From positions 124,113-188,112 of the forward strand of contig LBVU01000004.1 in the NCBI GenBank assembly GCA_000993205.1: a stretch of DNA of 64,000 nt. The letters run 5' to 3'. The notes beneath the pieces are model-generated. The model worked only from the letters and a program-made list of their open reading frames with translations. It made no database searches and was not told where the DNA came from. This document shows positions 1 to 64,000 of this stretch, piece by piece. Position 1 is the first letter of the stretch, and each line of letters starts with the position of its first letter. Origin of the DNA: Candidatus Woesebacteria bacterium GW2011_GWB1_39_10. GTDB lineage: Bacteria > Patescibacteriota > Microgenomatia > UBA8517. The position numbers and the translations under genes were made by a program.

Positions 1-579
1 ATAAATAAAGTACGGGCTGTTAACCTTTGTTTCACCCTGAACTATCCTTTTATCAAACCCTTCATATATTATCTCTATTTTTGAATCTGGGATATTATAA
101 TATTTCTTCAAACCTTCCTTAACTGCATATGACGGTACTATTATTCGGAAAGAAGCAAATACAGCTCTTCTGAAAACAAATTTGTATACGGCCTGTTTAA
201 AAAGATAAAGCGGTCCGGGTAATGTTGAGGCGGAAAGACCGGCAAAATCGTGCATCAACATATCGTGAATAGTAACAATAAATTTCCCCCGATAAAAAAT
301 TGGAACATTAAAGTGGGGGAAATGCACAAGATCAGGATTTTCTTTATTAATTAAACCCGGAAGTTTTACTTGTTCGTACAAACTATAATGACGAAAGTCA
401 GCCAAAACTTTTTTCCAATTTTTCGGAAGTTTCAGAGTATCAAAATATTTTTTCCGGAGAAGCAAAATGTAATCATTTTTGACATCAATTTTGGCCAGTT
501 CCGCGATAAGATTGATTTGGTATCTACCCAACCCTGCATTTTCCAAACCGTAAAGCCGGCCGTCAATCAATATTTTCAT
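1..579 (-). CDS. Glycosyltransferase family 4 (GT-B fold), N-terminal part; gene continues beyond the window start
   Basis: Not in the ORF track because it runs off the edge. The reverse complement from the ATG at 579..577 reads MKILIDGRLYGLENAGLGRYQINLIAELAKIDV..., a typical Glyco_transf_4 N-terminal domain. It shares a TAATG stop/start overlap with the upstream gene. The reading frame stays open to position 1. Confidence 0.7.
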   Translation of the reverse strand, partial: MKILIDGRLYGLENAGLGRYQINLIAELAKIDVKNDYILLLRKKYFDTLKLPKNWKKVLADFRHYSLYEQVKLPGLINKENPDLVHFPHFNVPIFYRGKFIVTIHDMLMHDFAGLSASTLPGPLYLFKQAVYKFVFRRAVFASFRIIVPSYAVKEGLKKYYNIPDSKIEIIYEGFDKRIVQGETKVNSPYFIY

Positions 580-1460
580 TAATACGAAGAAAGGAGAACC
601 ACACGAACATAACGGATAATTTTAAAAATGTTAATTCCAAAGAGCACAAAATAATCAAACCAAACCGGATATTTTCCCCACAAATTTTTTTTGAAAAATC
701 TTTCCATCGAGGCAACTCCTGCAAGTCTGATTTTTTTCCTTTGTATGGGAGTAACTTTGAATTTCCATTTCGCAACCTTTCCTTTTGTAACCCCTTTGAG
801 GTGAGTAATATATGCATCAGGATAATAGATCAACTTGTAACCCAATTTGTGGATCTGATAACAAAGATCCACATCCTCCCCATCAAAAAAATACCCTTCA
901 TCAAACCAGCCGACTTTATCCAATATTTTCTTCCAACTTAGGAAAAAGGCTCCCTGAATCGCTTCCACTTCGTGAGTAGACGTATCCGGGATATCTTCGT
1001 AATAATATTCGCGGGTTTTACCTAAAATTAATCTATTAAAAGAAATCCTGGGGACCGGAAATCTACGCCTTACATCTTTATCCATTGAGCCGTCCGGTAG
1101 AACCAATTTACATGTAACAGCACCAACTTTGGGATGCTCTTTTAGATAGCGCACGGTGAGTGCAAAAACATTCTCATGTACCAAAGTGTCGGGATTTAGA
1201 AAAAGTATCATCTCACCCTTAACAAGCGGTCTCGCACGATTGTTGCCTTTCGAAAATCCTTCATTCGGCCCCTCTATTAATTTTACCCAAGGGAACTTTT
1301 TTTTAATCATATCCGGACTTCCGTCGGTTGAAGCATTATCCGAAACAATAACTTCCATGGGAACTTCTTTTGAATGTAATTCAACCGAATTCAAACAATC
1401 CTCAAGAAGTTCTTTTGTATTGTAATTCAAAATTATTACAGAAAGTAACGGTTTGATCAT
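579..1460 (-). CDS. Glycosyltransferase family 2
   Basis: N-terminal LSVIILNYNTKELLEDCLNSV...VIVSDNASTDGS and a DxD-type region (LFLNPDTLV), which is the canonical GT2 signature. Confidence 0.85.
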   Translation of the reverse strand: MIKPLLSVIILNYNTKELLEDCLNSVELHSKEVPMEVIVSDNASTDGSPDMIKKKFPWVKLIEGPNEGFSKGNNRARPLVKGEMILFLNPDTLVHENVFALTVRYLKEHPKVGAVTCKLVLPDGSMDKDVRRRFPVPRISFNRLILGKTREYYYEDIPDTSTHEVEAIQGAFFLSWKKILDKVGWFDEGYFFDGEDVDLCYQIHKLGYKLIYYPDAYITHLKGVTKGKVAKWKFKVTPIQRKKIRLAGVASMERFFKKNLWGKYPVWFDYFVLFGINIFKIIRYVRVVLLSSY

Positions 1461-1463
1461 GGT

Positions 1464-2654
1464 TTATTCTAACAACTCGGAATAGGCTTTGTCGAGCCTT
1501 GAAACAATGGAATGCCAATCAAAATTGGCAGATACAAAAGATTTGCCTTCCGACGCAAGTTTTTCTGCTAATTTTTTATTACTTAAAACGTTTATTGTCA
1601 TCTCTGCCAAATCTTTTATATTTTGTGACACCAGAGCTTGTTTCCCCTGCGTTATTCCCAAACCCGCCACGCCAACTGGTGTTGAAACAACGGGGAGTCC
1701 CGAAGCCATCGCCTCTAAAACTTTAAGCCGTGTTCCACCGGGGCTCATAATCGGGGTAACAAGAACAGACGCTGCTTTATACGCATCTCTGTTATCCTTA
1801 AGTGACTCACTTATTTCTATATCATTATATTTTTTAGAAAATTCAATTATTTTCTCCGGAACATTTCTCCCTGATATCCAAAGTTTGACACCTTTAACCC
1901 TTGCTCTTACTACCGGCCATATCTCTTTAATTAATATGTTTACAGCTTCAACATTTTGCATCCATTTATAGTCACCGTGATACAAAGCCCTTGGGGGAAA
2001 CTTTCTTAAAACCTTTTTCTCCTCAAAATAATCTACGTCGACTCCGTTTGGAATAACCCCTACTTTTATTCCTGGTATTTCATCTTGCATAATTTTTTTG
2101 TCTTCTACCGACACTGCAAAAAGGCGGCTTGCTCTTTTCCAGTAAAACTTTTCCCAAAATTTCAATTTAATTACATCAAATAGATATATTGGTTTAAAGA
2201 AAAATGATACTTCGTTATCCACATAGTGTTGATAAACCGAAAACTCAATAGTGGGTTCAACCAAAACTATCGGGACAGAAGTCTTGGGAATATGTGGCAT
2301 GACATAAAATGTCTCAGCATGAATTACATCGTATTTATTGTTGGTAAGTTCTTTTTTTATTGCACTTCTCTCGTCCAACGACAGATTGCGGATAACCACC
2401 AATGGGTTAAAACTGATGGCTGTCAAAAATAAATTCCTAAAAGTCCAAGGTGACTTTGGTCTTTTAAAAACCATTACTTTTTCACAATATTTTTCTATTT
2501 CCGGCAAATATTCTTTTTCTTTGTTGTCTTTAATTAGGGACATCAAAGTTATGTTGTGTTTTTTGGAGAGGAGTTTAATCAAATGATACCAACGCGTTTG
2601 TCCTCCGGACATTTGATCGATTGGCAGAAATGGAACGAGCATCAATATCTTCAT
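1464..2654 (-). CDS. Glycosyltransferase family 4 (GT1/GT-B)
   Basis: C-terminal SPGGTRLKVLEAMASGLPVVSTPVG E-x7-E-type GT4 motif, 396 aa. Confidence 0.85.
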   Translation of the reverse strand: MKILMLVPFLPIDQMSGGQTRWYHLIKLLSKKHNITLMSLIKDNKEKEYLPEIEKYCEKVMVFKRPKSPWTFRNLFLTAISFNPLVVIRNLSLDERSAIKKELTNNKYDVIHAETFYVMPHIPKTSVPIVLVEPTIEFSVYQHYVDNEVSFFFKPIYLFDVIKLKFWEKFYWKRASRLFAVSVEDKKIMQDEIPGIKVGVIPNGVDVDYFEEKKVLRKFPPRALYHGDYKWMQNVEAVNILIKEIWPVVRARVKGVKLWISGRNVPEKIIEFSKKYNDIEISESLKDNRDAYKAASVLVTPIMSPGGTRLKVLEAMASGLPVVSTPVGVAGLGITQGKQALVSQNIKDLAEMTINVLSNKKLAEKLASEGKSFVSANFDWHSIVSRLDKAYSELLE

Positions 2655-4147
2655 TTGGTTTTTACAGTTTGATGCAAATCGATAATTATATATTTATTGG
2701 TTTTTTCTATTGTCTTAAACCTTGATACCATCATTTTTGTATCGGCGCTTTCTAAATCAACTGAAACATAATAGTCGGCCCCTTTTTCTATCACACGATC
2801 AATGGAATCGTCTATGGCAGGCCAGCCAGAACGTTTCGTTGCATATAAAAATGCTGTATCACCATTGTAAGGGGCTATAACAATCGCGTCTTTGGGAGTA
2901 ATTTTATCTACTTCAGCGCCCGCAGCAAGAATTTCGGGATGATTAATATTGTAATTTCCTGCAATCTGGTTCCATCCTGTAATGAGCATCACCCAAACAG
3001 AACTAACCAATATAATTCTTACCAACCACTTATTAAAAGTTTGTTGACGCCATAAATAGATAGATCCTGCCGCAAGGGTCAAAGCAATAACTGGAATTGA
3101 AGGAATCTGATAATAATCATGCATGACGTTAGCTGATGCCACAGCTACGACATACATAAATATTCCTGCCAAAAACCAATGAATAAATAAGTTTTTGACC
3201 TTAGTGTTAAAAACACCGAAAACAAATGGAATTAGGCCCATTGAACCAAGTATCAGGTGTCCCAGTCTTTCTCCAAAAATCCAATACCAAAAAGATGGTT
3301 TAAACCTGATTCTATCGCCGTTAAAAGCCCAAAGATAGAAAGGAATTCCTTCAGGAAATCTTGATATCCAAGCTCGCCAAAGTATGAACGGCAAAAATGC
3401 CAATACAAAAAAGGTGATTGCCTTAAAAAGAATTTTCCTGTCATTAAATATTTTCTTTAATTCATATTTTTTTAGCGCCAGGTAACATATCGGAACGATG
3501 TAAAAACCCATATAGGGTTTAATTAAAAGCATTGCTGCAAAAAATATTCCGGAAAGATACAAATAAGTATCCCCCTTATCGTCAAAGAATCTGACAAACA
3601 GCCAAAGTGAAATTATCCCAAAAGTTACACCCATAGGGTCGGGTAATATTACACGGGTAAAATAAATGTTATACGGAATGAATAAATAGAAAAATACACT
3701 CAGAATTCCTCCCCATTTACCGATAAATCTTTTACCAATTAAATATAGAAAAAAACCGGATGTAACGGCGGAAATGATCGAAACAAGTCTGGACAAAATT
3801 TCAAGAGAGATGGATTGAAAATTCACTGCAAGCACGGCCCCTATGGCATTATAAAATGGAAACTCAACCATTCTGTATCCGTTTGGATTAAATATACCGG
3901 TTTGAATGCTTGAAATATCGTGAAATTTGGGGTAAATGAGATTAATTCCATTTTCTACATATATTCGTGTAACAGACGCAGTATCCGCCTGTCTCCAGGA
4001 ATGCCAATCAGCTATAGGGCTTTGGATTTTGTAAAGCCTCACAACGAAGCCCATAATTATAATTATTGACAAAATTAAATACTCAAAATATTCTGACTTG
4101 AAAAACAGGGTACTATTCTTGCTCATATTGTTTATTTCTAACCACAT
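2651..4147 (-). CDS. Polytopic GT-C membrane glycosyltransferase, ArnT/PMT_2-like
   Basis: 498 aa, about 11 predicted TM helices. The first extracytoplasmic loop carries HSWRQADTASVTR, which is comparable to the ArnT PDETRYAEISR acidic motif. The protein has a C-terminal soluble tail. Confidence 0.6.
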   Translation of the reverse strand: MWLEINNMSKNSTLFFKSEYFEYLILSIIIIMGFVVRLYKIQSPIADWHSWRQADTASVTRIYVENGINLIYPKFHDISSIQTGIFNPNGYRMVEFPFYNAIGAVLAVNFQSISLEILSRLVSIISAVTSGFFLYLIGKRFIGKWGGILSVFFYLFIPYNIYFTRVILPDPMGVTFGIISLWLFVRFFDDKGDTYLYLSGIFFAAMLLIKPYMGFYIVPICYLALKKYELKKIFNDRKILFKAITFFVLAFLPFILWRAWISRFPEGIPFYLWAFNGDRIRFKPSFWYWIFGERLGHLILGSMGLIPFVFGVFNTKVKNLFIHWFLAGIFMYVVAVASANVMHDYYQIPSIPVIALTLAAGSIYLWRQQTFNKWLVRIILVSSVWVMLITGWNQIAGNYNINHPEILAAGAEVDKITPKDAIVIAPYNGDTAFLYATKRSGWPAIDDSIDRVIEKGADYYVSVDLESADTKMMVSRFKTIEKTNKYIIIDLHQTVKTK

Positions 4148-5486
4148 AAACAGCTAATCCCAACAATAACCAAAAAAGTGTAGCAAATTTTGAAGCTTCA
4201 AACAAATCTATAAAGAAAATGCTCAGGAATGTACCCAAAATTCCTCCAGAAATACCTACCACAAATCCAAGAGAGGGGGGGTCTAATTTGCGAATTGTTG
4301 GAATAGAACTGGTAAATATCTTTCCTATCCTAAGAAAGACAAGCCAAAAAGCTAAAAAGCCAAACAACCCTGTCTCACCCAAAATTCTCAAATAGTCATT
4401 GTCTGTTGCCAAATCAATCGAGGAATAGCCTGTTCCTAAAATTGGATTAATCATAAAACTCCTTATGGCTCTTGGCCATTCCACGTTTAACCGAATAGAT
4501 GTTGATCTATCTTCGATTACCGGAATTGGTAACGGTGTCTTCACTTGTAAATCAACCCTCCGGACAGGAAGGATTGCTTCGTCTGCATATACAGTAATTG
4601 ATGGACTAGCCATTCCAAAAACTTTTATTAGCTGTCTAAATCTTTGATTAACCCCAGATGACATTAGAATCAGAAATACACTGACAGCAAGAACGATTAT
4701 TAACGCTTTAAATTTTTTGACCAATATCAAAGCAAAAGTAACAGCTCCAAGATACGAAATTTGACCTGTCCTTGAAAGAGAATTGATAAGAAGCCAGAGC
4801 CCGGCTCCAGAAGCTATTATAAATAAGATTTTACTAAATTTCTCTCTCAACAAAAAAATTAGGGTAATAAAAATCGGTAAAACCAGAACAATAAATGCCG
4901 CTAAATCATAGTGTCCGGCAAAAGTTGAATTGATATGACTTCCCGGTGTCCAAAAAAGGGCAACGCCCTTGGAATACTCCATATTCTGAGTAATTATTAC
5001 AGGAAAACGAAAATACATTTCCCCAACCCCGTATATAAATACTGCAACAATCACCACAAACAATACTTTTATGTAATAATCCAGATTTTCGGACACCTTT
5101 TCCTTAGACAAAAGTGTTAGTACCGCAAAAAAAGGAACTGCGTATTCAATTCTTCTGGCCCAGTGAAGAAGACCAAGAGTCAATCCCGCTGTCCGTGTAA
5201 GATACACTCCTGCAAAAACAGACAAAAGTCCCACACCGAAAAATATTAAAAAGGCCTGTACAATTTCGTCTTTAAAAAAAGATTTAAAATTGGGTAGAAT
5301 CTTAATAAAGGTAAAGGCAGCCAAAATTAAAAGAAGCAGATCTTCAAAACGTACCGCGACATAAGTTCCGGGAACATTAATAAGCGGAAATTTGGGAAAT
5401 AGCGGAACTATTATTAAAACAGCTGCAATTAAATATTTTGAAACTGTGTTAAATTGAGACAAAAGCTTTGACATAAATTTTGGCAA
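4113..5486 (-). CDS. O-antigen ligase / polymerase family membrane protein (Wzy_C domain)
   Basis: 457 aa multi-TM protein. A large loop carries RLNVEWPRAIRSFMINPILGTGYSS...ATDNDYLRILGETGLFGFLAF, which matches the Wzy_C/WaaL consensus (R..W..A...F..NP..G.G......NxYL..L.E.G..G). Confidence 0.65.
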   Translation of the reverse strand: MPKFMSKLLSQFNTVSKYLIAAVLIIVPLFPKFPLINVPGTYVAVRFEDLLLLILAAFTFIKILPNFKSFFKDEIVQAFLIFFGVGLLSVFAGVYLTRTAGLTLGLLHWARRIEYAVPFFAVLTLLSKEKVSENLDYYIKVLFVVIVAVFIYGVGEMYFRFPVIITQNMEYSKGVALFWTPGSHINSTFAGHYDLAAFIVLVLPIFITLIFLLREKFSKILFIIASGAGLWLLINSLSRTGQISYLGAVTFALILVKKFKALIIVLAVSVFLILMSSGVNQRFRQLIKVFGMASPSITVYADEAILPVRRVDLQVKTPLPIPVIEDRSTSIRLNVEWPRAIRSFMINPILGTGYSSIDLATDNDYLRILGETGLFGFLAFWLVFLRIGKIFTSSIPTIRKLDPPSLGFVVGISGGILGTFLSIFFIDLFEASKFATLFWLLLGLAVYVVRNKQYEQE

Positions 5487-6378
5487 TTTTAGAATCGACT
5501 AAACCATAAAATAAGATCCTAAGAAAGGCCCCAAGTTTAAGAGTAGACGTTAGTACAGGAAGTTGCCAGCGAGAATAATGCTTTTTATAAAAAAGTTTTA
5601 GGTTCTGCATTTCAAAAATTGTAGCCTTTTCGCTTCCGTTAGTCATTTGTCCATAGTGAACTATTCTCCATTCAGGTAAATACCAGGATTCCCAACCGGT
5701 TTTATAAAATCTATATGCCAATTCAACCTCCTCCACATATAAAAAGAAGTCTTCATCAAAAAGCCCTGCGGAATCCATGGCGTTTTTACGCATTAAAAAA
5801 AATGCTCCTGTAACCCAATCCTGCTTCTGGGTTTTTTTGAAATACGCCTCATTTTTATGAAAAGGAGAACCGGGGTGAAGCGGATGGTAAGGCTTCATCA
5901 ACTTATCAACCCCGGGAATGTCATCAATAAAAGTCATCCAGGCAAAAACTCTTGGAAGTGTGGGGAAATATCCGCCGGAGCCCTGAAAGGTTTTTCTATC
6001 GGAATTAAGAAGGGCACAAGAGGAAAGGCCTACTTTGGGATGCGCATCCATCCAGGCAATCATTTCTTTAAATATTTTTCTATCGATTATCAGAGTATCG
6101 GAATTTAAAAGCAAAACATACCGCCCCCGTGCAATCTTCATTCCATAATTGTTGTTTTCTCCAAATCCGTGATTTTCATATTTTTTTATTAAAGTTACTT
6201 GAGGAAACTCTCTTGCAACCATATTGGGAGTGTTGTCGGTAGAGGCGTTATCTACAACAATGACTTCACCGAATATTCCATCGAGTGCCCTGTAAACGGA
6301 TTCAAGACAATCCCTAAGCATGTCCTCAATATTTGTAGATACTATTACGATTGAAATGTCTATATTTTTTCCTGACAT
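5449..6378 (-). CDS. Glycosyltransferase family 2
   Basis: ISIVIVSTNIEDMLRDCLESV...VIVVDNASTDNT, followed by LLLNSDTLI. Confidence 0.85.
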   Translation of the reverse strand: MSGKNIDISIVIVSTNIEDMLRDCLESVYRALDGIFGEVIVVDNASTDNTPNMVAREFPQVTLIKKYENHGFGENNNYGMKIARGRYVLLLNSDTLIIDRKIFKEMIAWMDAHPKVGLSSCALLNSDRKTFQGSGGYFPTLPRVFAWMTFIDDIPGVDKLMKPYHPLHPGSPFHKNEAYFKKTQKQDWVTGAFFLMRKNAMDSAGLFDEDFFLYVEEVELAYRFYKTGWESWYLPEWRIVHYGQMTNGSEKATIFEMQNLKLFYKKHYSRWQLPVLTSTLKLGAFLRILFYGLVDSKIAKIYVKAFVSI

Positions 6379-6386
6379 ATTTGGAA

Positions 6387-6938
6387 TTATACCTTAATTT
6401 TTTTGCCCCGAATATCAGAGAGCGTCTGTTCCCAGGATACGATAAGCACCCAAGCAAAAAATATTATCCCTGCAAAAACCGCAACACGTACGGGCACTAC
6501 GCTGGGAACATACTTTATAATTATCTTTTGCCTGAATTTTCGACCGTTAATTACTGAATAATTTTCTTCGCTTGCAGGTTCGTATCCGTTAACATAAATG
6601 CTTTCTCTGAACGGATGTGTTATCTGTTCCAAAAAGGTGCTTCTTGTTTGATCACGAATAATTGTTTGGGCGTTTTCCGGAGGATAATTTAAACGATAGG
6701 TAGGAAGCTGAATGTTATAAACTACTGATCTGTCAAACTGGTTTTTGTACCACACCATTACTTGCTCCCGAGTAAAATTTGTAAAATACCCACGTCTCTG
6801 CGGAGTTTCCAGGTCAGCCGGTTCGTCCGATTGTATTGAATCCGACGGAGGAATAGGAAAATCCGGATTCGGAAGCAACAAATAGAATAAAAATACTGCC
6901 GATAATACAACGCTTATCAATATTAAAATTTTCTTCAT
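6387..6938 (-). CDS. Hypothetical protein with N-terminal and C-terminal TM helices
   Basis: 183 aa. Hydrophobic N-terminus (ILILISVVLSAVFLFYLLL) and hydrophobic segment near the C-terminus (VAVFAGIIFFAWVLIV). No recognisable catalytic motif. Tightly packed in the operon. Confidence 0.5.
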   Translation of the reverse strand: MKKILILISVVLSAVFLFYLLLPNPDFPIPPSDSIQSDEPADLETPQRRGYFTNFTREQVMVWYKNQFDRSVVYNIQLPTYRLNYPPENAQTIIRDQTRSTFLEQITHPFRESIYVNGYEPASEENYSVINGRKFRQKIIIKYVPSVVPVRVAVFAGIIFFAWVLIVSWEQTLSDIRGKKIKV

Positions 6939-6948
6939 ACCATTATCA

Positions 6949-6972
6949 CTTAATTACTATATAGTAATTAAG
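6949..6972. repeat. 24-bp perfect palindrome cttaattactat|atagtaattaag between two co-directional genes
   Basis: Read directly: positions 6949-6960 are the exact reverse complement of positions 6961-6972. It lies in the 39-bp gap between the stop of the hydrolase gene and the start of the 6387..6938 gene. Confidence 0.8.
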
Positions 6973-6977
6973 TATTT

Positions 6978-7877
6978 CTATAACCAATCTGAAACTATCT
7001 GTGCTAATTCCTTTTCTTTTCCGTTGAACCCATGGTCGGCGTCTTTGATAATTTCGTATTTGAATTGAGGCTTTAGATCTTTTAATATATTTACTAACTT
7101 AGGTATTTCACCCCAGGCATATTCGTCGTCTTCTCCGTAAACAACGAGTGAGGATTTATTTATCTCTTTAAAATATCTAAACAAAGGCCTTTCGGATATT
7201 TTCGCCAATCCCAACGCTTGAGAAAAAGGAAAACAATTGTAGTCACCGTCAGGATTTGCGACATCAAAAAACCCTTTATTGGAAAGGATTTCATCAAATT
7301 TAATTAATTCTTCAATAATCTGTTCACCTTCCCCTTTTCGTATTTTTTCTTTGCTTTTATTTAAAAGCTTAAAAAACATTTTATCATCTAAAAGATCGTA
7401 ATAAATACCTGTATCATCACCTCCGCAAATCAGCACATATTTTGAAAATTCGTTTTTGGGTTTGTAATGGTTATAAACGCAGATCTTATTAGCTCCCGTT
7501 GACTTTCCCATCAGATAAAACTCTTTATACCCCAAGCTTTTGACAAAATCTAAAGCTCCGTCAATATCTAATACACATTCTTTTATAATCTCGTAAGCAC
7601 ACCCGTAAGATTTTCTATCTTTTTTTATTTTTTTTAAATTAATGTTCAACTTTTTTATAATATGCGCACCTCTATTGTTAAATTTTAGAAGAGATATCCC
7701 ATTGTTTGTGAGTGCCTCGGGAAGCATTCTATGCTCACTCTCGTCGTAAAAGATTGAGGAACTTCCGTTTCCGTGAATATTAATCGCTATTTTTTCGGAA
7801 TTACTAACTTCATAAAGAAGTCCCGGGAGAACTAAATGGTCCTGAGTTTTTAATTCAATAAATTTAGGTTCATTCAT
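6978..7877 (-). CDS. Alpha/beta-hydrolase fold serine hydrolase (putative esterase)
   Basis: HG oxyanion motif (INIHGNGSS), nucleophile elbow G-K-S-T-G (LMGKSTGANK), and a C-terminal DADHGF placing Asp and His as in an S-D-H triad. 299 aa. Confidence 0.6.
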   Translation of the reverse strand: MNEPKFIELKTQDHLVLPGLLYEVSNSEKIAINIHGNGSSSIFYDESEHRMLPEALTNNGISLLKFNNRGAHIIKKLNINLKKIKKDRKSYGCAYEIIKECVLDIDGALDFVKSLGYKEFYLMGKSTGANKICVYNHYKPKNEFSKYVLICGGDDTGIYYDLLDDKMFFKLLNKSKEKIRKGEGEQIIEELIKFDEILSNKGFFDVANPDGDYNCFPFSQALGLAKISERPLFRYFKEINKSSLVVYGEDDEYAWGEIPKLVNILKDLKPQFKYEIIKDADHGFNGKEKELAQIVSDWL

Positions 7878-8474
7878 TTATTGGAAAAGTCTTGCCCTTC
7901 CTAATTTATAATTTGGATTTTTATTTTTGCGTTCTCCAATAACTTTGGCGGGGACTCCGCCAACAATTTCAAAATCCGAAACATCTTTTGTAACGACAGC
8001 TCCGGCAGCAACAACTGCGCCTTTACCGATTTTTACCCCCGGAAGAATAATCACTCTCGGCCCAATAAACACATGGTCTCCAATTGCAACTGGCTCGACT
8101 CTCGCAGAAAAATCTTCACCCTCCAAATCGTGCTCGGAGTTATAAATCATGACGCCCGATGCAATATCAACATGGCTCCCAATTGTCAAACGGTCTCTTC
8201 CGTCTAAAAACGCATGGTCACCGACAATCGTATCATCTCCAATAACAATATTATTCGGATCAAAGAAGTTTGCCCACATGTGGATAACTGAACCTTTTCC
8301 AATCTTCATACCGGACAGAATATAGAAAAGCTTCCTCAAAATATGAGATGGTATATGGCCCGCCCACCTTAATACCATTAACTCAAAATCCAAAAAATAA
8401 TTATACAAACGATTAAATATTTTTGGCAAGGCCTGACTCGGAGTCAAATTTTTTCCGGTTTTATCATTAAACAT
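7878..8474 (-). CDS. Hexapeptide-repeat (LbH) sugar O-/N-acetyltransferase, WbbJ/WcaF-like
   Basis: Repeated [LIV]-G-x-x-x-x hexapeptides (IGDDTIVGDHAFL, IGSHVDIASGVMI, IGDHVFIGPRVII, IGKGAVVAAGAVV). C-terminal GGVPAKVIGER. Confidence 0.85.
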   Translation of the reverse strand: MFNDKTGKNLTPSQALPKIFNRLYNYFLDFELMVLRWAGHIPSHILRKLFYILSGMKIGKGSVIHMWANFFDPNNIVIGDDTIVGDHAFLDGRDRLTIGSHVDIASGVMIYNSEHDLEGEDFSARVEPVAIGDHVFIGPRVIILPGVKIGKGAVVAAGAVVTKDVSDFEIVGGVPAKVIGERKNKNPNYKLGRARLFQ

Positions 8475-8492
8475 AATATTGGTAACTAAATT

Positions 8493-9620
8493 CTAACGAA
8501 CACCCTCAAGAATCCTCAAGGTTTCTCTGGCTGTCTTTTCCCAAGAAAACTTTTTCGCCTGAGCCAAACCACGGGCGATCATACTATTATACTTCGCTGT
8601 AGAAGCATTTATCACCTCTAAAATTCCGCTCGCTATGCTTTCTGCGTCTGTAGGATTAACCAATATTCCGCCATTCCCTACTACTTCCGGAAGGCTACCC
8701 ACACCAGACGCAACCACAGGCACCCCGCAAGCCATAGCGTTAACCGCGTCAAGTCCAAAACCCTCCCAGAAGGATGGCAATACAAATACTTTCGCCCCTT
8801 TTATTAAAGCCGGTTTGTCTTCATCGGAAACAAAATCTGTAAATATAATTTTGTCTTTTAATTTCAACTCGCTTACCTTCTTATATATCGAATCAAAAAG
8901 CCAACCCTTCTTTCCCGCAATAACAAGCTTGATTCCATACCTTGTGTTTCTGATTCGAGAAAAAGCATCTATCAAACCCTCTATATTCTTGCTGGGTTTG
9001 AGGGTTCCAAGATATAACACATAGTCATCAACTATGGAGTACCGATTTTTGACACGTCGCACATCTTTTTCTGAAATGTCAGGATTAAATCGTTTTGGGT
9101 CAAAACCCAAGTAAGTAACGTAAACTTTTTCTTTAGAAAACGGATAGTGTCGTACAATGTCTTTCTTTGTACTATTTGATATCGCAATGACCGACTTTGA
9201 TACTAAAATACTAATAGCACTCCACACCTTTAACTGCCAAAAGTCTTTTTTTTGAAATTGCCCCGTATATTCGAGGTATCCCAGGTCCATAATTGAACAA
9301 ACCTTGGGGATGGGAGCAAACATAGGAACATAATGACTTGGTGAGAAAAAAATGTCCGGTCTAGCCGGATCGAACAATAGATTTGGAATAAGCTTTGTCA
9401 TTACCCAAATCCCAACACTCGGAATAACTTTATATTTAAAGTTTTGCGTTTCCTTCGGCATATCAGATCTTGGGTCGTTTTTAAGATAAACTATAAGTTT
9501 ATGAGGATTTTCTTCTTTTTCCTGTAGTTTCTGCAAATTCCAAAGGATCTGAAAAGCATATTCGTTTATACCAACTCTCTTTTCTATATTAGCTTCATTT
9601 CCATCTATACCGATTATCAT
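8493..9620 (-). CDS. Glycosyltransferase family 4
   Basis: MIIGIDGNEANIEKRVGINEYAF N-terminal domain and FWEGFGLDAVNAMACGVPVVASGVGSLPEVV C-terminal motif. Confidence 0.85.
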   Translation of the reverse strand: MIIGIDGNEANIEKRVGINEYAFQILWNLQKLQEKEENPHKLIVYLKNDPRSDMPKETQNFKYKVIPSVGIWVMTKLIPNLLFDPARPDIFFSPSHYVPMFAPIPKVCSIMDLGYLEYTGQFQKKDFWQLKVWSAISILVSKSVIAISNSTKKDIVRHYPFSKEKVYVTYLGFDPKRFNPDISEKDVRRVKNRYSIVDDYVLYLGTLKPSKNIEGLIDAFSRIRNTRYGIKLVIAGKKGWLFDSIYKKVSELKLKDKIIFTDFVSDEDKPALIKGAKVFVLPSFWEGFGLDAVNAMACGVPVVASGVGSLPEVVGNGGILVNPTDAESIASGILEVINASTAKYNSMIARGLAQAKKFSWEKTARETLRILEGVR

Positions 9621-10714
9621 TTTACTCCTTCATTATATACTTCAAGTGTTTGTTTGGCAGTCGCCTCCCAAGAGAATTGTTTAACTCTCTCAAACCCATC
9701 CGTAATCAATCGTTTAGGTCCACGTAGCGCCTTAGTAATTCCTTCGGCAATAGAGTTGATGTCATATGGGTCCACCAGTACCGCAGCTCCTCCTGCGACC
9801 TCAGGCATCGAAGAAATATCAGACGTAACCACAGGAGTTCCACAGGCAAATGATTCTAGGATCGGCATTCCGTAACCCTCATACAATGATGGATAAACTA
9901 AAACCTCTGCCCCGGAATAAAAAACCGGTAATTCATTAAAAGAGACATGTCCCGCAACCCTTATATTTCTGGTTTCTTCAATTTTAGAGTATTTAGAATG
10001 TCCGACAAAAACGAGCTTCAGATCCATTCCCGCTCCTGCCAAATCAAAGGCTTTAATAATCCTATCGGTGTTTTTCCTTACGTTTATTCCTACCGCCAAA
10101 ACGTATTTACCAGATATTTTGTACCTTTTCTTTAACTTTTCGATTTCGTAATTCGTAGATGGTTTAAAAATGTTTGCCGGGGCTTCCGGAATCACTCTAA
10201 CAATATCACCTGTAAAACCCAAATTAATCAGATCGTTTTTAGTCGCAACCGACGGCACAACTATTCTCTCAGATTCTTTTTTTACCCACGAAAGCCTTAA
10301 TTTGTGTGTTTGAACAATGTCCCGAATTGTATCCCTTGGAAACAAGTTGGGATGCAGAATGGGAGCAAGGTCGTGAATGGTTGTTACTTTAAATGCTCTG
10401 GAAGGAGGCTCTGTCCAATCGGAAGTGTGGAGAACATCAACCGACCCCAACAGCTTTTCGATGGGCATCGTGTGAAGTTTGTTCCAAACCAGATTTGCAA
10501 ATATAGGAGGGTAGGCAAATATTTTAGATTGGACATTGGAAGCCCTAAAGCTCTGTGCTAAATGTTGAAGTTCCTTGTATCTTCTTAAAGACCCTCCAAA
10601 TAAAAGGTAGTCATTATTTTTGTCAAGAGACAAAAGCCCTTGCACTAAACTCTTAGTATAGGTAGAAACTCCGGTTCCAAAGATTGCCTGGGAAATATCA
10701 ATTGCTATTCGCAT
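9617..10714 (-). CDS. Glycosyltransferase family 4
   Basis: MRIAIDISQAIFGTGVSTY...YEGYGMPILESFACGTPVVTSDISSMPEVAGG. 4-bp overlap with the downstream gene. Confidence 0.85.
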   Translation of the reverse strand: MRIAIDISQAIFGTGVSTYTKSLVQGLLSLDKNNDYLLFGGSLRRYKELQHLAQSFRASNVQSKIFAYPPIFANLVWNKLHTMPIEKLLGSVDVLHTSDWTEPPSRAFKVTTIHDLAPILHPNLFPRDTIRDIVQTHKLRLSWVKKESERIVVPSVATKNDLINLGFTGDIVRVIPEAPANIFKPSTNYEIEKLKKRYKISGKYVLAVGINVRKNTDRIIKAFDLAGAGMDLKLVFVGHSKYSKIEETRNIRVAGHVSFNELPVFYSGAEVLVYPSLYEGYGMPILESFACGTPVVTSDISSMPEVAGGAAVLVDPYDINSIAEGITKALRGPKRLITDGFERVKQFSWEATAKQTLEVYNEGVK

Positions 10715-11999
10715 ATTTGTAAAAAACTACTCCGTTAAAGTTGGATTCCTGCGTCCTATTATAACCTAAACTTTCGATTTTCAGTCTCACAGAATCTTTT
10801 GGATCAAATATTTCCCAAACATACCTTGATAGCCAGATTTCAGTGTCACTCTTGCTAAGATCAGAGGTGCTCACAATCTGTCCACTCTTGCCGTAATAGA
10901 TCAATGCTTCTTTCTGTGAATTTGCCGGTAAAATTATCTTTTGATCTCCTATAGCATTTGCCGCACTCCTCCAATCTTCTCTTTGAAATCTGAAATCAGT
11001 TAAATAATAAAAAGTGCTCAGAATATTAACTGAAATTACTAAAACTAATAATATTTTTGAAAATTTTCCGGATTTTTCGACTCCTTTCGAAACCAACAAA
11101 CAAAATGCCGGCAAACAGAAAAGGAACCTGAAATATGCAAGCGTGGGTATTTTAAAACTAATCAAGACTCCGAGTACAATCGGCAACACAAACCAACCAC
11201 AAAGTAATCTGGAGCTTTTTCTAGCCTTGTATAATAGAAAGCCGAACAAACATATTCCAGCCGATGAAATCGCTGCATATAACAATTTATCATCGAAGCT
11301 AATTCTTCCAAAAATAAATTTAATTGGTATCAAGACTGTATTTTTAAAATTAGCTGGACCTAAAATATTCCACCAGGCAGAGTCCTTTAGAGAAATCCCG
11401 GACATGAGCTGTTTTTGAAATATTGGTAACCAAACAGCAAATACCGCAAGCATTGGAATATGACTTAATGCTAATTTTTTCCAATCTTTCAAACTAAAGA
11501 CCCAGAAAACCGGAATTACTAAAAGTGATGCATAATCCGTCATCGAAAGCATTGCCAAAATAATCGAGAAGTAAATCCACCTTTTTTCTAAAAATAAATA
11601 TATCAATACGGAAACCAACAGTGCGGCCAACGAATACATTCTTGCTTCTTGCGAATAATAAATATGCAGTCCCGAAATTGTCAAAAGTACCGAAGCGGTC
11701 AAACCAATATTTTTACTGAAAAGTTTTTTACCGACCAAATAAACTAGATAAACTGTTAAAATTCCAAAGATTATCGAAGGAGTGCGCAACGCAAGCTCCG
11801 AGTATCCAAAAAACCCCGACCAGAATTTTAAAACTAAATAATAAAAAGGGGGGTGGAAATCACCCGGCAAAAATTTAGTGAAAATATCACCTATGGGCAT
11901 TTTTGCAACCAACGCGCTGGTTGCCTCATCAAGCCATAAAGATTGATTCAGAGAAATCAAACGGAGAATCAACCCAAGGATAAGAATCAGGTATATCAT
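10698..11999 (-). CDS. ArnT/PMT_2-family GT-C glycosyltransferase (polyprenyl-phosphate-sugar-dependent)
   Basis: LWLDEATSALVAKMPIGDIF...PPFYYLVLKFWSGFFG aligns with the ArnT N-terminal loop (WQPDETRYAEISREML...KPIAGYWINSIGQWLFG). 433 aa, more than 10 TM helices. Confidence 0.8.
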   Translation of the reverse strand: MIYLILILGLILRLISLNQSLWLDEATSALVAKMPIGDIFTKFLPGDFHPPFYYLVLKFWSGFFGYSELALRTPSIIFGILTVYLVYLVGKKLFSKNIGLTASVLLTISGLHIYYSQEARMYSLAALLVSVLIYLFLEKRWIYFSIILAMLSMTDYASLLVIPVFWVFSLKDWKKLALSHIPMLAVFAVWLPIFQKQLMSGISLKDSAWWNILGPANFKNTVLIPIKFIFGRISFDDKLLYAAISSAGICLFGFLLYKARKSSRLLCGWFVLPIVLGVLISFKIPTLAYFRFLFCLPAFCLLVSKGVEKSGKFSKILLVLVISVNILSTFYYLTDFRFQREDWRSAANAIGDQKIILPANSQKEALIYYGKSGQIVSTSDLSKSDTEIWLSRYVWEIFDPKDSVRLKIESLGYNRTQESNFNGVVFYKYANSN

Positions 12000-12832
12000 T
12001 TGGCACCCTTCTTTGTAAACAAATATTCCAAAATCCCCACAAATATTCCAAAATCATAAACAATTTTGAAAATCGTAAATCGTAAATCATAAATCTTAAA
12101 TCCTTTATACATTCCGATAACCAATGAGGTCGGGAAAAATGCTCTAATTAGTCCTCCCAGATACCCCAAATACCCAAATTTATATTTTCTTTTGCCCGCC
12201 CATTTGGCCTGGTCAAATATCTCAACTAAATCTTCCGGATTTTTGTGATAGAAAATTGCTCCATCCGCACTTACCGCCTCATACCCCAACTTTTTATAAA
12301 GGCTCCAGTCATCATCGTAACCTCCGGGGGTAAACCCCCCTACTCTGTCAAATTCACTTTTTAGAATTGCCCTAAAAACCGGCTGGTGGTTAGAGTAGTT
12401 TTTGGGGTGACGGCGTTTAGGTTCCCAACCTTCGTTAATATTCCAGCACGTGGCCCAAACATTGTCCCAATTGGCAACATATTCCTCCTTGCTAAATGTT
12501 CCCCTCGCCCTTCCTTTTTCGATCGGCGCCGTCAATTTCTTTAAAAAATCCTTATCAAAAGTCATATCAGCATCCACAAAAACCAATATCTTGCCCTTTG
12601 CTTTACTTGCCCCCAAGTTTCTCGCCGCCCCCGCCCCACCATGCTCTGCATGGAATTTTCGAATTTCGAATTTCGAATTTCGAATTTCTGACAACAACTT
12701 CCAGGTGTTGTCAGTCGATCCATCATCCACAACAATCACTTCAAAATCACCATACGTTTGAAGACCCAACGACTCCAAACAGGCTTCCAAGTTTTGTCTT
12801 TCATTGTAGGTTGGAATTATTATCGAGATCAT
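11996..12832 (-). CDS. Glycosyltransferase family 2 containing in-frame heptanucleotide tandem repeats
   Basis: MISIIIPTYNERQNLEACLESL...VIVVDDGSTDNT...ILVFVDADMTF. The coding sequence contains (gaatttc)x4-5 at 12653-12688 and a (aaatcNt)x5 array plus a 20-bp duplication at 12019-12104. Confidence 0.85.
   Translation of the reverse strand: MISIIIPTYNERQNLEACLESLGLQTYGDFEVIVVDDGSTDNTWKLLSEIRNSKFEIRKFHAEHGGAGAARNLGASKAKGKILVFVDADMTFDKDFLKKLTAPIEKGRARGTFSKEEYVANWDNVWATCWNINEGWEPKRRHPKNYSNHQPVFRAILKSEFDRVGGFTPGGYDDDWSLYKKLGYEAVSADGAIFYHKNPEDLVEIFDQAKWAGKRKYKFGYLGYLGGLIRAFFPTSLVIGMYKGFKIYDLRFTIFKIVYDFGIFVGILEYLFTKKGAK
12019..12104. repeat. Direct repeats at the 3' end of the GT2 gene: 20-bp duplication (acaaatattccaaaatc...) and (aaatcgt / aaatcat / aaatctt / aaatcct) x5
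   Basis: Read directly at 12019-12055 and 12070-12104. Encodes the C-terminal KIYDLRFTIFKIVYDFGIFVGILEYLF segment. Confidence 0.85.
12653..12688. repeat. Heptanucleotide tandem repeat (gaatttc) x4 perfect, plus one imperfect unit, inside the GT2 coding sequence
   Basis: Sequence ggaattttc gaatttc gaatttc gaatttc gaatttc tg read directly. It encodes EIRNSKFEIRKFH between the DDGSTD and ARN motifs of the GT2. Confidence 0.9.
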
Positions 12833-12890
12833 CTGAGCTTCAATTATATACTCCTTTGAATAAATACATACAGAGGGTTAAAATGTCAGA

Positions 12891-13544
12891 ATGAGAAAAT
12901 CAAATCAGGTGGGGGCACATTTCGATAAAATTGCAAATTCTTATGATTTATATAAAAAAAATAACCAATACTATTACGACAACCTCAAAATACTTCTTGC
13001 GTCGTTCATTCACTCAAAATCAAAGGTATTAGAGATCGGTTGCGGCACCGGCGACCTGATTGCTTCTCTCAAGCCTGAGTATGGAATGGGCTTTGATATA
13101 AGCAATAAAATGATCGCTATCGCAAAAAGAAAACATAGAAATATTCATTTTTCAACGCATTGGCCAAAACAAAAATTTGATTACATTTTTATGAGTGATG
13201 TAGTAGAACATCTTGAATATCCGGACGAAACATTTCGTAAAATTTCCAAGCTCATGAATTGTAAATCTATATTTATTTGCACCATGGCAAATCCGAAACT
13301 GGAGCCAATTTTGATGATCGCAGAAAAAATGAAATTAAAAATGCCGGAAGGACCACATTATAGAATTAAGTACAAGGATCTAAGATCGATGATTGAAGAT
13401 TCCGGAATGGAAATAAGAGAGCACAATTTTAAACTTTTAATACCAATCAAAATTCCGCTTATTACCTATTTTGCAAATAAATATTTGGAGAGGTTTTTTA
13501 GAAAATACGCATTTATTGAATACTTTACGGCTACCAAGTCTTAA
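12891..13544 (+). CDS. Class I SAM-dependent methyltransferase
   Basis: Motif I VLEIGCGTGDL. Motif II region DYIFMSDVVEHL. 217 aa. Confidence 0.85.
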   Translation: MRKSNQVGAHFDKIANSYDLYKKNNQYYYDNLKILLASFIHSKSKVLEIGCGTGDLIASLKPEYGMGFDISNKMIAIAKRKHRNIHFSTHWPKQKFDYIFMSDVVEHLEYPDETFRKISKLMNCKSIFICTMANPKLEPILMIAEKMKLKMPEGPHYRIKYKDLRSMIEDSGMEIREHNFKLLIPIKIPLITYFANKYLERFFRKYAFIEYFTATKS

Positions 13545-14697
13545 ACTCTTTAAAAGCGGAGGCAGCTGTAGCAAGAAGCATTAATCCGTGTTTAAATCTC
13601 CTAATATTGGTTGCCCCATATACTCTTTCTTTATATCTAACCGGAATTTCCACAACTTTCAGATTATTTCTGACTGCGCCAAATATCAAATCAAAATCTC
13701 CAAAAGGATCAGACTTTGAGTGTTTAAAATTCATATAATCTTTTCGGAAAAAGGCTTTCGTTCCACAAAGAGTATCTTTAAATCTCTGTCCCAAGATCCA
13801 GGAAAATATTAAGCTGAACATTTTGTTACCGATTTTGTTTAATGTCTGCATGGCTTGGGCTTCCATGGGGTAAACCAGCCGGCTGCCGTTGGCAAATTCT
13901 CCGACTCCGTCGGATAGGGCGTTGTAAAATTTATTCAAGTCACTGCCGTCCACAGTCCTGTCCGCGTCATATATCATTAATATTTCATTTGATGCTTTTG
14001 AAAAACCCATTCTTACGGCATCTGCTTTTCCAATTCCCTTCTGTTTAAAAACTTTTACATTTCCATGCTTGGCCGCCACTTTTTTGATTTCGTCCCATGT
14101 TGCGTCATTCGAATGTCCTTCAATAAATATGTACTCTTGAGCTTTCCCAAAAATGGGAATTGAGGGAATAATTTTTGCGATATTCTTTTCTTCGTTCCTT
14201 GCCGGAATGATTATGGAAACTGAATATTTTTTAGCCCCAATTGGCTTGGGCCTGGCAATAACCAGAGTTATTAAACAAAAATTATTTAATATGGGCAAGT
14301 TTGCCAGATATTTATTGAAAAATTCCGTGATCAAGGGAATTATGACGGGTATTAGAACTCTTTTTTGTGTACTAATTACCTCAAATCCGGCGAGGTTTAA
14401 AAGTCCCGCCAAGTCGTATTCGTCTAACCAGTTTTGAGTACCAACAGTTCTTCTTAGCCCCAATTTTGACGCAAAAGATAAGAGCGGTTCCCAAAGATGA
14501 TTGTAATATGTTATTAGGATTCTAGTGTTTTCCGGTTTTGCCTTGTGAAGTTTTTCAAAATATTTTTGCAAATCGGGAGTACTCCCGATCACATTGTCCA
14601 AAACCACAACATTTTTTCCTTTCCGACCACCCAAGAATCTTTTGTGAATTTTTAGAAGTTCTTTTTTATAAAATTTTTGAAAGATATTGTCCGCCAT
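13531..14697 (-). CDS. GT2 glycosyltransferase (DPM1/GtrB-like catalytic domain) fused to an N-terminal methyltransferase-like domain with a degenerate SAM motif
   Basis: The C-terminal half has YSVSIIIPARNEEKNIAKII...MIYDADRT..GTKAF. The N-terminal roughly 150 aa align with the neighbouring methyltransferase: ILITYYNHLWEPLLSFASKLGL versus IFICTMANPKLEPILMIAEKMKL, and KRVLIPVIIPLITEFFNKYL versus FKLLIPIKIPLITYFANKYL. Motif I is replaced by VVVLDNVIGSTPD. Confidence 0.8.
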   Translation of the reverse strand: MADNIFQKFYKKELLKIHKRFLGGRKGKNVVVLDNVIGSTPDLQKYFEKLHKAKPENTRILITYYNHLWEPLLSFASKLGLRRTVGTQNWLDEYDLAGLLNLAGFEVISTQKRVLIPVIIPLITEFFNKYLANLPILNNFCLITLVIARPKPIGAKKYSVSIIIPARNEEKNIAKIIPSIPIFGKAQEYIFIEGHSNDATWDEIKKVAAKHGNVKVFKQKGIGKADAVRMGFSKASNEILMIYDADRTVDGSDLNKFYNALSDGVGEFANGSRLVYPMEAQAMQTLNKIGNKMFSLIFSWILGQRFKDTLCGTKAFFRKDYMNFKHSKSDPFGDFDLIFGAVRNNLKVVEIPVRYKERVYGATNIRRFKHGLMLLATAASAFKEFKTW

Positions 14698-15645
14698 CTA
14701 TTTTCTAAGTAAACCAATGCCTGTTTCTATATCAATTTTGGCTTTCCAGGAAATTATCTTTTGTGCAAGGTGGCTATCGGAATATTTCCTTCTTTCTTCA
14801 TATTCCCCCCGGGGGTTGGGACGGATGTATATCGTCTTCCCTCCAATTATTCCAACCAGATCGTTTACAGAAACTTCTTTACCAAAACCGATATTCAATA
14901 TTATGTTTTTACCTTTTACAAGCGGGTTTTTCATCGCCTTATAATTTGCGGCAACTACATCATCAATATATGTATAATCTCTTGTTTGTTTCCCGTCACC
15001 AAAAACCGTCAGATTTTCATCCCGATCGGAAGACTTAAGAAACTTACCGATTACCAATGAATATTCTCCCGTATCGGGCTGCCTTTTGCCATAAACATTA
15101 AAATATCTAAGGGAGGCAACCCTAAGCCCGAATTTATCTGCATAAAATGTGCAATACATTTCAGACATCAGTTTTTGGATTGCATAATGAGAAATGGGAT
15201 TCGGGATCATCTTTTCATTCATCTTGGCAATTTTTTGCAATCCATAAACGCTTGATGATGATGAAAATATAAATTTTTCCACTTGTGTAACTTTGGCCGC
15301 TTCAAGCATTGAAAGCGTCGCTCTAACGTTCGCCTCGTGAGTGCCGACGGGATCATCTACCGATCTTAATATTCTGGGAAGGGCGGCAACATGATGAATT
15401 GTCGCAGGTTTAATTTTTGCCACCAGTTCAGAAACTTTTTTTGCATTGGTCAAATCAACCAGAACAAAATTAGCTTTTGGATTCACGAATTCCCTTCTTC
15501 CTGAAGAAAGATTGTCAAACACATAAACCTTGTAACCCTTCTCTATGAGAAAGTCTACAAGGTTGCTGCCGATAAAACCTGCGCCGCCTGTCACAAGGAC
15601 ACAAGGATTAGAAACTTTCGAGTAATTTTTCATATTGAAGCGCAA
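14698..15645 (-). CDS. NAD-dependent epimerase/dehydratase (extended SDR, UDP-hexose 4-epimerase-like)
   Basis: VLVTGGAGFIGSNLVDFL Rossmann motif, SSSSVYG, and catalytic YxxxK (YAIQK). The likely start is the internal Met at MKNYS. Confidence 0.85.
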   Translation of the reverse strand: MRFNMKNYSKVSNPCVLVTGGAGFIGSNLVDFLIEKGYKVYVFDNLSSGRREFVNPKANFVLVDLTNAKKVSELVAKIKPATIHHVAALPRILRSVDDPVGTHEANVRATLSMLEAAKVTQVEKFIFSSSSSVYGLQKIAKMNEKMIPNPISHYAIQKLMSEMYCTFYADKFGLRVASLRYFNVYGKRQPDTGEYSLVIGKFLKSSDRDENLTVFGDGKQTRDYTYIDDVVAANYKAMKNPLVKGKNIILNIGFGKEVSVNDLVGIIGGKTIYIRPNPRGEYEERRKYSDSHLAQKIISWKAKIDIETGIGLLRK

Positions 15646-16534
15646 TTATATCCCATTCAAATTTTTTTGCTTGTCGAATTGCTTTTTCAGACCATTTACC
15701 CTCCAAAACTGTTTTAATAGCCTTCGCATAGCCGGCAGTATCGGTGGGGTCAACTAATATCCCAGCATCACCAACAATTTCTTTTCTTATCGAATCATCT
15801 GTAGCTACAACCGGAAGGCCGGACGCCATTGCCTCTACCAATACATTTCCAAACGACTCAGATAATGCCGAGGGAAGGGTAAATACATCTGCCGCCCGGT
15901 AAACTTCAGGCATTTTCTCAAACGGAACACTCATTAATTTGAATCCATCACCCAATAATCGTTTACCTTCCTCACGAAGTTTTTCCTTTAAATCCCCGCC
16001 CCCGCCGACCATTAACAAACTCGCTCCAATCTTGGCCACAGCTTTAATCGCCAGATCCATTCTTTTTTGTTCAGTAAATGCCCCGACTGCTAAAACAATT
16101 GGCTTTTTTAAACTAACATGCAAGGACTGTCCTTGCATGTTAAATTTCTTAAGATCGACACCGTTGGGAATATAAACAGATTTTACAAAGGGATTGACTC
16201 CCTTTGCCCAAATTAACGCTTTAGTAGAAAGAGCGACGAAGATGTCCGGAAAACAGTAGAGATTAACTCTGTCATCCAAACCTTTCCCGGATTGACCCGA
16301 AACAATCATTTTTGCACCTGTCAGCCATGTAATAATTCTTACGATAACTACCTGTAAACGACCGTTTGTAGGAATTATTACATCGTATTTTTTCTTTAAC
16401 ATGTCAAAATAATTTACCTTTGAGATAGTATCAACTTCGTGATTTTTGGACAAACGTTTGGAAAGTTCGTATACAAAAGTTTCAGCCCCCCTATAAACTT
16501 TGTTTTGATAAATATTTATAAATGCTATCTTCAT
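15608..16534 (-). CDS. Glycosyltransferase family 4
   Basis: SESFGNVLVEAMASGLPVVATDDSIRKEIVGDAGILVDP. Confidence 0.85.
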   Translation of the reverse strand: MKIAFINIYQNKVYRGAETFVYELSKRLSKNHEVDTISKVNYFDMLKKKYDVIIPTNGRLQVVIVRIITWLTGAKMIVSGQSGKGLDDRVNLYCFPDIFVALSTKALIWAKGVNPFVKSVYIPNGVDLKKFNMQGQSLHVSLKKPIVLAVGAFTEQKRMDLAIKAVAKIGASLLMVGGGGDLKEKLREEGKRLLGDGFKLMSVPFEKMPEVYRAADVFTLPSALSESFGNVLVEAMASGLPVVATDDSIRKEIVGDAGILVDPTDTAGYAKAIKTVLEGKWSEKAIRQAKKFEWDIIALQYEKLLESF

Positions 16535-17922
16535 ACGTCCCCCTTTTTATACCAAACTTCAACTCCTGATCTTGTATTTTCTTTATGTACGTAATTTTTC
16601 GATATCCACTCAAAGATTATTTTGGGTTGGTAAGTTCCTAAATCAAACCAATTTCCAGGTGTAGGTGGTGTCCAGAAAATAATTTTTGGCGGGTTGGTCT
16701 CCCACCCCGCAATTACTTTTTCTTGCAAACCCGGAACTTCAAAATGCCAAACATAATTTTCAATCCAAGGTTTTGGTGGGATTCTACCGGCGTAAACATA
16801 TATTACAGAGTTTGGTCCTAATAAATAAATTTCATCGTTTGAGGTAGTAACCGAAACTATGTATTGAGCTAGTTGAATTTCGCTGTTTCCATAAAACCTG
16901 ACCACATCATTGAATTCAGGTAATATAAGTCTATATCTGTACAGACCTACATAAAACAAGGCCAATAATGCGAATGTCAAAAACATTTTATTCTTTTGCG
17001 ATATCAAAAATACAACCGCTATAACAAAGAAAGCTAAGAATGGCTGTAGATGAAAAAAGGAAAATCTGGGAAATGCTGATACAAGTAATGTTGACATGAC
17101 ACCGTAAATAAGTATTGTTTTAATATCATAAGTTTTCTTCCGAATACTTGACAATACCGCCGGAAGCGGAGAAATCATCATTAAAATTATTACAAGCAAT
17201 TCTTTTTTACCCGGCAGAATTTTATATCCCGAAAATTCAGGTAGCCAGAAAAGCGGAAATTGAAAGGTCCAGAAAAGATAATCATTAAAATCACCTTTAA
17301 GTACTAAAAGGAAAATCAACCCCAATAATGGAATCGTTCCCCCTGCAGCAAAAATTACAAACTCTTTAAATGAAATCTTTTTAGCCAAAAGGTAAACAAA
17401 AATCGGCAATCCCGCCAGTACCGCCTGTTGCTTTATCAGGCAAGCCAGAGCAAGAAAAAATCCTGAAAGGAAGATATCCTGCCATTTATTTTTGAACGGC
17501 CGTTTGGAAACAAAATAGACTGATAAAAGAAGTGGAATAATCATGGCAATATCGAACCACATCATATTTCCCTCAAATAGAGGCTGGAATACAATATATA
17601 AGCCCAATGGAATTAACGATACCCATTTGTTTTTAAATAACTGTTTTGAAACAACGAAAATCAGCAAATCGATTATTAATATCGATATCCATGTAAATAT
17701 CTTAAGCGATTCCGGAGAAAAACCTGCAAATTTGTAATACATAAGTAAAATAAAAGTCAGTAGCGGTTGGTAAACGTGGTGAAAATCCTTGTATATCAAA
17801 AAACCTTTATCAACCATGTACGGGAACGAGAGCATTTCCGGCCAGGCGGTAAACTGCAGTCTTGAAAGAATAAACAGGTGTATCCCTAAAAGTCCTAATA
17901 ATGTTACGTATATTCTTTTCAT
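16531..17922 (-). CDS. Polytopic membrane protein, probable GT-C-type glycosyltransferase of unassigned family
   Basis: 463 aa, at least 10 hydrophobic helices, with a conserved-looking first loop (PYMVDKGFLIYKDFHHVYQP). No soluble catalytic domain is present. Embedded among glycosyltransferase genes. Confidence 0.4.
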   Translation of the reverse strand: MKRIYVTLLGLLGIHLFILSRLQFTAWPEMLSFPYMVDKGFLIYKDFHHVYQPLLTFILLMYYKFAGFSPESLKIFTWISILIIDLLIFVVSKQLFKNKWVSLIPLGLYIVFQPLFEGNMMWFDIAMIIPLLLSVYFVSKRPFKNKWQDIFLSGFFLALACLIKQQAVLAGLPIFVYLLAKKISFKEFVIFAAGGTIPLLGLIFLLVLKGDFNDYLFWTFQFPLFWLPEFSGYKILPGKKELLVIILMMISPLPAVLSSIRKKTYDIKTILIYGVMSTLLVSAFPRFSFFHLQPFLAFFVIAVVFLISQKNKMFLTFALLALFYVGLYRYRLILPEFNDVVRFYGNSEIQLAQYIVSVTTSNDEIYLLGPNSVIYVYAGRIPPKPWIENYVWHFEVPGLQEKVIAGWETNPPKIIFWTPPTPGNWFDLGTYQPKIIFEWISKNYVHKENTRSGVEVWYKKGDV

Positions 17923-18701
17923 TTATTTTTGGCAATTATACTCATGCTATCACCCATATTTAATAAGGTTGCTAGAAAAGAATAGGGCAAGAATAAAATG
18001 TTAACAAAAAAACGTTTTTTGAAAATAGAAAATGACTGCCACAATTCCGATAGTGGATTGGCGAACTCAAAAAGACCGGATCTGCTTTCAAAATGGATTA
18101 TTTTAAATTTCGCGTTTATAATTTTCTTGGAAAGCGAGTCTTTAGTAAACTGGTAGTTGTGTTCATTGGGCAATTTTAGCGTCCATTTATCCCCCATTAT
18201 TTTTGACCCTAAACCACCAGCGTTGGGAACATCAACGTATAATATTCCGCCTTTTTTCAAAATTCTATGTATTTTTTTTAAAATCAAATCGGCATCATCG
18301 ACATGTTCCAGAGTGTGGTTCATTATCACCAAATCAAAAGAATTATCGGGAAAAGATGATTTTTCAAAATATATTCTCGAAATCTTATGTCCCTTTCTTT
18401 CCGCCGTCATACCCGATTCGGATGGTTCAACACCAAAAGTTTGCCACCCACGTTCTTTGCAAATATCCAGAAAGACTCCATTTGAACAACCAATATCTAA
18501 AACTTTACCCCTCGAAGCCCTGAGCAAAGTCGAATGGGCGAAGTGGGGCCATATTATATTAAAACGCTTTAAAAATATATTTCTAAACAATCTCTCGTTT
18601 TCAATATAGTCCGTATCCCTGTGATAATTATTATAGTTAGTACCCATGTTTTTGAAATCTAAGTAGTGTCCGTCTATATATTTTACGTAACGGGGTTTCA
18701 A
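17919..18701 (-). CDS. Class I SAM-dependent methyltransferase
   Basis: VLDIGCSNGVF motif I, DLVIMNHTLEHV motif II, and GGILYVDVPN. Confidence 0.85.
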   Translation of the reverse strand: MKPRYVKYIDGHYLDFKNMGTNYNNYHRDTDYIENERLFRNIFLKRFNIIWPHFAHSTLLRASRGKVLDIGCSNGVFLDICKERGWQTFGVEPSESGMTAERKGHKISRIYFEKSSFPDNSFDLVIMNHTLEHVDDADLILKKIHRILKKGGILYVDVPNAGGLGSKIMGDKWTLKLPNEHNYQFTKDSLSKKIINAKFKIIHFESRSGLFEFANPLSELWQSFSIFKKRFFVNILFLPYSFLATLLNMGDSMSIIAKNK

Positions 18702-19467
18702 TAAAAGCTCTGAATTTGTACTTCAGGTCGGGAGTATTCCAAACCGATGTGACAATTTTTGGTCTATCCTTAAAAAAAACTTCTGGGAAATAAAAATCTT
18801 TAGGAAATTCGTCACCTATTTCATACTTCAGTTTCTTAGATCTTTTATATACATCTTGATTTTTATCGGACCGGCGCAAGTGAGTTGCATGCAAATAAGG
18901 TGCTTCTACGAAAATCATTTTAGATTGATTCCTTTTTTCGATTCTTTTTCCTTCTGCGTCAAACCAGCCAAAGATTCCATGTTTTCCTTTTGTGGTAAGT
19001 CCCGGAATATGCCTATTAAAGGCTCGCAGAGCATAGTGACCAACCTTGCTCGCAAGATTATATCTGCCAGCTTTTTTTTCCTGATAATGGAATATGTCAC
19101 CAACCAAATTATATGTGGGTACAACGATCGATTCTATGTTGTCGCCACTCGAATTAATCGTATCAACAACTTGCTTTATCGAATCATCCCACCATACTTC
19201 ATCCGCATCTACAATAATTACCCAGTCACAATCATCTTTCTGAAGCATTTCATCTCTAATTTTTGCTTCATCAAACTTATTTACAGACAATTTTTTAAAA
19301 TCAATGTTTTCATTCAATTTCATAATATTCTCTATAATTTCTATTGTGCCATCGGTACTTCCTGTATCCCATATATGGGCCCTATCAACGTATTTAATAA
19401 CAGACATTATTGAATACCAGGCAAATCTATTTTCATTTTTTAATAAAATGTGGGTACTAATTTTCAT
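18637..19467 (-). CDS. GT2-like glycosyltransferase (Glyco_tranf_2_4 type)
   Basis: HILLKNENRFAWYSIMSV...WDTGSTDGTIEII followed by VIIVDADEVW (DxD). Confidence 0.6.
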   Translation of the reverse strand: MKISTHILLKNENRFAWYSIMSVIKYVDRAHIWDTGSTDGTIEIIENIMKLNENIDFKKLSVNKFDEAKIRDEMLQKDDCDWVIIVDADEVWWDDSIKQVVDTINSSGDNIESIVVPTYNLVGDIFHYQEKKAGRYNLASKVGHYALRAFNRHIPGLTTKGKHGIFGWFDAEGKRIEKRNQSKMIFVEAPYLHATHLRRSDKNQDVYKRSKKLKYEIGDEFPKDFYFPEVFFKDRPKIVTSVWNTPDLKYKFRAFIETPLRKIYRRTLLRFQKHGY

Positions 19468-20803
19468 TTTTAGAATGTCTAAATTTAGCCAGAACCCAAA
19501 GGCCGGGAACTATAAAATTAAATATATTTCCTAAAAGTACGGCGTATGCGGCTCCCATAAAACCATAGTTTGATATAAGATACCATCCTGCACCAACGGT
19601 AATTAGAATGTTTCCGAAAGAAATAAAAACAAAAAGTTTCGGGTACTCAAAATAATAGAATATGGATGTATGGGCGGGAACTGATATCAAAAAGATCGCT
19701 TGAGCAAAAAGTAAAACAATAAAAGGACCGATTGCCTGTAAATAACTGCCCCCGTATAAGATCGGTATTATAAATTTTGACAAGGGTATCCCGACAGCGA
19801 TCCCAAAAATTGCCATAAAAATTGTAAAAATCTGAACTTTTTTGAGATACAACTTTGCCTTTAAATCTGAGTCAAATCCCGCAAGCTTGGGGGCTACAAC
19901 GGTACCAATAGCAAAGACGATCTGTGGAATAATACTGGAGAGCTGTAGTGCCGAAGAATAAATCCCGACATCATGCAGTGATAAAAGACTTGTTGAAAGT
20001 AATGTGTCAACCCTGCCTCCGAATGCTGCAACCAGTGTAAACAACGCAATCCAAATGTTATAACGGAAAAATTCACCGGCAACCTCTTTTTCATTTTCAA
20101 CATCAAAGAATTTAGGCAAAAACATGAGTCCCGCCAAAAAACCCAAAAAAGGAACCAAAATATACACGCTCAAAAAAGTGTTTGCACTCAAGAAACCAAA
20201 ATAGATAAGAGCCAAGGTTATCAAAAGGCGTATTAAATTTGTACCAATATTAACGCCATTCCAAATCCAGTATTTTTGAAGAGATTGGAGAGCGTATGTA
20301 GAAAAGGAAAAAAGTAAATAGCTTCCCACACCAATAAGAGCAAGGCGCATAGGAAAAATAAGTTCTGGTTTGGCAAAAAATCCATTTACAATCCCCGGCA
20401 CCAGGAACCAGCCTATGGATAAAACTGCAAGCCAGATCATAATCCGGACCTTCAGTGACAATTTTAGAAACTTGAATGCGCGAATCTTATCGGTATTTAT
20501 GTACTTACCTACAAATCGCACCATTCCGGTATCGCTGCCTACGTTGGCAATATCCCCAATGAGTGTTAGGATGGCAACAGAGACCGAAAAGGTTCCAAAA
20601 GCCGCCGGACCAAGTTGTCTTGCTAAAACAAAATAAAATACTAAGCCAAGAATTCCGTTTACAATAGTTCCGGATGATGTAATTAATGTCTGAGAAATAG
20701 TCTTTGTGGACAGAATTTCCTTTACTTTATCTAGATTTACGGTAAATCGCATATGCCAAGTATGACACAAGAAGCACTGAAATTGAACCCAAACTGATTC
20801 CAT
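19457..20803 (-). CDS. wzx: Wzx-type oligosaccharide flippase (MOP/PST superfamily polysaccharide biosynthesis protein)
   Basis: About 14 TM helices, glycine-rich hydrophobic profile, N-terminal ...TLITSSGTIVNGILGLVFYFVLARQLGPAAFG typical of the PST family. The probable true start is the internal MRFTVNLDKV (about 20752). Confidence 0.8.
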   Translation of the reverse strand: MESVWVQFQCFLCHTWHMRFTVNLDKVKEILSTKTISQTLITSSGTIVNGILGLVFYFVLARQLGPAAFGTFSVSVAILTLIGDIANVGSDTGMVRFVGKYINTDKIRAFKFLKLSLKVRIMIWLAVLSIGWFLVPGIVNGFFAKPELIFPMRLALIGVGSYLLFSFSTYALQSLQKYWIWNGVNIGTNLIRLLITLALIYFGFLSANTFLSVYILVPFLGFLAGLMFLPKFFDVENEKEVAGEFFRYNIWIALFTLVAAFGGRVDTLLSTSLLSLHDVGIYSSALQLSSIIPQIVFAIGTVVAPKLAGFDSDLKAKLYLKKVQIFTIFMAIFGIAVGIPLSKFIIPILYGGSYLQAIGPFIVLLFAQAIFLISVPAHTSIFYYFEYPKLFVFISFGNILITVGAGWYLISNYGFMGAAYAVLLGNIFNFIVPGLWVLAKFRHSKNEN

Positions 20804-23255
20804 TACTCAATTTTAAATTCTTCTCGCCCGTAAATTTAACCGTTACTTGATCAGCGTCTCCCAGATAAAATCCGTTTATCATAGAAAAAACCGGCAAATG
20901 CAGGTTGGATACATCGGATTCCCATCCGCGGTCAAAATTCTGAGTATAAATAAGCCAACTGTCATCGTCGCTTAACTGGTATTCATTTGTTAAACCACCA
21001 TTTTCTTTAATTGAAACGTCGTGCCATTCGGAAAGTGATGGGTTGGAATTATCTGAAATTCCAAAACGAGACATATACGCCTCAGCCTGTTTAATGGAAT
21101 CATTAAATTCACCTTCTGAAACAACAGCAATCGTATTTAAAACTTCCAAGTTCGTATCATTTTCAATCTCATATTCAAACTTGCCGGACTTTAAGGTTCT
21201 TTGTTCGAAATTCCATGTTAGTTTTTGCTGCTTTAAAGTCCCAGATCTTTTGGCTATTACATATTTTCCATCTTTCGGAATTTCAAAAATATAGTTAATT
21301 TTTTCTCCCTTTTTTGTAGAAAATGCCAATCCGCACCCAAAATCAAAATCCCTAAACTTATAACCTCGAATTAAAAGTTCATATTTATACTTAAGGTATT
21401 GATTAGAACTATAAATAGCCCATTCTGATTTTGAAGCATCGCCTACAAATTTGAAGTACCGTTGCAAAAAACTCATAGCAAGGTCTGTGGAATTACCTCC
21501 GTTCAATACTATTTTTAAAGAGTCCGGTCTAATTTTTTCAAATATTTTGGGATCAAATTTACCGCTCTCAGCGTAAACAGCTGTCGGAATTTTACTGGTA
21601 GGGATAATGTCGGACCCGACAATAAGTGCCAGTTTCTTTACCGAATAAACTTCCGGTCTTGGATCTTCAATCCTAAAAACCGGAATCTTTGTTCCCCAAT
21701 CTTCTTTTGTAAGTCCCGGAGTCTGTGAAACCAATTTGTTTATTTCCTCCCAATTTTTTACATCGTTCCTTGTCGGATAAAGATTGCGGGGGTCACCGGA
21801 CAATATAATATATTTAACACCAAATACTCTTAGCCAGTTTACAAAACCCTGATTATTCAAAAAATTGTAAGGGTCTTCACCCTCGTTAATGGAAGCAAAT
21901 GGTCTATACGACACAAGTTGGTTAGCACTAAGGGCTGGTTTAGCTGAAGTTTCGAAAGCAACCTGTGGTTTTTCGTTAAACCATAACGTCTTGAAATTAT
22001 CGTTCACCTGATTCAAATTGTTATATATTATCTGATAATCACTGCTTTCACGCCTTGCAGATAAATTAAAGTTCATTTTTCCGATAATCGCTGGGGAAAT
22101 TAGTAAAATAAGGTATAGGTAGACCGCAACAAATACGAACCGCTTTAAGTGAATATTTCTAAATAAATTACAGGCCAAGTCAACCGTATTCCCAATTAAA
22201 ATTCCCCCCAAAAGGACCATGGGAATAAAAAACTTGCTTGAATCCCTGAAAATAGAACCGAATGGAACCCTGTTTACAAAAAATTCATACCAACTTCCCA
22301 ACGGGGGCGCGCTTCCTTTGGAAACAAAGGCAAAAAATAAAAATATCAGGGAGAAAATATAATATTTTTTATCCACCTTCCTGAACATTAATCCGCCGAA
22401 CGCCAAAGCAGGAATAAGGGAAAAGTAAAAAAACGGCTGAACGACTTTACCAAAAATGTTAGACGGCCAGTGAGGCGCAAATAAAAACAAAGAATTAAGG
22501 AGCGACGAAAGTTGGAGTTCTGTAACTGAAGTACTAAGCCCCCCCACTCCACCTTTCATTATAGGCAAGAGCCAGGAAGCATTCACGGGAATTAAAAGAA
22601 TTCCGGCCAACATTAACCAGAACAAATTTTTAACCCGGACTTCTAAAATTTGCCACAAAAATATTACCAGAAAAGACAAGGTTCCGATGCGGGGATCAAT
22701 ATAACAAAGAGTAACAGTTGCAAAAAGAGCAAGGGCAAATTTATGGATTGAAAAATTATCAAGAAACCTTTTCCAAAAAAGAACCGTAAATGGAAAAACA
22801 CCATAACTAAGAGCTATTCCCACCTGTCCGCCATCTATCAATAAAATAAAATAAGTATTCAAAAGATAAAAGAGTGAAGAAAAGAATTGCACAGTTTTTG
22901 ACAATTTTAGATATCTGGTCAAAAAATAAGGACCAAACCCGGCAAGTATTACAGACGGAAAATAAAAAAGAATTCTGACAATTGCGTCGTTTCCCAATCC
23001 AAGATATTTATTAAGGGCTCCATAAATCACCATCATTGGAGAAAGCCAAAGAGCGAGATTTCTTCCGCCAAAATCCGTACCATTTTGGGACCAAATCGAA
23101 AGCCCCGAAACAAGTTCCTTCAATCCTTCGGGGTAAAAATACGGAGCATCTCCCCAAGCCAAATGCAGATTTCTAAAAAAAGATATAAAAACAAAAAAGG
23201 AAGGGGTCAAAATCAAAAATACATAAAACAAGTTATTTATATGCTTTTTATTCAT
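20727..23255 (-). CDS. Large polytopic membrane protein (842 aa): N-terminal multi-TM domain, large extracytoplasmic domain and C-terminal TM anchor. Candidate GT-C glycosyltransferase (YfhO/AftD-like architecture)
   Basis: Hydrophobic N-terminal roughly 400 aa with acidic loop HLAWGDAPYFYPEG. Roughly 400 aa hydrophilic domain. The C-terminus ends ...INGFYLGD...ISLGSISVLLVSYLAYAIYRK (a TM helix). Confidence 0.45.
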   Translation of the reverse strand: MNKKHINNLFYVFLILTPSFFVFISFFRNLHLAWGDAPYFYPEGLKELVSGLSIWSQNGTDFGGRNLALWLSPMMVIYGALNKYLGLGNDAIVRILFYFPSVILAGFGPYFLTRYLKLSKTVQFFSSLFYLLNTYFILLIDGGQVGIALSYGVFPFTVLFWKRFLDNFSIHKFALALFATVTLCYIDPRIGTLSFLVIFLWQILEVRVKNLFWLMLAGILLIPVNASWLLPIMKGGVGGLSTSVTELQLSSLLNSLFLFAPHWPSNIFGKVVQPFFYFSLIPALAFGGLMFRKVDKKYYIFSLIFLFFAFVSKGSAPPLGSWYEFFVNRVPFGSIFRDSSKFFIPMVLLGGILIGNTVDLACNLFRNIHLKRFVFVAVYLYLILLISPAIIGKMNFNLSARRESSDYQIIYNNLNQVNDNFKTLWFNEKPQVAFETSAKPALSANQLVSYRPFASINEGEDPYNFLNNQGFVNWLRVFGVKYIILSGDPRNLYPTRNDVKNWEEINKLVSQTPGLTKEDWGTKIPVFRIEDPRPEVYSVKKLALIVGSDIIPTSKIPTAVYAESGKFDPKIFEKIRPDSLKIVLNGGNSTDLAMSFLQRYFKFVGDASKSEWAIYSSNQYLKYKYELLIRGYKFRDFDFGCGLAFSTKKGEKINYIFEIPKDGKYVIAKRSGTLKQQKLTWNFEQRTLKSGKFEYEIENDTNLEVLNTIAVVSEGEFNDSIKQAEAYMSRFGISDNSNPSLSEWHDVSIKENGGLTNEYQLSDDDSWLIYTQNFDRGWESDVSNLHLPVFSMINGFYLGDADQVTVKFTGEKNLKLSNGISLGSISVLLVSYLAYAIYRKSR

Positions 23256-23412
23256 TTTTTGAATAATTAATAATTACTCCGATTACCAAAACAAAAAACA
23301 TATAATTCGATATTTTTATTGCCACTCCTGAATGGTTTGTAAAAAGTAAAAAACCTGTTACCAAATAATCTAGTAACACAAAAGCCAAAATATATTTTCC
23401 CATTATTTTCAT
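23248..23412 (-). CDS. Small hypothetical membrane protein (54 aa, 2 TM), not in the ORF track
   Basis: The reverse complement reads MKIMGKYILAFVLLDYLVTGFLLFTNHSGVAIKISNYMFFVLVIGVIINYSKNE*. A TATAAT box lies 10 nt upstream. Its stop overlaps the ATG of the 842-aa gene (ATGAATAA). It fills an otherwise 170-bp gap. Confidence 0.35.
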   Translation of the reverse strand: MKIMGKYILAFVLLDYLVTGFLLFTNHSGVAIKISNYMFFVLVIGVIINYSKNE

Positions 23413-23426
23413 TTTAACAAATTATA

Positions 23427-24230
23427 CTAAACCCCCTCCGTCCAATATCTGCCAGTATAAAAACGAAACACCATAAATGTAAAACCCTTTAACGCCTTGT
23501 AAAGATACCTTAACTTAAGCTTATTGCCTTTTTTTGCGTTTCCATACTTTACAGGAACCATTTTGTATTTCGCTCCAAGTTTTAACGAAAGTACTCTCAA
23601 TTCCGTTTGTACCAAATGCGGAACAATGGTTACAGAAACCCATTTTTCTATGTCTGACTTAGAAAATAGTTGTTTTAAAAATTTTGAAGAGAAGGCTTCA
23701 TAACCACTGGTTAAGTCGGACAGAGGTGGATATATCCCAAAAAAAACATTAGAAAGAGAAGTTCCGATTTTACTAATGATTACTCTTTGTATAGGTAAAT
23801 TTTTAAAACCACCCCCTCTTGAAAATCTCGTGGAAAATACACAATCACATTTTTCTTCGATCAGCCCTTTTAAAAAAATTGGGATCTTATTGGGATCGTG
23901 CATGGCCACGTCCATCTCTATAACATAATCTACTCCATCGGCAACCGCCCTTTCAAAACCTGACAGGTAGGATCTGGCAAACGTCAATTTTTTATTTTTT
24001 ATTAGTTTATGATTGGATATTACCTTTTTATACTTTTTAGAAAGCTTGATGACAAAGTTGTAACTTTCGATGGGTGTGTAATCATCGGTAGTAAAAACAA
24101 TCTCAAATTTACCGAAATATTTGGTTTTTGAAAATACTTTATATATATCTTCAACAGTCTTTTCTAACGATTTAAAGGTTTCTCTACCAACACACAAACA
24201 CACAGCAATTTTGGGTTTATTTTTATACAT
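23427..24230 (-). CDS. GT2 glycosyltransferase, DPM1-like
   Basis: KIAVCLCVGRETFKSL..., EMDVAMHDP (a D-x-D..H motif like the Dpm1 DAD motif), and YGNAKKGNKLKL. Confidence 0.65.
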   Translation of the reverse strand: MYKNKPKIAVCLCVGRETFKSLEKTVEDIYKVFSKTKYFGKFEIVFTTDDYTPIESYNFVIKLSKKYKKVISNHKLIKNKKLTFARSYLSGFERAVADGVDYVIEMDVAMHDPNKIPIFLKGLIEEKCDCVFSTRFSRGGGFKNLPIQRVIISKIGTSLSNVFFGIYPPLSDLTSGYEAFSSKFLKQLFSKSDIEKWVSVTIVPHLVQTELRVLSLKLGAKYKMVPVKYGNAKKGNKLKLRYLYKALKGFTFMVFRFYTGRYWTEGV

Positions 24231-25446
24231 GCAATACTTTCTTTGAAAAAGAGATCGCTTGTTCTACTGCAACATCCGAATTCACATGTTCCCATCTCCC
24301 CCATCTTCCAATTCCAAAAATTTTATTTTTCTCTCCCCATTTTAAAATATCTGCTATTATTTTATTTTTCCCGATAACATTTACTGGGTATGAATATTCA
24401 TTTGTCTGTGAAAAAATTTTACTCTTACCCTTATTCATTCTGGCAGCGTTCGTTTCTGTCCAATGCCCGCGGGATCCTGTGACGAAATTGTGTCTATGTA
24501 AAATTCTGTGAAATGAAACTTTTTCATCGGGAATATATGTCCAATGTGCAGGAGAATCGAAATTGGTATTAAAATAATCAACACGTATTGGTACATGTTT
24601 TAATTTAAGCATCTTTTTATTTATATTGACAGGGAAATTGGAAACCCTAGATAAGGTTGGCCAAGGAATTGTATTTACTACACACTCAGCTTTATATTTC
24701 TTATTTATGATTTTATTTTTAAAATCAAATGACTTTACCGAACAATTATATACGATATGACCTTCCATACTTTTGGCGATTTTTAACCAAACTTCGCCAT
24801 ACCCTCCAATTTTAGGGTAATAAAATTTTTTATGTGCCGGGATTCTACCTTTTGCCATTTTACTTAAACAACTTTCGATTATTTCTTCAAGCGACACGTC
24901 TGGAATTTTATTAAACCACGTAGTACTTAAATTTTTAAAATGGTCTCCCCACAATTTTTTGTTGTAGGGGATCATGTAATTTTTGGCAATTTCATCTCCA
25001 TATTTAAGATAGACCCACTTATGAAACTTTTTTACATTTGTTAATTTATTACGCGATACACTGGAAACTTTAAACAAAGACTTAAGGTAAATTACCTGAA
25101 GATCAATAGGTAAGTGCCATATGTGAGATTCAATCGGATAATCTATAAGTTGTCCGTGAATCGCTATTTTTGAAATTCTTTTATAAATGTTCCAATTTTT
25201 CTTCGGTAAAAAACGAAATATAAATTTTAATACTTCTTTATTCCTAACATCCAAAAAGTGCCCACCACCAATATCAAGTGGCGTATCATCTACAATTTTG
25301 CTTCTACACAGGCCCCCAGCCTCTTTCTCTTTTTCTAAAATAATAAATGACTTTTCTCCTCTATCTAACAACGATCTTCCAAGTGCAAGCCCCGAAGGCC
25401 CCGCACCAAGAATTAAATATTTGTATTCTTTGACTTTATTAACCAT
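24223..25446 (-). CDS. glf: UDP-galactopyranose mutase
   Basis: Alignment blocks against E. coli Glf: YLILGAGPSGL (FAD GxGxxG), YNKKLWG versus YTEKQWG, FYYPKIGGYGEVWLKIAKSM versus YQGIPVGGYTKLIEKM, EYSYPVN versus EPYYPVN, and GIGRWGRWEHVNSDVAVEQAI versus FGGRLAEYKYYDMHQVISAAL. Confidence 0.8.
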   Translation of the reverse strand: MVNKVKEYKYLILGAGPSGLALGRSLLDRGEKSFIILEKEKEAGGLCRSKIVDDTPLDIGGGHFLDVRNKEVLKFIFRFLPKKNWNIYKRISKIAIHGQLIDYPIESHIWHLPIDLQVIYLKSLFKVSSVSRNKLTNVKKFHKWVYLKYGDEIAKNYMIPYNKKLWGDHFKNLSTTWFNKIPDVSLEEIIESCLSKMAKGRIPAHKKFYYPKIGGYGEVWLKIAKSMEGHIVYNCSVKSFDFKNKIINKKYKAECVVNTIPWPTLSRVSNFPVNINKKMLKLKHVPIRVDYFNTNFDSPAHWTYIPDEKVSFHRILHRHNFVTGSRGHWTETNAARMNKGKSKIFSQTNEYSYPVNVIGKNKIIADILKWGEKNKIFGIGRWGRWEHVNSDVAVEQAISFSKKVLHV

Positions 25447-25650
25447 ATAAAATTATTAGGCATAGTATAGCCGACAAATAGTCTTTATGATATATAATAC
25501 GAGGATGACAGAAGATATATCAAATGAACCGCCAGAGCATGGAGGTTAGAAAAGAACACTAGAGGCCGAACAGGGAGGGGTTTTTGCCTTAAAAGCTGGT
25601 TCTTACAATCAAGCGACGGGGGGTAAAGGCAAAACTTAAATTAAATTTTA
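25447..25650. other. GC-rich intergenic island with an internal stem-loop; possible small structured RNA or regulatory leader
   Basis: The local composition (ccgccagagcatggagg...ggccgaacagggaggggtttttgcc...gcgacggggggtaaaggcaaaac) contrasts with its AT-rich surroundings. ttttgcctt at about 25579 pairs with aaggcaaaa at about 25628. No ORF of 60 aa or more. Confidence 0.2.
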
Positions 25651-26019
25651 TTAGGAGCTTATAAACTTAATAATTACTATTACCAAAAAACCATAAATAT
25701 AATTACCGATCAATTCCGATAACGGCAACAGGCCAAGTGAATCAAAAAAATAGGAGATTATAAATAAACCGAAACAAAAATACAAAATCGTTTTCCAACC
25801 AATTTTAAATATCTGGAATAAACTAGTCAAAATTAAAAAAACAACCAATTCCTTCGTAAAAATTAAATTAAAATAAGGTAGCTGCGAAACTAACAGCCAA
25901 AAGGACATCGTAAATATAAAGAGAATTAAGCGAACCCTATTAATGTTTATCCACACAAAAGCTTTACTTAAATAACCATCTAATAAACTATCCAAATAAC
26001 CAGGTTTAATTTTTCTCAT
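25651..26019 (-). CDS. Small hypothetical integral membrane protein (122 aa, 3-4 TM)
   Basis: Hydrophobic segments LILFIFTMSFWLLV, VVFLILTSLFQIF and YFCFGLFIISYFF. 14-bp overlap with the upstream giant gene. Confidence 0.5.
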   Translation of the reverse strand: MRKIKPGYLDSLLDGYLSKAFVWININRVRLILFIFTMSFWLLVSQLPYFNLIFTKELVVFLILTSLFQIFKIGWKTILYFCFGLFIISYFFDSLGLLPLSELIGNYIYGFLVIVIIKFISS

Positions 26020-29000
26020 TTTTTATTGTTCGTACCCAAGCTATTAAATATAATATCGCCAATATTATTATCGAAGAGATCGAAATTTTTAGACCCTTGC
26101 TAAATAATTCTTGTGGCTGGTACACCAACAACAAATCATATTGTCTACCTCCTCCAGACAATAACCACCCATTTTCATAACCATTCACTGAAAAGTGATC
26201 TGTAATCGGAGTACCGTTCGCATCTGTAAGTTTCCACAGACCATTAAATGCTTGATTAAAAATCAAAACCATATCGCCATTAAATTTGTTTGTCGTAATA
26301 TTGTATCTTGTTGGATCTATTTTTTTGTAAGTGAGAGTTGTCGCTTCGACATTAATACTATTATTTTTAACTGCATAAATTTCCGGATTAAAAATCTCAA
26401 GAACATTTAATTTAACATTTTCGGGAATGGATCTGTCGTATCTACAAAGATAAATCAATGGAACGTTCGCTCCCACAGAAGGATCAAAAAAATACTTAAA
26501 CGAGTTGCCATCAGGGTTTAACGAAACATCCATTTCAATATCACCCCTTAAGAATTCATCTGTTGATTGATTTCTCTGGCTATTCTCTTTGATATATAGT
26601 CTCATGTTCGGTAAATAGATATCAGATGATAAGGTCAAAACGTAATTTCTGTATTTATTAAAATTATTGATTTTGCCTATTACGCATCCGCGAGTTCCTA
26701 AAGGAAAGTCCACCTCTTCTTTATTGATAACTTTAAATAGGTCTGGTAAATATTGAAAAATTAAATCTAACTCTCCGGTTTTAGGAAATTCCGCTGGATC
26801 AGTAAACATCCACTTTTTATCCTCAACGTTCTTGAGATTTAAGTTTTGACCGGTGCTCAACGCCATGTCTGACGGAATGACAACTCCACCTTTGTTGTCG
26901 CTGGGCAACGTAGCCTTATCGATAAGAAGACTGTACTGACCGCTGGACGGAAGACTAATATTGTAAATTTTATTCAAATTCCATTTCCCTCCGTCCCCTA
27001 TCAATCCATCATATTGTTTTTTTAACAATGTACTTTGCCAAAGGATTTTAAACATATTATTTTTAATATCCGATTTCTCATAACCAAAATTTGAATTACT
27101 TATATAATCTCTGAAATATCTCTGAATAGGATTCACTGTTTCGTAAATTCTGGAAGCAAAATAGAAATTTGATTTCAGAGAGTTTGACTTGAAAAGTATA
27201 TTATTTATATTTTCCAAATAGTTATTCAAATCATTTAATCCCAGGTTTATATATTTTTTATCGATCTGTAAATCAATCATCGACCTTATCTCGCTCAGTT
27301 TAGTCATCGCTAAACCTATATGCGCGGCAAGTCTTGAATTTTCATCATCGACACTCGACAATATTTTTTCATTTCTTTCTTTCTTGATCGCATAAAAAGG
27401 TGAATTGGGCAACACTCTTACAGGAGGAAGGTCTGCGTGTTTCCCTAAATTTTCGACAAGACATGATTCACAGTTTAGAGGATAATATTCCTGAAGAACC
27501 AACTTATCTAAACCGTTATTTACACTCTCTGAACTCAACCAATCTTTCGTGTTGTCTTTTGAGATTATAGGTTCTTTGGATATATATATATGATCCTTGG
27601 GAACTGAAAAAAAATTATTGACCAGTCTAAACGTATTATTTTCTTCTGTGTTTTTGATACGTAAAAGTGACCATGGTCCGACTGTTTTGACAAGTTTTAA
27701 CTCGTCGTTGTCAATAAAACTTTTTACTGCTGCAAAATATTCTTCGCTTACCTCACTATCCTCAGCCTGAAAATCACTTCTTATAAATAAATAGTTTATT
27801 CCGAGTTTTTTTGAGACATCAAAAAAAACAGGGCTTTTTTGCAATAAAAGCGCAAAGAGTTTGTTTATCTTGTCTGATTCGACGGAATTATTTATTACAT
27901 CGTTGACCATGAACGAACCGTTAGCAAACAATACAGACGGCAACGGGGAAAGGCTCCAATACCCCCAGGTATAATTATCATTACCCGATCCGCCATCAAA
28001 GGCCGGTAACATTAATGCCCTTCCGGTAAAATTTGTATCTTTTAGCCAATTGTTAAACTCAGTCGCATATTCAGGAACCTTTACAAGTGTGCTTTTATCC
28101 GGCTGCCATTTAAACAAAAAGTCCCGGTTAAACATTATAAAGTTATAAAATAACCACCCGACGGCAACCGTCAATACAAAAAGCGGGCCGGAAATGAGCA
28201 TCGTATTCTTTAATCTACGACCAATCAGATTGTTAATCTTTGAAAAAATAAATTCCCCCAGTATCGACAATGAATATGCAAGAAGAATTGAATAGGAAAT
28301 TATGAACGAGGTGGCAAATTTAAAATAAGGAGACCGGAATATCGAAAACCCCGGAATTTTTTCATATAAAGCGGTGTAGACAAATCCCAACGGGGAGTTT
28401 GTCCCGGCTGTAAAAAACATTGAAATAAGTAGTAAAAATAAAAAGAAGAAAATCAGATATTTTTTATCTTTTTCTTTAACAAATAACATACCGGAAAATG
28501 ATAATATCGGAAGCAAAAAACTGACTAATACCAATATGCGATTAGTCAAATATAATCCTGCATAAGAATATTCGGGATTTGGTAAACCGCCAGTCAAATA
28601 CCATTCCGGAACGCCCTGAAATCTAAATAGATTAATAAAAAAGGTCCCTCTGCTTATATAAATAAGCCATTCCTTTCCTGCTGCAATTGTTCCCTGTCCT
28701 ACAACAACTGCGTAATCTGAGCTAATTAATATAGAAATAAAAGGCAAGATCGAATACATATTAAGCAAAACAAAAAAAACAAAACTTAAAAGACAGAAGA
28801 TTAAAGTTCTTCTAAAATAAGAAAGGTCTTTTTCCTTTTTCGCAATTATTATGGCAAATAGCAAATAAACCATTCCTGCAACAAATAAACTGCCATAAAG
28901 AGGTAAACCTAACCAGCTACCGCCATTAAAAATGGAAAAAATAACGGAAAAAATAATCGAACTTCTTAAAACCGGTTTTTTCCTGTCAAACAATATCCCC

Positions 29001-29497
29001 AAGGCAAATGTCAGGAAAAGAAGAATGACACAAACTAGTTCATACTTTGCTCTCTCTAAAATAAATATCGATTGGAATATGAAAAAATTAAAAGTTAAAA
29101 ATAATGGGAAAAAATATGGAACAAGTCTTCCCAATTTTTGTTTCAGCGAATATGAAAAAATAGAAGAAAAAATAAAAAGCATACTTAACCAAAAAAACAC
29201 CGCAACTTGATTTCCGGCGAAAGAACTTGTCCCAAATAGAGACAAAGCGTAATCAATTGAGTGGAGCATTACACTCCCAAAATGCGGTGAGTTGTCAACT
29301 CCAAAATCAATACGGTCATCCCAAGCAAAAAATCTCGTTTTTAAAAAACTTTTCGCGTCTAATGCAAGACCTGAATCGTGTCCCGCAACCACATAACCCG
29401 AGGGAACCCACATCTTGGTCAAAAACCATATTCCGATTAAAGCCACGGCAACATAAACCAGATAATGTACCAGCTCTTTGTTAAAAAGGTTTTTCAT
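26006..29497 (-). CDS. Giant polytopic membrane protein (1163 aa): N-terminal GT-C-like transmembrane domain, roughly 650-aa extracytoplasmic domain and C-terminal TM anchor. Candidate novel GT-C glycosyltransferase (AftD/YfhO-like architecture)
   Basis: The N-terminal roughly 480 aa are highly hydrophobic, with the acidic loop FFAWDDRIDFGVDNSPHFG. The long hydrophilic region is rich in N/K/S. The C-terminus ...VNGYENGWLLSGGGRQYDLLLVYQPQ...ISISSIIILAILYLIAWV is a TM helix. Confidence 0.45.
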   Translation of the reverse strand: MKNLFNKELVHYLVYVAVALIGIWFLTKMWVPSGYVVAGHDSGLALDAKSFLKTRFFAWDDRIDFGVDNSPHFGSVMLHSIDYALSLFGTSSFAGNQVAVFFWLSMLFIFSSIFSYSLKQKLGRLVPYFFPLFLTFNFFIFQSIFILERAKYELVCVILLFLTFALGILFDRKKPVLRSSIIFSVIFSIFNGGSWLGLPLYGSLFVAGMVYLLFAIIIAKKEKDLSYFRRTLIFCLLSFVFFVLLNMYSILPFISILISSDYAVVVGQGTIAAGKEWLIYISRGTFFINLFRFQGVPEWYLTGGLPNPEYSYAGLYLTNRILVLVSFLLPILSFSGMLFVKEKDKKYLIFFFLFLLLISMFFTAGTNSPLGFVYTALYEKIPGFSIFRSPYFKFATSFIISYSILLAYSLSILGEFIFSKINNLIGRRLKNTMLISGPLFVLTVAVGWLFYNFIMFNRDFLFKWQPDKSTLVKVPEYATEFNNWLKDTNFTGRALMLPAFDGGSGNDNYTWGYWSLSPLPSVLFANGSFMVNDVINNSVESDKINKLFALLLQKSPVFFDVSKKLGINYLFIRSDFQAEDSEVSEEYFAAVKSFIDNDELKLVKTVGPWSLLRIKNTEENNTFRLVNNFFSVPKDHIYISKEPIISKDNTKDWLSSESVNNGLDKLVLQEYYPLNCESCLVENLGKHADLPPVRVLPNSPFYAIKKERNEKILSSVDDENSRLAAHIGLAMTKLSEIRSMIDLQIDKKYINLGLNDLNNYLENINNILFKSNSLKSNFYFASRIYETVNPIQRYFRDYISNSNFGYEKSDIKNNMFKILWQSTLLKKQYDGLIGDGGKWNLNKIYNISLPSSGQYSLLIDKATLPSDNKGGVVIPSDMALSTGQNLNLKNVEDKKWMFTDPAEFPKTGELDLIFQYLPDLFKVINKEEVDFPLGTRGCVIGKINNFNKYRNYVLTLSSDIYLPNMRLYIKENSQRNQSTDEFLRGDIEMDVSLNPDGNSFKYFFDPSVGANVPLIYLCRYDRSIPENVKLNVLEIFNPEIYAVKNNSINVEATTLTYKKIDPTRYNITTNKFNGDMVLIFNQAFNGLWKLTDANGTPITDHFSVNGYENGWLLSGGGRQYDLLLVYQPQELFSKGLKISISSIIILAILYLIAWVRTIKNEKN

Positions 29498-30162
29498 TTA
29501 TTTCTAAAAACCAGAAAGCAGGTACTGTTTATATACGGAAGGTTGGTTTTAATAGGAAATCCAAAACTAAAATATTTGCTTATTCTGTACATTAAAGGGA
29601 TAAAAGTCGCATAAACCACTTTTGTTCCGGAAAACCCCGCAGACTTACCCTTTTTTACCCACCAGAAAGCCGGATGGACATTGATATGCGTTGGGTCGGT
29701 AAGTGATCTTTTTGTGGGAAATGGGGTAGAAAAAACAAGGGTTCCGCCTTTTTTTAGCATACTCCTAATGTTTTTCAGAGATTTTTCAGGATTTTTGAGA
29801 TGTTCAAGAACCTCAAACGCGACTACAAAATCATACTTTTTATCTGTACTGTCTTTTTCCACGTCGAATTTGAAAAACTTAATATCTTTTTGGATTTTCC
29901 CAGCTTTACCGACTATAAATGAGGAAATATCGCTCCCGGTAACATCAAACCCTCTGTTTTTAAAAATTCTTGAAAAGTATCCCAATGAAGCCCCCAACTC
30001 ATGAAGACTTCTCCTTTCTCCTCTTTTAATATCCACATATTTATCTAAAAACCGAACCCAGCCGTCAGCCCAGTTGACATACATATCAAATTCAGATTTT
30101 GTATATTTATCAAAAAATCTTTTGTAATATTTCTTGTCGAAATTTGAATTCCCGTGTACCAT
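29494..30162 (-). CDS. Class I SAM-dependent methyltransferase
   Basis: LHELGASLGYFS motif I, DFVVAFEVLEHL motif II, and GGTLVFSTP. Confidence 0.85.
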   Translation of the reverse strand: MVHGNSNFDKKYYKRFFDKYTKSEFDMYVNWADGWVRFLDKYVDIKRGERRSLHELGASLGYFSRIFKNRGFDVTGSDISSFIVGKAGKIQKDIKFFKFDVEKDSTDKKYDFVVAFEVLEHLKNPEKSLKNIRSMLKKGGTLVFSTPFPTKRSLTDPTHINVHPAFWWVKKGKSAGFSGTKVVYATFIPLMYRISKYFSFGFPIKTNLPYINSTCFLVFRNK

Positions 30163-31246
30163 TTTTTACATTGACTCGTTAGACCTATGGGTGCATAATA
30201 TCACCGTGGCCAGGCCTATTCAACCTCAAAAGATATTAATAACCGGATCCGCCGGATTTATCGGCGGTTATCTTGTTCAAGAATTCCTTGATCGGGGACA
30301 CACAGTAATCGGTATTGATAATTACTCCAAGTACGGGAAAGTTAAAAAAAGCTATGACAATCACCCGAATTACAAGCTTTATGTCCACGACGTCAAAGAC
30401 ACTAAATTTTTGACTAAGATCGTAAAAGATTGCGATTATATTGTGGCTCTTGCCGCCATGATTGGAGGAATCACATACTTCCACAAGTTTGCTTATGATC
30501 TATTGGCCGAAAATGAACGAATTATGGCCTCAACCTTTGACGCAGCAATAGAAGCGCACAAAAATGGCAAACTTAAAAAAATAGTAGTTTTAAGCAGTAG
30601 CATGGTTTTTGAATCTACCAATGTTTATCCAACACCTGAAAATGTTCTAAACAATACCCCTTCTCCAAAGTCTACTTATGGTTTTCAAAAACTTGCAACC
30701 GAATATTTTTGCAAAGGGGCCTGGGAACAATATCAACTCCCATATACGATTCTTAGACCATTTAATTGTGTCGGAATCGGAGAAAAACGTGCAAAAAATG
30801 AGGTCGAAATTAAAAGCGGAAATGTCAAACTTGCAATGAGCCACGTAGTCCCCGATCTTGTACAAAAAGTGTTGGCCGGACAAGACCCGTTGCACATTCT
30901 GGGCAAGGGTAATCAAATCCGCTGTTATACATATGGGGCAGATCTAGCAAAAGGAATTGTTACGGCCACTTTCTCACCCAAGGCCAAAAACGAAGATTTC
31001 AACCTTTCAACCAACGAAGCAACCTCGGTTTTACAGCTTGCAAAAGCAATTTGGAAAAAAATCAACGGAAACAAACCTTTCCATTATGTTTCGGGTGAAG
31101 CGTTCACCTACGACGTACAAAAAAGAATCCCAGATACGAGTAAAGCCAAGAAAATGTTGGGTTATGAGGCAAAAACAACTTTAGACCAGATGCTAGACGA
31201 AGCAATCCCCTGGATAAAAGAACAGGTTAAATTAGGAGGTATTTAA
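30134..31246 (+). CDS. NAD-dependent epimerase/dehydratase family protein (extended SDR)
   Basis: ILITGSAGFIGGYLVQEFL Rossmann motif and YGFQK catalytic YxxxK. The true start is probably GTG at 30191 or 30206, to avoid a 29-bp overlap with the divergent gene. Confidence 0.8.
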   Translation: MSKFEFPCTIFYIDSLDLWVHNITVARPIQPQKILITGSAGFIGGYLVQEFLDRGHTVIGIDNYSKYGKVKKSYDNHPNYKLYVHDVKDTKFLTKIVKDCDYIVALAAMIGGITYFHKFAYDLLAENERIMASTFDAAIEAHKNGKLKKIVVLSSSMVFESTNVYPTPENVLNNTPSPKSTYGFQKLATEYFCKGAWEQYQLPYTILRPFNCVGIGEKRAKNEVEIKSGNVKLAMSHVVPDLVQKVLAGQDPLHILGKGNQIRCYTYGADLAKGIVTATFSPKAKNEDFNLSTNEATSVLQLAKAIWKKINGNKPFHYVSGEAFTYDVQKRIPDTSKAKKMLGYEAKTTLDQMLDEAIPWIKEQVKLGGI

Positions 31247-31253
31247 AAACCGT

Positions 31254-32567
31254 TTATTTTTTGGGCTCTTTGTTCAACTTCGGAACAAAATCGTGAATCC
31301 TGAAGACTATCTTGCCCGTACCAAACATATTCCAAATATCACAAATCAGACAGCCCTTTGATACGACTTTACTGATATCACCCAACGACAGATCTTTATA
31401 AGCATCGTGGTTGGTGCCTACCATTACTATATCCGCATCTTTTAGCGTTTCATCCAGCGGCTCCGAATACATAAGAGGGTCTGTTATGGAAACCTTTCCG
31501 CCTTCTGCTGCAAAATACTTGGCCAGTTTCGGCACAAGTGAAAATCTGGAGTCATCAATATTCTTCTTGAATGCTAAACCTAATATTGCAACCTTCTTCT
31601 CGTTAACATTCCCGACTTCGGCTTTAACCCTCTTAAAAAGATAGCCCGGAATGTTTTCATTAAGTCTCCAGGAAGCCATAACAAGCTCCATAAAAGGACT
31701 TTTATCAATCAGGAAAAAACCATCCTTTACCAAACATGGCCCCGCAGTAAGCCCGGGCGACTTGAGTCCGGCACGTTTGTAACCATTGTTCACCAGATTT
31801 AATACTTCGTAAATATCGCATCCATAATCTTCCGCAATCATCATGAACTCGTTGCCGATTGCAAAATCGATATAACGGTACATATTGCAAAAAAGTTTTG
31901 AAAGCTCGGCCGCTTCCGGTTTTGAATAATGAATAATCTTTGTAATTTTTGAAAAGATTTTCGTTGCCTGCTTGGCGCTTTCGGGCTCGGTTGTTCCAAT
32001 TATTTGTGGTATTTGAACCAATTCTTCGACTGACTTGCCCTCTGCAATACGTTCCGGGCAATAAGCCATATAAATGTCCTTCCCAACTTTAAGTTTTGTA
32101 CGTTCCTCGACGAATCTGACGAGTTGTCTTAAACTTCCCGGGGAAATTGTACTTCGCAGAATTATTACATGCTCCTTTTGTATAAATGGGGTGAGCTCTG
32201 AAAAAAGTTTCTCTATCTGACTGTGGTCGGGGCTATAAGTTGAGTCGATTGGGGTTCCTAACGTAAGAATTATGTATTTATTCTCAGAAAGCGATTCTTT
32301 AATATGATCCGAAGAATAAATTCTAAATTTATTACCGATATATTTTTGAAGCAGCTCATCGGCCCCCTCTTCCAAAAAAGGCATTTTTTTACTTTGAAGA
32401 AAAGCAACTCTTGCCGGGTCTACATCAATTCCCGAGACATTAAAGCCTTTATCAGCAAGGACAAGAGCTAATGGTAACCCAACTCTTCCGATCCCAAAAA
32501 CCACTATGTTATTTTCCTTAAGCACACGGCTATGGTACATAAAGATCATTTGTTTATCAAGAAGCAA
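31254..32567 (-). CDS. Nucleotide-sugar dehydrogenase (UDP-glucose/GDP-mannose dehydrogenase family; WecC/WbpA/Cap5O-like UDP-N-acetylhexosamine 6-dehydrogenase)
   Basis: IVVFGIGRVGLPLALVLA Rossmann motif, catalytic region MAYCPERIAEGKSVEEL, and C-terminal UDPG_MGDP_dh_C-like domain (KVAILGLAFKKNIDDSR). The likely start is the internal MYHSRV. Confidence 0.8.
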   Translation of the reverse strand: MLLDKQMIFMYHSRVLKENNIVVFGIGRVGLPLALVLADKGFNVSGIDVDPARVAFLQSKKMPFLEEGADELLQKYIGNKFRIYSSDHIKESLSENKYIILTLGTPIDSTYSPDHSQIEKLFSELTPFIQKEHVIILRSTISPGSLRQLVRFVEERTKLKVGKDIYMAYCPERIAEGKSVEELVQIPQIIGTTEPESAKQATKIFSKITKIIHYSKPEAAELSKLFCNMYRYIDFAIGNEFMMIAEDYGCDIYEVLNLVNNGYKRAGLKSPGLTAGPCLVKDGFFLIDKSPFMELVMASWRLNENIPGYLFKRVKAEVGNVNEKKVAILGLAFKKNIDDSRFSLVPKLAKYFAAEGGKVSITDPLMYSEPLDETLKDADIVMVGTNHDAYKDLSLGDISKVVSKGCLICDIWNMFGTGKIVFRIHDFVPKLNKEPKK

Positions 32568-32578
32568 TCCGATATTAT

Positions 32579-33820
32579 ATGAAGGTTAATTTGATTATGC
32601 TAACCTACGACAGCCGAATATTAATAGCCACCTTCTCACCTTGGAAAAACGGCAAAAGACTGCCTACAAACGGAATGGTCGAACCATTGGTTGATTATTT
32701 TTCCGGCAGGTATACAGATGTCTATCTTTTAGATCAGCCGCACCCCGGTTCCGATATTCTTGTTCCAAGGATTGAAGTTTACAAAAACGGTAAATTTAGT
32801 AAGATTAAAAGCTCCTCTTTTTTTGTTTCGGCACTCTCCCCTCTCCTTGCTGCCCAAAACGTTTCGGCAACACAGATCTCATTTAAACTCAGGGATTTTT
32901 TGTCTGTAATCGATCTGGTGATCGGACAAAAGCTAAAAATCGACTTATTTATCGGATTCGAATCAGTTAACGCGATAGCGGGAATTTTTCTTAAAAAGGT
33001 TGGCTTTATAAAAAAAGTTGTTTATTATGTTTCCGACTTTTCTCCAAAGAGGTATAAATCTAAGTGGTTTAATAAATTTTATCTATTTCTTGATAAAACG
33101 GCTGTCAGGTATTCCGATGCAACATGGAACGTTTCGGATGCAATGACTGTGGCCAGAAAAGAACTTGGTTATAATATGGAAAAATTTTCCCCTCAAATAC
33201 TGGCACCCAATGCTTTTTTTAAAAAGGAAATCAAATTCTTGCCGTTCGAGAAAACAAAACCTTACAGCATTATTTATGCCGGAACTTTAGGTCTGGAAAA
33301 CGGCCCAGACCTGGCAATACAAATGATGCCGCAAATAATTAAAAAATTTCCGTCAGCTTCTTTAACAATAGCAGGTGGAGGAAGGCCGGAAGATGAAAGT
33401 CTACTCAAGAGCTTAATTCAAAAACTAAATCTTGAAAAGAATGTTAATTTCGTAGGGTTCGTTCCTACCAATAGGGAACTATATGAACTTGTTCGAAAAC
33501 ACAGGCTTCTGATTGCACCATACAAAGCCATACGTGAATCCGTCAGATGGTATGCCGACGCAGTAAAAATAAGAATGGCTCTGGCATGTGGTTTGCCTGT
33601 AGTCACAACCCAAGTCCCACCCAATGGAAAGTTGGCTGAAAAAGCAGGGGCCGGAATAATCACCAAGGACAACCCCAAAGATTTGGCAAAAACTGTAATA
33701 GATATTTTTTCCAACAAAAAACAATATTTAAAAATGATGAACGCGGCAAGAGTGGCGGCAAAAGAAAATACCTGGGAAAATTCATATACAAACGCACTGA
33801 AGAAAATGGGGTTAATATGA
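32579..33820 (+). CDS. Atypical GT4-family glycosyltransferase (paralog group A, member 1)
   Basis: C-terminal GT-B motif RESVRWYADAVKIRMALACGLPVVTTQVPPNG. The N-terminal domain (YYVSDFSPKRY...YSDATWNVSDAM) is shared with 42843..43976 and 49789..50856. Confidence 0.7.
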   Translation: MKVNLIMLTYDSRILIATFSPWKNGKRLPTNGMVEPLVDYFSGRYTDVYLLDQPHPGSDILVPRIEVYKNGKFSKIKSSSFFVSALSPLLAAQNVSATQISFKLRDFLSVIDLVIGQKLKIDLFIGFESVNAIAGIFLKKVGFIKKVVYYVSDFSPKRYKSKWFNKFYLFLDKTAVRYSDATWNVSDAMTVARKELGYNMEKFSPQILAPNAFFKKEIKFLPFEKTKPYSIIYAGTLGLENGPDLAIQMMPQIIKKFPSASLTIAGGGRPEDESLLKSLIQKLNLEKNVNFVGFVPTNRELYELVRKHRLLIAPYKAIRESVRWYADAVKIRMALACGLPVVTTQVPPNGKLAEKAGAGIITKDNPKDLAKTVIDIFSNKKQYLKMMNAARVAAKENTWENSYTNALKKMGLI

Positions 33821-33834
33821 AGTCTTATTGATTA

Positions 33835-35808
33835 TTAATAGTAATAAGGAATGTCCTTGCCCTGAATTTCTGTGAACGTAAGATTTCTAATCACTGAATT
33901 TAAAATTCGTATCTTTGCTCCTGTCGGATAACCGTCAATCATAATTTTTTGAATCGCTAGCCCACCAGGAGGTAAATATAAATTGTATGTATGGGGATAG
34001 CCATCAGCTAAAATATCAATATCTTTTGCATAAAAATTTTGATAAGTATTTCTCCTCTCCGTCATCCACCAAATTTTTATACTAACGGTGTTACCAATCA
34101 TATTTTTAGATGTTTTCTGATCGAGCAGCAATGTCAAATTTAAAACTGTCGGAACAAGGCTTGGATAACCAACTTCAGATTCCACAAAGTGATTTTTAGA
34201 ATAATCCCACCTATCAATGACTAACGGTTTTAATCTTTGTGTTAATTCTTTTCTGAAATCTTCAGTCGTCGGAACAAAGCCCAATTTTTCTGAAGCAAAA
34301 AAAGTATAAACATTTTCTAATTTATATTTACCACTTATTATAAGGTCATAAACCTCAGGAAATGTATCGACCATTTTAGTAATTCCCTCGTAATTATAAA
34401 AAATTGAAATTCCAGTCTCCCCCATACCTGCCAAAACATTATTCTTCACACGAGGCTCATCCTCAGTATCAATAAAGAAAACGGTATCTTTATCAACCTT
34501 TGGAACATTGGCCATAATTATTTTGTAAGCATTTTGTGTTGGAAAACTTACATAGTTAACAATTTCGTCCTGAACCTTTTGTGATTGAAAAATCAAATAT
34601 ACACAAAACACACCAATAAATAGATAGGCAAGAAATCTTCCATATCTTTTAGAGAAAAATAAATGGTCTTTGATAATTAAAAATAATCCTGAATAAATAA
34701 AGGTTGTTCCCACAAAAGATGGCAGCGCATAGCGGCTAATTGAATCTAAACTGTTTGTAGGATTGTAAACAAAATAACTTACGATATTACCAACAACAAC
34801 AACCAGTCCCAACAAAAGAATATTCGAAATTGTTTTGGCCTTTTTCCTAATAAAAAGACCGACTGATACAATAAACAGTGTAATCAATAATCCGTTCAGG
34901 TGAGAAAGGCTTTCCAAGGAAATTTTAATCTTAAACAAAAGCTGTAGAAAATCAGAAAAATTCTTTACCAATAAATCTGGGACAATAATATGAGAAATCA
35001 TACCAAATAAATTACCTATTGAAATCACAAATTGACCTCCCAAAAAATTTTTCAGTAGTGTCCCCATGAAGCCGGATGACTGTGCGCCTGAGGATTCCGA
35101 AGGATTTGTGTATATATGTATATACATAAATAAATAAATTACTAGAAATGGCAGAAACTTAATAATGAGGTTGATAACGTTCTTAAGACCCTTCCTAAAA
35201 CCCAGGAGAAAAATTAAGGCAAACATTATAATAACCACTCCGTGCGAACGAAGAAACAGGAATTGAATAGTTATAATGTAGAAAATCAAGGAAATGGCAT
35301 AAAATTTAGTTCCTCTTCCCAAAAGATATTTAACCAAGAGTAGAGCGGTAAGATTGATGAAAATTGCCGTTAGACTAAATTGGTAGGACTCATTAACCCT
35401 ATAAAGAGCAAAAGAAGCAATATATCCACTGGCATAAATGGTTGATGCTATAAAACCAGCCAGTTTATTTCTAGTAATTTCTTTTGCCAAAAGGTAGACG
35501 GTAAAAGCTGCAAGAAAATACAGGAAAAGGCCAATCGCAAAGTACGGCATGGCGTTAGTACCAAACAACGGATAAAGAAGGATGAACGGAGTTGCAGTGT
35601 ATTTATACGCACCCTGACCTAAAATTCCAGCTCCAATGTAGCCCACGGAAGACCCCGGGTGAACCATTTTATAAAGAAGTGTCCAATCATCAACCCACCA
35701 GTACATCAGTAACGTCTTACCGTAGGAAATGTAACTAACTAATAATAACCAGAGAAAAATCAAGTATTCGGAATATTTTTGAAAAATATGATCAAACTTT
35801 TTCAACAT
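33835..35808 (-). CDS. Large polytopic membrane protein (657 aa), candidate GT-C glycosyltransferase; member of the W-x-D-D/E-W loop paralog trio
   Basis: About 13 TM helices, then a roughly 250-aa C-terminal soluble domain. The first loop is LLMYWWVDDWTLLYKMVHPGSS. Confidence 0.45.
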   Translation of the reverse strand: MLKKFDHIFQKYSEYLIFLWLLLVSYISYGKTLLMYWWVDDWTLLYKMVHPGSSVGYIGAGILGQGAYKYTATPFILLYPLFGTNAMPYFAIGLFLYFLAAFTVYLLAKEITRNKLAGFIASTIYASGYIASFALYRVNESYQFSLTAIFINLTALLLVKYLLGRGTKFYAISLIFYIITIQFLFLRSHGVVIIMFALIFLLGFRKGLKNVINLIIKFLPFLVIYLFMYIHIYTNPSESSGAQSSGFMGTLLKNFLGGQFVISIGNLFGMISHIIVPDLLVKNFSDFLQLLFKIKISLESLSHLNGLLITLFIVSVGLFIRKKAKTISNILLLGLVVVVGNIVSYFVYNPTNSLDSISRYALPSFVGTTFIYSGLFLIIKDHLFFSKRYGRFLAYLFIGVFCVYLIFQSQKVQDEIVNYVSFPTQNAYKIIMANVPKVDKDTVFFIDTEDEPRVKNNVLAGMGETGISIFYNYEGITKMVDTFPEVYDLIISGKYKLENVYTFFASEKLGFVPTTEDFRKELTQRLKPLVIDRWDYSKNHFVESEVGYPSLVPTVLNLTLLLDQKTSKNMIGNTVSIKIWWMTERRNTYQNFYAKDIDILADGYPHTYNLYLPPGGLAIQKIMIDGYPTGAKIRILNSVIRNLTFTEIQGKDIPYYY

Positions 35809-35848
35809 AACTACTTCAAAATCTTGGGAGTTTCCAGATAAGAATCTA

Positions 35849-36010
35849 TTAAGTATAATTAACAGGCCCCCGTGTTAATGGAACAACAACCAATTCTCTT
35901 ATTATACTACCAGTATTCGATAAATCTATATTTATTTTTTGACTCCCTGAACTTGAGAAAAATAACAACCATATCACAAGAAAAGCGATAATGGAGTTCT
36001 TGTTTTGAAA
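35849..36010 (-). pseudogene. Decayed duplicate of the 3' end of a paralog of the 37004..39475 membrane-protein gene
   Basis: About 80 percent nucleotide identity between 35880-36000 and 37061-37190. One frame reads FSSSGSQKINIDLSNTGSIIRELVVVPLTRGPVNYT*, versus the C-terminus FSQVQGIKNISLDLANTGSMIRGLVVVPLSLVPVN of the 823-aa protein. The frame is lost upstream. Confidence 0.6.
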
Positions 36011-36078
36011 CAGGCTCAAAGACTATATTCTTCAAGACCTTCTTTATTCTTCGATGTATTATATACTCTGAAACAGAG

Positions 36079-36981
36079 ATGATAATTATAACGGGAGGAA
36101 ACGGGTTTGTCGGAAGTGTTTTGACTCCTCTTCTCCGGAAAAAATACAGAGGAGAAAAAATATTTATTTTGGATAAACCGAGATACGACTTGGTTACAGG
36201 CAAAAACCTGGACAAAATCCCCAAAAATCCAAGACTGGTCATTCATTTGGCGGCAGCAACCGATACCGCAAAACCCGATCACAGAACAAATGACTTGGGA
36301 ACAATAAATTTATTTCAGCATTTGAAAATCGGGCCCGGAACTCATTTTATTTTTACAAGTTCCCTGGCAGTATATTCGGGGAGAACGGGATGCGATAAAG
36401 CGATCGGCCCAAAGACTTCACCCGCAGTAAATAACAGATACGGTGCAACGAAACTCAAAGCCGAAAAAATATTGGTAAACGCAGCCAAAGAAAATGGCTT
36501 CAAACTAACGATTCTTAGGCTTCCGACAGTTTGGGGAAATAATCCCCGAAAGAATAGTTTTCTGAATTTTTTAAAGAATTTGGTTAAAAACAATTCTATT
36601 TTTGCCAGACTGAATTGGCCCGGAAAAACGGCCCTTATAAACGTAAGTGATATTGCAAAACATATTTCGGAAATATCAAAAAAGTCTCCCAAAAATACGC
36701 AAATTATTCCGCTTGCCGTGGAAAACATGACACTTGCCGCAATTTTCAAGACTTTATATTTGCAGGCGGAAAAAGATTATGGTGAAATAAAGGTTCCGAA
36801 ATTTGTTTGGAGTTTTGCAAGATTTTTAAGGCCATTCCTGGGCTATTTTGAACCTATTTTACCATCTTCTTTCTACAACTACTTTTGGCGCGCATCAATT
36901 GTTGTGGACAGCCCCCTTTGGTGTAAAGTGAACTTGAAGGGAAGAAAATTTGCAAACGCCAATCAAAGAAGAATGAAATAA
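36079..36981 (+). CDS. NAD-dependent epimerase/dehydratase-like SDR
   Basis: MIIITGGNGFVGSVL glycine-rich motif and YGATK (YxxxK). 300 aa. Confidence 0.8.
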   Translation: MIIITGGNGFVGSVLTPLLRKKYRGEKIFILDKPRYDLVTGKNLDKIPKNPRLVIHLAAATDTAKPDHRTNDLGTINLFQHLKIGPGTHFIFTSSLAVYSGRTGCDKAIGPKTSPAVNNRYGATKLKAEKILVNAAKENGFKLTILRLPTVWGNNPRKNSFLNFLKNLVKNNSIFARLNWPGKTALINVSDIAKHISEISKKSPKNTQIIPLAVENMTLAAIFKTLYLQAEKDYGEIKVPKFVWSFARFLRPFLGYFEPILPSSFYNYFWRASIVVDSPLWCKVNLKGRKFANANQRRMK

Positions 36982-37003
36982 TTGTAAAATTTTTTCCACA
37001 TAA

Positions 37004-39475
37004 CTACTTGAGTATTTTAGGACTTTGTAAGTACGAATCGAGAACTTCTATATTTACCGGAACCAAAGACAAGGGAACAACAACCAACCCTCTTATCATA
37101 CTACCGGTATTTGCCAAATCCAAACTAATATTTTTAATTCCCTGAACCTGAGAAAAATGACAAATAGAATAAAAGCGCTGATTATGTTTGGTAGAGAAAA
37201 AATCTTTTTTATCTATTGGGGACAATTTTGAATAAAAAGAATCCGGCTCACCAATCCAGATAATAAAAAGGGAAATACCATTATTCGTTAGTTGTTTTTC
37301 GCATACCATTTTTTCATTTACATTTGCGTTAGATAAAATATTTGAGAGATCAGAGAAACTTTTTGAAGATACAACTGAATAGTACTGCGCCAACGAGTCT
37401 AATCCGCTAGCGTCTGGAAGATCCCAATGGGTCAGAATATTCGAAAGTATTCCCGCTCTCAAATCGATAAAGTTCATTTGACCTTTGTTAATAGTTGTAT
37501 TTAATTTTATGTTTAACCTGGGTGTGAATACTGCGGGAAAATTAAGATCAGTTAACGTCAGGGTCGGGTTTTTGAAATATGTTAATTTGTTTATATCGTC
37601 AGTTATAATTTCCGGTACAAATAAATTGTCGATGGTTTTCCCCCAATACAAACCCCAATCTTTCAAAAATATTGCCTGAGTTTTTGGATTGCGAATTTGC
37701 TCTTTTAATACAGCAGAAAGATCCTGCTCTATTGCTCCATCATCGTAGTCTGTAAAAATAGCATAAAGATTGTCCATAAAATCATTTTTTTGGGAATCAG
37801 CTAACCCGTCCAAATACAGCTTAAGTTCATTATCGCCCCAAAAGATTCTAATTTTTGAAAAATTCCAAAACGCGGCAAAATAATATTCTGAAGGCCTATA
37901 ATTATCTTTTCGTTTGGAATAGCCGTCATCATAGAAGATATTTATGTTATTAGCGTTTACAGGAATGTGTTTTCTATAAGAATCAAAAAAGAATTGTTGC
38001 CTTGTGACAGAAACTCCTTTGGCAAAATCTAAAAAAAATGTATACCTGTCATTAATCAATTTATAACTAAGTGTAATTGACCCTAATATTATTAGCCCGA
38101 TAACAATTCGTCCAAAAGGCCTTTTTATTTTATCTACAAAAGCAATGATTTGATAAAAAATATATGACCAAATCATAATAGCTCCAGCGCACGCAACATA
38201 TGAAAGGTGATGGGTGCGTGTCGCAATATCTATCTCACGGTCCGTTGATGGAAGATGGGGAGCAAATAGAACATAGAATAAAATCGATGTTGTAAGCCAA
38301 AAAAAACCGATAGATAAGGTTAGTGGAATTTTTTTTCTACGAAGTTTTGTGAATAAACAATAAAACAAGAAAAGAGCCAAAAAAAGAAATCCCATATAGA
38401 CAGTTAATGTTCCTGGATTAATCGTTGAATTTGTCCACCTACTTAAAGATATATAAAATTCAACCGGTACTGAGGAAATACCAATCATGTACAAATATAT
38501 CCTGTAAAAGGAGGCTGTGGTTACTTCGGTCTTGATATTTCTAATTTGCCATAGACCTCTGATAGTAAGGAAGAGAACAATCGGTAAATAGTAAGGAATC
38601 TGATTTAATAACAAGTTTTTTAACCATATAAATATTTTTTTTGGATTAAAAAATTCTACCGATACTAAAAATATTACAATTGACATAAACGGCAAAATAA
38701 AACCGACCCGCGCGATACCAGACATGAATGCAGGCAAAATCAAAAAAGCTGAAAGGTAGGGAATATTCGTACCCCCTTTTTTCCTAATTTCCCAAACGCA
38801 AGCAACTACTGAGAGACAAACCAAAAACGCCTGCCAAGCTATATTTATGGGGTTCATATAATATTCAAAAGCTTCAAATGATATTGTAGTAGTCGAAACA
38901 AAAAAGGCCGCCATCAATCCAATATAATTATTTTTTGAAATATATTTTGTCAATAGAAAAACCCCAACGGCAAAAAGAAAATGTAGAAGCAGTATTGAGA
39001 ACTGGTATGGAATTATCGAATAATCAAAAAAATGCCTAATCACCTCCCATGTCCACGCCGGAAAAGATGACAGCCAGGGCCCCCAAGTAAAAAAACTATA
39101 ACCACCCCCGATACGATTTAAAAATAAATAGAAATCATCTTTCCAAAAATATGTAGAAAATTGCTTAAAACGAAAAACAAATATCGTGATAAATAAAAAA
39201 ATAATTCCGTACCAATCTTGTTTAGAGATCTTAATTCTAAAATTCTTATAAAAATTTCTTATATACAGCACGGATAGCAATGCAAAAAAAAATATTCCAA
39301 TTATCTCGGGCATGATTTTTGCAGCAGGTAATCCACCATATTTATTGAAAAATTTCCAAGATGATTGTGAATAATTTATTGCAACGAAAACCATTGAAAT
39401 AATCCCATAGAATAATTTATTTGATATTCCACAACATCTCTTGATTTCTTTAAAGACGGTTAGAAATTTGATCAT
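37004..39475 (-). CDS. Large polytopic membrane protein (823 aa), candidate GT-C glycosyltransferase; paralog trio member
   Basis: About 14 TM helices in the N-terminal 480 aa, then a roughly 330-aa soluble domain. The first loop is FSTYFWKDDFYLFLNRIGGGY. Confidence 0.45.
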   Translation of the reverse strand: MIKFLTVFKEIKRCCGISNKLFYGIISMVFVAINYSQSSWKFFNKYGGLPAAKIMPEIIGIFFFALLSVLYIRNFYKNFRIKISKQDWYGIIFLFITIFVFRFKQFSTYFWKDDFYLFLNRIGGGYSFFTWGPWLSSFPAWTWEVIRHFFDYSIIPYQFSILLLHFLFAVGVFLLTKYISKNNYIGLMAAFFVSTTTISFEAFEYYMNPINIAWQAFLVCLSVVACVWEIRKKGGTNIPYLSAFLILPAFMSGIARVGFILPFMSIVIFLVSVEFFNPKKIFIWLKNLLLNQIPYYLPIVLFLTIRGLWQIRNIKTEVTTASFYRIYLYMIGISSVPVEFYISLSRWTNSTINPGTLTVYMGFLFLALFLFYCLFTKLRRKKIPLTLSIGFFWLTTSILFYVLFAPHLPSTDREIDIATRTHHLSYVACAGAIMIWSYIFYQIIAFVDKIKRPFGRIVIGLIILGSITLSYKLINDRYTFFLDFAKGVSVTRQQFFFDSYRKHIPVNANNINIFYDDGYSKRKDNYRPSEYYFAAFWNFSKIRIFWGDNELKLYLDGLADSQKNDFMDNLYAIFTDYDDGAIEQDLSAVLKEQIRNPKTQAIFLKDWGLYWGKTIDNLFVPEIITDDINKLTYFKNPTLTLTDLNFPAVFTPRLNIKLNTTINKGQMNFIDLRAGILSNILTHWDLPDASGLDSLAQYYSVVSSKSFSDLSNILSNANVNEKMVCEKQLTNNGISLFIIWIGEPDSFYSKLSPIDKKDFFSTKHNQRFYSICHFSQVQGIKNISLDLANTGSMIRGLVVVPLSLVPVNIEVLDSYLQSPKILK

Positions 39476-41160
39476 AAGCCTATTATTATTTGTGACGTTA
39501 TATCCTCTATCGTATTCGCTTTGGAATTGTAATAAAAAGCCTTAACAGCAGTCTTCTCAATTTTTTTCTCTTTAAATACACTCCTCAAACTGTCCAGATC
39601 AGAAAAATATCCAAACCCATACTCGCTTGATTCTTTATATCCCTTACTTCCTATCTCAAACAAATAACTTTGATCGAGAAACTCTGTGGGGATTTTGCCA
39701 GAATTATAATACAAAGACATCAAATTGTACCCCATTCCCGTTTGAAACGGTACTTTATTTCCAACTAAATAAAAATCAGAGTCCCCTGTTATGTAAAATA
39801 TATTTTTATTATTTTCCAAGGTTGGTTTGATTCTCTTTATTTGATCAATAATTCCAATTCTGACCTGGGAATCTTTAACTAGTTGATTTAAATTTTTTTG
39901 AGCAGCGTTTATGTGAGCAAAAAGGAAGAATAAAAATGCTATGAGTATTAAAAATTGCAATAATCTTATTTTAATTTTTTCCTCACAAACCTTTAATACC
40001 CAAGCAAAAATAACAGCCCAAGCGACACTCGCCACATAATAATATCTGGATTCTAGATATGAATAGCTTTTAGAAATTATTATATATGGAAGGAAACTCG
40101 CTAATAAAAAAATAAACCAAAAGATTACATGCTTTCTTATCTTTATCTCCGTTAGTTTCAATATAATAAATGAAATAACACCGATGACAGCTGACAAAAC
40201 AATCGCCAGAAGATCCAAAACTGCTGTTTGAGCAATTAAGATAAATTGTCCCTCAGGAACAAATGGGTAGTAAACGTTTGTTATATATCTTGCAAAATTT
40301 AGGAAGATGTCGGGGGGAACGATCGAGAGAGAAAGCGAAGTTAATGGATACAAAACCGATCTGACAACTAGAGAGTCTAAAAAGTATTTTGATGAACCCG
40401 TGAGAAAGAGAACCTCTTCATGAGGAACAGATTTAAACTCATATAATCTAAATACTACGATGAGACCCATTGTTAAAAAGAAATACCAATACTTTTTGAT
40501 AAACTCAATAATGGAATATTTTTTATAGACAAATGAAAAAAGAGGCAATAGTAAAAATAAAAATAATCCGGTTTCTTTAAAAAACAAGGATAAATAAATA
40601 GAAATAAAACTACAAAATAACCATTTATTTTCAAAAAGATCGACAAACTTAAAATAAAATAAGACGGCTAAAAGAATTAATGTTGTGGAAGGTAGTGTAT
40701 TAACCGATGCAGCAATCCAGGTTATCGAACTTTGAGAAACACTATTTACAGCGAAGAAAAGGCTGCCAAAAAAAGCATGTAAATCTTTCCTGAATATTTT
40801 TTTTGCGAGTAGAAAAACTAAAATTGTATTTGTTGCATGTAAAATAATGGAAAACCACGCAACGGGGGTAACATCCAGCGGAAACTCTTTGTAAAACTCA
40901 TATTGAAGAAAGCGAGTAAAAATTCTTCCTTCTCCTAAAAATATATTAATTAACCCATTGGTATCTAAAAATATTGATCCTAAATTTTTAGACAAGTACG
41001 TTGCGCTTGAAAAAATCATTGCCGGCCCATTTGCTAAATACATTCCATAACCATGCCATTCATCCTGCTGATAAAAAGTTTTTGTTAATGGAAAATAAAT
41101 AACTAAAACTACAATAACTAAAATCAAACAAGGAAGCATGATTTTAGAAAAAAATTTCAT
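39472..41160 (-). CDS. Large polytopic membrane protein (562 aa from MKFFSKIM), candidate GT-C glycosyltransferase; paralog trio member
   Basis: The ORF track extends to 41235, but the ATG at 41160 forms an ATGA overlap with the stop of the upstream methyltransferase gene. The first loop is FYQQDEWHGYGMYLANGP. About 13 TM helices plus a C-terminal soluble domain. Confidence 0.45.
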   Translation of the reverse strand: MKFFSKIMLPCLILVIVVLVIYFPLTKTFYQQDEWHGYGMYLANGPAMIFSSATYLSKNLGSIFLDTNGLINIFLGEGRIFTRFLQYEFYKEFPLDVTPVAWFSIILHATNTILVFLLAKKIFRKDLHAFFGSLFFAVNSVSQSSITWIAASVNTLPSTTLILLAVLFYFKFVDLFENKWLFCSFISIYLSLFFKETGLFLFLLLPLFSFVYKKYSIIEFIKKYWYFFLTMGLIVVFRLYEFKSVPHEEVLFLTGSSKYFLDSLVVRSVLYPLTSLSLSIVPPDIFLNFARYITNVYYPFVPEGQFILIAQTAVLDLLAIVLSAVIGVISFIILKLTEIKIRKHVIFWFIFLLASFLPYIIISKSYSYLESRYYYVASVAWAVIFAWVLKVCEEKIKIRLLQFLILIAFLFFLFAHINAAQKNLNQLVKDSQVRIGIIDQIKRIKPTLENNKNIFYITGDSDFYLVGNKVPFQTGMGYNLMSLYYNSGKIPTEFLDQSYLFEIGSKGYKESSEYGFGYFSDLDSLRSVFKEKKIEKTAVKAFYYNSKANTIEDITSQIIIGL

Positions 41161-41882
41161 ATTTTTGTTGCTAAAACAAAATAACCAAAACAAAGTTGTT
41201 TTTCTGACCCAGTAGAGAATTTTGATACAAACCAAACCATCATTACAACTGGTATTATAATAAAGTAAAGAAGGTAAGGTAAATAACCCAAACTGCTATA
41301 TTTCTTCAAGGTAATTGGTAGCCTGCTCAACTCTTGATTGATATAATCGAAAAAATTGCCGTTCGATTGTATTTTTAATATTTTTAATCCATTATCAACC
41401 AAGAGCCTCTTGTACCAATTTATGCTAAACCCTGTAGAAAAAAAATATGGTGAAAAGTGTGTTTGAGATGCAAATGGAGCAGTCAAGATAAGCTTTCCTT
41501 TTTTCTTCAATATTCTTGATATTTCTTTTACTGCTAAATCAGGGTATGGAACGTGTTCTAAAACTTCTGTACACAATATATTGTCAAACGAAAAATTTTT
41601 GACAGGTATTTTTGTTATATCTGAAACGATATCAATCTTTGACATATCCCATTCCCCCATTTGCAAACCAATCATATCTCCATCTCCCTTATATTGCCCA
41701 AGATCCTGGCTCGTGTATTTCAAATGTTTAGAATATTTTCTAAATCTCCCTTCCCCCGCTCCAACGTCAATGATACTCTTACCACCCGGTATCTTGCCTA
41801 TTTCTTTTATAACCCACCTAACCCTATTTTGTTCATTCAATAGAAATGGAAAAAGGAAAAATTTAATATTTTCTAAATTCAT
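41157..41882 (-). CDS. Class I SAM-dependent methyltransferase
   Basis: IIDVGAGEGRF motif I and NILCTEVLEHV motif II. Hydrophobic C-terminal tail. Confidence 0.85.
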   Translation of the reverse strand: MNLENIKFFLFPFLLNEQNRVRWVIKEIGKIPGGKSIIDVGAGEGRFRKYSKHLKYTSQDLGQYKGDGDMIGLQMGEWDMSKIDIVSDITKIPVKNFSFDNILCTEVLEHVPYPDLAVKEISRILKKKGKLILTAPFASQTHFSPYFFSTGFSINWYKRLLVDNGLKILKIQSNGNFFDYINQELSRLPITLKKYSSLGYLPYLLYFIIIPVVMMVWFVSKFSTGSEKQLCFGYFVLATKI

Positions 41883-41892
41883 TTATAACATT

Positions 41893-42840
41893 TTATTTTT
41901 TATTTAAAAGCATCGCATATTTTGATCTTTTAACTATATTTAAACAAGGTGCTGCCAGAATATCCTTCAATTCTCCTTCAGAATAAAATTTTTGATATTT
42001 ATGAGAACCTAAAATATCATAAATATCGAGCCAGGTTTCTTTAAATCCATGGTTAAGAGGAAGAGACTTTCTAAGCCAAGTGCTTAAATAGGGTGTGTGT
42101 GATAAAAGAAAAGAAAATATAGTAATAATAAACGATAAATTTTTTAGCAAAACGGGTGGAATCAATTTTGTGACCTTTCTTACAAGATCCAAAAACTTTA
42201 TAAAATTTTCCCTCCCTTTCTTTAAGTAAATATTAAAAATAAAATCTGTTTTCTTATTCATCAGTTTCGAAATCCCCATAACTGCCAATTTAGCATCTTT
42301 TGTGTGTTGAATAACATTTATACAATAAATCAAACCAATCTTTATATTTTTAGTATCTATTGGTGGATTAGATATATCACATTGGATAACAAAAATTTTG
42401 TGGTTTGTTATATCCGCAACCTTTTTTGTTATCATTCTAGAGGCATCAGAGAGCTCTAAAGCAAAAACAAACTTGGCCCCCGCCTGAACCATCCACAAAC
42501 TTTGCCGACCCGAACCAGCTCCACAATCTACAATTATTTTGTCCTTAAAATACTCCAAGCTTTCAACTGTTGGTTTTACTATATCTGATAACCAACCCTT
42601 TTTACCATAATCAAAGTCAAACTCATTCCATTCATACGCGAAGCTTACAACAGTGGAAATCGCCTGAGAACTCTTGGTTAACAATATTGGTACACCATTT
42701 TTGATTTTGTAATAATTGCCAGATTTGCTCTTTAACACGCCAGACACAACATCGTCTCCATGTTTTTTTGTGATTTTGCAAAAATCTAATTTAGATTTAT
42801 CTAGAGGATCACAAATATATTCTACCCATTGAATTTTCAT
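41893..42840 (-). CDS. SAM-dependent methyltransferase with N-terminal Trm112-like zinc-ribbon domain
   Basis: The N-terminus YICDPLDKSKLDF...GVLKSKSGNYYKIKNGVPILL resembles the Trm112/DUF343 fold. This is followed by IVDCGAGSGRQSL motif I. Confidence 0.75.
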   Translation of the reverse strand: MKIQWVEYICDPLDKSKLDFCKITKKHGDDVVSGVLKSKSGNYYKIKNGVPILLTKSSQAISTVVSFAYEWNEFDFDYGKKGWLSDIVKPTVESLEYFKDKIIVDCGAGSGRQSLWMVQAGAKFVFALELSDASRMITKKVADITNHKIFVIQCDISNPPIDTKNIKIGLIYCINVIQHTKDAKLAVMGISKLMNKKTDFIFNIYLKKGRENFIKFLDLVRKVTKLIPPVLLKNLSFIITIFSFLLSHTPYLSTWLRKSLPLNHGFKETWLDIYDILGSHKYQKFYSEGELKDILAAPCLNIVKRSKYAMLLNKK

Positions 42841-42842
42841 AC

Positions 42843-43976
42843 CTAGATTTTCAAATCAGAAAATATATTTTCATAATCAAATCTTTCTGAATAGCTAATA
42901 GCATTTTTCCTAAATTTATCATTTATACTCGATTTCATGAGAAATGATAACTTTTTTATCAGATCTTTACCATCGTCGCGAATTATTAGACCGCATTTGT
43001 TTTTTTCAATTTCTTTTGCATTCCATGGTAGATCGGTTAGAAGAATCGGAATACCACAGGCTAGATAAGTTTTTATTTTTCCAGGATCTGAATAATGAGT
43101 GTATGAGTCTTTTGTTTTTAAATAAGGCGCAATCGCCACTGCCGACTTGGCAATTTCATTTTCCAATTTAAGAGTATCTATTTTGCCAAGAAACTTGCAA
43201 TATTTACCTACTGAAATTTTGTTGGCCAATTTAACAAGTTGACCTTTATAATTTCCGTCTCCGATTATTTTAAATATAAAATTTGGATTCTTTTTTATTA
43301 TTTCAGGTATTTTTTTGATAACCATACCAACCCCTTGTTTTGCCAGTAAATGACCCATAAATACTAAGGTACTTTTTTGACATGATTTATATGGCAACCT
43401 TTTAATACGATCCGTCCAAACCCCATATGGCACAACTCTGTGAAATTTATAATCACGCTCATTGACTCTAAAAAATATTTTCCTACCCTTAATCATTTTT
43501 GGTGAAAGGTCCCAGACTTCGTCAGCATTTTTACAAGCGAAGATATTTATTCTATGATAAATTGAGTTCTTCCATTCGCTTTCAAATCGGCCCAAAGGAA
43601 CAAAGTCCATATTCCAATACACAACCTTCTTGCAAACACCAAAAGCTTTTAAAATTATCCCAAAAAAGGAACATAGTCCGTCCATTCCAACAAACAAGTC
43701 AACTTTTCTTTTTGCAGATAATAGCCACTTTGCCGTAAAAAAGAACTCCTTAAAATAAATTAGCGACTCGGGAAGAAATGTGTAGTCCAATGACTTCTCT
43801 CTTTTGGTTTTTTTCCAATTCGGATATAGATCAAGAGCACTTCTTCGATCTTTTGTATCCGAAAAACTATGCTTGATATGGAAAATGTTATATCCGTTCT
43901 TCCTATGAAGGAAGTAAACCAAATCATCGTCTGGCTGGGGGAGGTGTTTGTGAGCAACAATTGCGATATTTTTCAT
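42843..43976 (-). CDS. Atypical GT4-family glycosyltransferase (paralog group A, member 2)
   Basis: VYWNMDFVPLGRFESEWKNSIYHRINIFACKNADEVWDLSPKM and the C-terminal YLACGIPILLTDLPWN motif. Confidence 0.7.
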   Translation of the reverse strand: MKNIAIVAHKHLPQPDDDLVYFLHRKNGYNIFHIKHSFSDTKDRRSALDLYPNWKKTKREKSLDYTFLPESLIYFKEFFFTAKWLLSAKRKVDLFVGMDGLCSFFGIILKAFGVCKKVVYWNMDFVPLGRFESEWKNSIYHRINIFACKNADEVWDLSPKMIKGRKIFFRVNERDYKFHRVVPYGVWTDRIKRLPYKSCQKSTLVFMGHLLAKQGVGMVIKKIPEIIKKNPNFIFKIIGDGNYKGQLVKLANKISVGKYCKFLGKIDTLKLENEIAKSAVAIAPYLKTKDSYTHYSDPGKIKTYLACGIPILLTDLPWNAKEIEKNKCGLIIRDDGKDLIKKLSFLMKSSINDKFRKNAISYSERFDYENIFSDLKI

Positions 43977-43978
43977 TT

Positions 43979-45826
43979 TTAAAAAAATTTATTAATCCAA
44001 TTAGACAAAGTCAGAAGGGCAAAAATATTGTTGTGATAACCCAAATCACTTGAATAATATTCGTTTATGTAGCTATCAAGTTTGCTGTCGTCAAATATTC
44101 CGGATTGTCTAAACTTTTTGGAATTTAATTGGCTCAACGTATATTCCTTCAAATCAGTTTGCAACCAATCTCCAATCGGGGCATTAAACCCCATCTTGGG
44201 ACGATTAACAATATTTTCCGGTAGTATATTTTTTTCTAGTAACATTCTTTTGAAAATATACTTTTTATTGAAATTCCGAATCTTTAAGTAGGATGGTATT
44301 TTCGCAGTCAATTCCATTAGTTGGTAATCCAAAAGTGGAGCTCTTACCTCAAGACTTGCGCTCATTGACGCTATATCCATTTTGTAAAGCAAATCCTCGG
44401 GTAAATACGAATTTATATCAGCTTTTAAGGCATTGTCAATATCGGTTAACTTGTTATCAAATTGTTCTTTATCAATCAAAAACGTATCTTTTCCCGAGTT
44501 AGAAAGTATAAAGTCCTTATCGTCATTATTAAAGAAACTTTTATAATTCATATATCTCTTATAAAACGGTTCTTCAAAAGTGTCTGAAAATGTTTTAAGC
44601 CTGGAGGTTAAAAGATTTGGAGAAAGATTAAAAAGCGAGCTAATAACCGGCTTAACTAGATAATTTCTCAACTTTCTCGGTAATAAACGAAAGTATTCGC
44701 CAAAGGCAACAACACTGTATCTATCATAACCGGCAAAATTTTCATCCCCCCCATCTCCGCTGAGCGCAACGGTTACGTCTTTTCTGACAAATCTTGAAAG
44801 AAAAAGTGTCGGAATTAGGGAATTGTCTGCAAACGGTTCATCATAATAATCAGAAATCTTCGGAAGTTCTTCTTTGAATGTTTTTGCATCAATCTTGATG
44901 AACGAATGATCGGTGCAATACAGTTCCGCAATCTGTTTTGAATATTTAGTTTCGTCAAATTTCGGGTCAGTAAACCCTACACTGAAAGTTTTGATGCGTT
45001 TTGTAGAATTCATTGCCATAAAAGCGGTTGTTGCGCTAGAATCAACCCCACCGCTTAAAAATGCTCCAACAGGAACATCGGATATCATCCGGTCCTTGAC
45101 CGACTTGTTAACTTTTTCTTCCAATATCTCAACCCACTCGTTCTCGTTCAAATTAAGTTTTTTAGAAAAATCCAAACTCCAATATTTATTAATTTTTAAT
45201 TTTCTCTCTTTAAAGACAAAATAACTTGCAGAGGGCAATTTATATATGTTCTGAAAACCGGTCTTTGGTGCCGGTATATACTGGAGTGTTAGATAATCAC
45301 CTATTGCTTCAATGTCCATCTTCGGTTTATCTTTAAGAACTGACAAAATCCCTTTTATCTCTGAAGCAAAAACAAATGTTTTACCGTCAAAAAAATATTT
45401 TAAGGGTTTTTCACCTCGTCTATCTCTTGCACCAAAAAGTAAGTTATTCTTGATATCATAAATCACAAAGGCAAACATGCCGTTTAATCGTTTTAAACAG
45501 TTAATACCCCATTTTTTATATGCGTAAATAATTACTTCGGTGTCAGAATTGCTCTTAAACTTATACTCTTTTCCCAACTGATTTCTGACTTCCATGAAGT
45601 TGTATATCTCGCCGTTATAGACGATGCAAATACTTTTTTCATTGTCGAACATCGGTTGATGGCCCTTTGGAGAAACATCTATAATAGCGAGTCTACTATT
45701 ACCCAAACCTATATTTCCTTTTATAAAAATCCCACTATCATCCGGACCACGGTGATGAGTTGCTTGAAGCATTTTCTCCAACTTATTTCTATCAACATCC
45801 CCCACGTAACCCACAATTCCACACAT
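43979..45826 (-). CDS. asnB: Asparagine synthase (glutamine-hydrolysing) family amidotransferase, likely sugar-acid amidating (WbpS-like context)
   Basis: N-terminal MCGIVGY (Ntn Cys2), the GATase-2 domain, and the PP-loop SGGVDSS. 615 aa. Confidence 0.8.
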   Translation of the reverse strand: MCGIVGYVGDVDRNKLEKMLQATHHRGPDDSGIFIKGNIGLGNSRLAIIDVSPKGHQPMFDNEKSICIVYNGEIYNFMEVRNQLGKEYKFKSNSDTEVIIYAYKKWGINCLKRLNGMFAFVIYDIKNNLLFGARDRRGEKPLKYFFDGKTFVFASEIKGILSVLKDKPKMDIEAIGDYLTLQYIPAPKTGFQNIYKLPSASYFVFKERKLKINKYWSLDFSKKLNLNENEWVEILEEKVNKSVKDRMISDVPVGAFLSGGVDSSATTAFMAMNSTKRIKTFSVGFTDPKFDETKYSKQIAELYCTDHSFIKIDAKTFKEELPKISDYYDEPFADNSLIPTLFLSRFVRKDVTVALSGDGGDENFAGYDRYSVVAFGEYFRLLPRKLRNYLVKPVISSLFNLSPNLLTSRLKTFSDTFEEPFYKRYMNYKSFFNNDDKDFILSNSGKDTFLIDKEQFDNKLTDIDNALKADINSYLPEDLLYKMDIASMSASLEVRAPLLDYQLMELTAKIPSYLKIRNFNKKYIFKRMLLEKNILPENIVNRPKMGFNAPIGDWLQTDLKEYTLSQLNSKKFRQSGIFDDSKLDSYINEYYSSDLGYHNNIFALLTLSNWINKFF

Positions 45827-46644
45827 TATTTTTTCCTCCTTAAAAGATTAAACAGCCAAAATTTCATTTTTGCGGGCACTATAAACATTACTATTATGCG
45901 TAAGATTATATATAACCAATCTACCAAACGCGCAGAATATCCATATTCAAAAATGCCTTTAATTCTCGCATATATTGCATATTTTTCCTGGATAATATTT
46001 CTTGAGCTTGAACTGGAATCTGTGTGCATCCTCAATTTAACCAGTTTATCTTTAATGTTTGCAAATTTAGATATTGAACCCAATCTAAAATACAGCTCGG
46101 CGTCCTGACTTAAGGGAATATTTTCGTTATAACCTCTCAAATTAACTAAAAGTTCTCTATTCCAAATAGTAGCAGGATGAGCAAAAGGGCTATATAAAAA
46201 AATTATTTTTCTTAAATCACCATCTGTCTGTGGATATTCCCTGACATTTAATACCTGTAAATTTTTGTCACAAACCTCAATTGTCCCACCGCTTACTCCA
46301 ACTTTGGGACGAGCCTCCATATAATCATATTGTGTTTGAAGTCTATTCGGGTAGCTCCAGTCATCTACGTCCATACGAACAATATATTTGCCACAGGCTT
46401 TTGACAAACCGACATTAAGTGTTTTTGAAGTTTTGAGATTAATTTTATTTTGTAATGCAACTATTCTTTTGTCTTTTTTCTTATAATCGTTAATAATCTT
46501 CCACGAGTCATCGGTTGAATCATCATCAACAATAATAAATTCAAAATCCTGGAATGTTTGATCTAGAATACTTTCGATGGAGGTCATTAAATATTTCTCA
46601 CCATTATAAACCGGCATTAATACAGAAATTTTAGGATTATTCAT
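45826..46644 (-). CDS. Glycosyltransferase family 2
   Basis: ISVLMPVYNGEKYLMTSIESIL...FEFIIVDDDSTDDS and RMDVDDWS (DxD). Confidence 0.85.
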   Translation of the reverse strand: MNNPKISVLMPVYNGEKYLMTSIESILDQTFQDFEFIIVDDDSTDDSWKIINDYKKKDKRIVALQNKINLKTSKTLNVGLSKACGKYIVRMDVDDWSYPNRLQTQYDYMEARPKVGVSGGTIEVCDKNLQVLNVREYPQTDGDLRKIIFLYSPFAHPATIWNRELLVNLRGYNENIPLSQDAELYFRLGSISKFANIKDKLVKLRMHTDSSSSSRNIIQEKYAIYARIKGIFEYGYSARLVDWLYIILRIIVMFIVPAKMKFWLFNLLRRKK

Positions 46645-46668
46645 GATATTCTAACAAGCTATTGCTTA

Positions 46669-47223
46669 TTATTCTTTAGTTCTTCTGAGAATCTTTGCTG
46701 GCACACCACCGACAACACTGTTAGAAGGAACATCTTTCACAACAACAGCATTGGCTCCAATCTGAACATTATTTCCTATCGTAACCCGCCCAACGATACG
46801 AGCTCCTATAAAAACAGTAACACCATTACCCAATTTAGGTACTTCAAGATTTCTACTATGTCCTTTTGTTCCCAATGTTAGCGGTCCAATGAGCGTCAAG
46901 TTGTTACCAGCAACCGACCCATCCGCAACAATCACTCCCCGATTATGAATATATAGACTTTTGTCTATTTTGACCAACGGAGAGATGTTAATATCTAAAA
47001 CATAATATGTAACGATAAAATAAAACGGATATAAAACTGCTCCAATGATTTTCCAGACAACAAAAGTGTTTGATAGTAGATAATTTTCTATACGATAAAT
47101 AACAGAAAAAAACATACCTGGGTTGTGAAATAAAACGGCCAAGAACAATAGTGGATTCATCTTTTTATGAAGTTTTAAATATCTTCTCCAGTCGGACCAA
47201 ATAAGTTGTATTGTTTTAACCAC
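46669..47223 (-). CDS. Serine-acetyltransferase-like (CysE/WcaB family) hexapeptide O-acetyltransferase
   Basis: N-terminal SAT-like helix (IQLIWSDWRRYLK), then LbH repeats IGARIVGRVTIGNNVQIGANAVV and GGVPAKILR. Confidence 0.75.
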   Translation of the reverse strand: MVKTIQLIWSDWRRYLKLHKKMNPLLFLAVLFHNPGMFFSVIYRIENYLLSNTFVVWKIIGAVLYPFYFIVTYYVLDINISPLVKIDKSLYIHNRGVIVADGSVAGNNLTLIGPLTLGTKGHSRNLEVPKLGNGVTVFIGARIVGRVTIGNNVQIGANAVVVKDVPSNSVVGGVPAKILRRTKE

Positions 47224-47289
47224 GTGGATTCAAAGCATTATATCAAAACGTAGACAAACAACTGAGCAAAGTATAGACTATAGCCACAA

Positions 47290-48240
47290 ATGACAAAAAA
47301 ACAACTTATTTCAATAGTCTCTCCAGCTTTTAACGAGGCAAAAAACATATCCAAGATAGCCAAAGAGGTTGATGGGGTAATGGTTAAACTCAAAAAATTT
47401 GATTATGAATATCTTTTTGTAGATGATGGAAGTAGCGACGATACCTGGAATGAAATTATAAAAACATCTCACCAAAACAAAAAGGTCAGAGGAATCAGGT
47501 TTACAAGAAATTTCGGCCAACAAATTGCAATAACTGCTGGTATTGATATGGCAAAGGGCGAAGCTGTAATTTATTGTGATTCGGATTTGCAACACCCCCC
47601 TACATTATTCCCAAAATTAATTAACAAATGGATAAAGGGCGCAAAAGTAGTGCATACAAGGCGCGTGGAAACAGAAGGAATCGGACTATTTAAAAAAATA
47701 ATGTCCAAATTTTTCTATATTTCAGCAAATGCTCTATCCGATATTCAAATGGAAAATGGTATAGCAGATTTTAAATTATTGGATAAAGAGGTTTATTCCA
47801 AACTAAAATCAATGAAGGAAAAGAACAGATTTTTACGGGGCATGGTTTCTTGGATGGGCTATCCATCAACTACCATCAACTATCAAGCAAGAAAAAGAAT
47901 GGCGGGGAGGCCCTGGTATAATTTTTCAAGAAATTTGGAATTTGCAAAAACTGGCATAGTATCCCTTTCAACTAAACCTTTAAAGTATATTTTAAATTTT
48001 GGACTTTTTCTAATTGCAATTTCGTCGATAAGCCTAGTTACCGTTATTGCTACAATACTTTATCAAAGAAATTTAAGATTCTTTTCACCAACGATTATTC
48101 TTGCAATATTCAACACTCTCCTCATTGGTTTTGTCATAGCGTCCTTGGGAATAGTAGCTATTTATATTAGTTACCTTTACAAAGAAATCATAAAAAGACC
48201 GACATATCTTGTCTCTGAGAGAGTAAACCTCAAAAAATGA
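47290..48240 (+). CDS. Polyprenyl-phosphate glycosyltransferase (GT2, GtrB/ArnC/DPM1-like) with two C-terminal TM helices
   Basis: ISIVSPAFNEAKNI...YLFVDDGSSDDT...IYCDSDLQHPP. The C-terminus has two hydrophobic helices (FGLFLIAISSISLVTVIA and ILAIFNTLLIGFVIASLGIVAIYI). Confidence 0.8.
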   Translation: MTKKQLISIVSPAFNEAKNISKIAKEVDGVMVKLKKFDYEYLFVDDGSSDDTWNEIIKTSHQNKKVRGIRFTRNFGQQIAITAGIDMAKGEAVIYCDSDLQHPPTLFPKLINKWIKGAKVVHTRRVETEGIGLFKKIMSKFFYISANALSDIQMENGIADFKLLDKEVYSKLKSMKEKNRFLRGMVSWMGYPSTTINYQARKRMAGRPWYNFSRNLEFAKTGIVSLSTKPLKYILNFGLFLIAISSISLVTVIATILYQRNLRFFSPTIILAIFNTLLIGFVIASLGIVAIYISYLYKEIIKRPTYLVSERVNLKK

Positions 48241-48253
48241 CATATAATAAGCC

Positions 48254-48907
48254 ATGAACTTGAAACTTTTTATTTGTGGTTTACCCGAAAATTTAAGATA
48301 TCCATCGGCGAAAGTTATTTCAAATATGGAAGTCTTATTGTGGAATATTAAAAATAATCCTGTTCCGGTTCCTCACAAAATAAAGGTCAGGATAATTTCC
48401 GGTTATGCACAAAAGTTCCATACTCAAATATTAATCGAGACTGGAACATACTTAGGCCAAACTGTTGACGATCTAAAAAATGAATTTAATAAAATTTATT
48501 CAATTGAATTAGATAAAACTCTCTACAGGAATGCAAGGAAAATGTTTTCCAAAAACAGAAATATAAAAATCATTCAGGGCGATAGCACCACCATTCTTCC
48601 CAATTTAATTAGAGAGGCAAAAAAACCCACCCTATTTTGGTTAGATGCGCACTATTCCGGTGGAATTACTGCAAAAGGGAAAAAAGAAACTCCAATACTT
48701 AACGAGCTTAAATCGATTTCAAAAAGTAAAATTAAAAATCATGTAATCTTAATTGATGATGCTCGTAACTTTACAGGATTGTGTGATTATCCCACAATTA
48801 AGGAAATAAAATTATTTGTTTCTAGATATTTCCCCCATTACAAAATTGAAATAAAAGACGATATAATCCGAATCTATCCTTATGAGAAAAACATTCTGGA
48901 AAAATAA
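48254..48907 (+). CDS. Class I SAM-dependent O-methyltransferase, TylF/CmcI (Methyltransf_24)-like
   Basis: ILIETGTYLGQT glycine motif and FWLDAHYSGG, comparable to the Methyltransf_24 D-x-D-H-s-y-e block. Immediately upstream of fcl. Confidence 0.6.
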   Translation: MNLKLFICGLPENLRYPSAKVISNMEVLLWNIKNNPVPVPHKIKVRIISGYAQKFHTQILIETGTYLGQTVDDLKNEFNKIYSIELDKTLYRNARKMFSKNRNIKIIQGDSTTILPNLIREAKKPTLFWLDAHYSGGITAKGKKETPILNELKSISKSKIKNHVILIDDARNFTGLCDYPTIKEIKLFVSRYFPHYKIEIKDDIIRIYPYEKNILEK

Positions 48908-49841
48908 AGTTGTGGTTGTAACCGGCGGAAATGGTTTTTTGGGAAGCCATTTGGTCAAAAAACTTTTGAAGTTAGAGCCGAAGAAAATATTTGTTCCTGA
49001 AAGAAATAAATTTGATTTGAGAGATTATGAATCTTGCCTTAAGGCATTTAAAAATGCAGATATTGTTATTCATTTGGCTGGAAACGTGGGTGGAATCGGA
49101 TACAACCAAGACAGACCCGCAGAACTTTTCGATGACAATATTTTAATGGGAGTAAATACAATGCGTGCCGCAAGGGCCTGCAATGTGAAAAAAGTCGTTA
49201 TAATCGGCACCATTTGTGCTTATCCAAAATTTACTCCGATTCCCTTTAAAGAAAAAGATCTTTGGAACGGGTATCCTGAGGAGACGAATGCTCCTTATGG
49301 ACTTGCAAAAAAAATGTTACTAGTTCAATCGCAAGCATACAGACAACAATATGGCTTTAATTCTATTTATCTCCTGCCCGTAAATTTATACGGTCCTGAA
49401 GACAATTTTAACCCAAATTCATCTCATGTTATTCCGGCTCTTATCAAAAAATTCGTTGAAGCTAAAGATAAAAAGTCAAAAGAAGTTGTTATTTGGGGGT
49501 CTGGTAAACCAACTAGAGAGTTCCTTTACGTGGGGAATGCAGCAGAGGGGATATTAATGGCAACTGAAAAATACGACAAACCCAATCCTGTCAATCTTGG
49601 CTCCGGCTTTGAGATCTCTATTAAAAACCTTGCCAAAACAATTTCAGAGATTGTCGGATTTGAGGGAAAAATTGTTTTTGACAAAACAAAACCTGATGGC
49701 CAACCAAGAAGAAGGCTGGATGTAGGCAGGGCCAAAAAAGAATTCGGATTTAAAGCAAAAACAAATTTTAAAACAGGACTAAGCAATACTATAGATTGGT
49801 ACTTAAAATCGAATCTATATCAAAATCCCGACCTAGCTTAA
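48882..49841 (+). CDS. fcl: GDP-L-fucose synthase (GDP-4-keto-6-deoxy-D-mannose 3,5-epimerase/4-reductase)
   Basis: Blockwise match to E. coli Fcl: [24 protein letters not shown] versus [39 protein letters not shown] versus VVWGSGTPMREFLHV, and [16 protein letters not shown] versus FDASKPDGTPRKLLDV. Confidence 0.9.
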   Translation: [319 protein letters not shown]

Positions 49842-50856
49842 TTGCGTTTTCTCTATATTTTAACCATAGTTTGTTATCCCTTATAATTTTCTCAATTGCC
49901 TGGGTCAATTCTTCGACGCTCAATTTAATGACCAGGCCGGCGTCATATTTTCTAACATCCTCAGATGTCCCAACCACATCAGTAATCACAATCGGCACTC
50001 CACAAGCCAAATATTCTCTGGCCTTTTTTGAGTCACCATAATAAACCCAAGAATAATTTTTTGAAAAAGTATAAATAGCCAAAGCAAGACTTGATTTAGA
50101 CACCTCCTCCAAGAGATCTTTATTGGATAGCTGACCTAGCAATTTTACATTTTTTGACAACCTCATCTTGCTAACTTTAGCAGCAAGTTTTCCCTGATAC
50201 ACCCCCGTTCCAATTAGGGAGAGATTTAAATTAGGTAATTCTTTTGATACTTTTTTAAAAGATTTAAGAACTAAGTCAAATATCGGACTATGTGTAAGGC
50301 CCATCACCATGACAATCTTATTTCTATCAATTTTATTTATTGGTAGTCTGGGACATTTATCAAAACTTGGTGAATTTGGAATAAATTTAATTTTCTCATT
50401 GGCTACACCTTGTTTTTTTCTAACCTCAATAATTCTGGTTGAAACGTTCCACACTTCATCTGAATTTTTTGCACAAAATTCATCTATTTTCAAATAACAA
50501 ATATTTAAGAATTTATTTTCAAATCTGGTGGGGGTATAATCTACACAATAAAAAATAGTCTTGTTTACCAAATCTAGTTTCTTAAGAACAATGCCGGCAA
50601 AGGCGTTTAGAGGGTCTATACCAATAAAGATATCTGGTTTATATGAAATACTTTTAAAAATCGTGTTTATTGTTTCAAAAAATGATTTAATTATTAATGG
50701 CAATTTTGAGACAAGTGGATATCCAATTAGTAAATATTTTCTTTTTTTGTTCTCCAGATAATCTTTTATGACATTTACCGGTCCATAAACCGGACCAGAG
50801 TCTGTGTAATAAATATGGCTAACCAGAAGAATTTTAGTGTCTCTCATACCATTCAA
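49789..50856 (-). CDS. Atypical GT4-family glycosyltransferase (paralog group A, member 3)
   Basis: IFYCVDYTPTRFENKFLNICYLKIDEFCAKNSDEVWNVSTRI and the C-terminal YLACGVPIVITDVVGTSE motif. Confidence 0.7.
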   Translation of the reverse strand: MNGMRDTKILLVSHIYYTDSGPVYGPVNVIKDYLENKKRKYLLIGYPLVSKLPLIIKSFFETINTIFKSISYKPDIFIGIDPLNAFAGIVLKKLDLVNKTIFYCVDYTPTRFENKFLNICYLKIDEFCAKNSDEVWNVSTRIIEVRKKQGVANEKIKFIPNSPSFDKCPRLPINKIDRNKIVMVMGLTHSPIFDLVLKSFKKVSKELPNLNLSLIGTGVYQGKLAAKVSKMRLSKNVKLLGQLSNKDLLEEVSKSSLALAIYTFSKNYSWVYYGDSKKAREYLACGVPIVITDVVGTSEDVRKYDAGLVIKLSVEELTQAIEKIIRDNKLWLKYRENAIKLGRDFDIDSILSTNL

Positions 50857-51721
50857 TTGTCTTTTTCAGACCATCTTCAAATGAAGTTTTCGCTTCCCAG
50901 TTGAGCTCTTTTCTCGCAAGAGATAAGGCCTGATTTATGTTAAAAACCTTTCCTTCCTCGTTTGAACTAAAATCAACTTTAATACCTTTACCCAATACCT
51001 TTTTAAAAACTTCGAGAACTTCTAAAACCGAATATTTTTTAGTCGCTCCCAAATTAAAAATTCCCGCTTTCTTTATTCGTATTACCGTTGAAAATGCTTC
51101 TACAATGTCACCTACATACAAATAATCTCTCTCCTGCTTCCCATCGCCATAAATAACCACTTTACCATCGTCTTTAATATTTGAATAAAATGTATATATA
51201 ATCCCTTTAAAATTTCCCGGACCATAAATATTAAAGGGGCGAAAAATAGTTGCGGGTTCACCGATTTTTGTAGACCAATATTGGACTATTTTTTCGGCAA
51301 GATATTTAGTCAACCCATATTCGGTATTCGGAAAACATTCATCAGTTTCCTTAAATTTATTTTTTTTATCCTTTCCATAAACAGCGACTGATGAAGTAAA
51401 TATGAATTGTTTTATGGGATGTTTTAGCGCCTCCATTATTAGGTTGCGGGTAGCCATAACGTTATCTTTAATTAGTTCTTCTTCCGGAGGTAAATTCCTC
51501 CCAGCCAGATGGATAACTACATCAACATCTTTCAAAAATTCCGAGATACCCTCTCCACTAACCAAATTTCCACGTACCCACTCTATACCTCTAGGAAGTG
51601 GGGGGTTTTCTTCAATCACAAACGCTTTTATTGAATAACCATCAGAAAGAAGTTTACTTATAAGGTGTCCTCCTAAAAAGCCAGTCGCTCCGGTTATTCC
51701 AATTTTCATTTCTAAACCCAA
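50834..51721 (-). CDS. NAD-dependent epimerase/dehydratase (SDR)
   Basis: KIGITGATGFLGGHLISKL and YGLTK (YxxxK). The likely start is the MKIGITG Met at about 51709. Confidence 0.8.
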   Translation of the reverse strand: MGLEMKIGITGATGFLGGHLISKLLSDGYSIKAFVIEENPPLPRGIEWVRGNLVSGEGISEFLKDVDVVIHLAGRNLPPEEELIKDNVMATRNLIMEALKHPIKQFIFTSSVAVYGKDKKNKFKETDECFPNTEYGLTKYLAEKIVQYWSTKIGEPATIFRPFNIYGPGNFKGIIYTFYSNIKDDGKVVIYGDGKQERDYLYVGDIVEAFSTVIRIKKAGIFNLGATKKYSVLEVLEVFKKVLGKGIKVDFSSNEEGKVFNINQALSLARKELNWEAKTSFEDGLKKTIEWYERH

Positions 51722-52710
51722 CCCTCTTTTTCCAATAAAGAGCGGAGTTCTTTTTTACCGATCTGCTCGGTGGTGTCTGAAGCATATCTAAATTCCTTTA
51801 GTGTTTTTTTACCTGCGTATTTTTTTTCTACTGCAGGGATAGATATTTGAGGTAAAATTACATAATAATCTCCGAACTCTACTGTTCTCACGCTTTCTGC
51901 GGGACTAATAAGTGTTTCGTGAATTTTCTCACCGGGACGGATTCCCATTTTAACTATACTTTCAGTATTTTTACCATTGGCCTCTAAAAGAACTTCTGCA
52001 AGGTCAACTATGGAATGACCCGGCATCTTTCTTACAAACACCTCACCACCAACACCTTCTGTCATTGCTGTTAATACCAACTCAACGCTTTTTTGGAGAG
52101 TTAGAATAAAACGGGTCATTCGGGAATCTGTAATGGTCAAGGGTTTGCCTTCTTGAATCAACTTTTTAAAGTGTGGTACAACCGACCCCCTTGAACCAAG
52201 AACATTTCCGTATCTGGTAGAAACAAATACAGTATTGCCTACATCATAGAGATTTGCAGTTGTAATGAGCCGTTCCTGAAGAGCTTTGGCCATTCCGTAG
52301 GCATTTATCGGCTCAACAGCTTTATCTGTAGAAAGCGCAACAACTTTTTCTACTCCTTCATCCCTAGCCGCTTCAATTATATTTTCAGCGCCAATAACGT
52401 TAGTCTTGATCCCCTCCCAAACATTATATTCAACCTCGGTGATCCATTTTAGGGCAGCAGCATGGACTACAATATCTACACCGCGCATGGCCTCACGAAC
52501 ACTTCTAAAATCTCTGATGTCCCCCAATACAAAACGAGTACTTTGCTCATTGTTGTATTCCAACCGCATAGCACCCTGCTTGTCTTCGTCCCTGCTAAAA
52601 ACGATTATTTCCTTTGGCCTATACTTTAGAATTTCTCCAATAAACATACGTCCAAAAGATCCGGTCCCACCGGTAACTAATATTCTCTTACCGCTAAGTA
52701 TTTTTGTCAT
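51712..52710 (-). CDS. UDP-N-acetylglucosamine 4,6-dehydratase, short PseB/FlaA1/CapE-like (Polysacc_synt_2)
   Basis: Matches H. pylori PseB blocks: ILVTGGTGSFG, IVVHAAALKWI, LSTDKAVEPINAYGMAKA, TRYGNVLGSRGSVVPHF, and KPLTITDSRMTRF. Confidence 0.8.
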   Translation of the reverse strand: MTKILSGKRILVTGGTGSFGRMFIGEILKYRPKEIIVFSRDEDKQGAMRLEYNNEQSTRFVLGDIRDFRSVREAMRGVDIVVHAAALKWITEVEYNVWEGIKTNVIGAENIIEAARDEGVEKVVALSTDKAVEPINAYGMAKALQERLITTANLYDVGNTVFVSTRYGNVLGSRGSVVPHFKKLIQEGKPLTITDSRMTRFILTLQKSVELVLTAMTEGVGGEVFVRKMPGHSIVDLAEVLLEANGKNTESIVKMGIRPGEKIHETLISPAESVRTVEFGDYYVILPQISIPAVEKKYAGKKTLKEFRYASDTTEQIGKKELRSLLEKEGWV

Positions 52711-53575
52711 GTTTGGCTGTCACGATTATACCAGAATTAATTGCACCTAGGAATGCGCCCGTTCCTTCAAAAATCTTTACTATTAGCATGCCTAACGTTA
52801 ACCCGGGGTGAGAAATCATTTTTTTCCATTTTTTAAAAAAAATCGGCCTCAAAATTAGGTTGCCAAGACTTAAAACTTGTTCCGGATGTCTTTTCAAAAA
52901 CGTACCGGAATGGGAAGCGTAATAGTATTTCTTTTTGGCTGATTTAAACGGAGAGAACCTACCTTCGTCGTGATATATATAACTTTTAATACGACCAATT
53001 TTAACTCCGGCCTTTCGCATTCTGAGTGGTAAATCATAATCTTCGGGACCGGTTATGCCCGTATCATAGCCATTAAACTTTTTAAAAGTAGTTTTTTTGA
53101 AAAATCTTGGGGCTTCAATTGTCTTATCGCCAACATAAAACTCCCTTTCGAAAACCTTATACTTTGTCCAAAAACCAATACCGAACGATTTCTCGGGGAT
53201 GATGAGTGCCCCCACTTTGGGGTCATTTGTAACAACACCGATACAATCTGCCAATACCCCCGGAGCTAAAGTCATATCTGCATCCAAGACAAGTATATAT
53301 TGACCCCGTGATACTTGCACACCATAGTTTCTCTGAGCAGACCTCTCCGGTCCTTTATCAAAAACCCGTGCCCCAAATTTTCTGGCTATATCTTTAGTGC
53401 CATCGGTTGAGGCATTATCAACCACAATCGTTTCGAAATCTTTGAATGTTTGCAACTTTAGACTCTTGAGAAGTCTTGGTAAATGGAGGGACTCATTCTT
53501 TGAAGTTATTGTAATTGAAATCATATTTTTCTCCATACTCTTGTAAAATGATACCATACTGGAATATAATCCCAT
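52694..53575 (-). CDS. Glycosyltransferase family 2
   Basis: MISITITSKNESLHLPRLLKSL...IVVDNASTDGT...ILVLDADMTL. The likely start is the internal MISITI. Confidence 0.85.
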   Translation of the reverse strand: MGLYSSMVSFYKSMEKNMISITITSKNESLHLPRLLKSLKLQTFKDFETIVVDNASTDGTKDIARKFGARVFDKGPERSAQRNYGVQVSRGQYILVLDADMTLAPGVLADCIGVVTNDPKVGALIIPEKSFGIGFWTKYKVFEREFYVGDKTIEAPRFFKKTTFKKFNGYDTGITGPEDYDLPLRMRKAGVKIGRIKSYIYHDEGRFSPFKSAKKKYYYASHSGTFLKRHPEQVLSLGNLILRPIFFKKWKKMISHPGLTLGMLIVKIFEGTGAFLGAINSGIIVTAKHDKNT

Positions 53576-53578
53576 TGT

Positions 53579-54079
53579 ATGACATTTTTTAAATTACGTC
53601 TTTTGGCAGCATTTTCAGTCTTTGCCCTCTTCCTGTCAATTACCCCCACTGTTTTTGCCCAATCTCCGGAATCTTTCGGACTCACACCTCAAAAAACTCT
53701 TCCTGGTAGTTCCGGATATTTGTTCAAAAGGGTAAAGGAAAAAGTAACAAAAGTGTTTAAGTTTTCTAAAAACTCTAAATACCAATTCCAAAAAGGATTG
53801 CTTGAAAGAAGAGTTTCCGAATATGTCAGCCTTGTTGAAAAAAATGAACAATCACAAATTTCAGATGCTTCGCAAAGGTTGGCTTTCGAGGCAGGAATTC
53901 TTGCTGAAAGTTCGGTTGAAGAGTCCAAAGAAAAGAAAACTGAAATCATTAGCTTGTTTGAAAAATACAAACCAATTCTTGGAAAAATGAGGGACAACTT
54001 CCCTGCCAACACCCCTTTCTGGCTCTTGTCCCAACAAGACATTGATACAATGAATATCTTAACCGAAAAACTCAAGTAA
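53579..54079 (+). CDS. Secreted hypothetical protein with cleavable signal peptide
   Basis: MTFFKLRLLAAFSVFALFLSITPTVFA|QSP shows an n-h-c signal peptide with an AxA-like cleavage site. The mature part is predicted helical and K/E-rich. The overlapping minus-strand ORF 53689..54096 is rejected. Confidence 0.6.
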   Translation: MTFFKLRLLAAFSVFALFLSITPTVFAQSPESFGLTPQKTLPGSSGYLFKRVKEKVTKVFKFSKNSKYQFQKGLLERRVSEYVSLVEKNEQSQISDASQRLAFEAGILAESSVEESKEKKTEIISLFEKYKPILGKMRDNFPANTPFWLLSQQDIDTMNILTEKLK

Positions 54080-55023
54080 TGGCTAAAGTTCCACAAATAT
54101 CGTTTGTTATCCCTGCCAAGGATGAAGAAAAGACAATTTTATTGCTTCACGATCAGATCGTTGATGAAATGAAGAAAATTCATAAATCATTCGAGGTTAT
54201 TTTTGTCGACGACGGCTCTACAGACTCCACCCTTGAAATCGCAAAAAAACTTAACCGCAAAAATAAAAATGTAAAAATCGTAAAACACCGAGGAAATTTT
54301 GGTAAATCGATCGCACTACAAAGCGGTTTTGAAGCGAGTCAGGGTGAAATAATAATCACAATGGATGCAGATCTTCAGGACAATCCCAAGGAAATACCAA
54401 AATTTATTAAAAAAATCGAAGAAGGTCACGACCTGGTCTCAGGTTGGAAAAAGAAAAGATTCGACCCACTAAGCAAAACCATTCCCTCAAAAATGGGTAA
54501 TTGGCTAACTAGAAAACTAACGGGGGTCAAAATCCACGACTTAAATTGCGGTTTTAAAGCCTACAGAAAAAATGTCCTAGCAAATATTCATCTTTATGGG
54601 GAACTCTACAAATTCATTCCCGTACTTGTTACTCATCAAAATTTTAAAGTTACGGAGATTGTGGTATCCCATAAGCCAAGAAAATACGGTAAAAGCAAAT
54701 TTGGAATGGAAAGAAATATCAAAGGAGTACTTGATTTGATAACAGTAGTTTTCCTTACCGGTTACATTCGACGCCCCGGACATTTTTTTGGTTTTTGGGG
54801 AATGGTTTCGTTTTTTGTTGGATTTGTAATTGGCATTTACATAACATATTTGCGAGTCGTCACAGGAACAATCCAGGACAGACAACCATTACTCATTCTT
54901 GGAATGCTTCTTATGATTATTGGTATTCAATTAATTTCGACCGGTTTAGTATCGGAGATGATAGTTAGTCTTAATCAAAAAGATTCCTCTACGGAAAAAT
55001 ATATCGAAGAGAAAATTATTTAA
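54079..55023 (+). CDS. Polyprenyl-phosphate glycosyltransferase (GT2; dolichyl/undecaprenyl-phosphate mannose or glucose synthase, GtrB/DPM1-like) with two C-terminal TM helices
   Basis: ISFVIPAKDEEKTI...VIFVDDGSTDST...IITMDADLQDNP (DxD..Q). C-terminal TM helices FGFWGMVSFFVGFVIGIYITYL and LLILGMLLMIIGIQLISTGLV. TAATG overlap with the preceding gene. Confidence 0.85.
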   Translation: MAKVPQISFVIPAKDEEKTILLLHDQIVDEMKKIHKSFEVIFVDDGSTDSTLEIAKKLNRKNKNVKIVKHRGNFGKSIALQSGFEASQGEIIITMDADLQDNPKEIPKFIKKIEEGHDLVSGWKKKRFDPLSKTIPSKMGNWLTRKLTGVKIHDLNCGFKAYRKNVLANIHLYGELYKFIPVLVTHQNFKVTEIVVSHKPRKYGKSKFGMERNIKGVLDLITVVFLTGYIRRPGHFFGFWGMVSFFVGFVIGIYITYLRVVTGTIQDRQPLLILGMLLMIIGIQLISTGLVSEMIVSLNQKDSSTEKYIEEKII

Positions 55024-57131
55024 GGAAGCGTTTTTAATCCATACACATTTACCTCAAAATTCTTGAGCAAACATGAATTTTCAATCTGTGGGTCCAGCAT
55101 TATATAACGCGTATTTTTTCCGGCAAAAAGATAGACAAAATTTGTGTCATTCCACCCAATTATCTTTTCATCAACATTCGGTGCTACTTGCGGTGAGGTA
55201 ATGGGGTCAATTTGTTGTTGCCAGACCTTCTTGTCGCTTGATAAAGCGATATATCCCAAAGATCCGTTTTGACAACCATTTTTCGCATGATGGACAACTA
55301 ACTTTGTAATAAACACATTCTTACCCAAATCAATGTTTAGGGCCGACCCCAATATATTTTTATCAATAGACGTAAACTTTGGCAAATACGAAATTTCTTC
55401 CTTAAAAATGCTTTTTGTATGTTCCATATCATTTTTCCAAACCTTCAAAATTGGTACGCCATCAACAGAATAAACATAAACAGGCTCAAGATATTTATCA
55501 TAATACTGGAAACTATACCAGTATTTCATTGGCCATTCAAAATACATTTCAATACCATACTCTCCCTCCCGATTTGGGCCAGACCAGTTCGGTTTAGAAT
55601 AGTGCAAGTCGCTTCTAAACATTGTTCTTGAGATATTCGACATGACCCCAAGGGGAAGAGCAATTTTAGCTTCTATTTCGGAATTTTCATTTATCCATTT
55701 AACGCCTTGCAAATAAACTGATCCGTAAGTGTTGCCCCAATACGGAATATTTTTTAATTGGGCACCTTTTAATCCTCCCACCAGTTGATTAAAATATATA
55801 TTTTCATTAGGATGAATTTTCACCATTTCAAAAATAGAAAAAAACAGTCCTACTACAATCAAAGCAAGTGAAACTTTTCTGAAACGAAATCTAAGCAAAG
55901 TATACGTACCAACCCCTGAGAGAATAGCCAAAGCGGGCACATATTCCATAATTTGCCTCACACCGCCGTAAATATCAGCGTTTGGCCACGAAACCCTGAC
56001 AATTGAAACAAATAGCCAAAGTATTGCGAATAAATAGAACTCCATTTTTCTTAATCTAGCAAACAACCAGAAAGACAATATCCCAACTACCGAAAGAACC
56101 AAAACAGGGAGCGTTGTTGTTACGGATATCCAATAGGCAGGGTAAATATTCCAACCATAAAGAATATATTTAGACATTTCAGCAGGAGTTCCAATTCCTA
56201 TCTGGGTGTAATATCCCAAAATATTGAAGGTATTTCGTGCCGGATCTTGCCATAAATACGGCCAAAAAATATACACGATACCCAAAGAAATTGGCAAATA
56301 GACAACGAATGACAACAAGAGCATCCTTCTATCATTTAAAAATTGGGCTACCTTTGTAATCGAAAAATTTGGGGAAAACTTATTTATTAAATAAAAAACA
56401 ATCCATGGCACAACAATAACTGCGGCAAAAATAATATTTAATTTAGTTCCTAATGCCAAACCAGCCGCGATCGATGAAATTAAAATAAACTTCCATTTAT
56501 TTTTTACCACACCCAAATAAAAAAACATTATAGCTAGTCCGAAAAAAGACGCCTCCGGGGGATCCTTTATATTGAAATGGGATTCTGAAAAGAATAATGG
56601 ATAGCTGGCCAGAACAATTGAGCTAACAATTGCTGGAAACGTGCCGAGCTCTTGGCACACAAAATATGCAATTCCAATTATTAGCAAAAAGCTCGTAAAT
56701 AGAATAAACAAATGATGAGAGACGTTATCGCCCAATATTCCCAATTTTTGATAAAATAAATAGTTTGATAAAGCTGCCAAAATGTCATTTACAGGAGGGT
56801 GACCGCTATCGTTGACTACCCAAAATTCGTAATTATAATAATCATTTTGATAATAACTCCGCCTGAAACCGCCACCGGGGCACGAAGGCAACAAGAGCCC
56901 CAGATTTCCGGAGTTGCAGTTTGAATAAACCAGAGGCGGAAAATCATTGTAATTTTTCTTTCCCGTCAAAAAGAAATTAAGATAAGATTGGCCCCTGCTG
57001 AAATGTACAAAGCTGTCCCAATTGATTCCATAATCTGGTATTGTAGCTATTCCAATTATTAAAAACAAAACAGGAACAATTAGTATCAAAAAATGTGGTG
57101 AAATTAATATTTGTCTAAACTTTCTAAACAT
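55020..57131 (-). CDS. PMT/ArnT-family GT-C glycosyltransferase (protein O-mannosyltransferase-like), paralog 1
   Basis: The first loop DYGINWDSFVHFSRGQSYL is comparable to the PMT DE-VHFG and ArnT DETRYAEISR motifs. 703 aa, about 12 TM helices. A SESHFNIKDPPE block is shared with the paralog at 60760..62739. Confidence 0.8.
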   Translation of the reverse strand: MFRKFRQILISPHFLILIVPVLFLIIGIATIPDYGINWDSFVHFSRGQSYLNFFLTGKKNYNDFPPLVYSNCNSGNLGLLLPSCPGGGFRRSYYQNDYYNYEFWVVNDSGHPPVNDILAALSNYLFYQKLGILGDNVSHHLFILFTSFLLIIGIAYFVCQELGTFPAIVSSIVLASYPLFFSESHFNIKDPPEASFFGLAIMFFYLGVVKNKWKFILISSIAAGLALGTKLNIIFAAVIVVPWIVFYLINKFSPNFSITKVAQFLNDRRMLLLSFVVYLPISLGIVYIFWPYLWQDPARNTFNILGYYTQIGIGTPAEMSKYILYGWNIYPAYWISVTTTLPVLVLSVVGILSFWLFARLRKMEFYLFAILWLFVSIVRVSWPNADIYGGVRQIMEYVPALAILSGVGTYTLLRFRFRKVSLALIVVGLFFSIFEMVKIHPNENIYFNQLVGGLKGAQLKNIPYWGNTYGSVYLQGVKWINENSEIEAKIALPLGVMSNISRTMFRSDLHYSKPNWSGPNREGEYGIEMYFEWPMKYWYSFQYYDKYLEPVYVYSVDGVPILKVWKNDMEHTKSIFKEEISYLPKFTSIDKNILGSALNIDLGKNVFITKLVVHHAKNGCQNGSLGYIALSSDKKVWQQQIDPITSPQVAPNVDEKIIGWNDTNFVYLFAGKNTRYIMLDPQIENSCLLKNFEVNVYGLKTLP

Positions 57132-58190
57132 TTAGACCGAGGTTTTCCGATAATTATATTTATTAATCAGTTTAGCTATCTTTTCTACTTCTTTATCCGT
57201 CACAACAGCATCAAGCGGTATGGTTGCAACTCTTGGCCCAACGTATTCTGTAATCGGTAGTTTTTTATTCTTATAACCTTTAAAGGCCGGTTGTTGATGG
57301 AGAGGAGTAAAATTAAAGGAACAGCCAATTCCATTTTCTTTCATGAAATTGAAAAAATCATCTCTATTTTCGACCAAAATTGGGTATAGATGAGTTCCTT
57401 TGTTTTTCAATCCCAAAAGTTTATTATATAAATCCACAACATGGCGCCTTCTCTTTTCAAAACTTGGGAGTCTTTTCAATTGAACTCTGCCAATTGACGA
57501 ATTTAGATCAGTTGTATTAAATTTCCAACCGGAAAATTCAACCGTATAAACCCACTTAGATTGCAGACCATATCTTTTCCAAGCATCGCGTGACAGTCCA
57601 TGGAGTCTGGCCATCCTTAGCCAGTCTGCTACCTTACTATCCGACGTGGTAATCATTCCACCTTCGCCCGTCGTCATATTCTTGGTGGCATAAAAAGAAT
57701 AACAGGAAGCGAAAGCTTTTATATTTTCTCCATCTTTTTCTATTAGATGCGCACTGTCTTCGATTACAGGAATAGATGTTTTGATATGCGCTCTATTCGC
57801 AGCATAATGAACAGGGATAATAGCTTTAGTTTTTTTTGTAATGGCTGCGTCGAGCGACTTCTGGTCCATTGTAAAATCGTCTTCACGGATATCTACAAAA
57901 ACAGGGGTGGCACCACAGTGCACAACCACATTCGCAGTTGCAGCAAAAGTAAAAGAGGGAACAATGACTTCATCGCCATTTTTAATCCCAAGAGCTTTGA
58001 GTGCCAAAAACAACCCTGACGTTGCGCTATTAACCGCTATTGCATGTTTAGCGCCAACATATTTTGCAAATTCTTCCTCAAAAGCTTGCGTTTCGGGACC
58101 CATGGTAAGCCACCCACTTTTTAATACTTTTGTTACTGCTTTTATCTCTTCTTTACCTATACTTGGTCTTTCGAATGGTATTTGTTTCAT
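57132..58190 (-). CDS. DegT/DnrJ/EryC1/StrS-family PLP-dependent sugar aminotransferase (PglE/PseC/ArnB-like)
   Basis: The N-terminus IPFERPSIGKEEIKAVTKVLKSGWLTMGPETQAFEEEFAKYVGAKHAIAVNSATSGL is typical, and the lysine region FYATKNMTTGEGGM is present. Confidence 0.85.
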   Translation of the reverse strand: MKQIPFERPSIGKEEIKAVTKVLKSGWLTMGPETQAFEEEFAKYVGAKHAIAVNSATSGLFLALKALGIKNGDEVIVPSFTFAATANVVVHCGATPVFVDIREDDFTMDQKSLDAAITKKTKAIIPVHYAANRAHIKTSIPVIEDSAHLIEKDGENIKAFASCYSFYATKNMTTGEGGMITTSDSKVADWLRMARLHGLSRDAWKRYGLQSKWVYTVEFSGWKFNTTDLNSSIGRVQLKRLPSFEKRRRHVVDLYNKLLGLKNKGTHLYPILVENRDDFFNFMKENGIGCSFNFTPLHQQPAFKGYKNKKLPITEYVGPRVATIPLDAVVTDKEVEKIAKLINKYNYRKTSV

Positions 58191-58210
58191 ATAGCCATAT
58201 TAAAATAGTA

Positions 58211-59626
58211 TTATCTCACTATATTTATCCCGGGTGCAACACTTCTCAGAATATTGACCACTTCTTTCTTATCGTCCATTTTACGGAGTAGTTTACCTAC
58301 TACATTGACTATATTCACAGCTTCTTTTTTTCCTTTGATTAAAAATATCCGCTCACTAATTGTTTTTTGCTTATCTTCTGTATCATTGATCAGTTTTTCA
58401 TGCAATTTTTCTCCACGCCTAATACCGGAGTACTTTATTTTAATATCAGTTTCTGGGCTCAGACCGGAAAGTTTTATCATAAGCCTGGCCAAGTCGTCAA
58501 TCTTAATCGATTCGCCCATATCAAGCATAAACACTTCTCCCCCATCTTTGATTAAAAAACCTGCATATAAAACCAGCTGAACTGCTTCAGGAATTGTCAT
58601 AAAGTACCTGGTCATTTGTTTGTCTGTCACGATAACCGGACCGCCTTTAGCAATCTGTTTCTTGAACGTAGGGATAACACTTCCTTGGCTTCCTAAGACA
58701 TTTCCAAATCTAACCGAGCAAAATTTTGTCTTCCCTTTCGAATTGTAAAATGTCACTAGTTTCTCTGACAACAATTTAGTTGCGCCCATTATGCTCGACG
58801 GCTCAACTGCTTTATCGGTTGAAATATTAACAAATTTTTTTACTCCGAATTTTATTGCCGACAATATAATATTTTTTGTACCAAACACGTTGTTTTTAAT
58901 TGCTTCTTGCGGAAATTCTTCCATTAAAGGAACGTGCTTATATGCAGCGGCATGAAAAATTATCTCAGGTTTAGTACTATTGAAAATTTCTTCGATTCTT
59001 TTTTTGTCTTGAATATTGGCAACTATGCATTCAAAATCATTTTTGCCTCCGATATCAGATAACTCCAAGCCAAGTTCGTAAAGACCACTCTCCCAAAAAT
59101 CTAAAGCTATCAATTTTTTTGGGTTAAATGACAATATTTGCCTACATATCTCAGAACCAATTGACCCGGCTGCGCCGGTTATTAAAACAGTTTTATTTTT
59201 AAACTCATTCTTAAATAAAGATTGTTCCGATTGAACAATGGCCCTACCAAGTAAATCGCTTATCTCAATTTCCCTGACTTTGGAAAGTTTTACCTTCCCT
59301 TCTACGATTTCTAAAAGTCTGGGAACTATTTTAAAAATGACTTTGTGCTCTTCACAGTTTTTAATAACCTCTCTAATTAAAGAGCCGTTAGCTGATGGTA
59401 TCGCTATAAAAACTTCAGAAATTTTAAATTTTTTGATTAACCTTGAAAGTTCGCTGATTCTACCTATGATTTTAATACCATTTACTTTCTTAAAATTCAA
59501 ATCTTCTTTATCGTCTAGAAAACCTGCAATTTTATACCGATTTCTGAAATGTTTTTGAATTTCCTCCGAAAGTTCTTCGCCGGCAACTCCGGCACCAACA
59601 ATTATTATATTTTCTTTCTTATTCAT
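58211..59626 (-). CDS. UDP-N-acetylglucosamine 4,6-dehydratase, long soluble CapD/PglF/WbpM-like (Polysacc_synt_2 with N-terminal CoA-binding-like domain)
   Basis: IIIVGAGVAGEEL N-terminal domain. The dehydratase domain has VLITGAAGSIGSE, IFHAAAYKHVPLME, ISTDKAVEPSSIMGATK, VRFGNVLGSQGSVIPTF and MTRYFM. 471 aa, with no TM segments. Confidence 0.8.
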   Translation of the reverse strand: MNKKENIIIVGAGVAGEELSEEIQKHFRNRYKIAGFLDDKEDLNFKKVNGIKIIGRISELSRLIKKFKISEVFIAIPSANGSLIREVIKNCEEHKVIFKIVPRLLEIVEGKVKLSKVREIEISDLLGRAIVQSEQSLFKNEFKNKTVLITGAAGSIGSEICRQILSFNPKKLIALDFWESGLYELGLELSDIGGKNDFECIVANIQDKKRIEEIFNSTKPEIIFHAAAYKHVPLMEEFPQEAIKNNVFGTKNIILSAIKFGVKKFVNISTDKAVEPSSIMGATKLLSEKLVTFYNSKGKTKFCSVRFGNVLGSQGSVIPTFKKQIAKGGPVIVTDKQMTRYFMTIPEAVQLVLYAGFLIKDGGEVFMLDMGESIKIDDLARLMIKLSGLSPETDIKIKYSGIRRGEKLHEKLINDTEDKQKTISERIFLIKGKKEAVNIVNVVGKLLRKMDDKKEVVNILRSVAPGINIVR

Positions 59627-60759
59627 ATCTTATTAATAAAATCCATTATTTTTCGCGCCGATTCATTGATGTTGAAATCTCCAGCTGCAACAATGGTATT
59701 TTTTGAAAACCTATTCCTTTTTTTCTTTTGATTTGGCAATTGTACTATTAAATTGGCTAACTGTCTAAAATTCTCTTTTTCAAATGTTACACCTACTTTG
59801 TATTTATTAACCAGATATTTAAGATCCGGTAAATTTGATGCAATTATCGGAGTTCCGACTTTCATTGCCTCAGAAAAAACAAGCGGAATACTATCGCTTC
59901 TGGAAGGAATTACCAACCAATCTGACCCCGCAATGACATTACTTATTTTTTGAAAATCGTTTACATTCCCATAAAAATTTATTTGTTTACCTAAACCATA
60001 TTTCTCGGCTTTTTGTCTAAGCATGACTTGAAGCGACCCCCCCCCAATAAAATTAATTTTGTATTTAGATAAATCATTTCTAACCAGAAACAATGCCTCT
60101 AACAATATATCGGGACCTTTAACAGATTCCATCCGTCCAACAAAAGTTAAAACTATTTTGTTTATTTTTTCCTTGACCATATTGATCTTGAAACTTGCCT
60201 TTGTTGCCGAAGGTATAAAAATACATTTTTTACCCGACAATTCAGTCGTTTTTTCTGCCAAATCAATACCGTCAGCAAAAACAAAATCCGCATTACTCAA
60301 CACACGCTCAATGATCTGTTTAAGGATAGGTTTTTTGCTATAAACATAAATATCAGATCCAAGGCACCATACAACGTATGGTATTCCGAAAATTTTTTTG
60401 GCAATATAAGCAAACACACCCGATGGAAATGCCCACATAACTATGTTTATTGAAATTTTATTTTTCTTGATAAATAGAGGTAGATAATACATTCCTCCAA
60501 TAAAAAAAGCGGTAAATTTTAAAATATCTATCGGGTTCCAAAATCTTAAGCTTCCCAACTTATTACCCTTAGTGACTACAAAGTTAGTTATTTTAACTTT
60601 TCCAATTTTATCGGCGCGGTTATTTTCAATGGGGGTAAGTACGAATACCTTTTCGCTTTCTGCTAATTCCTGGGCAATGTCATTAACAAATATTCCGGCA
60701 TTTTGCCTATCTTTCAAACTTGTTGGAAAATTATGTGTAATAATGCCAATATTTTTCAT
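59623..60759 (-). CDS. Glycosyltransferase family 4
   Basis: SDSIPLVFSEAMKVGTPIIASNLPDLKYLV. The start ATG abuts the TAA of the upstream PMT-like gene. Confidence 0.85.
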   Translation of the reverse strand: MKNIGIITHNFPTSLKDRQNAGIFVNDIAQELAESEKVFVLTPIENNRADKIGKVKITNFVVTKGNKLGSLRFWNPIDILKFTAFFIGGMYYLPLFIKKNKISINIVMWAFPSGVFAYIAKKIFGIPYVVWCLGSDIYVYSKKPILKQIIERVLSNADFVFADGIDLAEKTTELSGKKCIFIPSATKASFKINMVKEKINKIVLTFVGRMESVKGPDILLEALFLVRNDLSKYKINFIGGGSLQVMLRQKAEKYGLGKQINFYGNVNDFQKISNVIAGSDWLVIPSRSDSIPLVFSEAMKVGTPIIASNLPDLKYLVNKYKVGVTFEKENFRQLANLIVQLPNQKKKRNRFSKNTIVAAGDFNINESARKIMDFINKI

Positions 60760-62739
60760 TTATTTAAGTCCCCAAAATTCAATATTTGGCGATTTGAGAA
60801 AGCAGGAATCTGAATCTGGAAACAAAATGCGAAGATATTTTAAATCTCTCGCTGCGAAAAAAAATGGAGATGTGTCTTTGGGCAAATTACCAACACTAAC
60901 CTGGATTGCTGGAATTGATTCCAGCTCGGTTGTCCATTTTACACGATCGAGGGATGTTTCAATATGTGCCGTTGCACTTGTACATTTATTATCTGGTATG
61001 TAATGCAAAAAAAATCGCGTGATCGTTTCTGATTGATTAAATATTATATTTAATTCTTTTTCGCCACTTTCCAAACGATAATCCCAAAGTTTTACCTCAA
61101 GTTTTTGATATTTAGAGTTTGTGTGGGCCAAATCGTTCTTCCAAATTTTAGCAATCGCTACTCCGTCAACTTTGACCTCGTAAACAGGAATCAACACCTT
61201 ATCGACATATTCCCAAACATACGGATAAGCATTATTTTGGCCGCCGTAAATCATCTCAAATAGATACTCCCCACCTCTATTCATACCAGTCCAGTTCATA
61301 TTCCCAAAATCAAGATCCGACCTCAACTGCGGCAACGCAACATTTGAACCCGTGCCTTGTACCAATCCAAGCTTTGCTCCTGGTTCGACGTTTATATTAA
61401 GCCATCTAATTGCTTGCCAATAAGAATTACCAAAACTATTCCCCCAATATGGTATCTTTTTCTGCGAAGCACCTTTTAAACCACCAACCAAAAAGTTGAA
61501 ATACACATTTTCATTTGGATGCAATCTAATCAAAACAACTACTTGGGGTATAAATAAAATAAGCAAAATGCCGAAAATTGTATATTTAGAAAAACTTGTA
61601 TTTTTAATAATCCAGTCAAAAATAACTTTTGCCCCCAATCCAGACAAAAGCGCCATCGCAGGAACATATTCCATTATCTGGCGTATTCCACCATAAATTG
61701 TCGTATTGGGCAACATAACTCTAGAAATAGGAACTAAAAACCACAACAGCCAAAGCCATTCTGTCTTTCTTTTAGACAACTTCCCAAAAAGAATACGCGT
61801 CGTGCCGACTAGCGTCAAGAATAAAGAAAATGGTTGGGTTGTAATTGCGACCCAATAGATCGGAAACAGATTTATTTTCTTAAACAAAAAATATCTAGGA
61901 TCATTGATACCCCCAATGCCGATTCCTTTATAATAACCAAACGCATCAATAAAATTTTTAAGAGGATCTCTCCATAAATAAGGCCAAAGAACTAGAAAAA
62001 TTAAAAATACAATAGCGGGAGAGAAAATAAGCATAAATTTGTAACATTTGGGAATCCCCCTAATCCAAACTCCCGGTTTCCTGAACTTTTCCCGATATCT
62101 AATTAAAAGATATGGAACCAGAATGAAGGGCAAAAAAACAATATTAAACTTCGTACCCAATCCAAAAGCACAAAAAACAAGCGATGTAAGAAGCCAAATC
62201 CAATTACCTTTCTGCAACGATTTCCAAAAAGAAAAAACAGTAATTGTAAAAAATGCAGTTTCTACTGGATCTTTTATGTTGAAATGTGATTCACTAAAAA
62301 AGATTGGATATGTAGCTAGAGTCAGACCACAAACCAAGGCCCCCACAAGGCCGATCTCTTCATAAGCAAAGAGAGTGACAGAAAGCACTGTCAGGGTTGA
62401 AACAAAAATAATGAATAAATGATAACTATCGAGATCTCCTAAAATATTCAACTTTTGATAAAAAATGTAATTAAAAAAAGCTGAAAAAATATCACCCGTC
62501 GGTGGATGAGCACTGTCATTTTTAAGAAAATATGTTCCATTATACGAGTCATTTTGATAATAACTTCTTCGACTTTGATCTTTCGCGTATGTTTTTCGGC
62601 CAGATATTAAATACTGCAAAAACGCCTGCCCGCGCGAATAGTGGATCGAGTCATCCCAGTTAATACCATAATCTTTGAGCGTAACGAAAGAAACAATAAA
62701 AAAAAGAATGGAAACGCCTACGATTATATTTTTTTTCAT
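60760..62739 (-). CDS. PMT/ArnT-family GT-C glycosyltransferase (protein O-mannosyltransferase-like), paralog 2
   Basis: LKDYGINWDDSIHYSRGQAFLQY and YPIFFSESHFNIKDPVE closely parallel 55020..57131. 659 aa. Confidence 0.8.
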   Translation of the reverse strand: MKKNIIVGVSILFFIVSFVTLKDYGINWDDSIHYSRGQAFLQYLISGRKTYAKDQSRRSYYQNDSYNGTYFLKNDSAHPPTGDIFSAFFNYIFYQKLNILGDLDSYHLFIIFVSTLTVLSVTLFAYEEIGLVGALVCGLTLATYPIFFSESHFNIKDPVETAFFTITVFSFWKSLQKGNWIWLLTSLVFCAFGLGTKFNIVFLPFILVPYLLIRYREKFRKPGVWIRGIPKCYKFMLIFSPAIVFLIFLVLWPYLWRDPLKNFIDAFGYYKGIGIGGINDPRYFLFKKINLFPIYWVAITTQPFSLFLTLVGTTRILFGKLSKRKTEWLWLLWFLVPISRVMLPNTTIYGGIRQIMEYVPAMALLSGLGAKVIFDWIIKNTSFSKYTIFGILLILFIPQVVVLIRLHPNENVYFNFLVGGLKGASQKKIPYWGNSFGNSYWQAIRWLNINVEPGAKLGLVQGTGSNVALPQLRSDLDFGNMNWTGMNRGGEYLFEMIYGGQNNAYPYVWEYVDKVLIPVYEVKVDGVAIAKIWKNDLAHTNSKYQKLEVKLWDYRLESGEKELNIIFNQSETITRFFLHYIPDNKCTSATAHIETSLDRVKWTTELESIPAIQVSVGNLPKDTSPFFFAARDLKYLRILFPDSDSCFLKSPNIEFWGLK

Positions 62740-62876
62740 ATGATCAATTTTTTGAAATTATATAAGCTACGTATGTCGTCGGATAAAGTATCTTTTAGGT
62801 TAGTCTTTCAACAACACCCACAAGCTTCAGGTAGCCAGTTAAGATATTTTTGTACTTAAGGGGGAGTTCTCTCATA

Positions 62877-63644
62877 TCACCGGCGATGGCTTCTCTGTTT
62901 TCGAAGCACAAATAAATAATTGGGAATCATTGGATAAAGTATTCTTAGTGCAAAACCTGGGATTTTGAATACGAAAGAATTTTTTTTGATAAGGTCATCC
63001 ACATAATACCTAAACGGGGACCTGATAACTTTCAATGTGAAATCTTCAACTATAAAATTTCCCATCAATTTTTTAATCCCTATTATTGTCCTTAAACGAG
63101 GCTCGTAATATTCACCAGACTTTGTCCATCGTACATAAAAATCGGCAAGCCAAATGGGAAGCCATGAAACAAATGGAAGATTTGGATAGTGCGCATCTCT
63201 AATAACTAATCTGTTGCCGGCACCCAAAAAACAGATTCCATCCTGTTTTAACACGCGATATATTTCATCCATTAATAATTTTGGGTTTTCTGCGTGTTCA
63301 TATATCTGATTTGCTACAATAATATCAAATGAGTTATCTCCGAAAGGGAAGCTACCATCCGGCTTTAATAATTTGAAACTAAGATTTTTCTTTTTATGTT
63401 TGCTCGCCCTGCGAATAGCGACCCTATCAACATCAACCCCAACGACATATCTAAAATATGGCGATAAATATGATGAAATTATTCCTTCCGCACAACCAAC
63501 ATCAAGAAGTTTCGCTTTTTTTATTTGAGGACCAAAAGCATCTTTTAAAATTCTAATGATCTTTTTAGTTTTCCTGAGTCTGCTCTTTTTCTCGTAAACT
63601 AAATCTGCACCATATACCTGACTGTGAAATTGTTTTGTTATCAT
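62877..63644 (-). CDS. Class I SAM-dependent methyltransferase
   Basis: LLDVGCAEGIISSYL motif I and DIIVANQIYEHA motif II. Confidence 0.85.
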   Translation of the reverse strand: MITKQFHSQVYGADLVYEKKSRLRKTKKIIRILKDAFGPQIKKAKLLDVGCAEGIISSYLSPYFRYVVGVDVDRVAIRRASKHKKKNLSFKLLKPDGSFPFGDNSFDIIVANQIYEHAENPKLLMDEIYRVLKQDGICFLGAGNRLVIRDAHYPNLPFVSWLPIWLADFYVRWTKSGEYYEPRLRTIIGIKKLMGNFIVEDFTLKVIRSPFRYYVDDLIKKNSFVFKIPGFALRILYPMIPNYLFVLRKQRSHRR

Positions 63645-63697
63645 ATAGTTAATTCTAACTCAATCGCTTATTTAATTAAAGGAGTGATCTAAGTTGT

Positions 63698-64000
63698 TTA
63701 GCCGATATTTTGATTTCGCCCCTCGACAACCTTTAAACTCAATTTGCGTGAAATTCTCCATTCAAAATTTTTAACCCATTTTTTTGATGTGTTACATAAA
63801 CGCCGATATCTAGAGTCAGATTTTAATATTTCATTAACTGAATTAAATAATCCCAAGGGGGTATTGTCTCTTACAAAAATTCCGCTTTCACCATGCTTTA
63901 CAGAATCTACCAAGCCTGAAGATTTGTACGCTACAACGGGGGTTCCAACGGCATTGGCTTCAATATTCACAAGGCCCCAACCTTCATGAGCAGATGGATT
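63698..64000 (-). CDS. Glycosyltransferase family 4, C-terminal part; gene continues beyond the window end
   Basis: The reverse complement through the window end reads ...NPSAHEGWGLVNIEANAVGTPVVAYKSSGLVDSV (the GT4 EX7E region). The listed 90-aa ORF is an internal-Met truncation. Confidence 0.7.
   Translation of the reverse strand, partial: NPSAHEGWGLVNIEANAVGTPVVAYKSSGLVDSVKHGESGIFVRDNTPLGLFNSVNEILKSDSRYRRLCNTSKKWVKNFEWRISRKLSLKVVEGRNQNIG

What the first reader, a model, noticed from the sequence alone, without database searches (positions are those of the whole stretch)
57132..59626. PglF-like dehydratase plus DegT aminotransferase: UDP-4-amino-4,6-dideoxy-HexNAc (bacillosamine/QuiNAc4N-type) pathway, with candidate N-acetyltransferases elsewhere
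58211..59626 is a soluble long CapD/PglF/WbpM-type 4,6-dehydratase. 57132..58190 is a DegT-family aminotransferase. Together they make a UDP-4-amino-4,6-dideoxy-N-acetylhexosamine, and the two LbH acetyltransferases (7878..8474, 46669..47223) could complete a di-N-acetylated sugar. A separate short PseB-like dehydratase (51712..52710) with an adjacent SDR (50834..51721) points to a second 6-deoxy-HexNAc (FucNAc/QuiNAc or a nonulosonic precursor). These rare sugars are classically the reducing-end residues of O-linked and N-linked protein glycans.
Basis: established knowledge. Interest (0 to 1): 0.5.

Follow-up and report, generated by a model that had tools for sequence, protein, structure and literature searches.

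The report
Amino-sugar synthesis pair in Woesebacteria
Two adjacent genes in an uncultured groundwater bacterium (Candidatus Woesebacteria) encode enzymes predicted to convert UDP-GlcNAc into a 4-amino-4,6-dideoxy-N-acetylhexosamine for the cell surface; the chemistry is ordinary, but the gene context suggests delivery as a free-amine decoration rather than as the di-N-acetylated first sugar of a protein glycan.

Summary
Window 58211-59626(-) encodes a 471-aa, membrane-anchor-less PglF/WbpM-type UDP-GlcNAc 4,6-dehydratase. Window 57132-58190(-) encodes a 352-aa DegT-family aminotransferase. Both lie in one tightly packed operon, in a 64-kb glycan island of Candidatus Woesebacteria.

Their coupling is well supported. 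The pair is adjacent in 12 further Microgenomates loci and fused into one ~821-aa protein in five relatives. In one lineage a LegB-like dehydratase plus a nucleotidyltransferase replaces the PglF-like gene.

The likely product is UDP-2-acetamido-4-amino-2,4,6-trideoxyhexose. C4 stereochemistry is unresolved. The nearest named relatives are the Shigella sonnei WbgZ/WbgX pair (about 41% identity), S. pneumoniae Spr1654 and ArnB, not C. jejuni PglE.

- Both hexapeptide acetyltransferases are O-acetyltransferase types, lie far from the pair, and are not conserved with it.
- No phosphoglycosyl transferase occurs in the window or in 18 related loci.
- No pseudaminic acid genes are present.

The conserved partners are instead a GT4, two GT-C enzymes and an ArnC-like GT2. 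This suggests delivery either by the GT4 or by an Arn-like polyprenyl-phosphate route. It is a new member of known families, of modest interest.

The parts
58211..59626 (-). Soluble (TM-less) PglF/WbpM-type UDP-GlcNAc 4,6-dehydratase, 471 aa. It has an N-terminal Rossmann-like CoA_binding_3 domain and a Polysacc_synt_2 catalytic domain.
   Evidence: - Domains: Pfam.
- Relatives: best PDB match PglF 5BJU, 270 bits; 41.9% identity to S. sonnei WbgZ residues 143-556.
- Motifs: STDKA at residue 269 and MGATK at residue 280.
- Membrane anchor: no hydrophobic segment. Of the 120 best homologs, 115 are under 520 aa and 5 are fused to the aminotransferase.
57132..58190 (-). DegT-family PLP-dependent nucleotide-sugar 4-aminotransferase, 352 aa.
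   Evidence: - Family: Pfam DegT 321 bits.
- NCBIfam: ArnB 288 and PseC 268 bits, both below their cut-offs.
- PDB: ArnB 222, Spr1654 175, PseC 135, PglE 79 bits.
- Identity: WbgX 40.9%, E. coli ArnB 37.2%.
- Residues: K170 aligns with the ArnB catalytic Lys188. F82 replaces ArnB Trp89. Both are invariant in 30 family members (PMC5936713).
59623..60759 (-). GT4 glycosyltransferase, 378 aa. It overlaps the dehydratase start by 4 bp and is the most constant neighbour of the pair.
   Evidence: - Family: Pfam Glycos_transf_1.
- Synteny: an ortholog lies upstream of the dehydratase module in about 12 related loci.
- PDB: only generic hits, BshA/MshA.
60760..62739 (-). GT-C membrane glycosyltransferase, 659 aa (PMT/PMT_2, GT39/83-like), at the head of the operon.
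   Evidence: - Family: Pfam PMT_2 and PMT.
- Topology: multiple TM segments.
- Synteny: orthologs at 40-53% identity lie upstream of the GT4 in most related loci.
55020..57131 (-). GT-C membrane glycosyltransferase, 703 aa, with a C-terminal discoidin/CBM32-like beta-sandwich. It starts immediately after the aminotransferase stop codon.
   Evidence: - Family: Pfam PMT_2.
- Model: AF2 pLDDT 81.8.
- Fold: Foldseek top hit is ArnT 5F15 (E 1e-7), then AglB/STT3, ALG12 and Pmt4. The C-terminal domain hits CBM32 and neuropilin b1.
- Synteny: orthologs lie next to the aminotransferase in L092, L097, L093/94, L100 and L007.
54079..55023 (+). ArnC/GtrB-type polyprenyl-phosphate glycosyltransferase (GT2, 314 aa, two C-terminal TM helices). 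It is convergent with the 703-aa GT-C gene.
   Evidence: - NCBIfam: ArnC 177.9 bits, full length, below the 529 cut-off.
- PDB: ArnC 147, GtrB 100, DPMS 68 bits.
- Identity and topology: 30.2% to E. coli ArnC, with the same C-terminal TM pair.
- Synteny: orthologs (54-74%) are adjacent to the aminotransferase or the 703-aa GT-C in 6 related loci and within 10 kb in 2 more. They are absent from 3 loci.
53579..54079 (+). Small secreted DUF5667 protein, 166 aa, with a signal peptide. It recurs in the cassette.
   Evidence: - Family: Pfam DUF5667.
- Signal-peptide-like N-terminus.
- Synteny: found in L097, L093/94, L008 and L089.
62877..63644 (-). Class I SAM methyltransferase, 255 aa, upstream of the operon. 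Its role is unknown.
   Evidence: - Family: Pfam Methyltransf_11/23/25.
- Synteny: an ortholog lies upstream of the 659-aa GT-C in L097, and methyltransferases sit in the same position in L006, L007 and L089.
- PDB: no similarity to the sugar N-methyltransferases TylM1/DesVI.
51712..52710 (-). Second, short PseB/FnlA-type UDP-GlcNAc 4,6-dehydratase, 332 aa. It belongs to a separate conserved block: GT2, dehydratase, SDR, GT4.
   Evidence: - NCBIfam: TIGR03589 PseB 364.5 bits (cut-off 407.75), FnlA 290.
- PDB: PseB 266, FnlA 263, CapE 244, PglF 132 bits.
- Motif: keeps the tyrosine (STDKAVEPINAYGMAK).
- Synteny: the block is conserved in L097, L093/94 and L007.
50834..51721 (-). Extended SDR, 295 aa. 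It is the probable 4-reductase or epimerase that works with the short dehydratase.
   Evidence: - Family: Pfam Epimerase 162 bits.
- PDB: generic hits, including Pal 6BWL at 87 bits.
- Synteny: co-conserved with the PseB-like gene.

Best explanation
The two genes are consecutive steps of one nucleotide-sugar pathway in Candidatus Woesebacteria.

1. The 471-aa enzyme is a cytoplasmic, anchor-less version of the PglF/WbpM/WbgZ class. It oxidises, dehydrates and reduces UDP-GlcNAc to UDP-2-acetamido-2,6-dideoxy-D-xylo-hexos-4-ulose. This is inferred from family membership and catalytic motifs.
2. The 352-aa PLP enzyme transfers an amino group from glutamate to C4. The product is UDP-2-acetamido-4-amino-2,4,6-trideoxyhexose. 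This is inferred. The galacto isomer (AATGal/FucNAc4N) is slightly favoured over the gluco isomer (bacillosamine precursor), but the question is not resolved.
3. No N-acetyltransferase of the PglD, PseH or formyltransferase type is linked to the pair. The 4-amine therefore probably stays free, giving a cationic sugar.
4. The sugar is then used by the co-conserved transferases of the same operon. There are two routes of about equal likelihood.
   (a) The GT4 encoded directly upstream adds it to a lipid-linked glycan in the cytoplasm.
   (b) The ArnC-like GT2 loads it onto polyprenyl phosphate, and the adjacent GT-C, with its CBM32-like outer domain, transfers it onto a surface glycan. This resembles Ara4N/ArnT, GtrB/GtrC and PpgS/Rv3779.

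The sugar is not installed as a reducing-end sugar by a cluster-encoded phosphoglycosyl transferase.

The confidence of 0.7 applies to steps 1 and 2, for which I would give about 0.85, combined with the free-amine and non-priming reading. Neither delivery route on its own exceeds about 0.4.
For: Family assignment and catalytic residues:
- Dehydratase: 270 bits to PglF. It has the PglF 'ISTDKAV' Thr-Asp-Lys motif and Met in place of the SDR Tyr. These motifs are kept in 118 of 120 homologs.
- Aminotransferase: Lys170, the 'EDSAH' motif and Phe82 are invariant. Phe rather than ArnB's Trp89 at the PLP-stacking position is what PMC5936713 links to acceptance of a 2-acetamido sugar.

Coupling of the two enzymes:
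- The dehydratase ortholog lies directly upstream of the aminotransferase in 12 independent loci.
- Five homologs of about 821 aa are dehydratase-aminotransferase fusions. The C-terminal half of P0157 is 69% identical to this aminotransferase.
- In L091/L098 the PglF-like gene is replaced by a LegB-like 4,6-dehydratase (406 bits) plus a sugar-1-phosphate nucleotidyltransferase. That is another route to an NDP-4-keto-6-deoxy-GlcNAc.

Nearest named pair:
- S. sonnei WbgZ (41.9%) and WbgX (40.9%), from the FucNAc4N-containing form I O-antigen cluster.

Operon packing:
- The GT4 and dehydratase genes overlap by 4 bp.
- A 20-bp gap separates the dehydratase and aminotransferase genes.
- No gap separates the aminotransferase gene from the 703-aa GT-C gene.

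Downstream partners:
- GT4, GT-C and ArnC-like GT2 are conserved with the pair.
- The GT2 matches ArnC over its full length and has the same two C-terminal TM helices.
- The 703-aa GT-C model's top fold match is ArnT, and it carries a CBM32-like domain.

Absence of alternatives:
- No Bac_transf or WecA-type transferase appears among the scanned window ORFs or the called genes of 8 related loci. WbgY finds no tblastn hit in 329 kb.
- The LbH proteins are O-acetyltransferase types.
Against: - No enzyme activity was measured. Everything rests on homology and gene context.
- Both NCBIfam equivalog cut-offs are missed (ArnB 288/631, PseC 268/423.5), so the exact substrate and C4 stereochemistry are open.
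- The Met-for-Tyr substitution also occurs in the 5-epimerising CapE/FnlA enzymes. Retention at C5 is therefore inferred only from overall similarity to PglF/WbgZ.
- The ArnC-like GT2 is absent within 8-10 kb in 3 of 12 loci (L006, L089, L008), and it is convergent rather than co-transcribed.
- The window holds at least six GT-C genes and two ArnC/PgfS-like GT2 genes, so pairings are ambiguous.
- ArnC uses an N-formylated sugar. No formyltransferase, deformylase or ArnE/F-type flippase was found in the window.
- A phosphoglycosyl transferase or an N-acetyltransferase could be encoded elsewhere in the genome.
Confidence: 0.7

Rival explanations
1. First reader's model. The pair makes UDP-bacillosamine (gluco). 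One of the two LbH enzymes N-acetylates it to di-N-acetylbacillosamine. The sugar then becomes the reducing-end residue of an N- or O-linked protein glycan, as in C. jejuni Pgl or Neisseria Pgl.
For: - The dehydratase is closest to PglF among solved structures.
- The window contains Wzx, a Wzy_C/O-antigen-ligase-like protein and many GT-C proteins.
- Two LbH acyltransferases exist in the window.
Against: - PglE is one of the weakest DegT matches, at 79 bits against 222 for ArnB.
- Both LbH proteins fall in O-acetyltransferase families. They reach only 37 and 53 bits on the NeuD/PglD/VioB model, whose cut-off is 160.8.
- The LbH genes lie 10 and 49 kb away. They are next to the aminotransferase in none of 19 close-family loci, although LbH genes flank distant aminotransferase relatives in 16 loci.
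- No PglC/WbgY/WecA-type phosphoglycosyl transferase is present in the window or in 18 related loci.
- No window protein scored a Pfam match to an STT3/PglB family; the GT-C proteins matched only PMT_2, PMT or AftD models.
Confidence: 0.12
2. The aminotransferase is a PseC-type enzyme. It acts on the product of the short PseB-like dehydratase (51712-52710) and feeds a pseudaminic-acid-type nonulosonic acid pathway.
For: - The PseC model TIGR03588 gives 267.7 bits, the second-best NCBIfam hit.
- A PseB-like dehydratase that keeps the catalytic Tyr lies 4.4 kb away.
- Phe82 matches Phe84 of PseC.
Against: - The score is below the PseC cut-off of 423.5.
- H. pylori PseC gives only 135 bits.
- No PseH, PseG, PseI/NeuB or PseF homolog appears among the scanned window ORFs.
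- The aminotransferase is fused to, or adjacent to, the PglF-like dehydratase in relatives.
- The PseB-like gene belongs to a separate conserved block with its own SDR and GT4.
Confidence: 0.04
3. Genuine Arn pathway. The aminotransferase is an ArnB ortholog that makes UDP-L-Ara4N, passed on by the ArnC-like GT2 and an ArnT-like GT-C.
For: - ArnB is the best NCBIfam and PDB match for the aminotransferase.
- ArnC is the best match for the GT2.
- ArnT is the top fold match for the 703-aa GT-C.
- A UDP-glucose dehydrogenase gene lies at 31254-32567.
Against: - All scores are far below the equivalog cut-offs: 288/631 and 178/529.
- Trp89 of ArnB is Phe here.
- The fused or adjacent partner is a UDP-GlcNAc 4,6-dehydratase, not an ArnA-type decarboxylase or formyltransferase.
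- ArnD, ArnE/F and ArnT give no BLAST hit.
- From established knowledge, not tested here: Patescibacteria are regarded as lacking an outer membrane, so no lipid A acceptor is expected.
Confidence: 0.03

Closest known systems
Shigella sonnei / Plesiomonas form I O-antigen WbgZ (dehydratase) and WbgX (aminotransferase), the FucNAc4N (AATGal) branch
   Same: - Both have a PglF-class dehydratase plus a DegT aminotransferase encoded together.
- Identity is 41.9% (dehydratase) and 40.9% (aminotransferase). WbgX is the best hit in the whole plasmid collection.
- The product keeps a free 4-amine.
   Different: - WbgZ carries an N-terminal TM block (residues 8-133) that is missing here.
- WbgX/Z flank the phosphoglycosyl transferase WbgY, which has no counterpart here.
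- The partners here are a GT4, GT-C enzymes and an ArnC-like GT2.
Campylobacter jejuni PglF (with PglE and PglD), the bacillosamine pathway
   Same: - PglF is the best solved relative of the dehydratase (270 bits).
- It has an identical Thr-Asp-Lys motif, and Met replaces the SDR Tyr.
   Different: - There is no TM domain here.
- PglE is a distant match (79 bits).
- No PglD-type N-acetyltransferase or PglC transferase was found, and no protein matched a Pfam STT3/PglB family.
ArnB/ArnC/ArnT lipid A Ara4N modification, and analogous three-component systems (GtrA/B/C, PpgS/Rv3779, GacI/GacL)
   Same: - An aminotransferase whose best match is ArnB lies next to an ArnC-like GT2.
- That GT2 has two C-terminal TM helices.
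- A GT-C enzyme whose best fold match is ArnT is also adjacent.
   Different: - The sugar precursor is UDP-GlcNAc, via a 4,6-dehydratase, not UDP-GlcA via ArnA.
- No formyltransferase, deformylase or ArnE/F is present.
- The GT-C has a CBM32-like domain, which suggests a glycan acceptor.
- Lipid A is not expected in this organism (general knowledge, not tested here).
Streptococcus pneumoniae Spr1654 (AATGal aminotransferase of teichoic acid synthesis; PMC5936713)
   Same: - It is a DegT enzyme proposed to act on UDP-4-keto-6-deoxy-GlcNAc.
- It scores 175 bits.
- The residue stacking on PLP is aromatic but not Trp.
   Different: - Spr1654 has two insertions that are absent here.
- Its product is loaded by a phosphoglycosyl transferase as the first sugar of the repeat unit.
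C. jejuni LegB/LegC, the GDP-GlcNAc route of legionaminic acid synthesis
   Same: In loci L091/L098 the aminotransferase ortholog (70% identity) follows a LegB-like dehydratase and a nucleotidyltransferase.
   Different: - The window itself uses the PglF-like dehydratase.
- The LegC model gives only 172 bits against a cut-off of 420.
- No nonulosonic acid synthase is present.

Membership tests
PglF/WbpM/CapD-class UDP-GlcNAc 4,6-dehydratase (Pfam Polysacc_synt_2, long form) | Polysacc_synt_2 catalytic SDR domain | tested here: met
   375.9 bits, E 1.6e-112, residues 147-430. PglF 5BJU scores 270 bits.
PglF/WbpM/CapD-class UDP-GlcNAc 4,6-dehydratase (Pfam Polysacc_synt_2, long form) | Catalytic Thr-Asp-Lys (PglF T395/D396/K397), with Met replacing the classical SDR Tyr | tested here: met
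   'ISTDKAV' and 'IMGATK' align with the PglF motifs. They are conserved in 118 of 120 homologs.
PglF/WbpM/CapD-class UDP-GlcNAc 4,6-dehydratase (Pfam Polysacc_synt_2, long form) | Rossmann-like linker domain (CoA_binding_3) N-terminal to the catalytic domain | tested here: met
   PF13727 at residues 4-102, 53 bits. PDB 3NKL scores 59.5 bits over residues 2-141.
PglF/WbpM/CapD-class UDP-GlcNAc 4,6-dehydratase (Pfam Polysacc_synt_2, long form) | N-terminal block of about four TM helices | tested here: not met
   No hydrophobic 19-mer was found. WbgZ and the L016 dehydratase have TM blocks at residues 8-133. The upstream GT4 gene overlaps the start codon. Of the 120 best homologs, 115 are under 520 aa.
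PglF/WbpM/CapD-class UDP-GlcNAc 4,6-dehydratase (Pfam Polysacc_synt_2, long form) | Converts UDP-GlcNAc to UDP-4-keto-6-deoxy-GlcNAc with retention at C5 | not testable with these tools
   This needs an enzyme assay with NMR.
DegT/DnrJ/EryC1/StrS sugar aminotransferase | Fold-type I PLP domain with the Schiff-base Lys and the Asp that binds the PLP nitrogen | tested here: met
   PF01041 scores 321 bits. K170 aligns with ArnB K188. The 'EDSAH' motif is present. Both are invariant in alignment A1.
[quoted passage not shown] | Score at or above the curated equivalog cut-off | tested here: not met
   287.6 bits against a cut-off of 631. Identity to E. coli ArnB is 37.2%.
[quoted passage not shown] | Trp89 stacking on PLP, said to exclude 2-acetamido sugars | tested here: not met
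   The aligned residue is Phe82, invariant in the family. The interpretation comes from PMC5936713.
PseC (TIGR03588) / pseudaminic acid pathway | Equivalog cut-off reached, and PseH/PseG/PseI/PseF partners present | tested here: not met
   267.7 bits against a cut-off of 423.5. No GNAT, NeuB or cytidylyltransferase domains were found among the scanned window ORFs.
Pgl-type bacillosamine pathway | PglD/NeuD-type N-acetyltransferase and a PglC-type phosphoglycosyl transferase linked to the pair | tested here: not met
   The LbH proteins score 36.6 and 53.1 bits on TIGR03570, whose cut-off is 160.8. No Bac_transf hit was found.
WbgX/WbgZ-type AATGal (FucNAc4N) synthesis | Orthology to WbgX/WbgZ and a galacto configuration of the product | tested here: inconclusive
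   Identities of 40.9% and 41.9% are the best among named pairs. They are too low to establish stereochemistry.
Arn-like three-component (GT2, flippase, GT-C) decoration system | Polyprenyl-phosphate GT2 with a C-terminal TM pair, encoded next to a GT-C enzyme | tested here: met
   The GT2 at 54079-55023 scores 178 bits on ArnC over its full length. It has TM segments at residues 235-298, like ArnC. It is convergent with the GT-C at 55020-57131, whose top fold hit is ArnT.
Arn-like three-component (GT2, flippase, GT-C) decoration system | Small flippase (GtrA or ArnE/F) and, for Arn proper, a formyltransferase and deformylase | tested here: not met
   ArnA (formyl domain), ArnD, ArnE and ArnF give no BLAST hit in the window. 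There is no room for small ORFs between 52.7 and 63.6 kb.
Arn-like three-component (GT2, flippase, GT-C) decoration system | The GT2 uses the 4-amino sugar made by this pair | not testable with these tools
   Only synteny is available: the GT2 is adjacent or within 10 kb in 8 related loci plus the window, and absent in 3.

The most novel reading that the evidence does not exclude
Woesebacteria and other Microgenomates run an Arn-like route on a different sugar. A cationic 2-acetamido-4-amino-2,4,6-trideoxyhexose is loaded onto polyprenyl phosphate by an ArnC-like GT2. A GT-C enzyme with a CBM32-like domain then attaches it outside the cell to a surface glycan. This would be the first case of an AATGal/bacillosamine-type sugar delivered as a lipid-monophosphate-linked decoration rather than as the priming sugar of a repeat unit. 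It would also be a candidate determinant of surface charge and host attachment in these episymbionts.
Probability: 0.3. Interest if true: 0.55.

Novelty: new member of a known kind. Interest (0 to 1): 0.3.

Why it matters
Almost nothing is known experimentally about the cell surface of Candidate Phyla Radiation bacteria. These organisms are thought to live attached to hosts.

- This work defines a cassette conserved across Microgenomates: methyltransferase, GT-C, GT4, soluble dehydratase, aminotransferase, second GT-C, and an ArnC-like GT2.
- The cassette predicts a positively charged 4-amino-6-deoxy-HexNAc on the surface of these bacteria.
- It gives concrete targets for heterologous expression.
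- It corrects the tempting annotation of a Pgl-like protein glycosylation system. That annotation is not supported here.

The enzymology itself is standard.

Tried and rejected
- PDB sequence searches with the two GT-C proteins gave nothing. A structure prediction was needed. Even then, ArnT is only marginally ahead of the STT3, ALG and PMT folds.
- The genome-contig scan with the single aminotransferase sequence returned mainly distant relatives at 49% identity or less. These were little use for synteny of the close family. The metagenome scan with an alignment and exact-protein look-ups worked better.
- I first took L016 ('Neisseria sp.') for a pgl locus with PglC. It is a WbgXYZ-type locus: its 199-aa gene is 53% identical to WbgY. 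I dropped the claim that a bacillosamine enzyme is equally close.
- I considered the conserved methyltransferase (62877-63644) as a sugar N-methyltransferase. There is no TylM1/DesVI similarity, so the idea has no support.
- I considered the 122-aa ORF at 25651-26019 as the bAvd homolog seen just outside the window. It is an unrelated hydrophobic protein.
- Literature searches for CPR glycosylation, ArnT or GT39 found nothing specific. The entry 7B0D could not be traced to a paper.
- A full tree against PglF, WbpM, PseB, CapE and FnlA was not built, because reference sequences were not downloadable. HMMER scores against their PDB chains and the NCBIfam models were used instead.

Full report
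**What is there**

The window is a single large glycan-biosynthesis island. Its GC content is about 35%, and it contains no tRNA or Rfam RNA.

Exact-protein look-ups place it in Rifle groundwater metagenomes and in GenBank. The source organism is Candidatus Woesebacteria bacterium GW2011. The dehydratase is KKQ91830.1 and the aminotransferase is KKQ91829.1.

The two ORFs of the finding are real and lie on the minus strand. They sit in a tightly packed operon, in this order:
- 659-aa GT-C, 60760-62739;
- GT4, 59623-60759, overlapping the dehydratase gene by 4 bp;
- dehydratase, 58211-59626;
- a 20-bp gap;
- aminotransferase, 57132-58190;
- 703-aa GT-C, 55020-57131, with no gap.

An ArnC-like GT2 (54079-55023, plus strand) converges on the end of the operon. 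A small secreted DUF5667 protein (53579-54079) precedes that GT2.

**The dehydratase**

Domain structure: a Polysacc_synt_2 catalytic domain (376 bits) follows an N-terminal CoA_binding_3 Rossmann-like domain.

Bit scores against solved structures:

| Enzyme | Bits |
|---|---|
| C. jejuni PglF | 270 |
| Pen | 172 |
| PseB | 164 |
| FnlA / CapE | 149 |
| dTDP-glucose dehydratases | about 35 |

That criterion is not met.

The PglF catalytic Thr-Asp-Lys ('ISTDKAV') is present, as is Met in place of the SDR Tyr ('IMGATK'). Both motifs are conserved in 118 of 120 homologs.

The protein has no hydrophobic segment. S. sonnei WbgZ is 41.9% identical over its residues 143-556 and carries an N-terminal TM block. 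'Soluble long form' is therefore correct.

Among the 120 closest homologs:
- 115 are under 520 aa;
- none has the canonical 520-700 aa length;
- 5 are about 821-aa fusions with a DegT domain.

**The aminotransferase**

The match to DegT_DnrJ_EryC1 is full length at 321 bits. NCBIfam gives ArnB 288 bits (cut-off 631) and PseC 268 bits (cut-off 423.5). It is therefore neither equivalog.

Bit scores against solved structures:

| Enzyme | Bits |
|---|---|
| ArnB | 222 |
| 7B0D | 190 |
| Spr1654 (6EWJ), the S. pneumoniae AATGal enzyme (PMC5936713) | 175 |
| PseC | 135 |
| PglE | 79 |

The best hit in 72,556 plasmids is WbgX of the S. sonnei form I O-antigen cluster, at 40.9% identity. E. coli ArnB is 37.2% identical.

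Lys170 aligns with the ArnB Schiff-base lysine. The PLP-stacking residue is Phe82, where ArnB has Trp89. PMC5936713 argues that Trp89 excludes a 2-acetamido group, and that Phe (PseC) or Tyr (Spr1654) admits one. Phe82 and Lys170 are invariant in 30 family members.

**Do the two enzymes work together?**

Yes, on three independent lines of evidence:
- **Synteny.** In the close family (at least 59% identity; Woesebacteria, Levybacteria and other Microgenomates), the dehydratase ortholog lies directly upstream of the aminotransferase in 12 distinct loci.
- **Fusion.** In the fusion protein P0157, the C-terminal half is 69% identical to this aminotransferase.
- **Gene displacement.** In L091/L098 the aminotransferase ortholog (70% identity) follows a LegB-like 4,6-dehydratase (406 bits; cut-off 475) and a sugar-1-phosphate nucleotidyltransferase. 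That is the other known route to an NDP-4-keto-6-deoxy-GlcNAc.

The inferred product is a nucleotide-linked 2-acetamido-4-amino-2,4,6-trideoxyhexose.

C4 stereochemistry cannot be read from sequence. The nearest named relatives make axial (galacto or L-arabino) amines, which gives a slight lean towards AATGal/FucNAc4N over bacillosamine.

**What happens next**

Neither is supported.
- **LbH at 46669-47223.** It is CysE/EpsC/WcaB-like.
- **LbH at 7878-8474.** It is WcaF/maltose O-acetyltransferase-like.
- **NeuD/PglD/VioB model.** The two LbH proteins reach only 37 and 53 bits, against a cut-off of 160.8.
- **LbH gene context.** They lie 10 and 49 kb from the pair. LbH genes flank the aminotransferase in none of 19 close-family loci, but do so in 16 loci of distant relatives.
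- **Priming transferase.** No Bac_transf or WecA-type enzyme appears among the scanned window ORFs or among the called genes of eight related loci. WbgY finds nothing by tblastn in 329 kb.
- **Nonulosonic acid genes.** No PseH/G/I/F or NeuB homolog is present.

The conserved partners are different:
- The GT4 is present in about 12 loci.
- The 659-aa GT-C is present in most loci.
- The 703-aa GT-C and the ArnC-like GT2 lie next to the pair in 6 related loci and within 10 kb in 2 more. They are absent in 3.

The GT2 matches ArnC over its full length:
- NCBIfam 178 bits;
- ArnC structures 147 bits, against GtrB 100 and DPMS 68;
- 30% identity to E. coli ArnC.

It has the same two C-terminal TM helices as ArnC.

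An AlphaFold model of the 703-aa GT-C (pLDDT 81.8) has ArnT as its top Foldseek hit (E 1e-7), only narrowly ahead of STT3/AglB, ALG12 and Pmt4. Its C-terminal beta-sandwich resembles CBM32/discoidin domains, which points to a glycan acceptor.

I therefore rate two delivery routes about equal:
- the GT4 uses the UDP-sugar in the cytoplasm;
- an Arn-like route runs through a polyprenyl-phosphate sugar and the GT-C.

Points against the Arn-like route:
- There is no formyltransferase, deformylase or ArnE/F homolog in the window.
- The GT2 is convergent rather than co-transcribed.
- The island holds at least six GT-C genes and two ArnC/PgfS-like GT2 genes, so pairings are ambiguous.

**The second module**

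The ORF at 51712-52710 is a PseB/FnlA-type short dehydratase.
- TIGR03589 gives 364.5 bits (cut-off 407.75).
- Against solved structures, PseB scores 266, FnlA 263 and CapE 244 bits.
- It keeps the PseB tyrosine.

With the SDR at 50834-51721 and the GT4 at 49789-50856, it forms a separately conserved block. A nonulosonic acid precursor is not supported.

**Verdict**

This is a new, anchor-less member of known enzyme families in a CPR bacterium. It has a conserved and previously undescribed gene context. Interest is modest.

Noticed in passing
P0149, P0157, P0172, P0175, P0203 (homologs; not in the window): Natural fusions of about 821 aa join the soluble PglF-like dehydratase to the DegT aminotransferase in Microgenomates. 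The C-terminal half of P0157 is 69% identical to the window aminotransferase.
   Followed up: partly
L091:8266-9986 and L098: In one lineage, a LegB-like 4,6-dehydratase plus a sugar-1-phosphate nucleotidyltransferase replaces the PglF-like dehydratase upstream of the aminotransferase ortholog (70% identity). A second ArnB/PseC-like DegT gene (380 and 365 bits) lies 1.2 kb downstream.
   Followed up: partly
window 55020-57131, protein residues ~490-703: The GT-C enzyme carries a C-terminal discoidin/CBM32-like beta-sandwich. Foldseek hits include CBM32 and neuropilin b1. Two homologs have Pfam F5_F8_type_C.
   Followed up: partly
window 39472-41235, 37004-39475, 33835-35808, 20727-23255 (all minus strand): Four large ORFs (587-842 aa) have no Pfam match at E <= 1e-5 but 8-11 hydrophobic segments each. 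They may be further GT-C-like enzymes. The island already has PMT_2 GT-C genes at 2651-4147, 10698-11999, 16531-17922, 55020-57131 and 60760-62739, plus a 1163-aa AftD-like protein at 26006-29497.
   Followed up: no
L001:2427-4706 (about 1 kb beyond the window's right end): A bAvd gene (accessory protein of diversity-generating retroelements) sits next to a 626-aa protein, just outside the window on the same contig. This hints at a DGR target beside the glycan island.
   Followed up: no
window 53579-54079 (+): A small secreted DUF5667 protein (signal peptide MTFFKLRLLAAFSVFALFLSITPTVFAQ) recurs beside the cassette in several Microgenomates loci (L097, L093/94, L008, L089). Its function is unknown.
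   Followed up: partly
L089:18103-21068: In a related locus that lacks the ArnC-like ortholog, three genes lie 8-10 kb downstream of the aminotransferase: a YdjC-type deacetylase, a 242-aa PgfS/ArnC-like GT2 and a Formyl_trans_N gene. The set resembles the ArnA (formyltransferase), ArnC and ArnD logic.
   Followed up: no
window 47290-48240 (+), 48254-48907 (+) and 48882-49841 (+): A second polyprenyl-phosphate-type GT2 has PgfS as its best match (246 bits). It is followed by a 217-aa unknown protein and a GDP-L-fucose-synthase-like SDR (293 bits, cut-off 500). The three are conserved as a block in L097.
   Followed up: no
window 43979-45826 (-): An AsnB-type glutamine amidotransferase resembles the XrtA/PEP-CTERM-system amidotransferase (530 bits, cut-off 817). 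It may amidate a uronic acid. A UDP-glucose/GDP-mannose-type dehydrogenase lies at 31254-32567.
   Followed up: no
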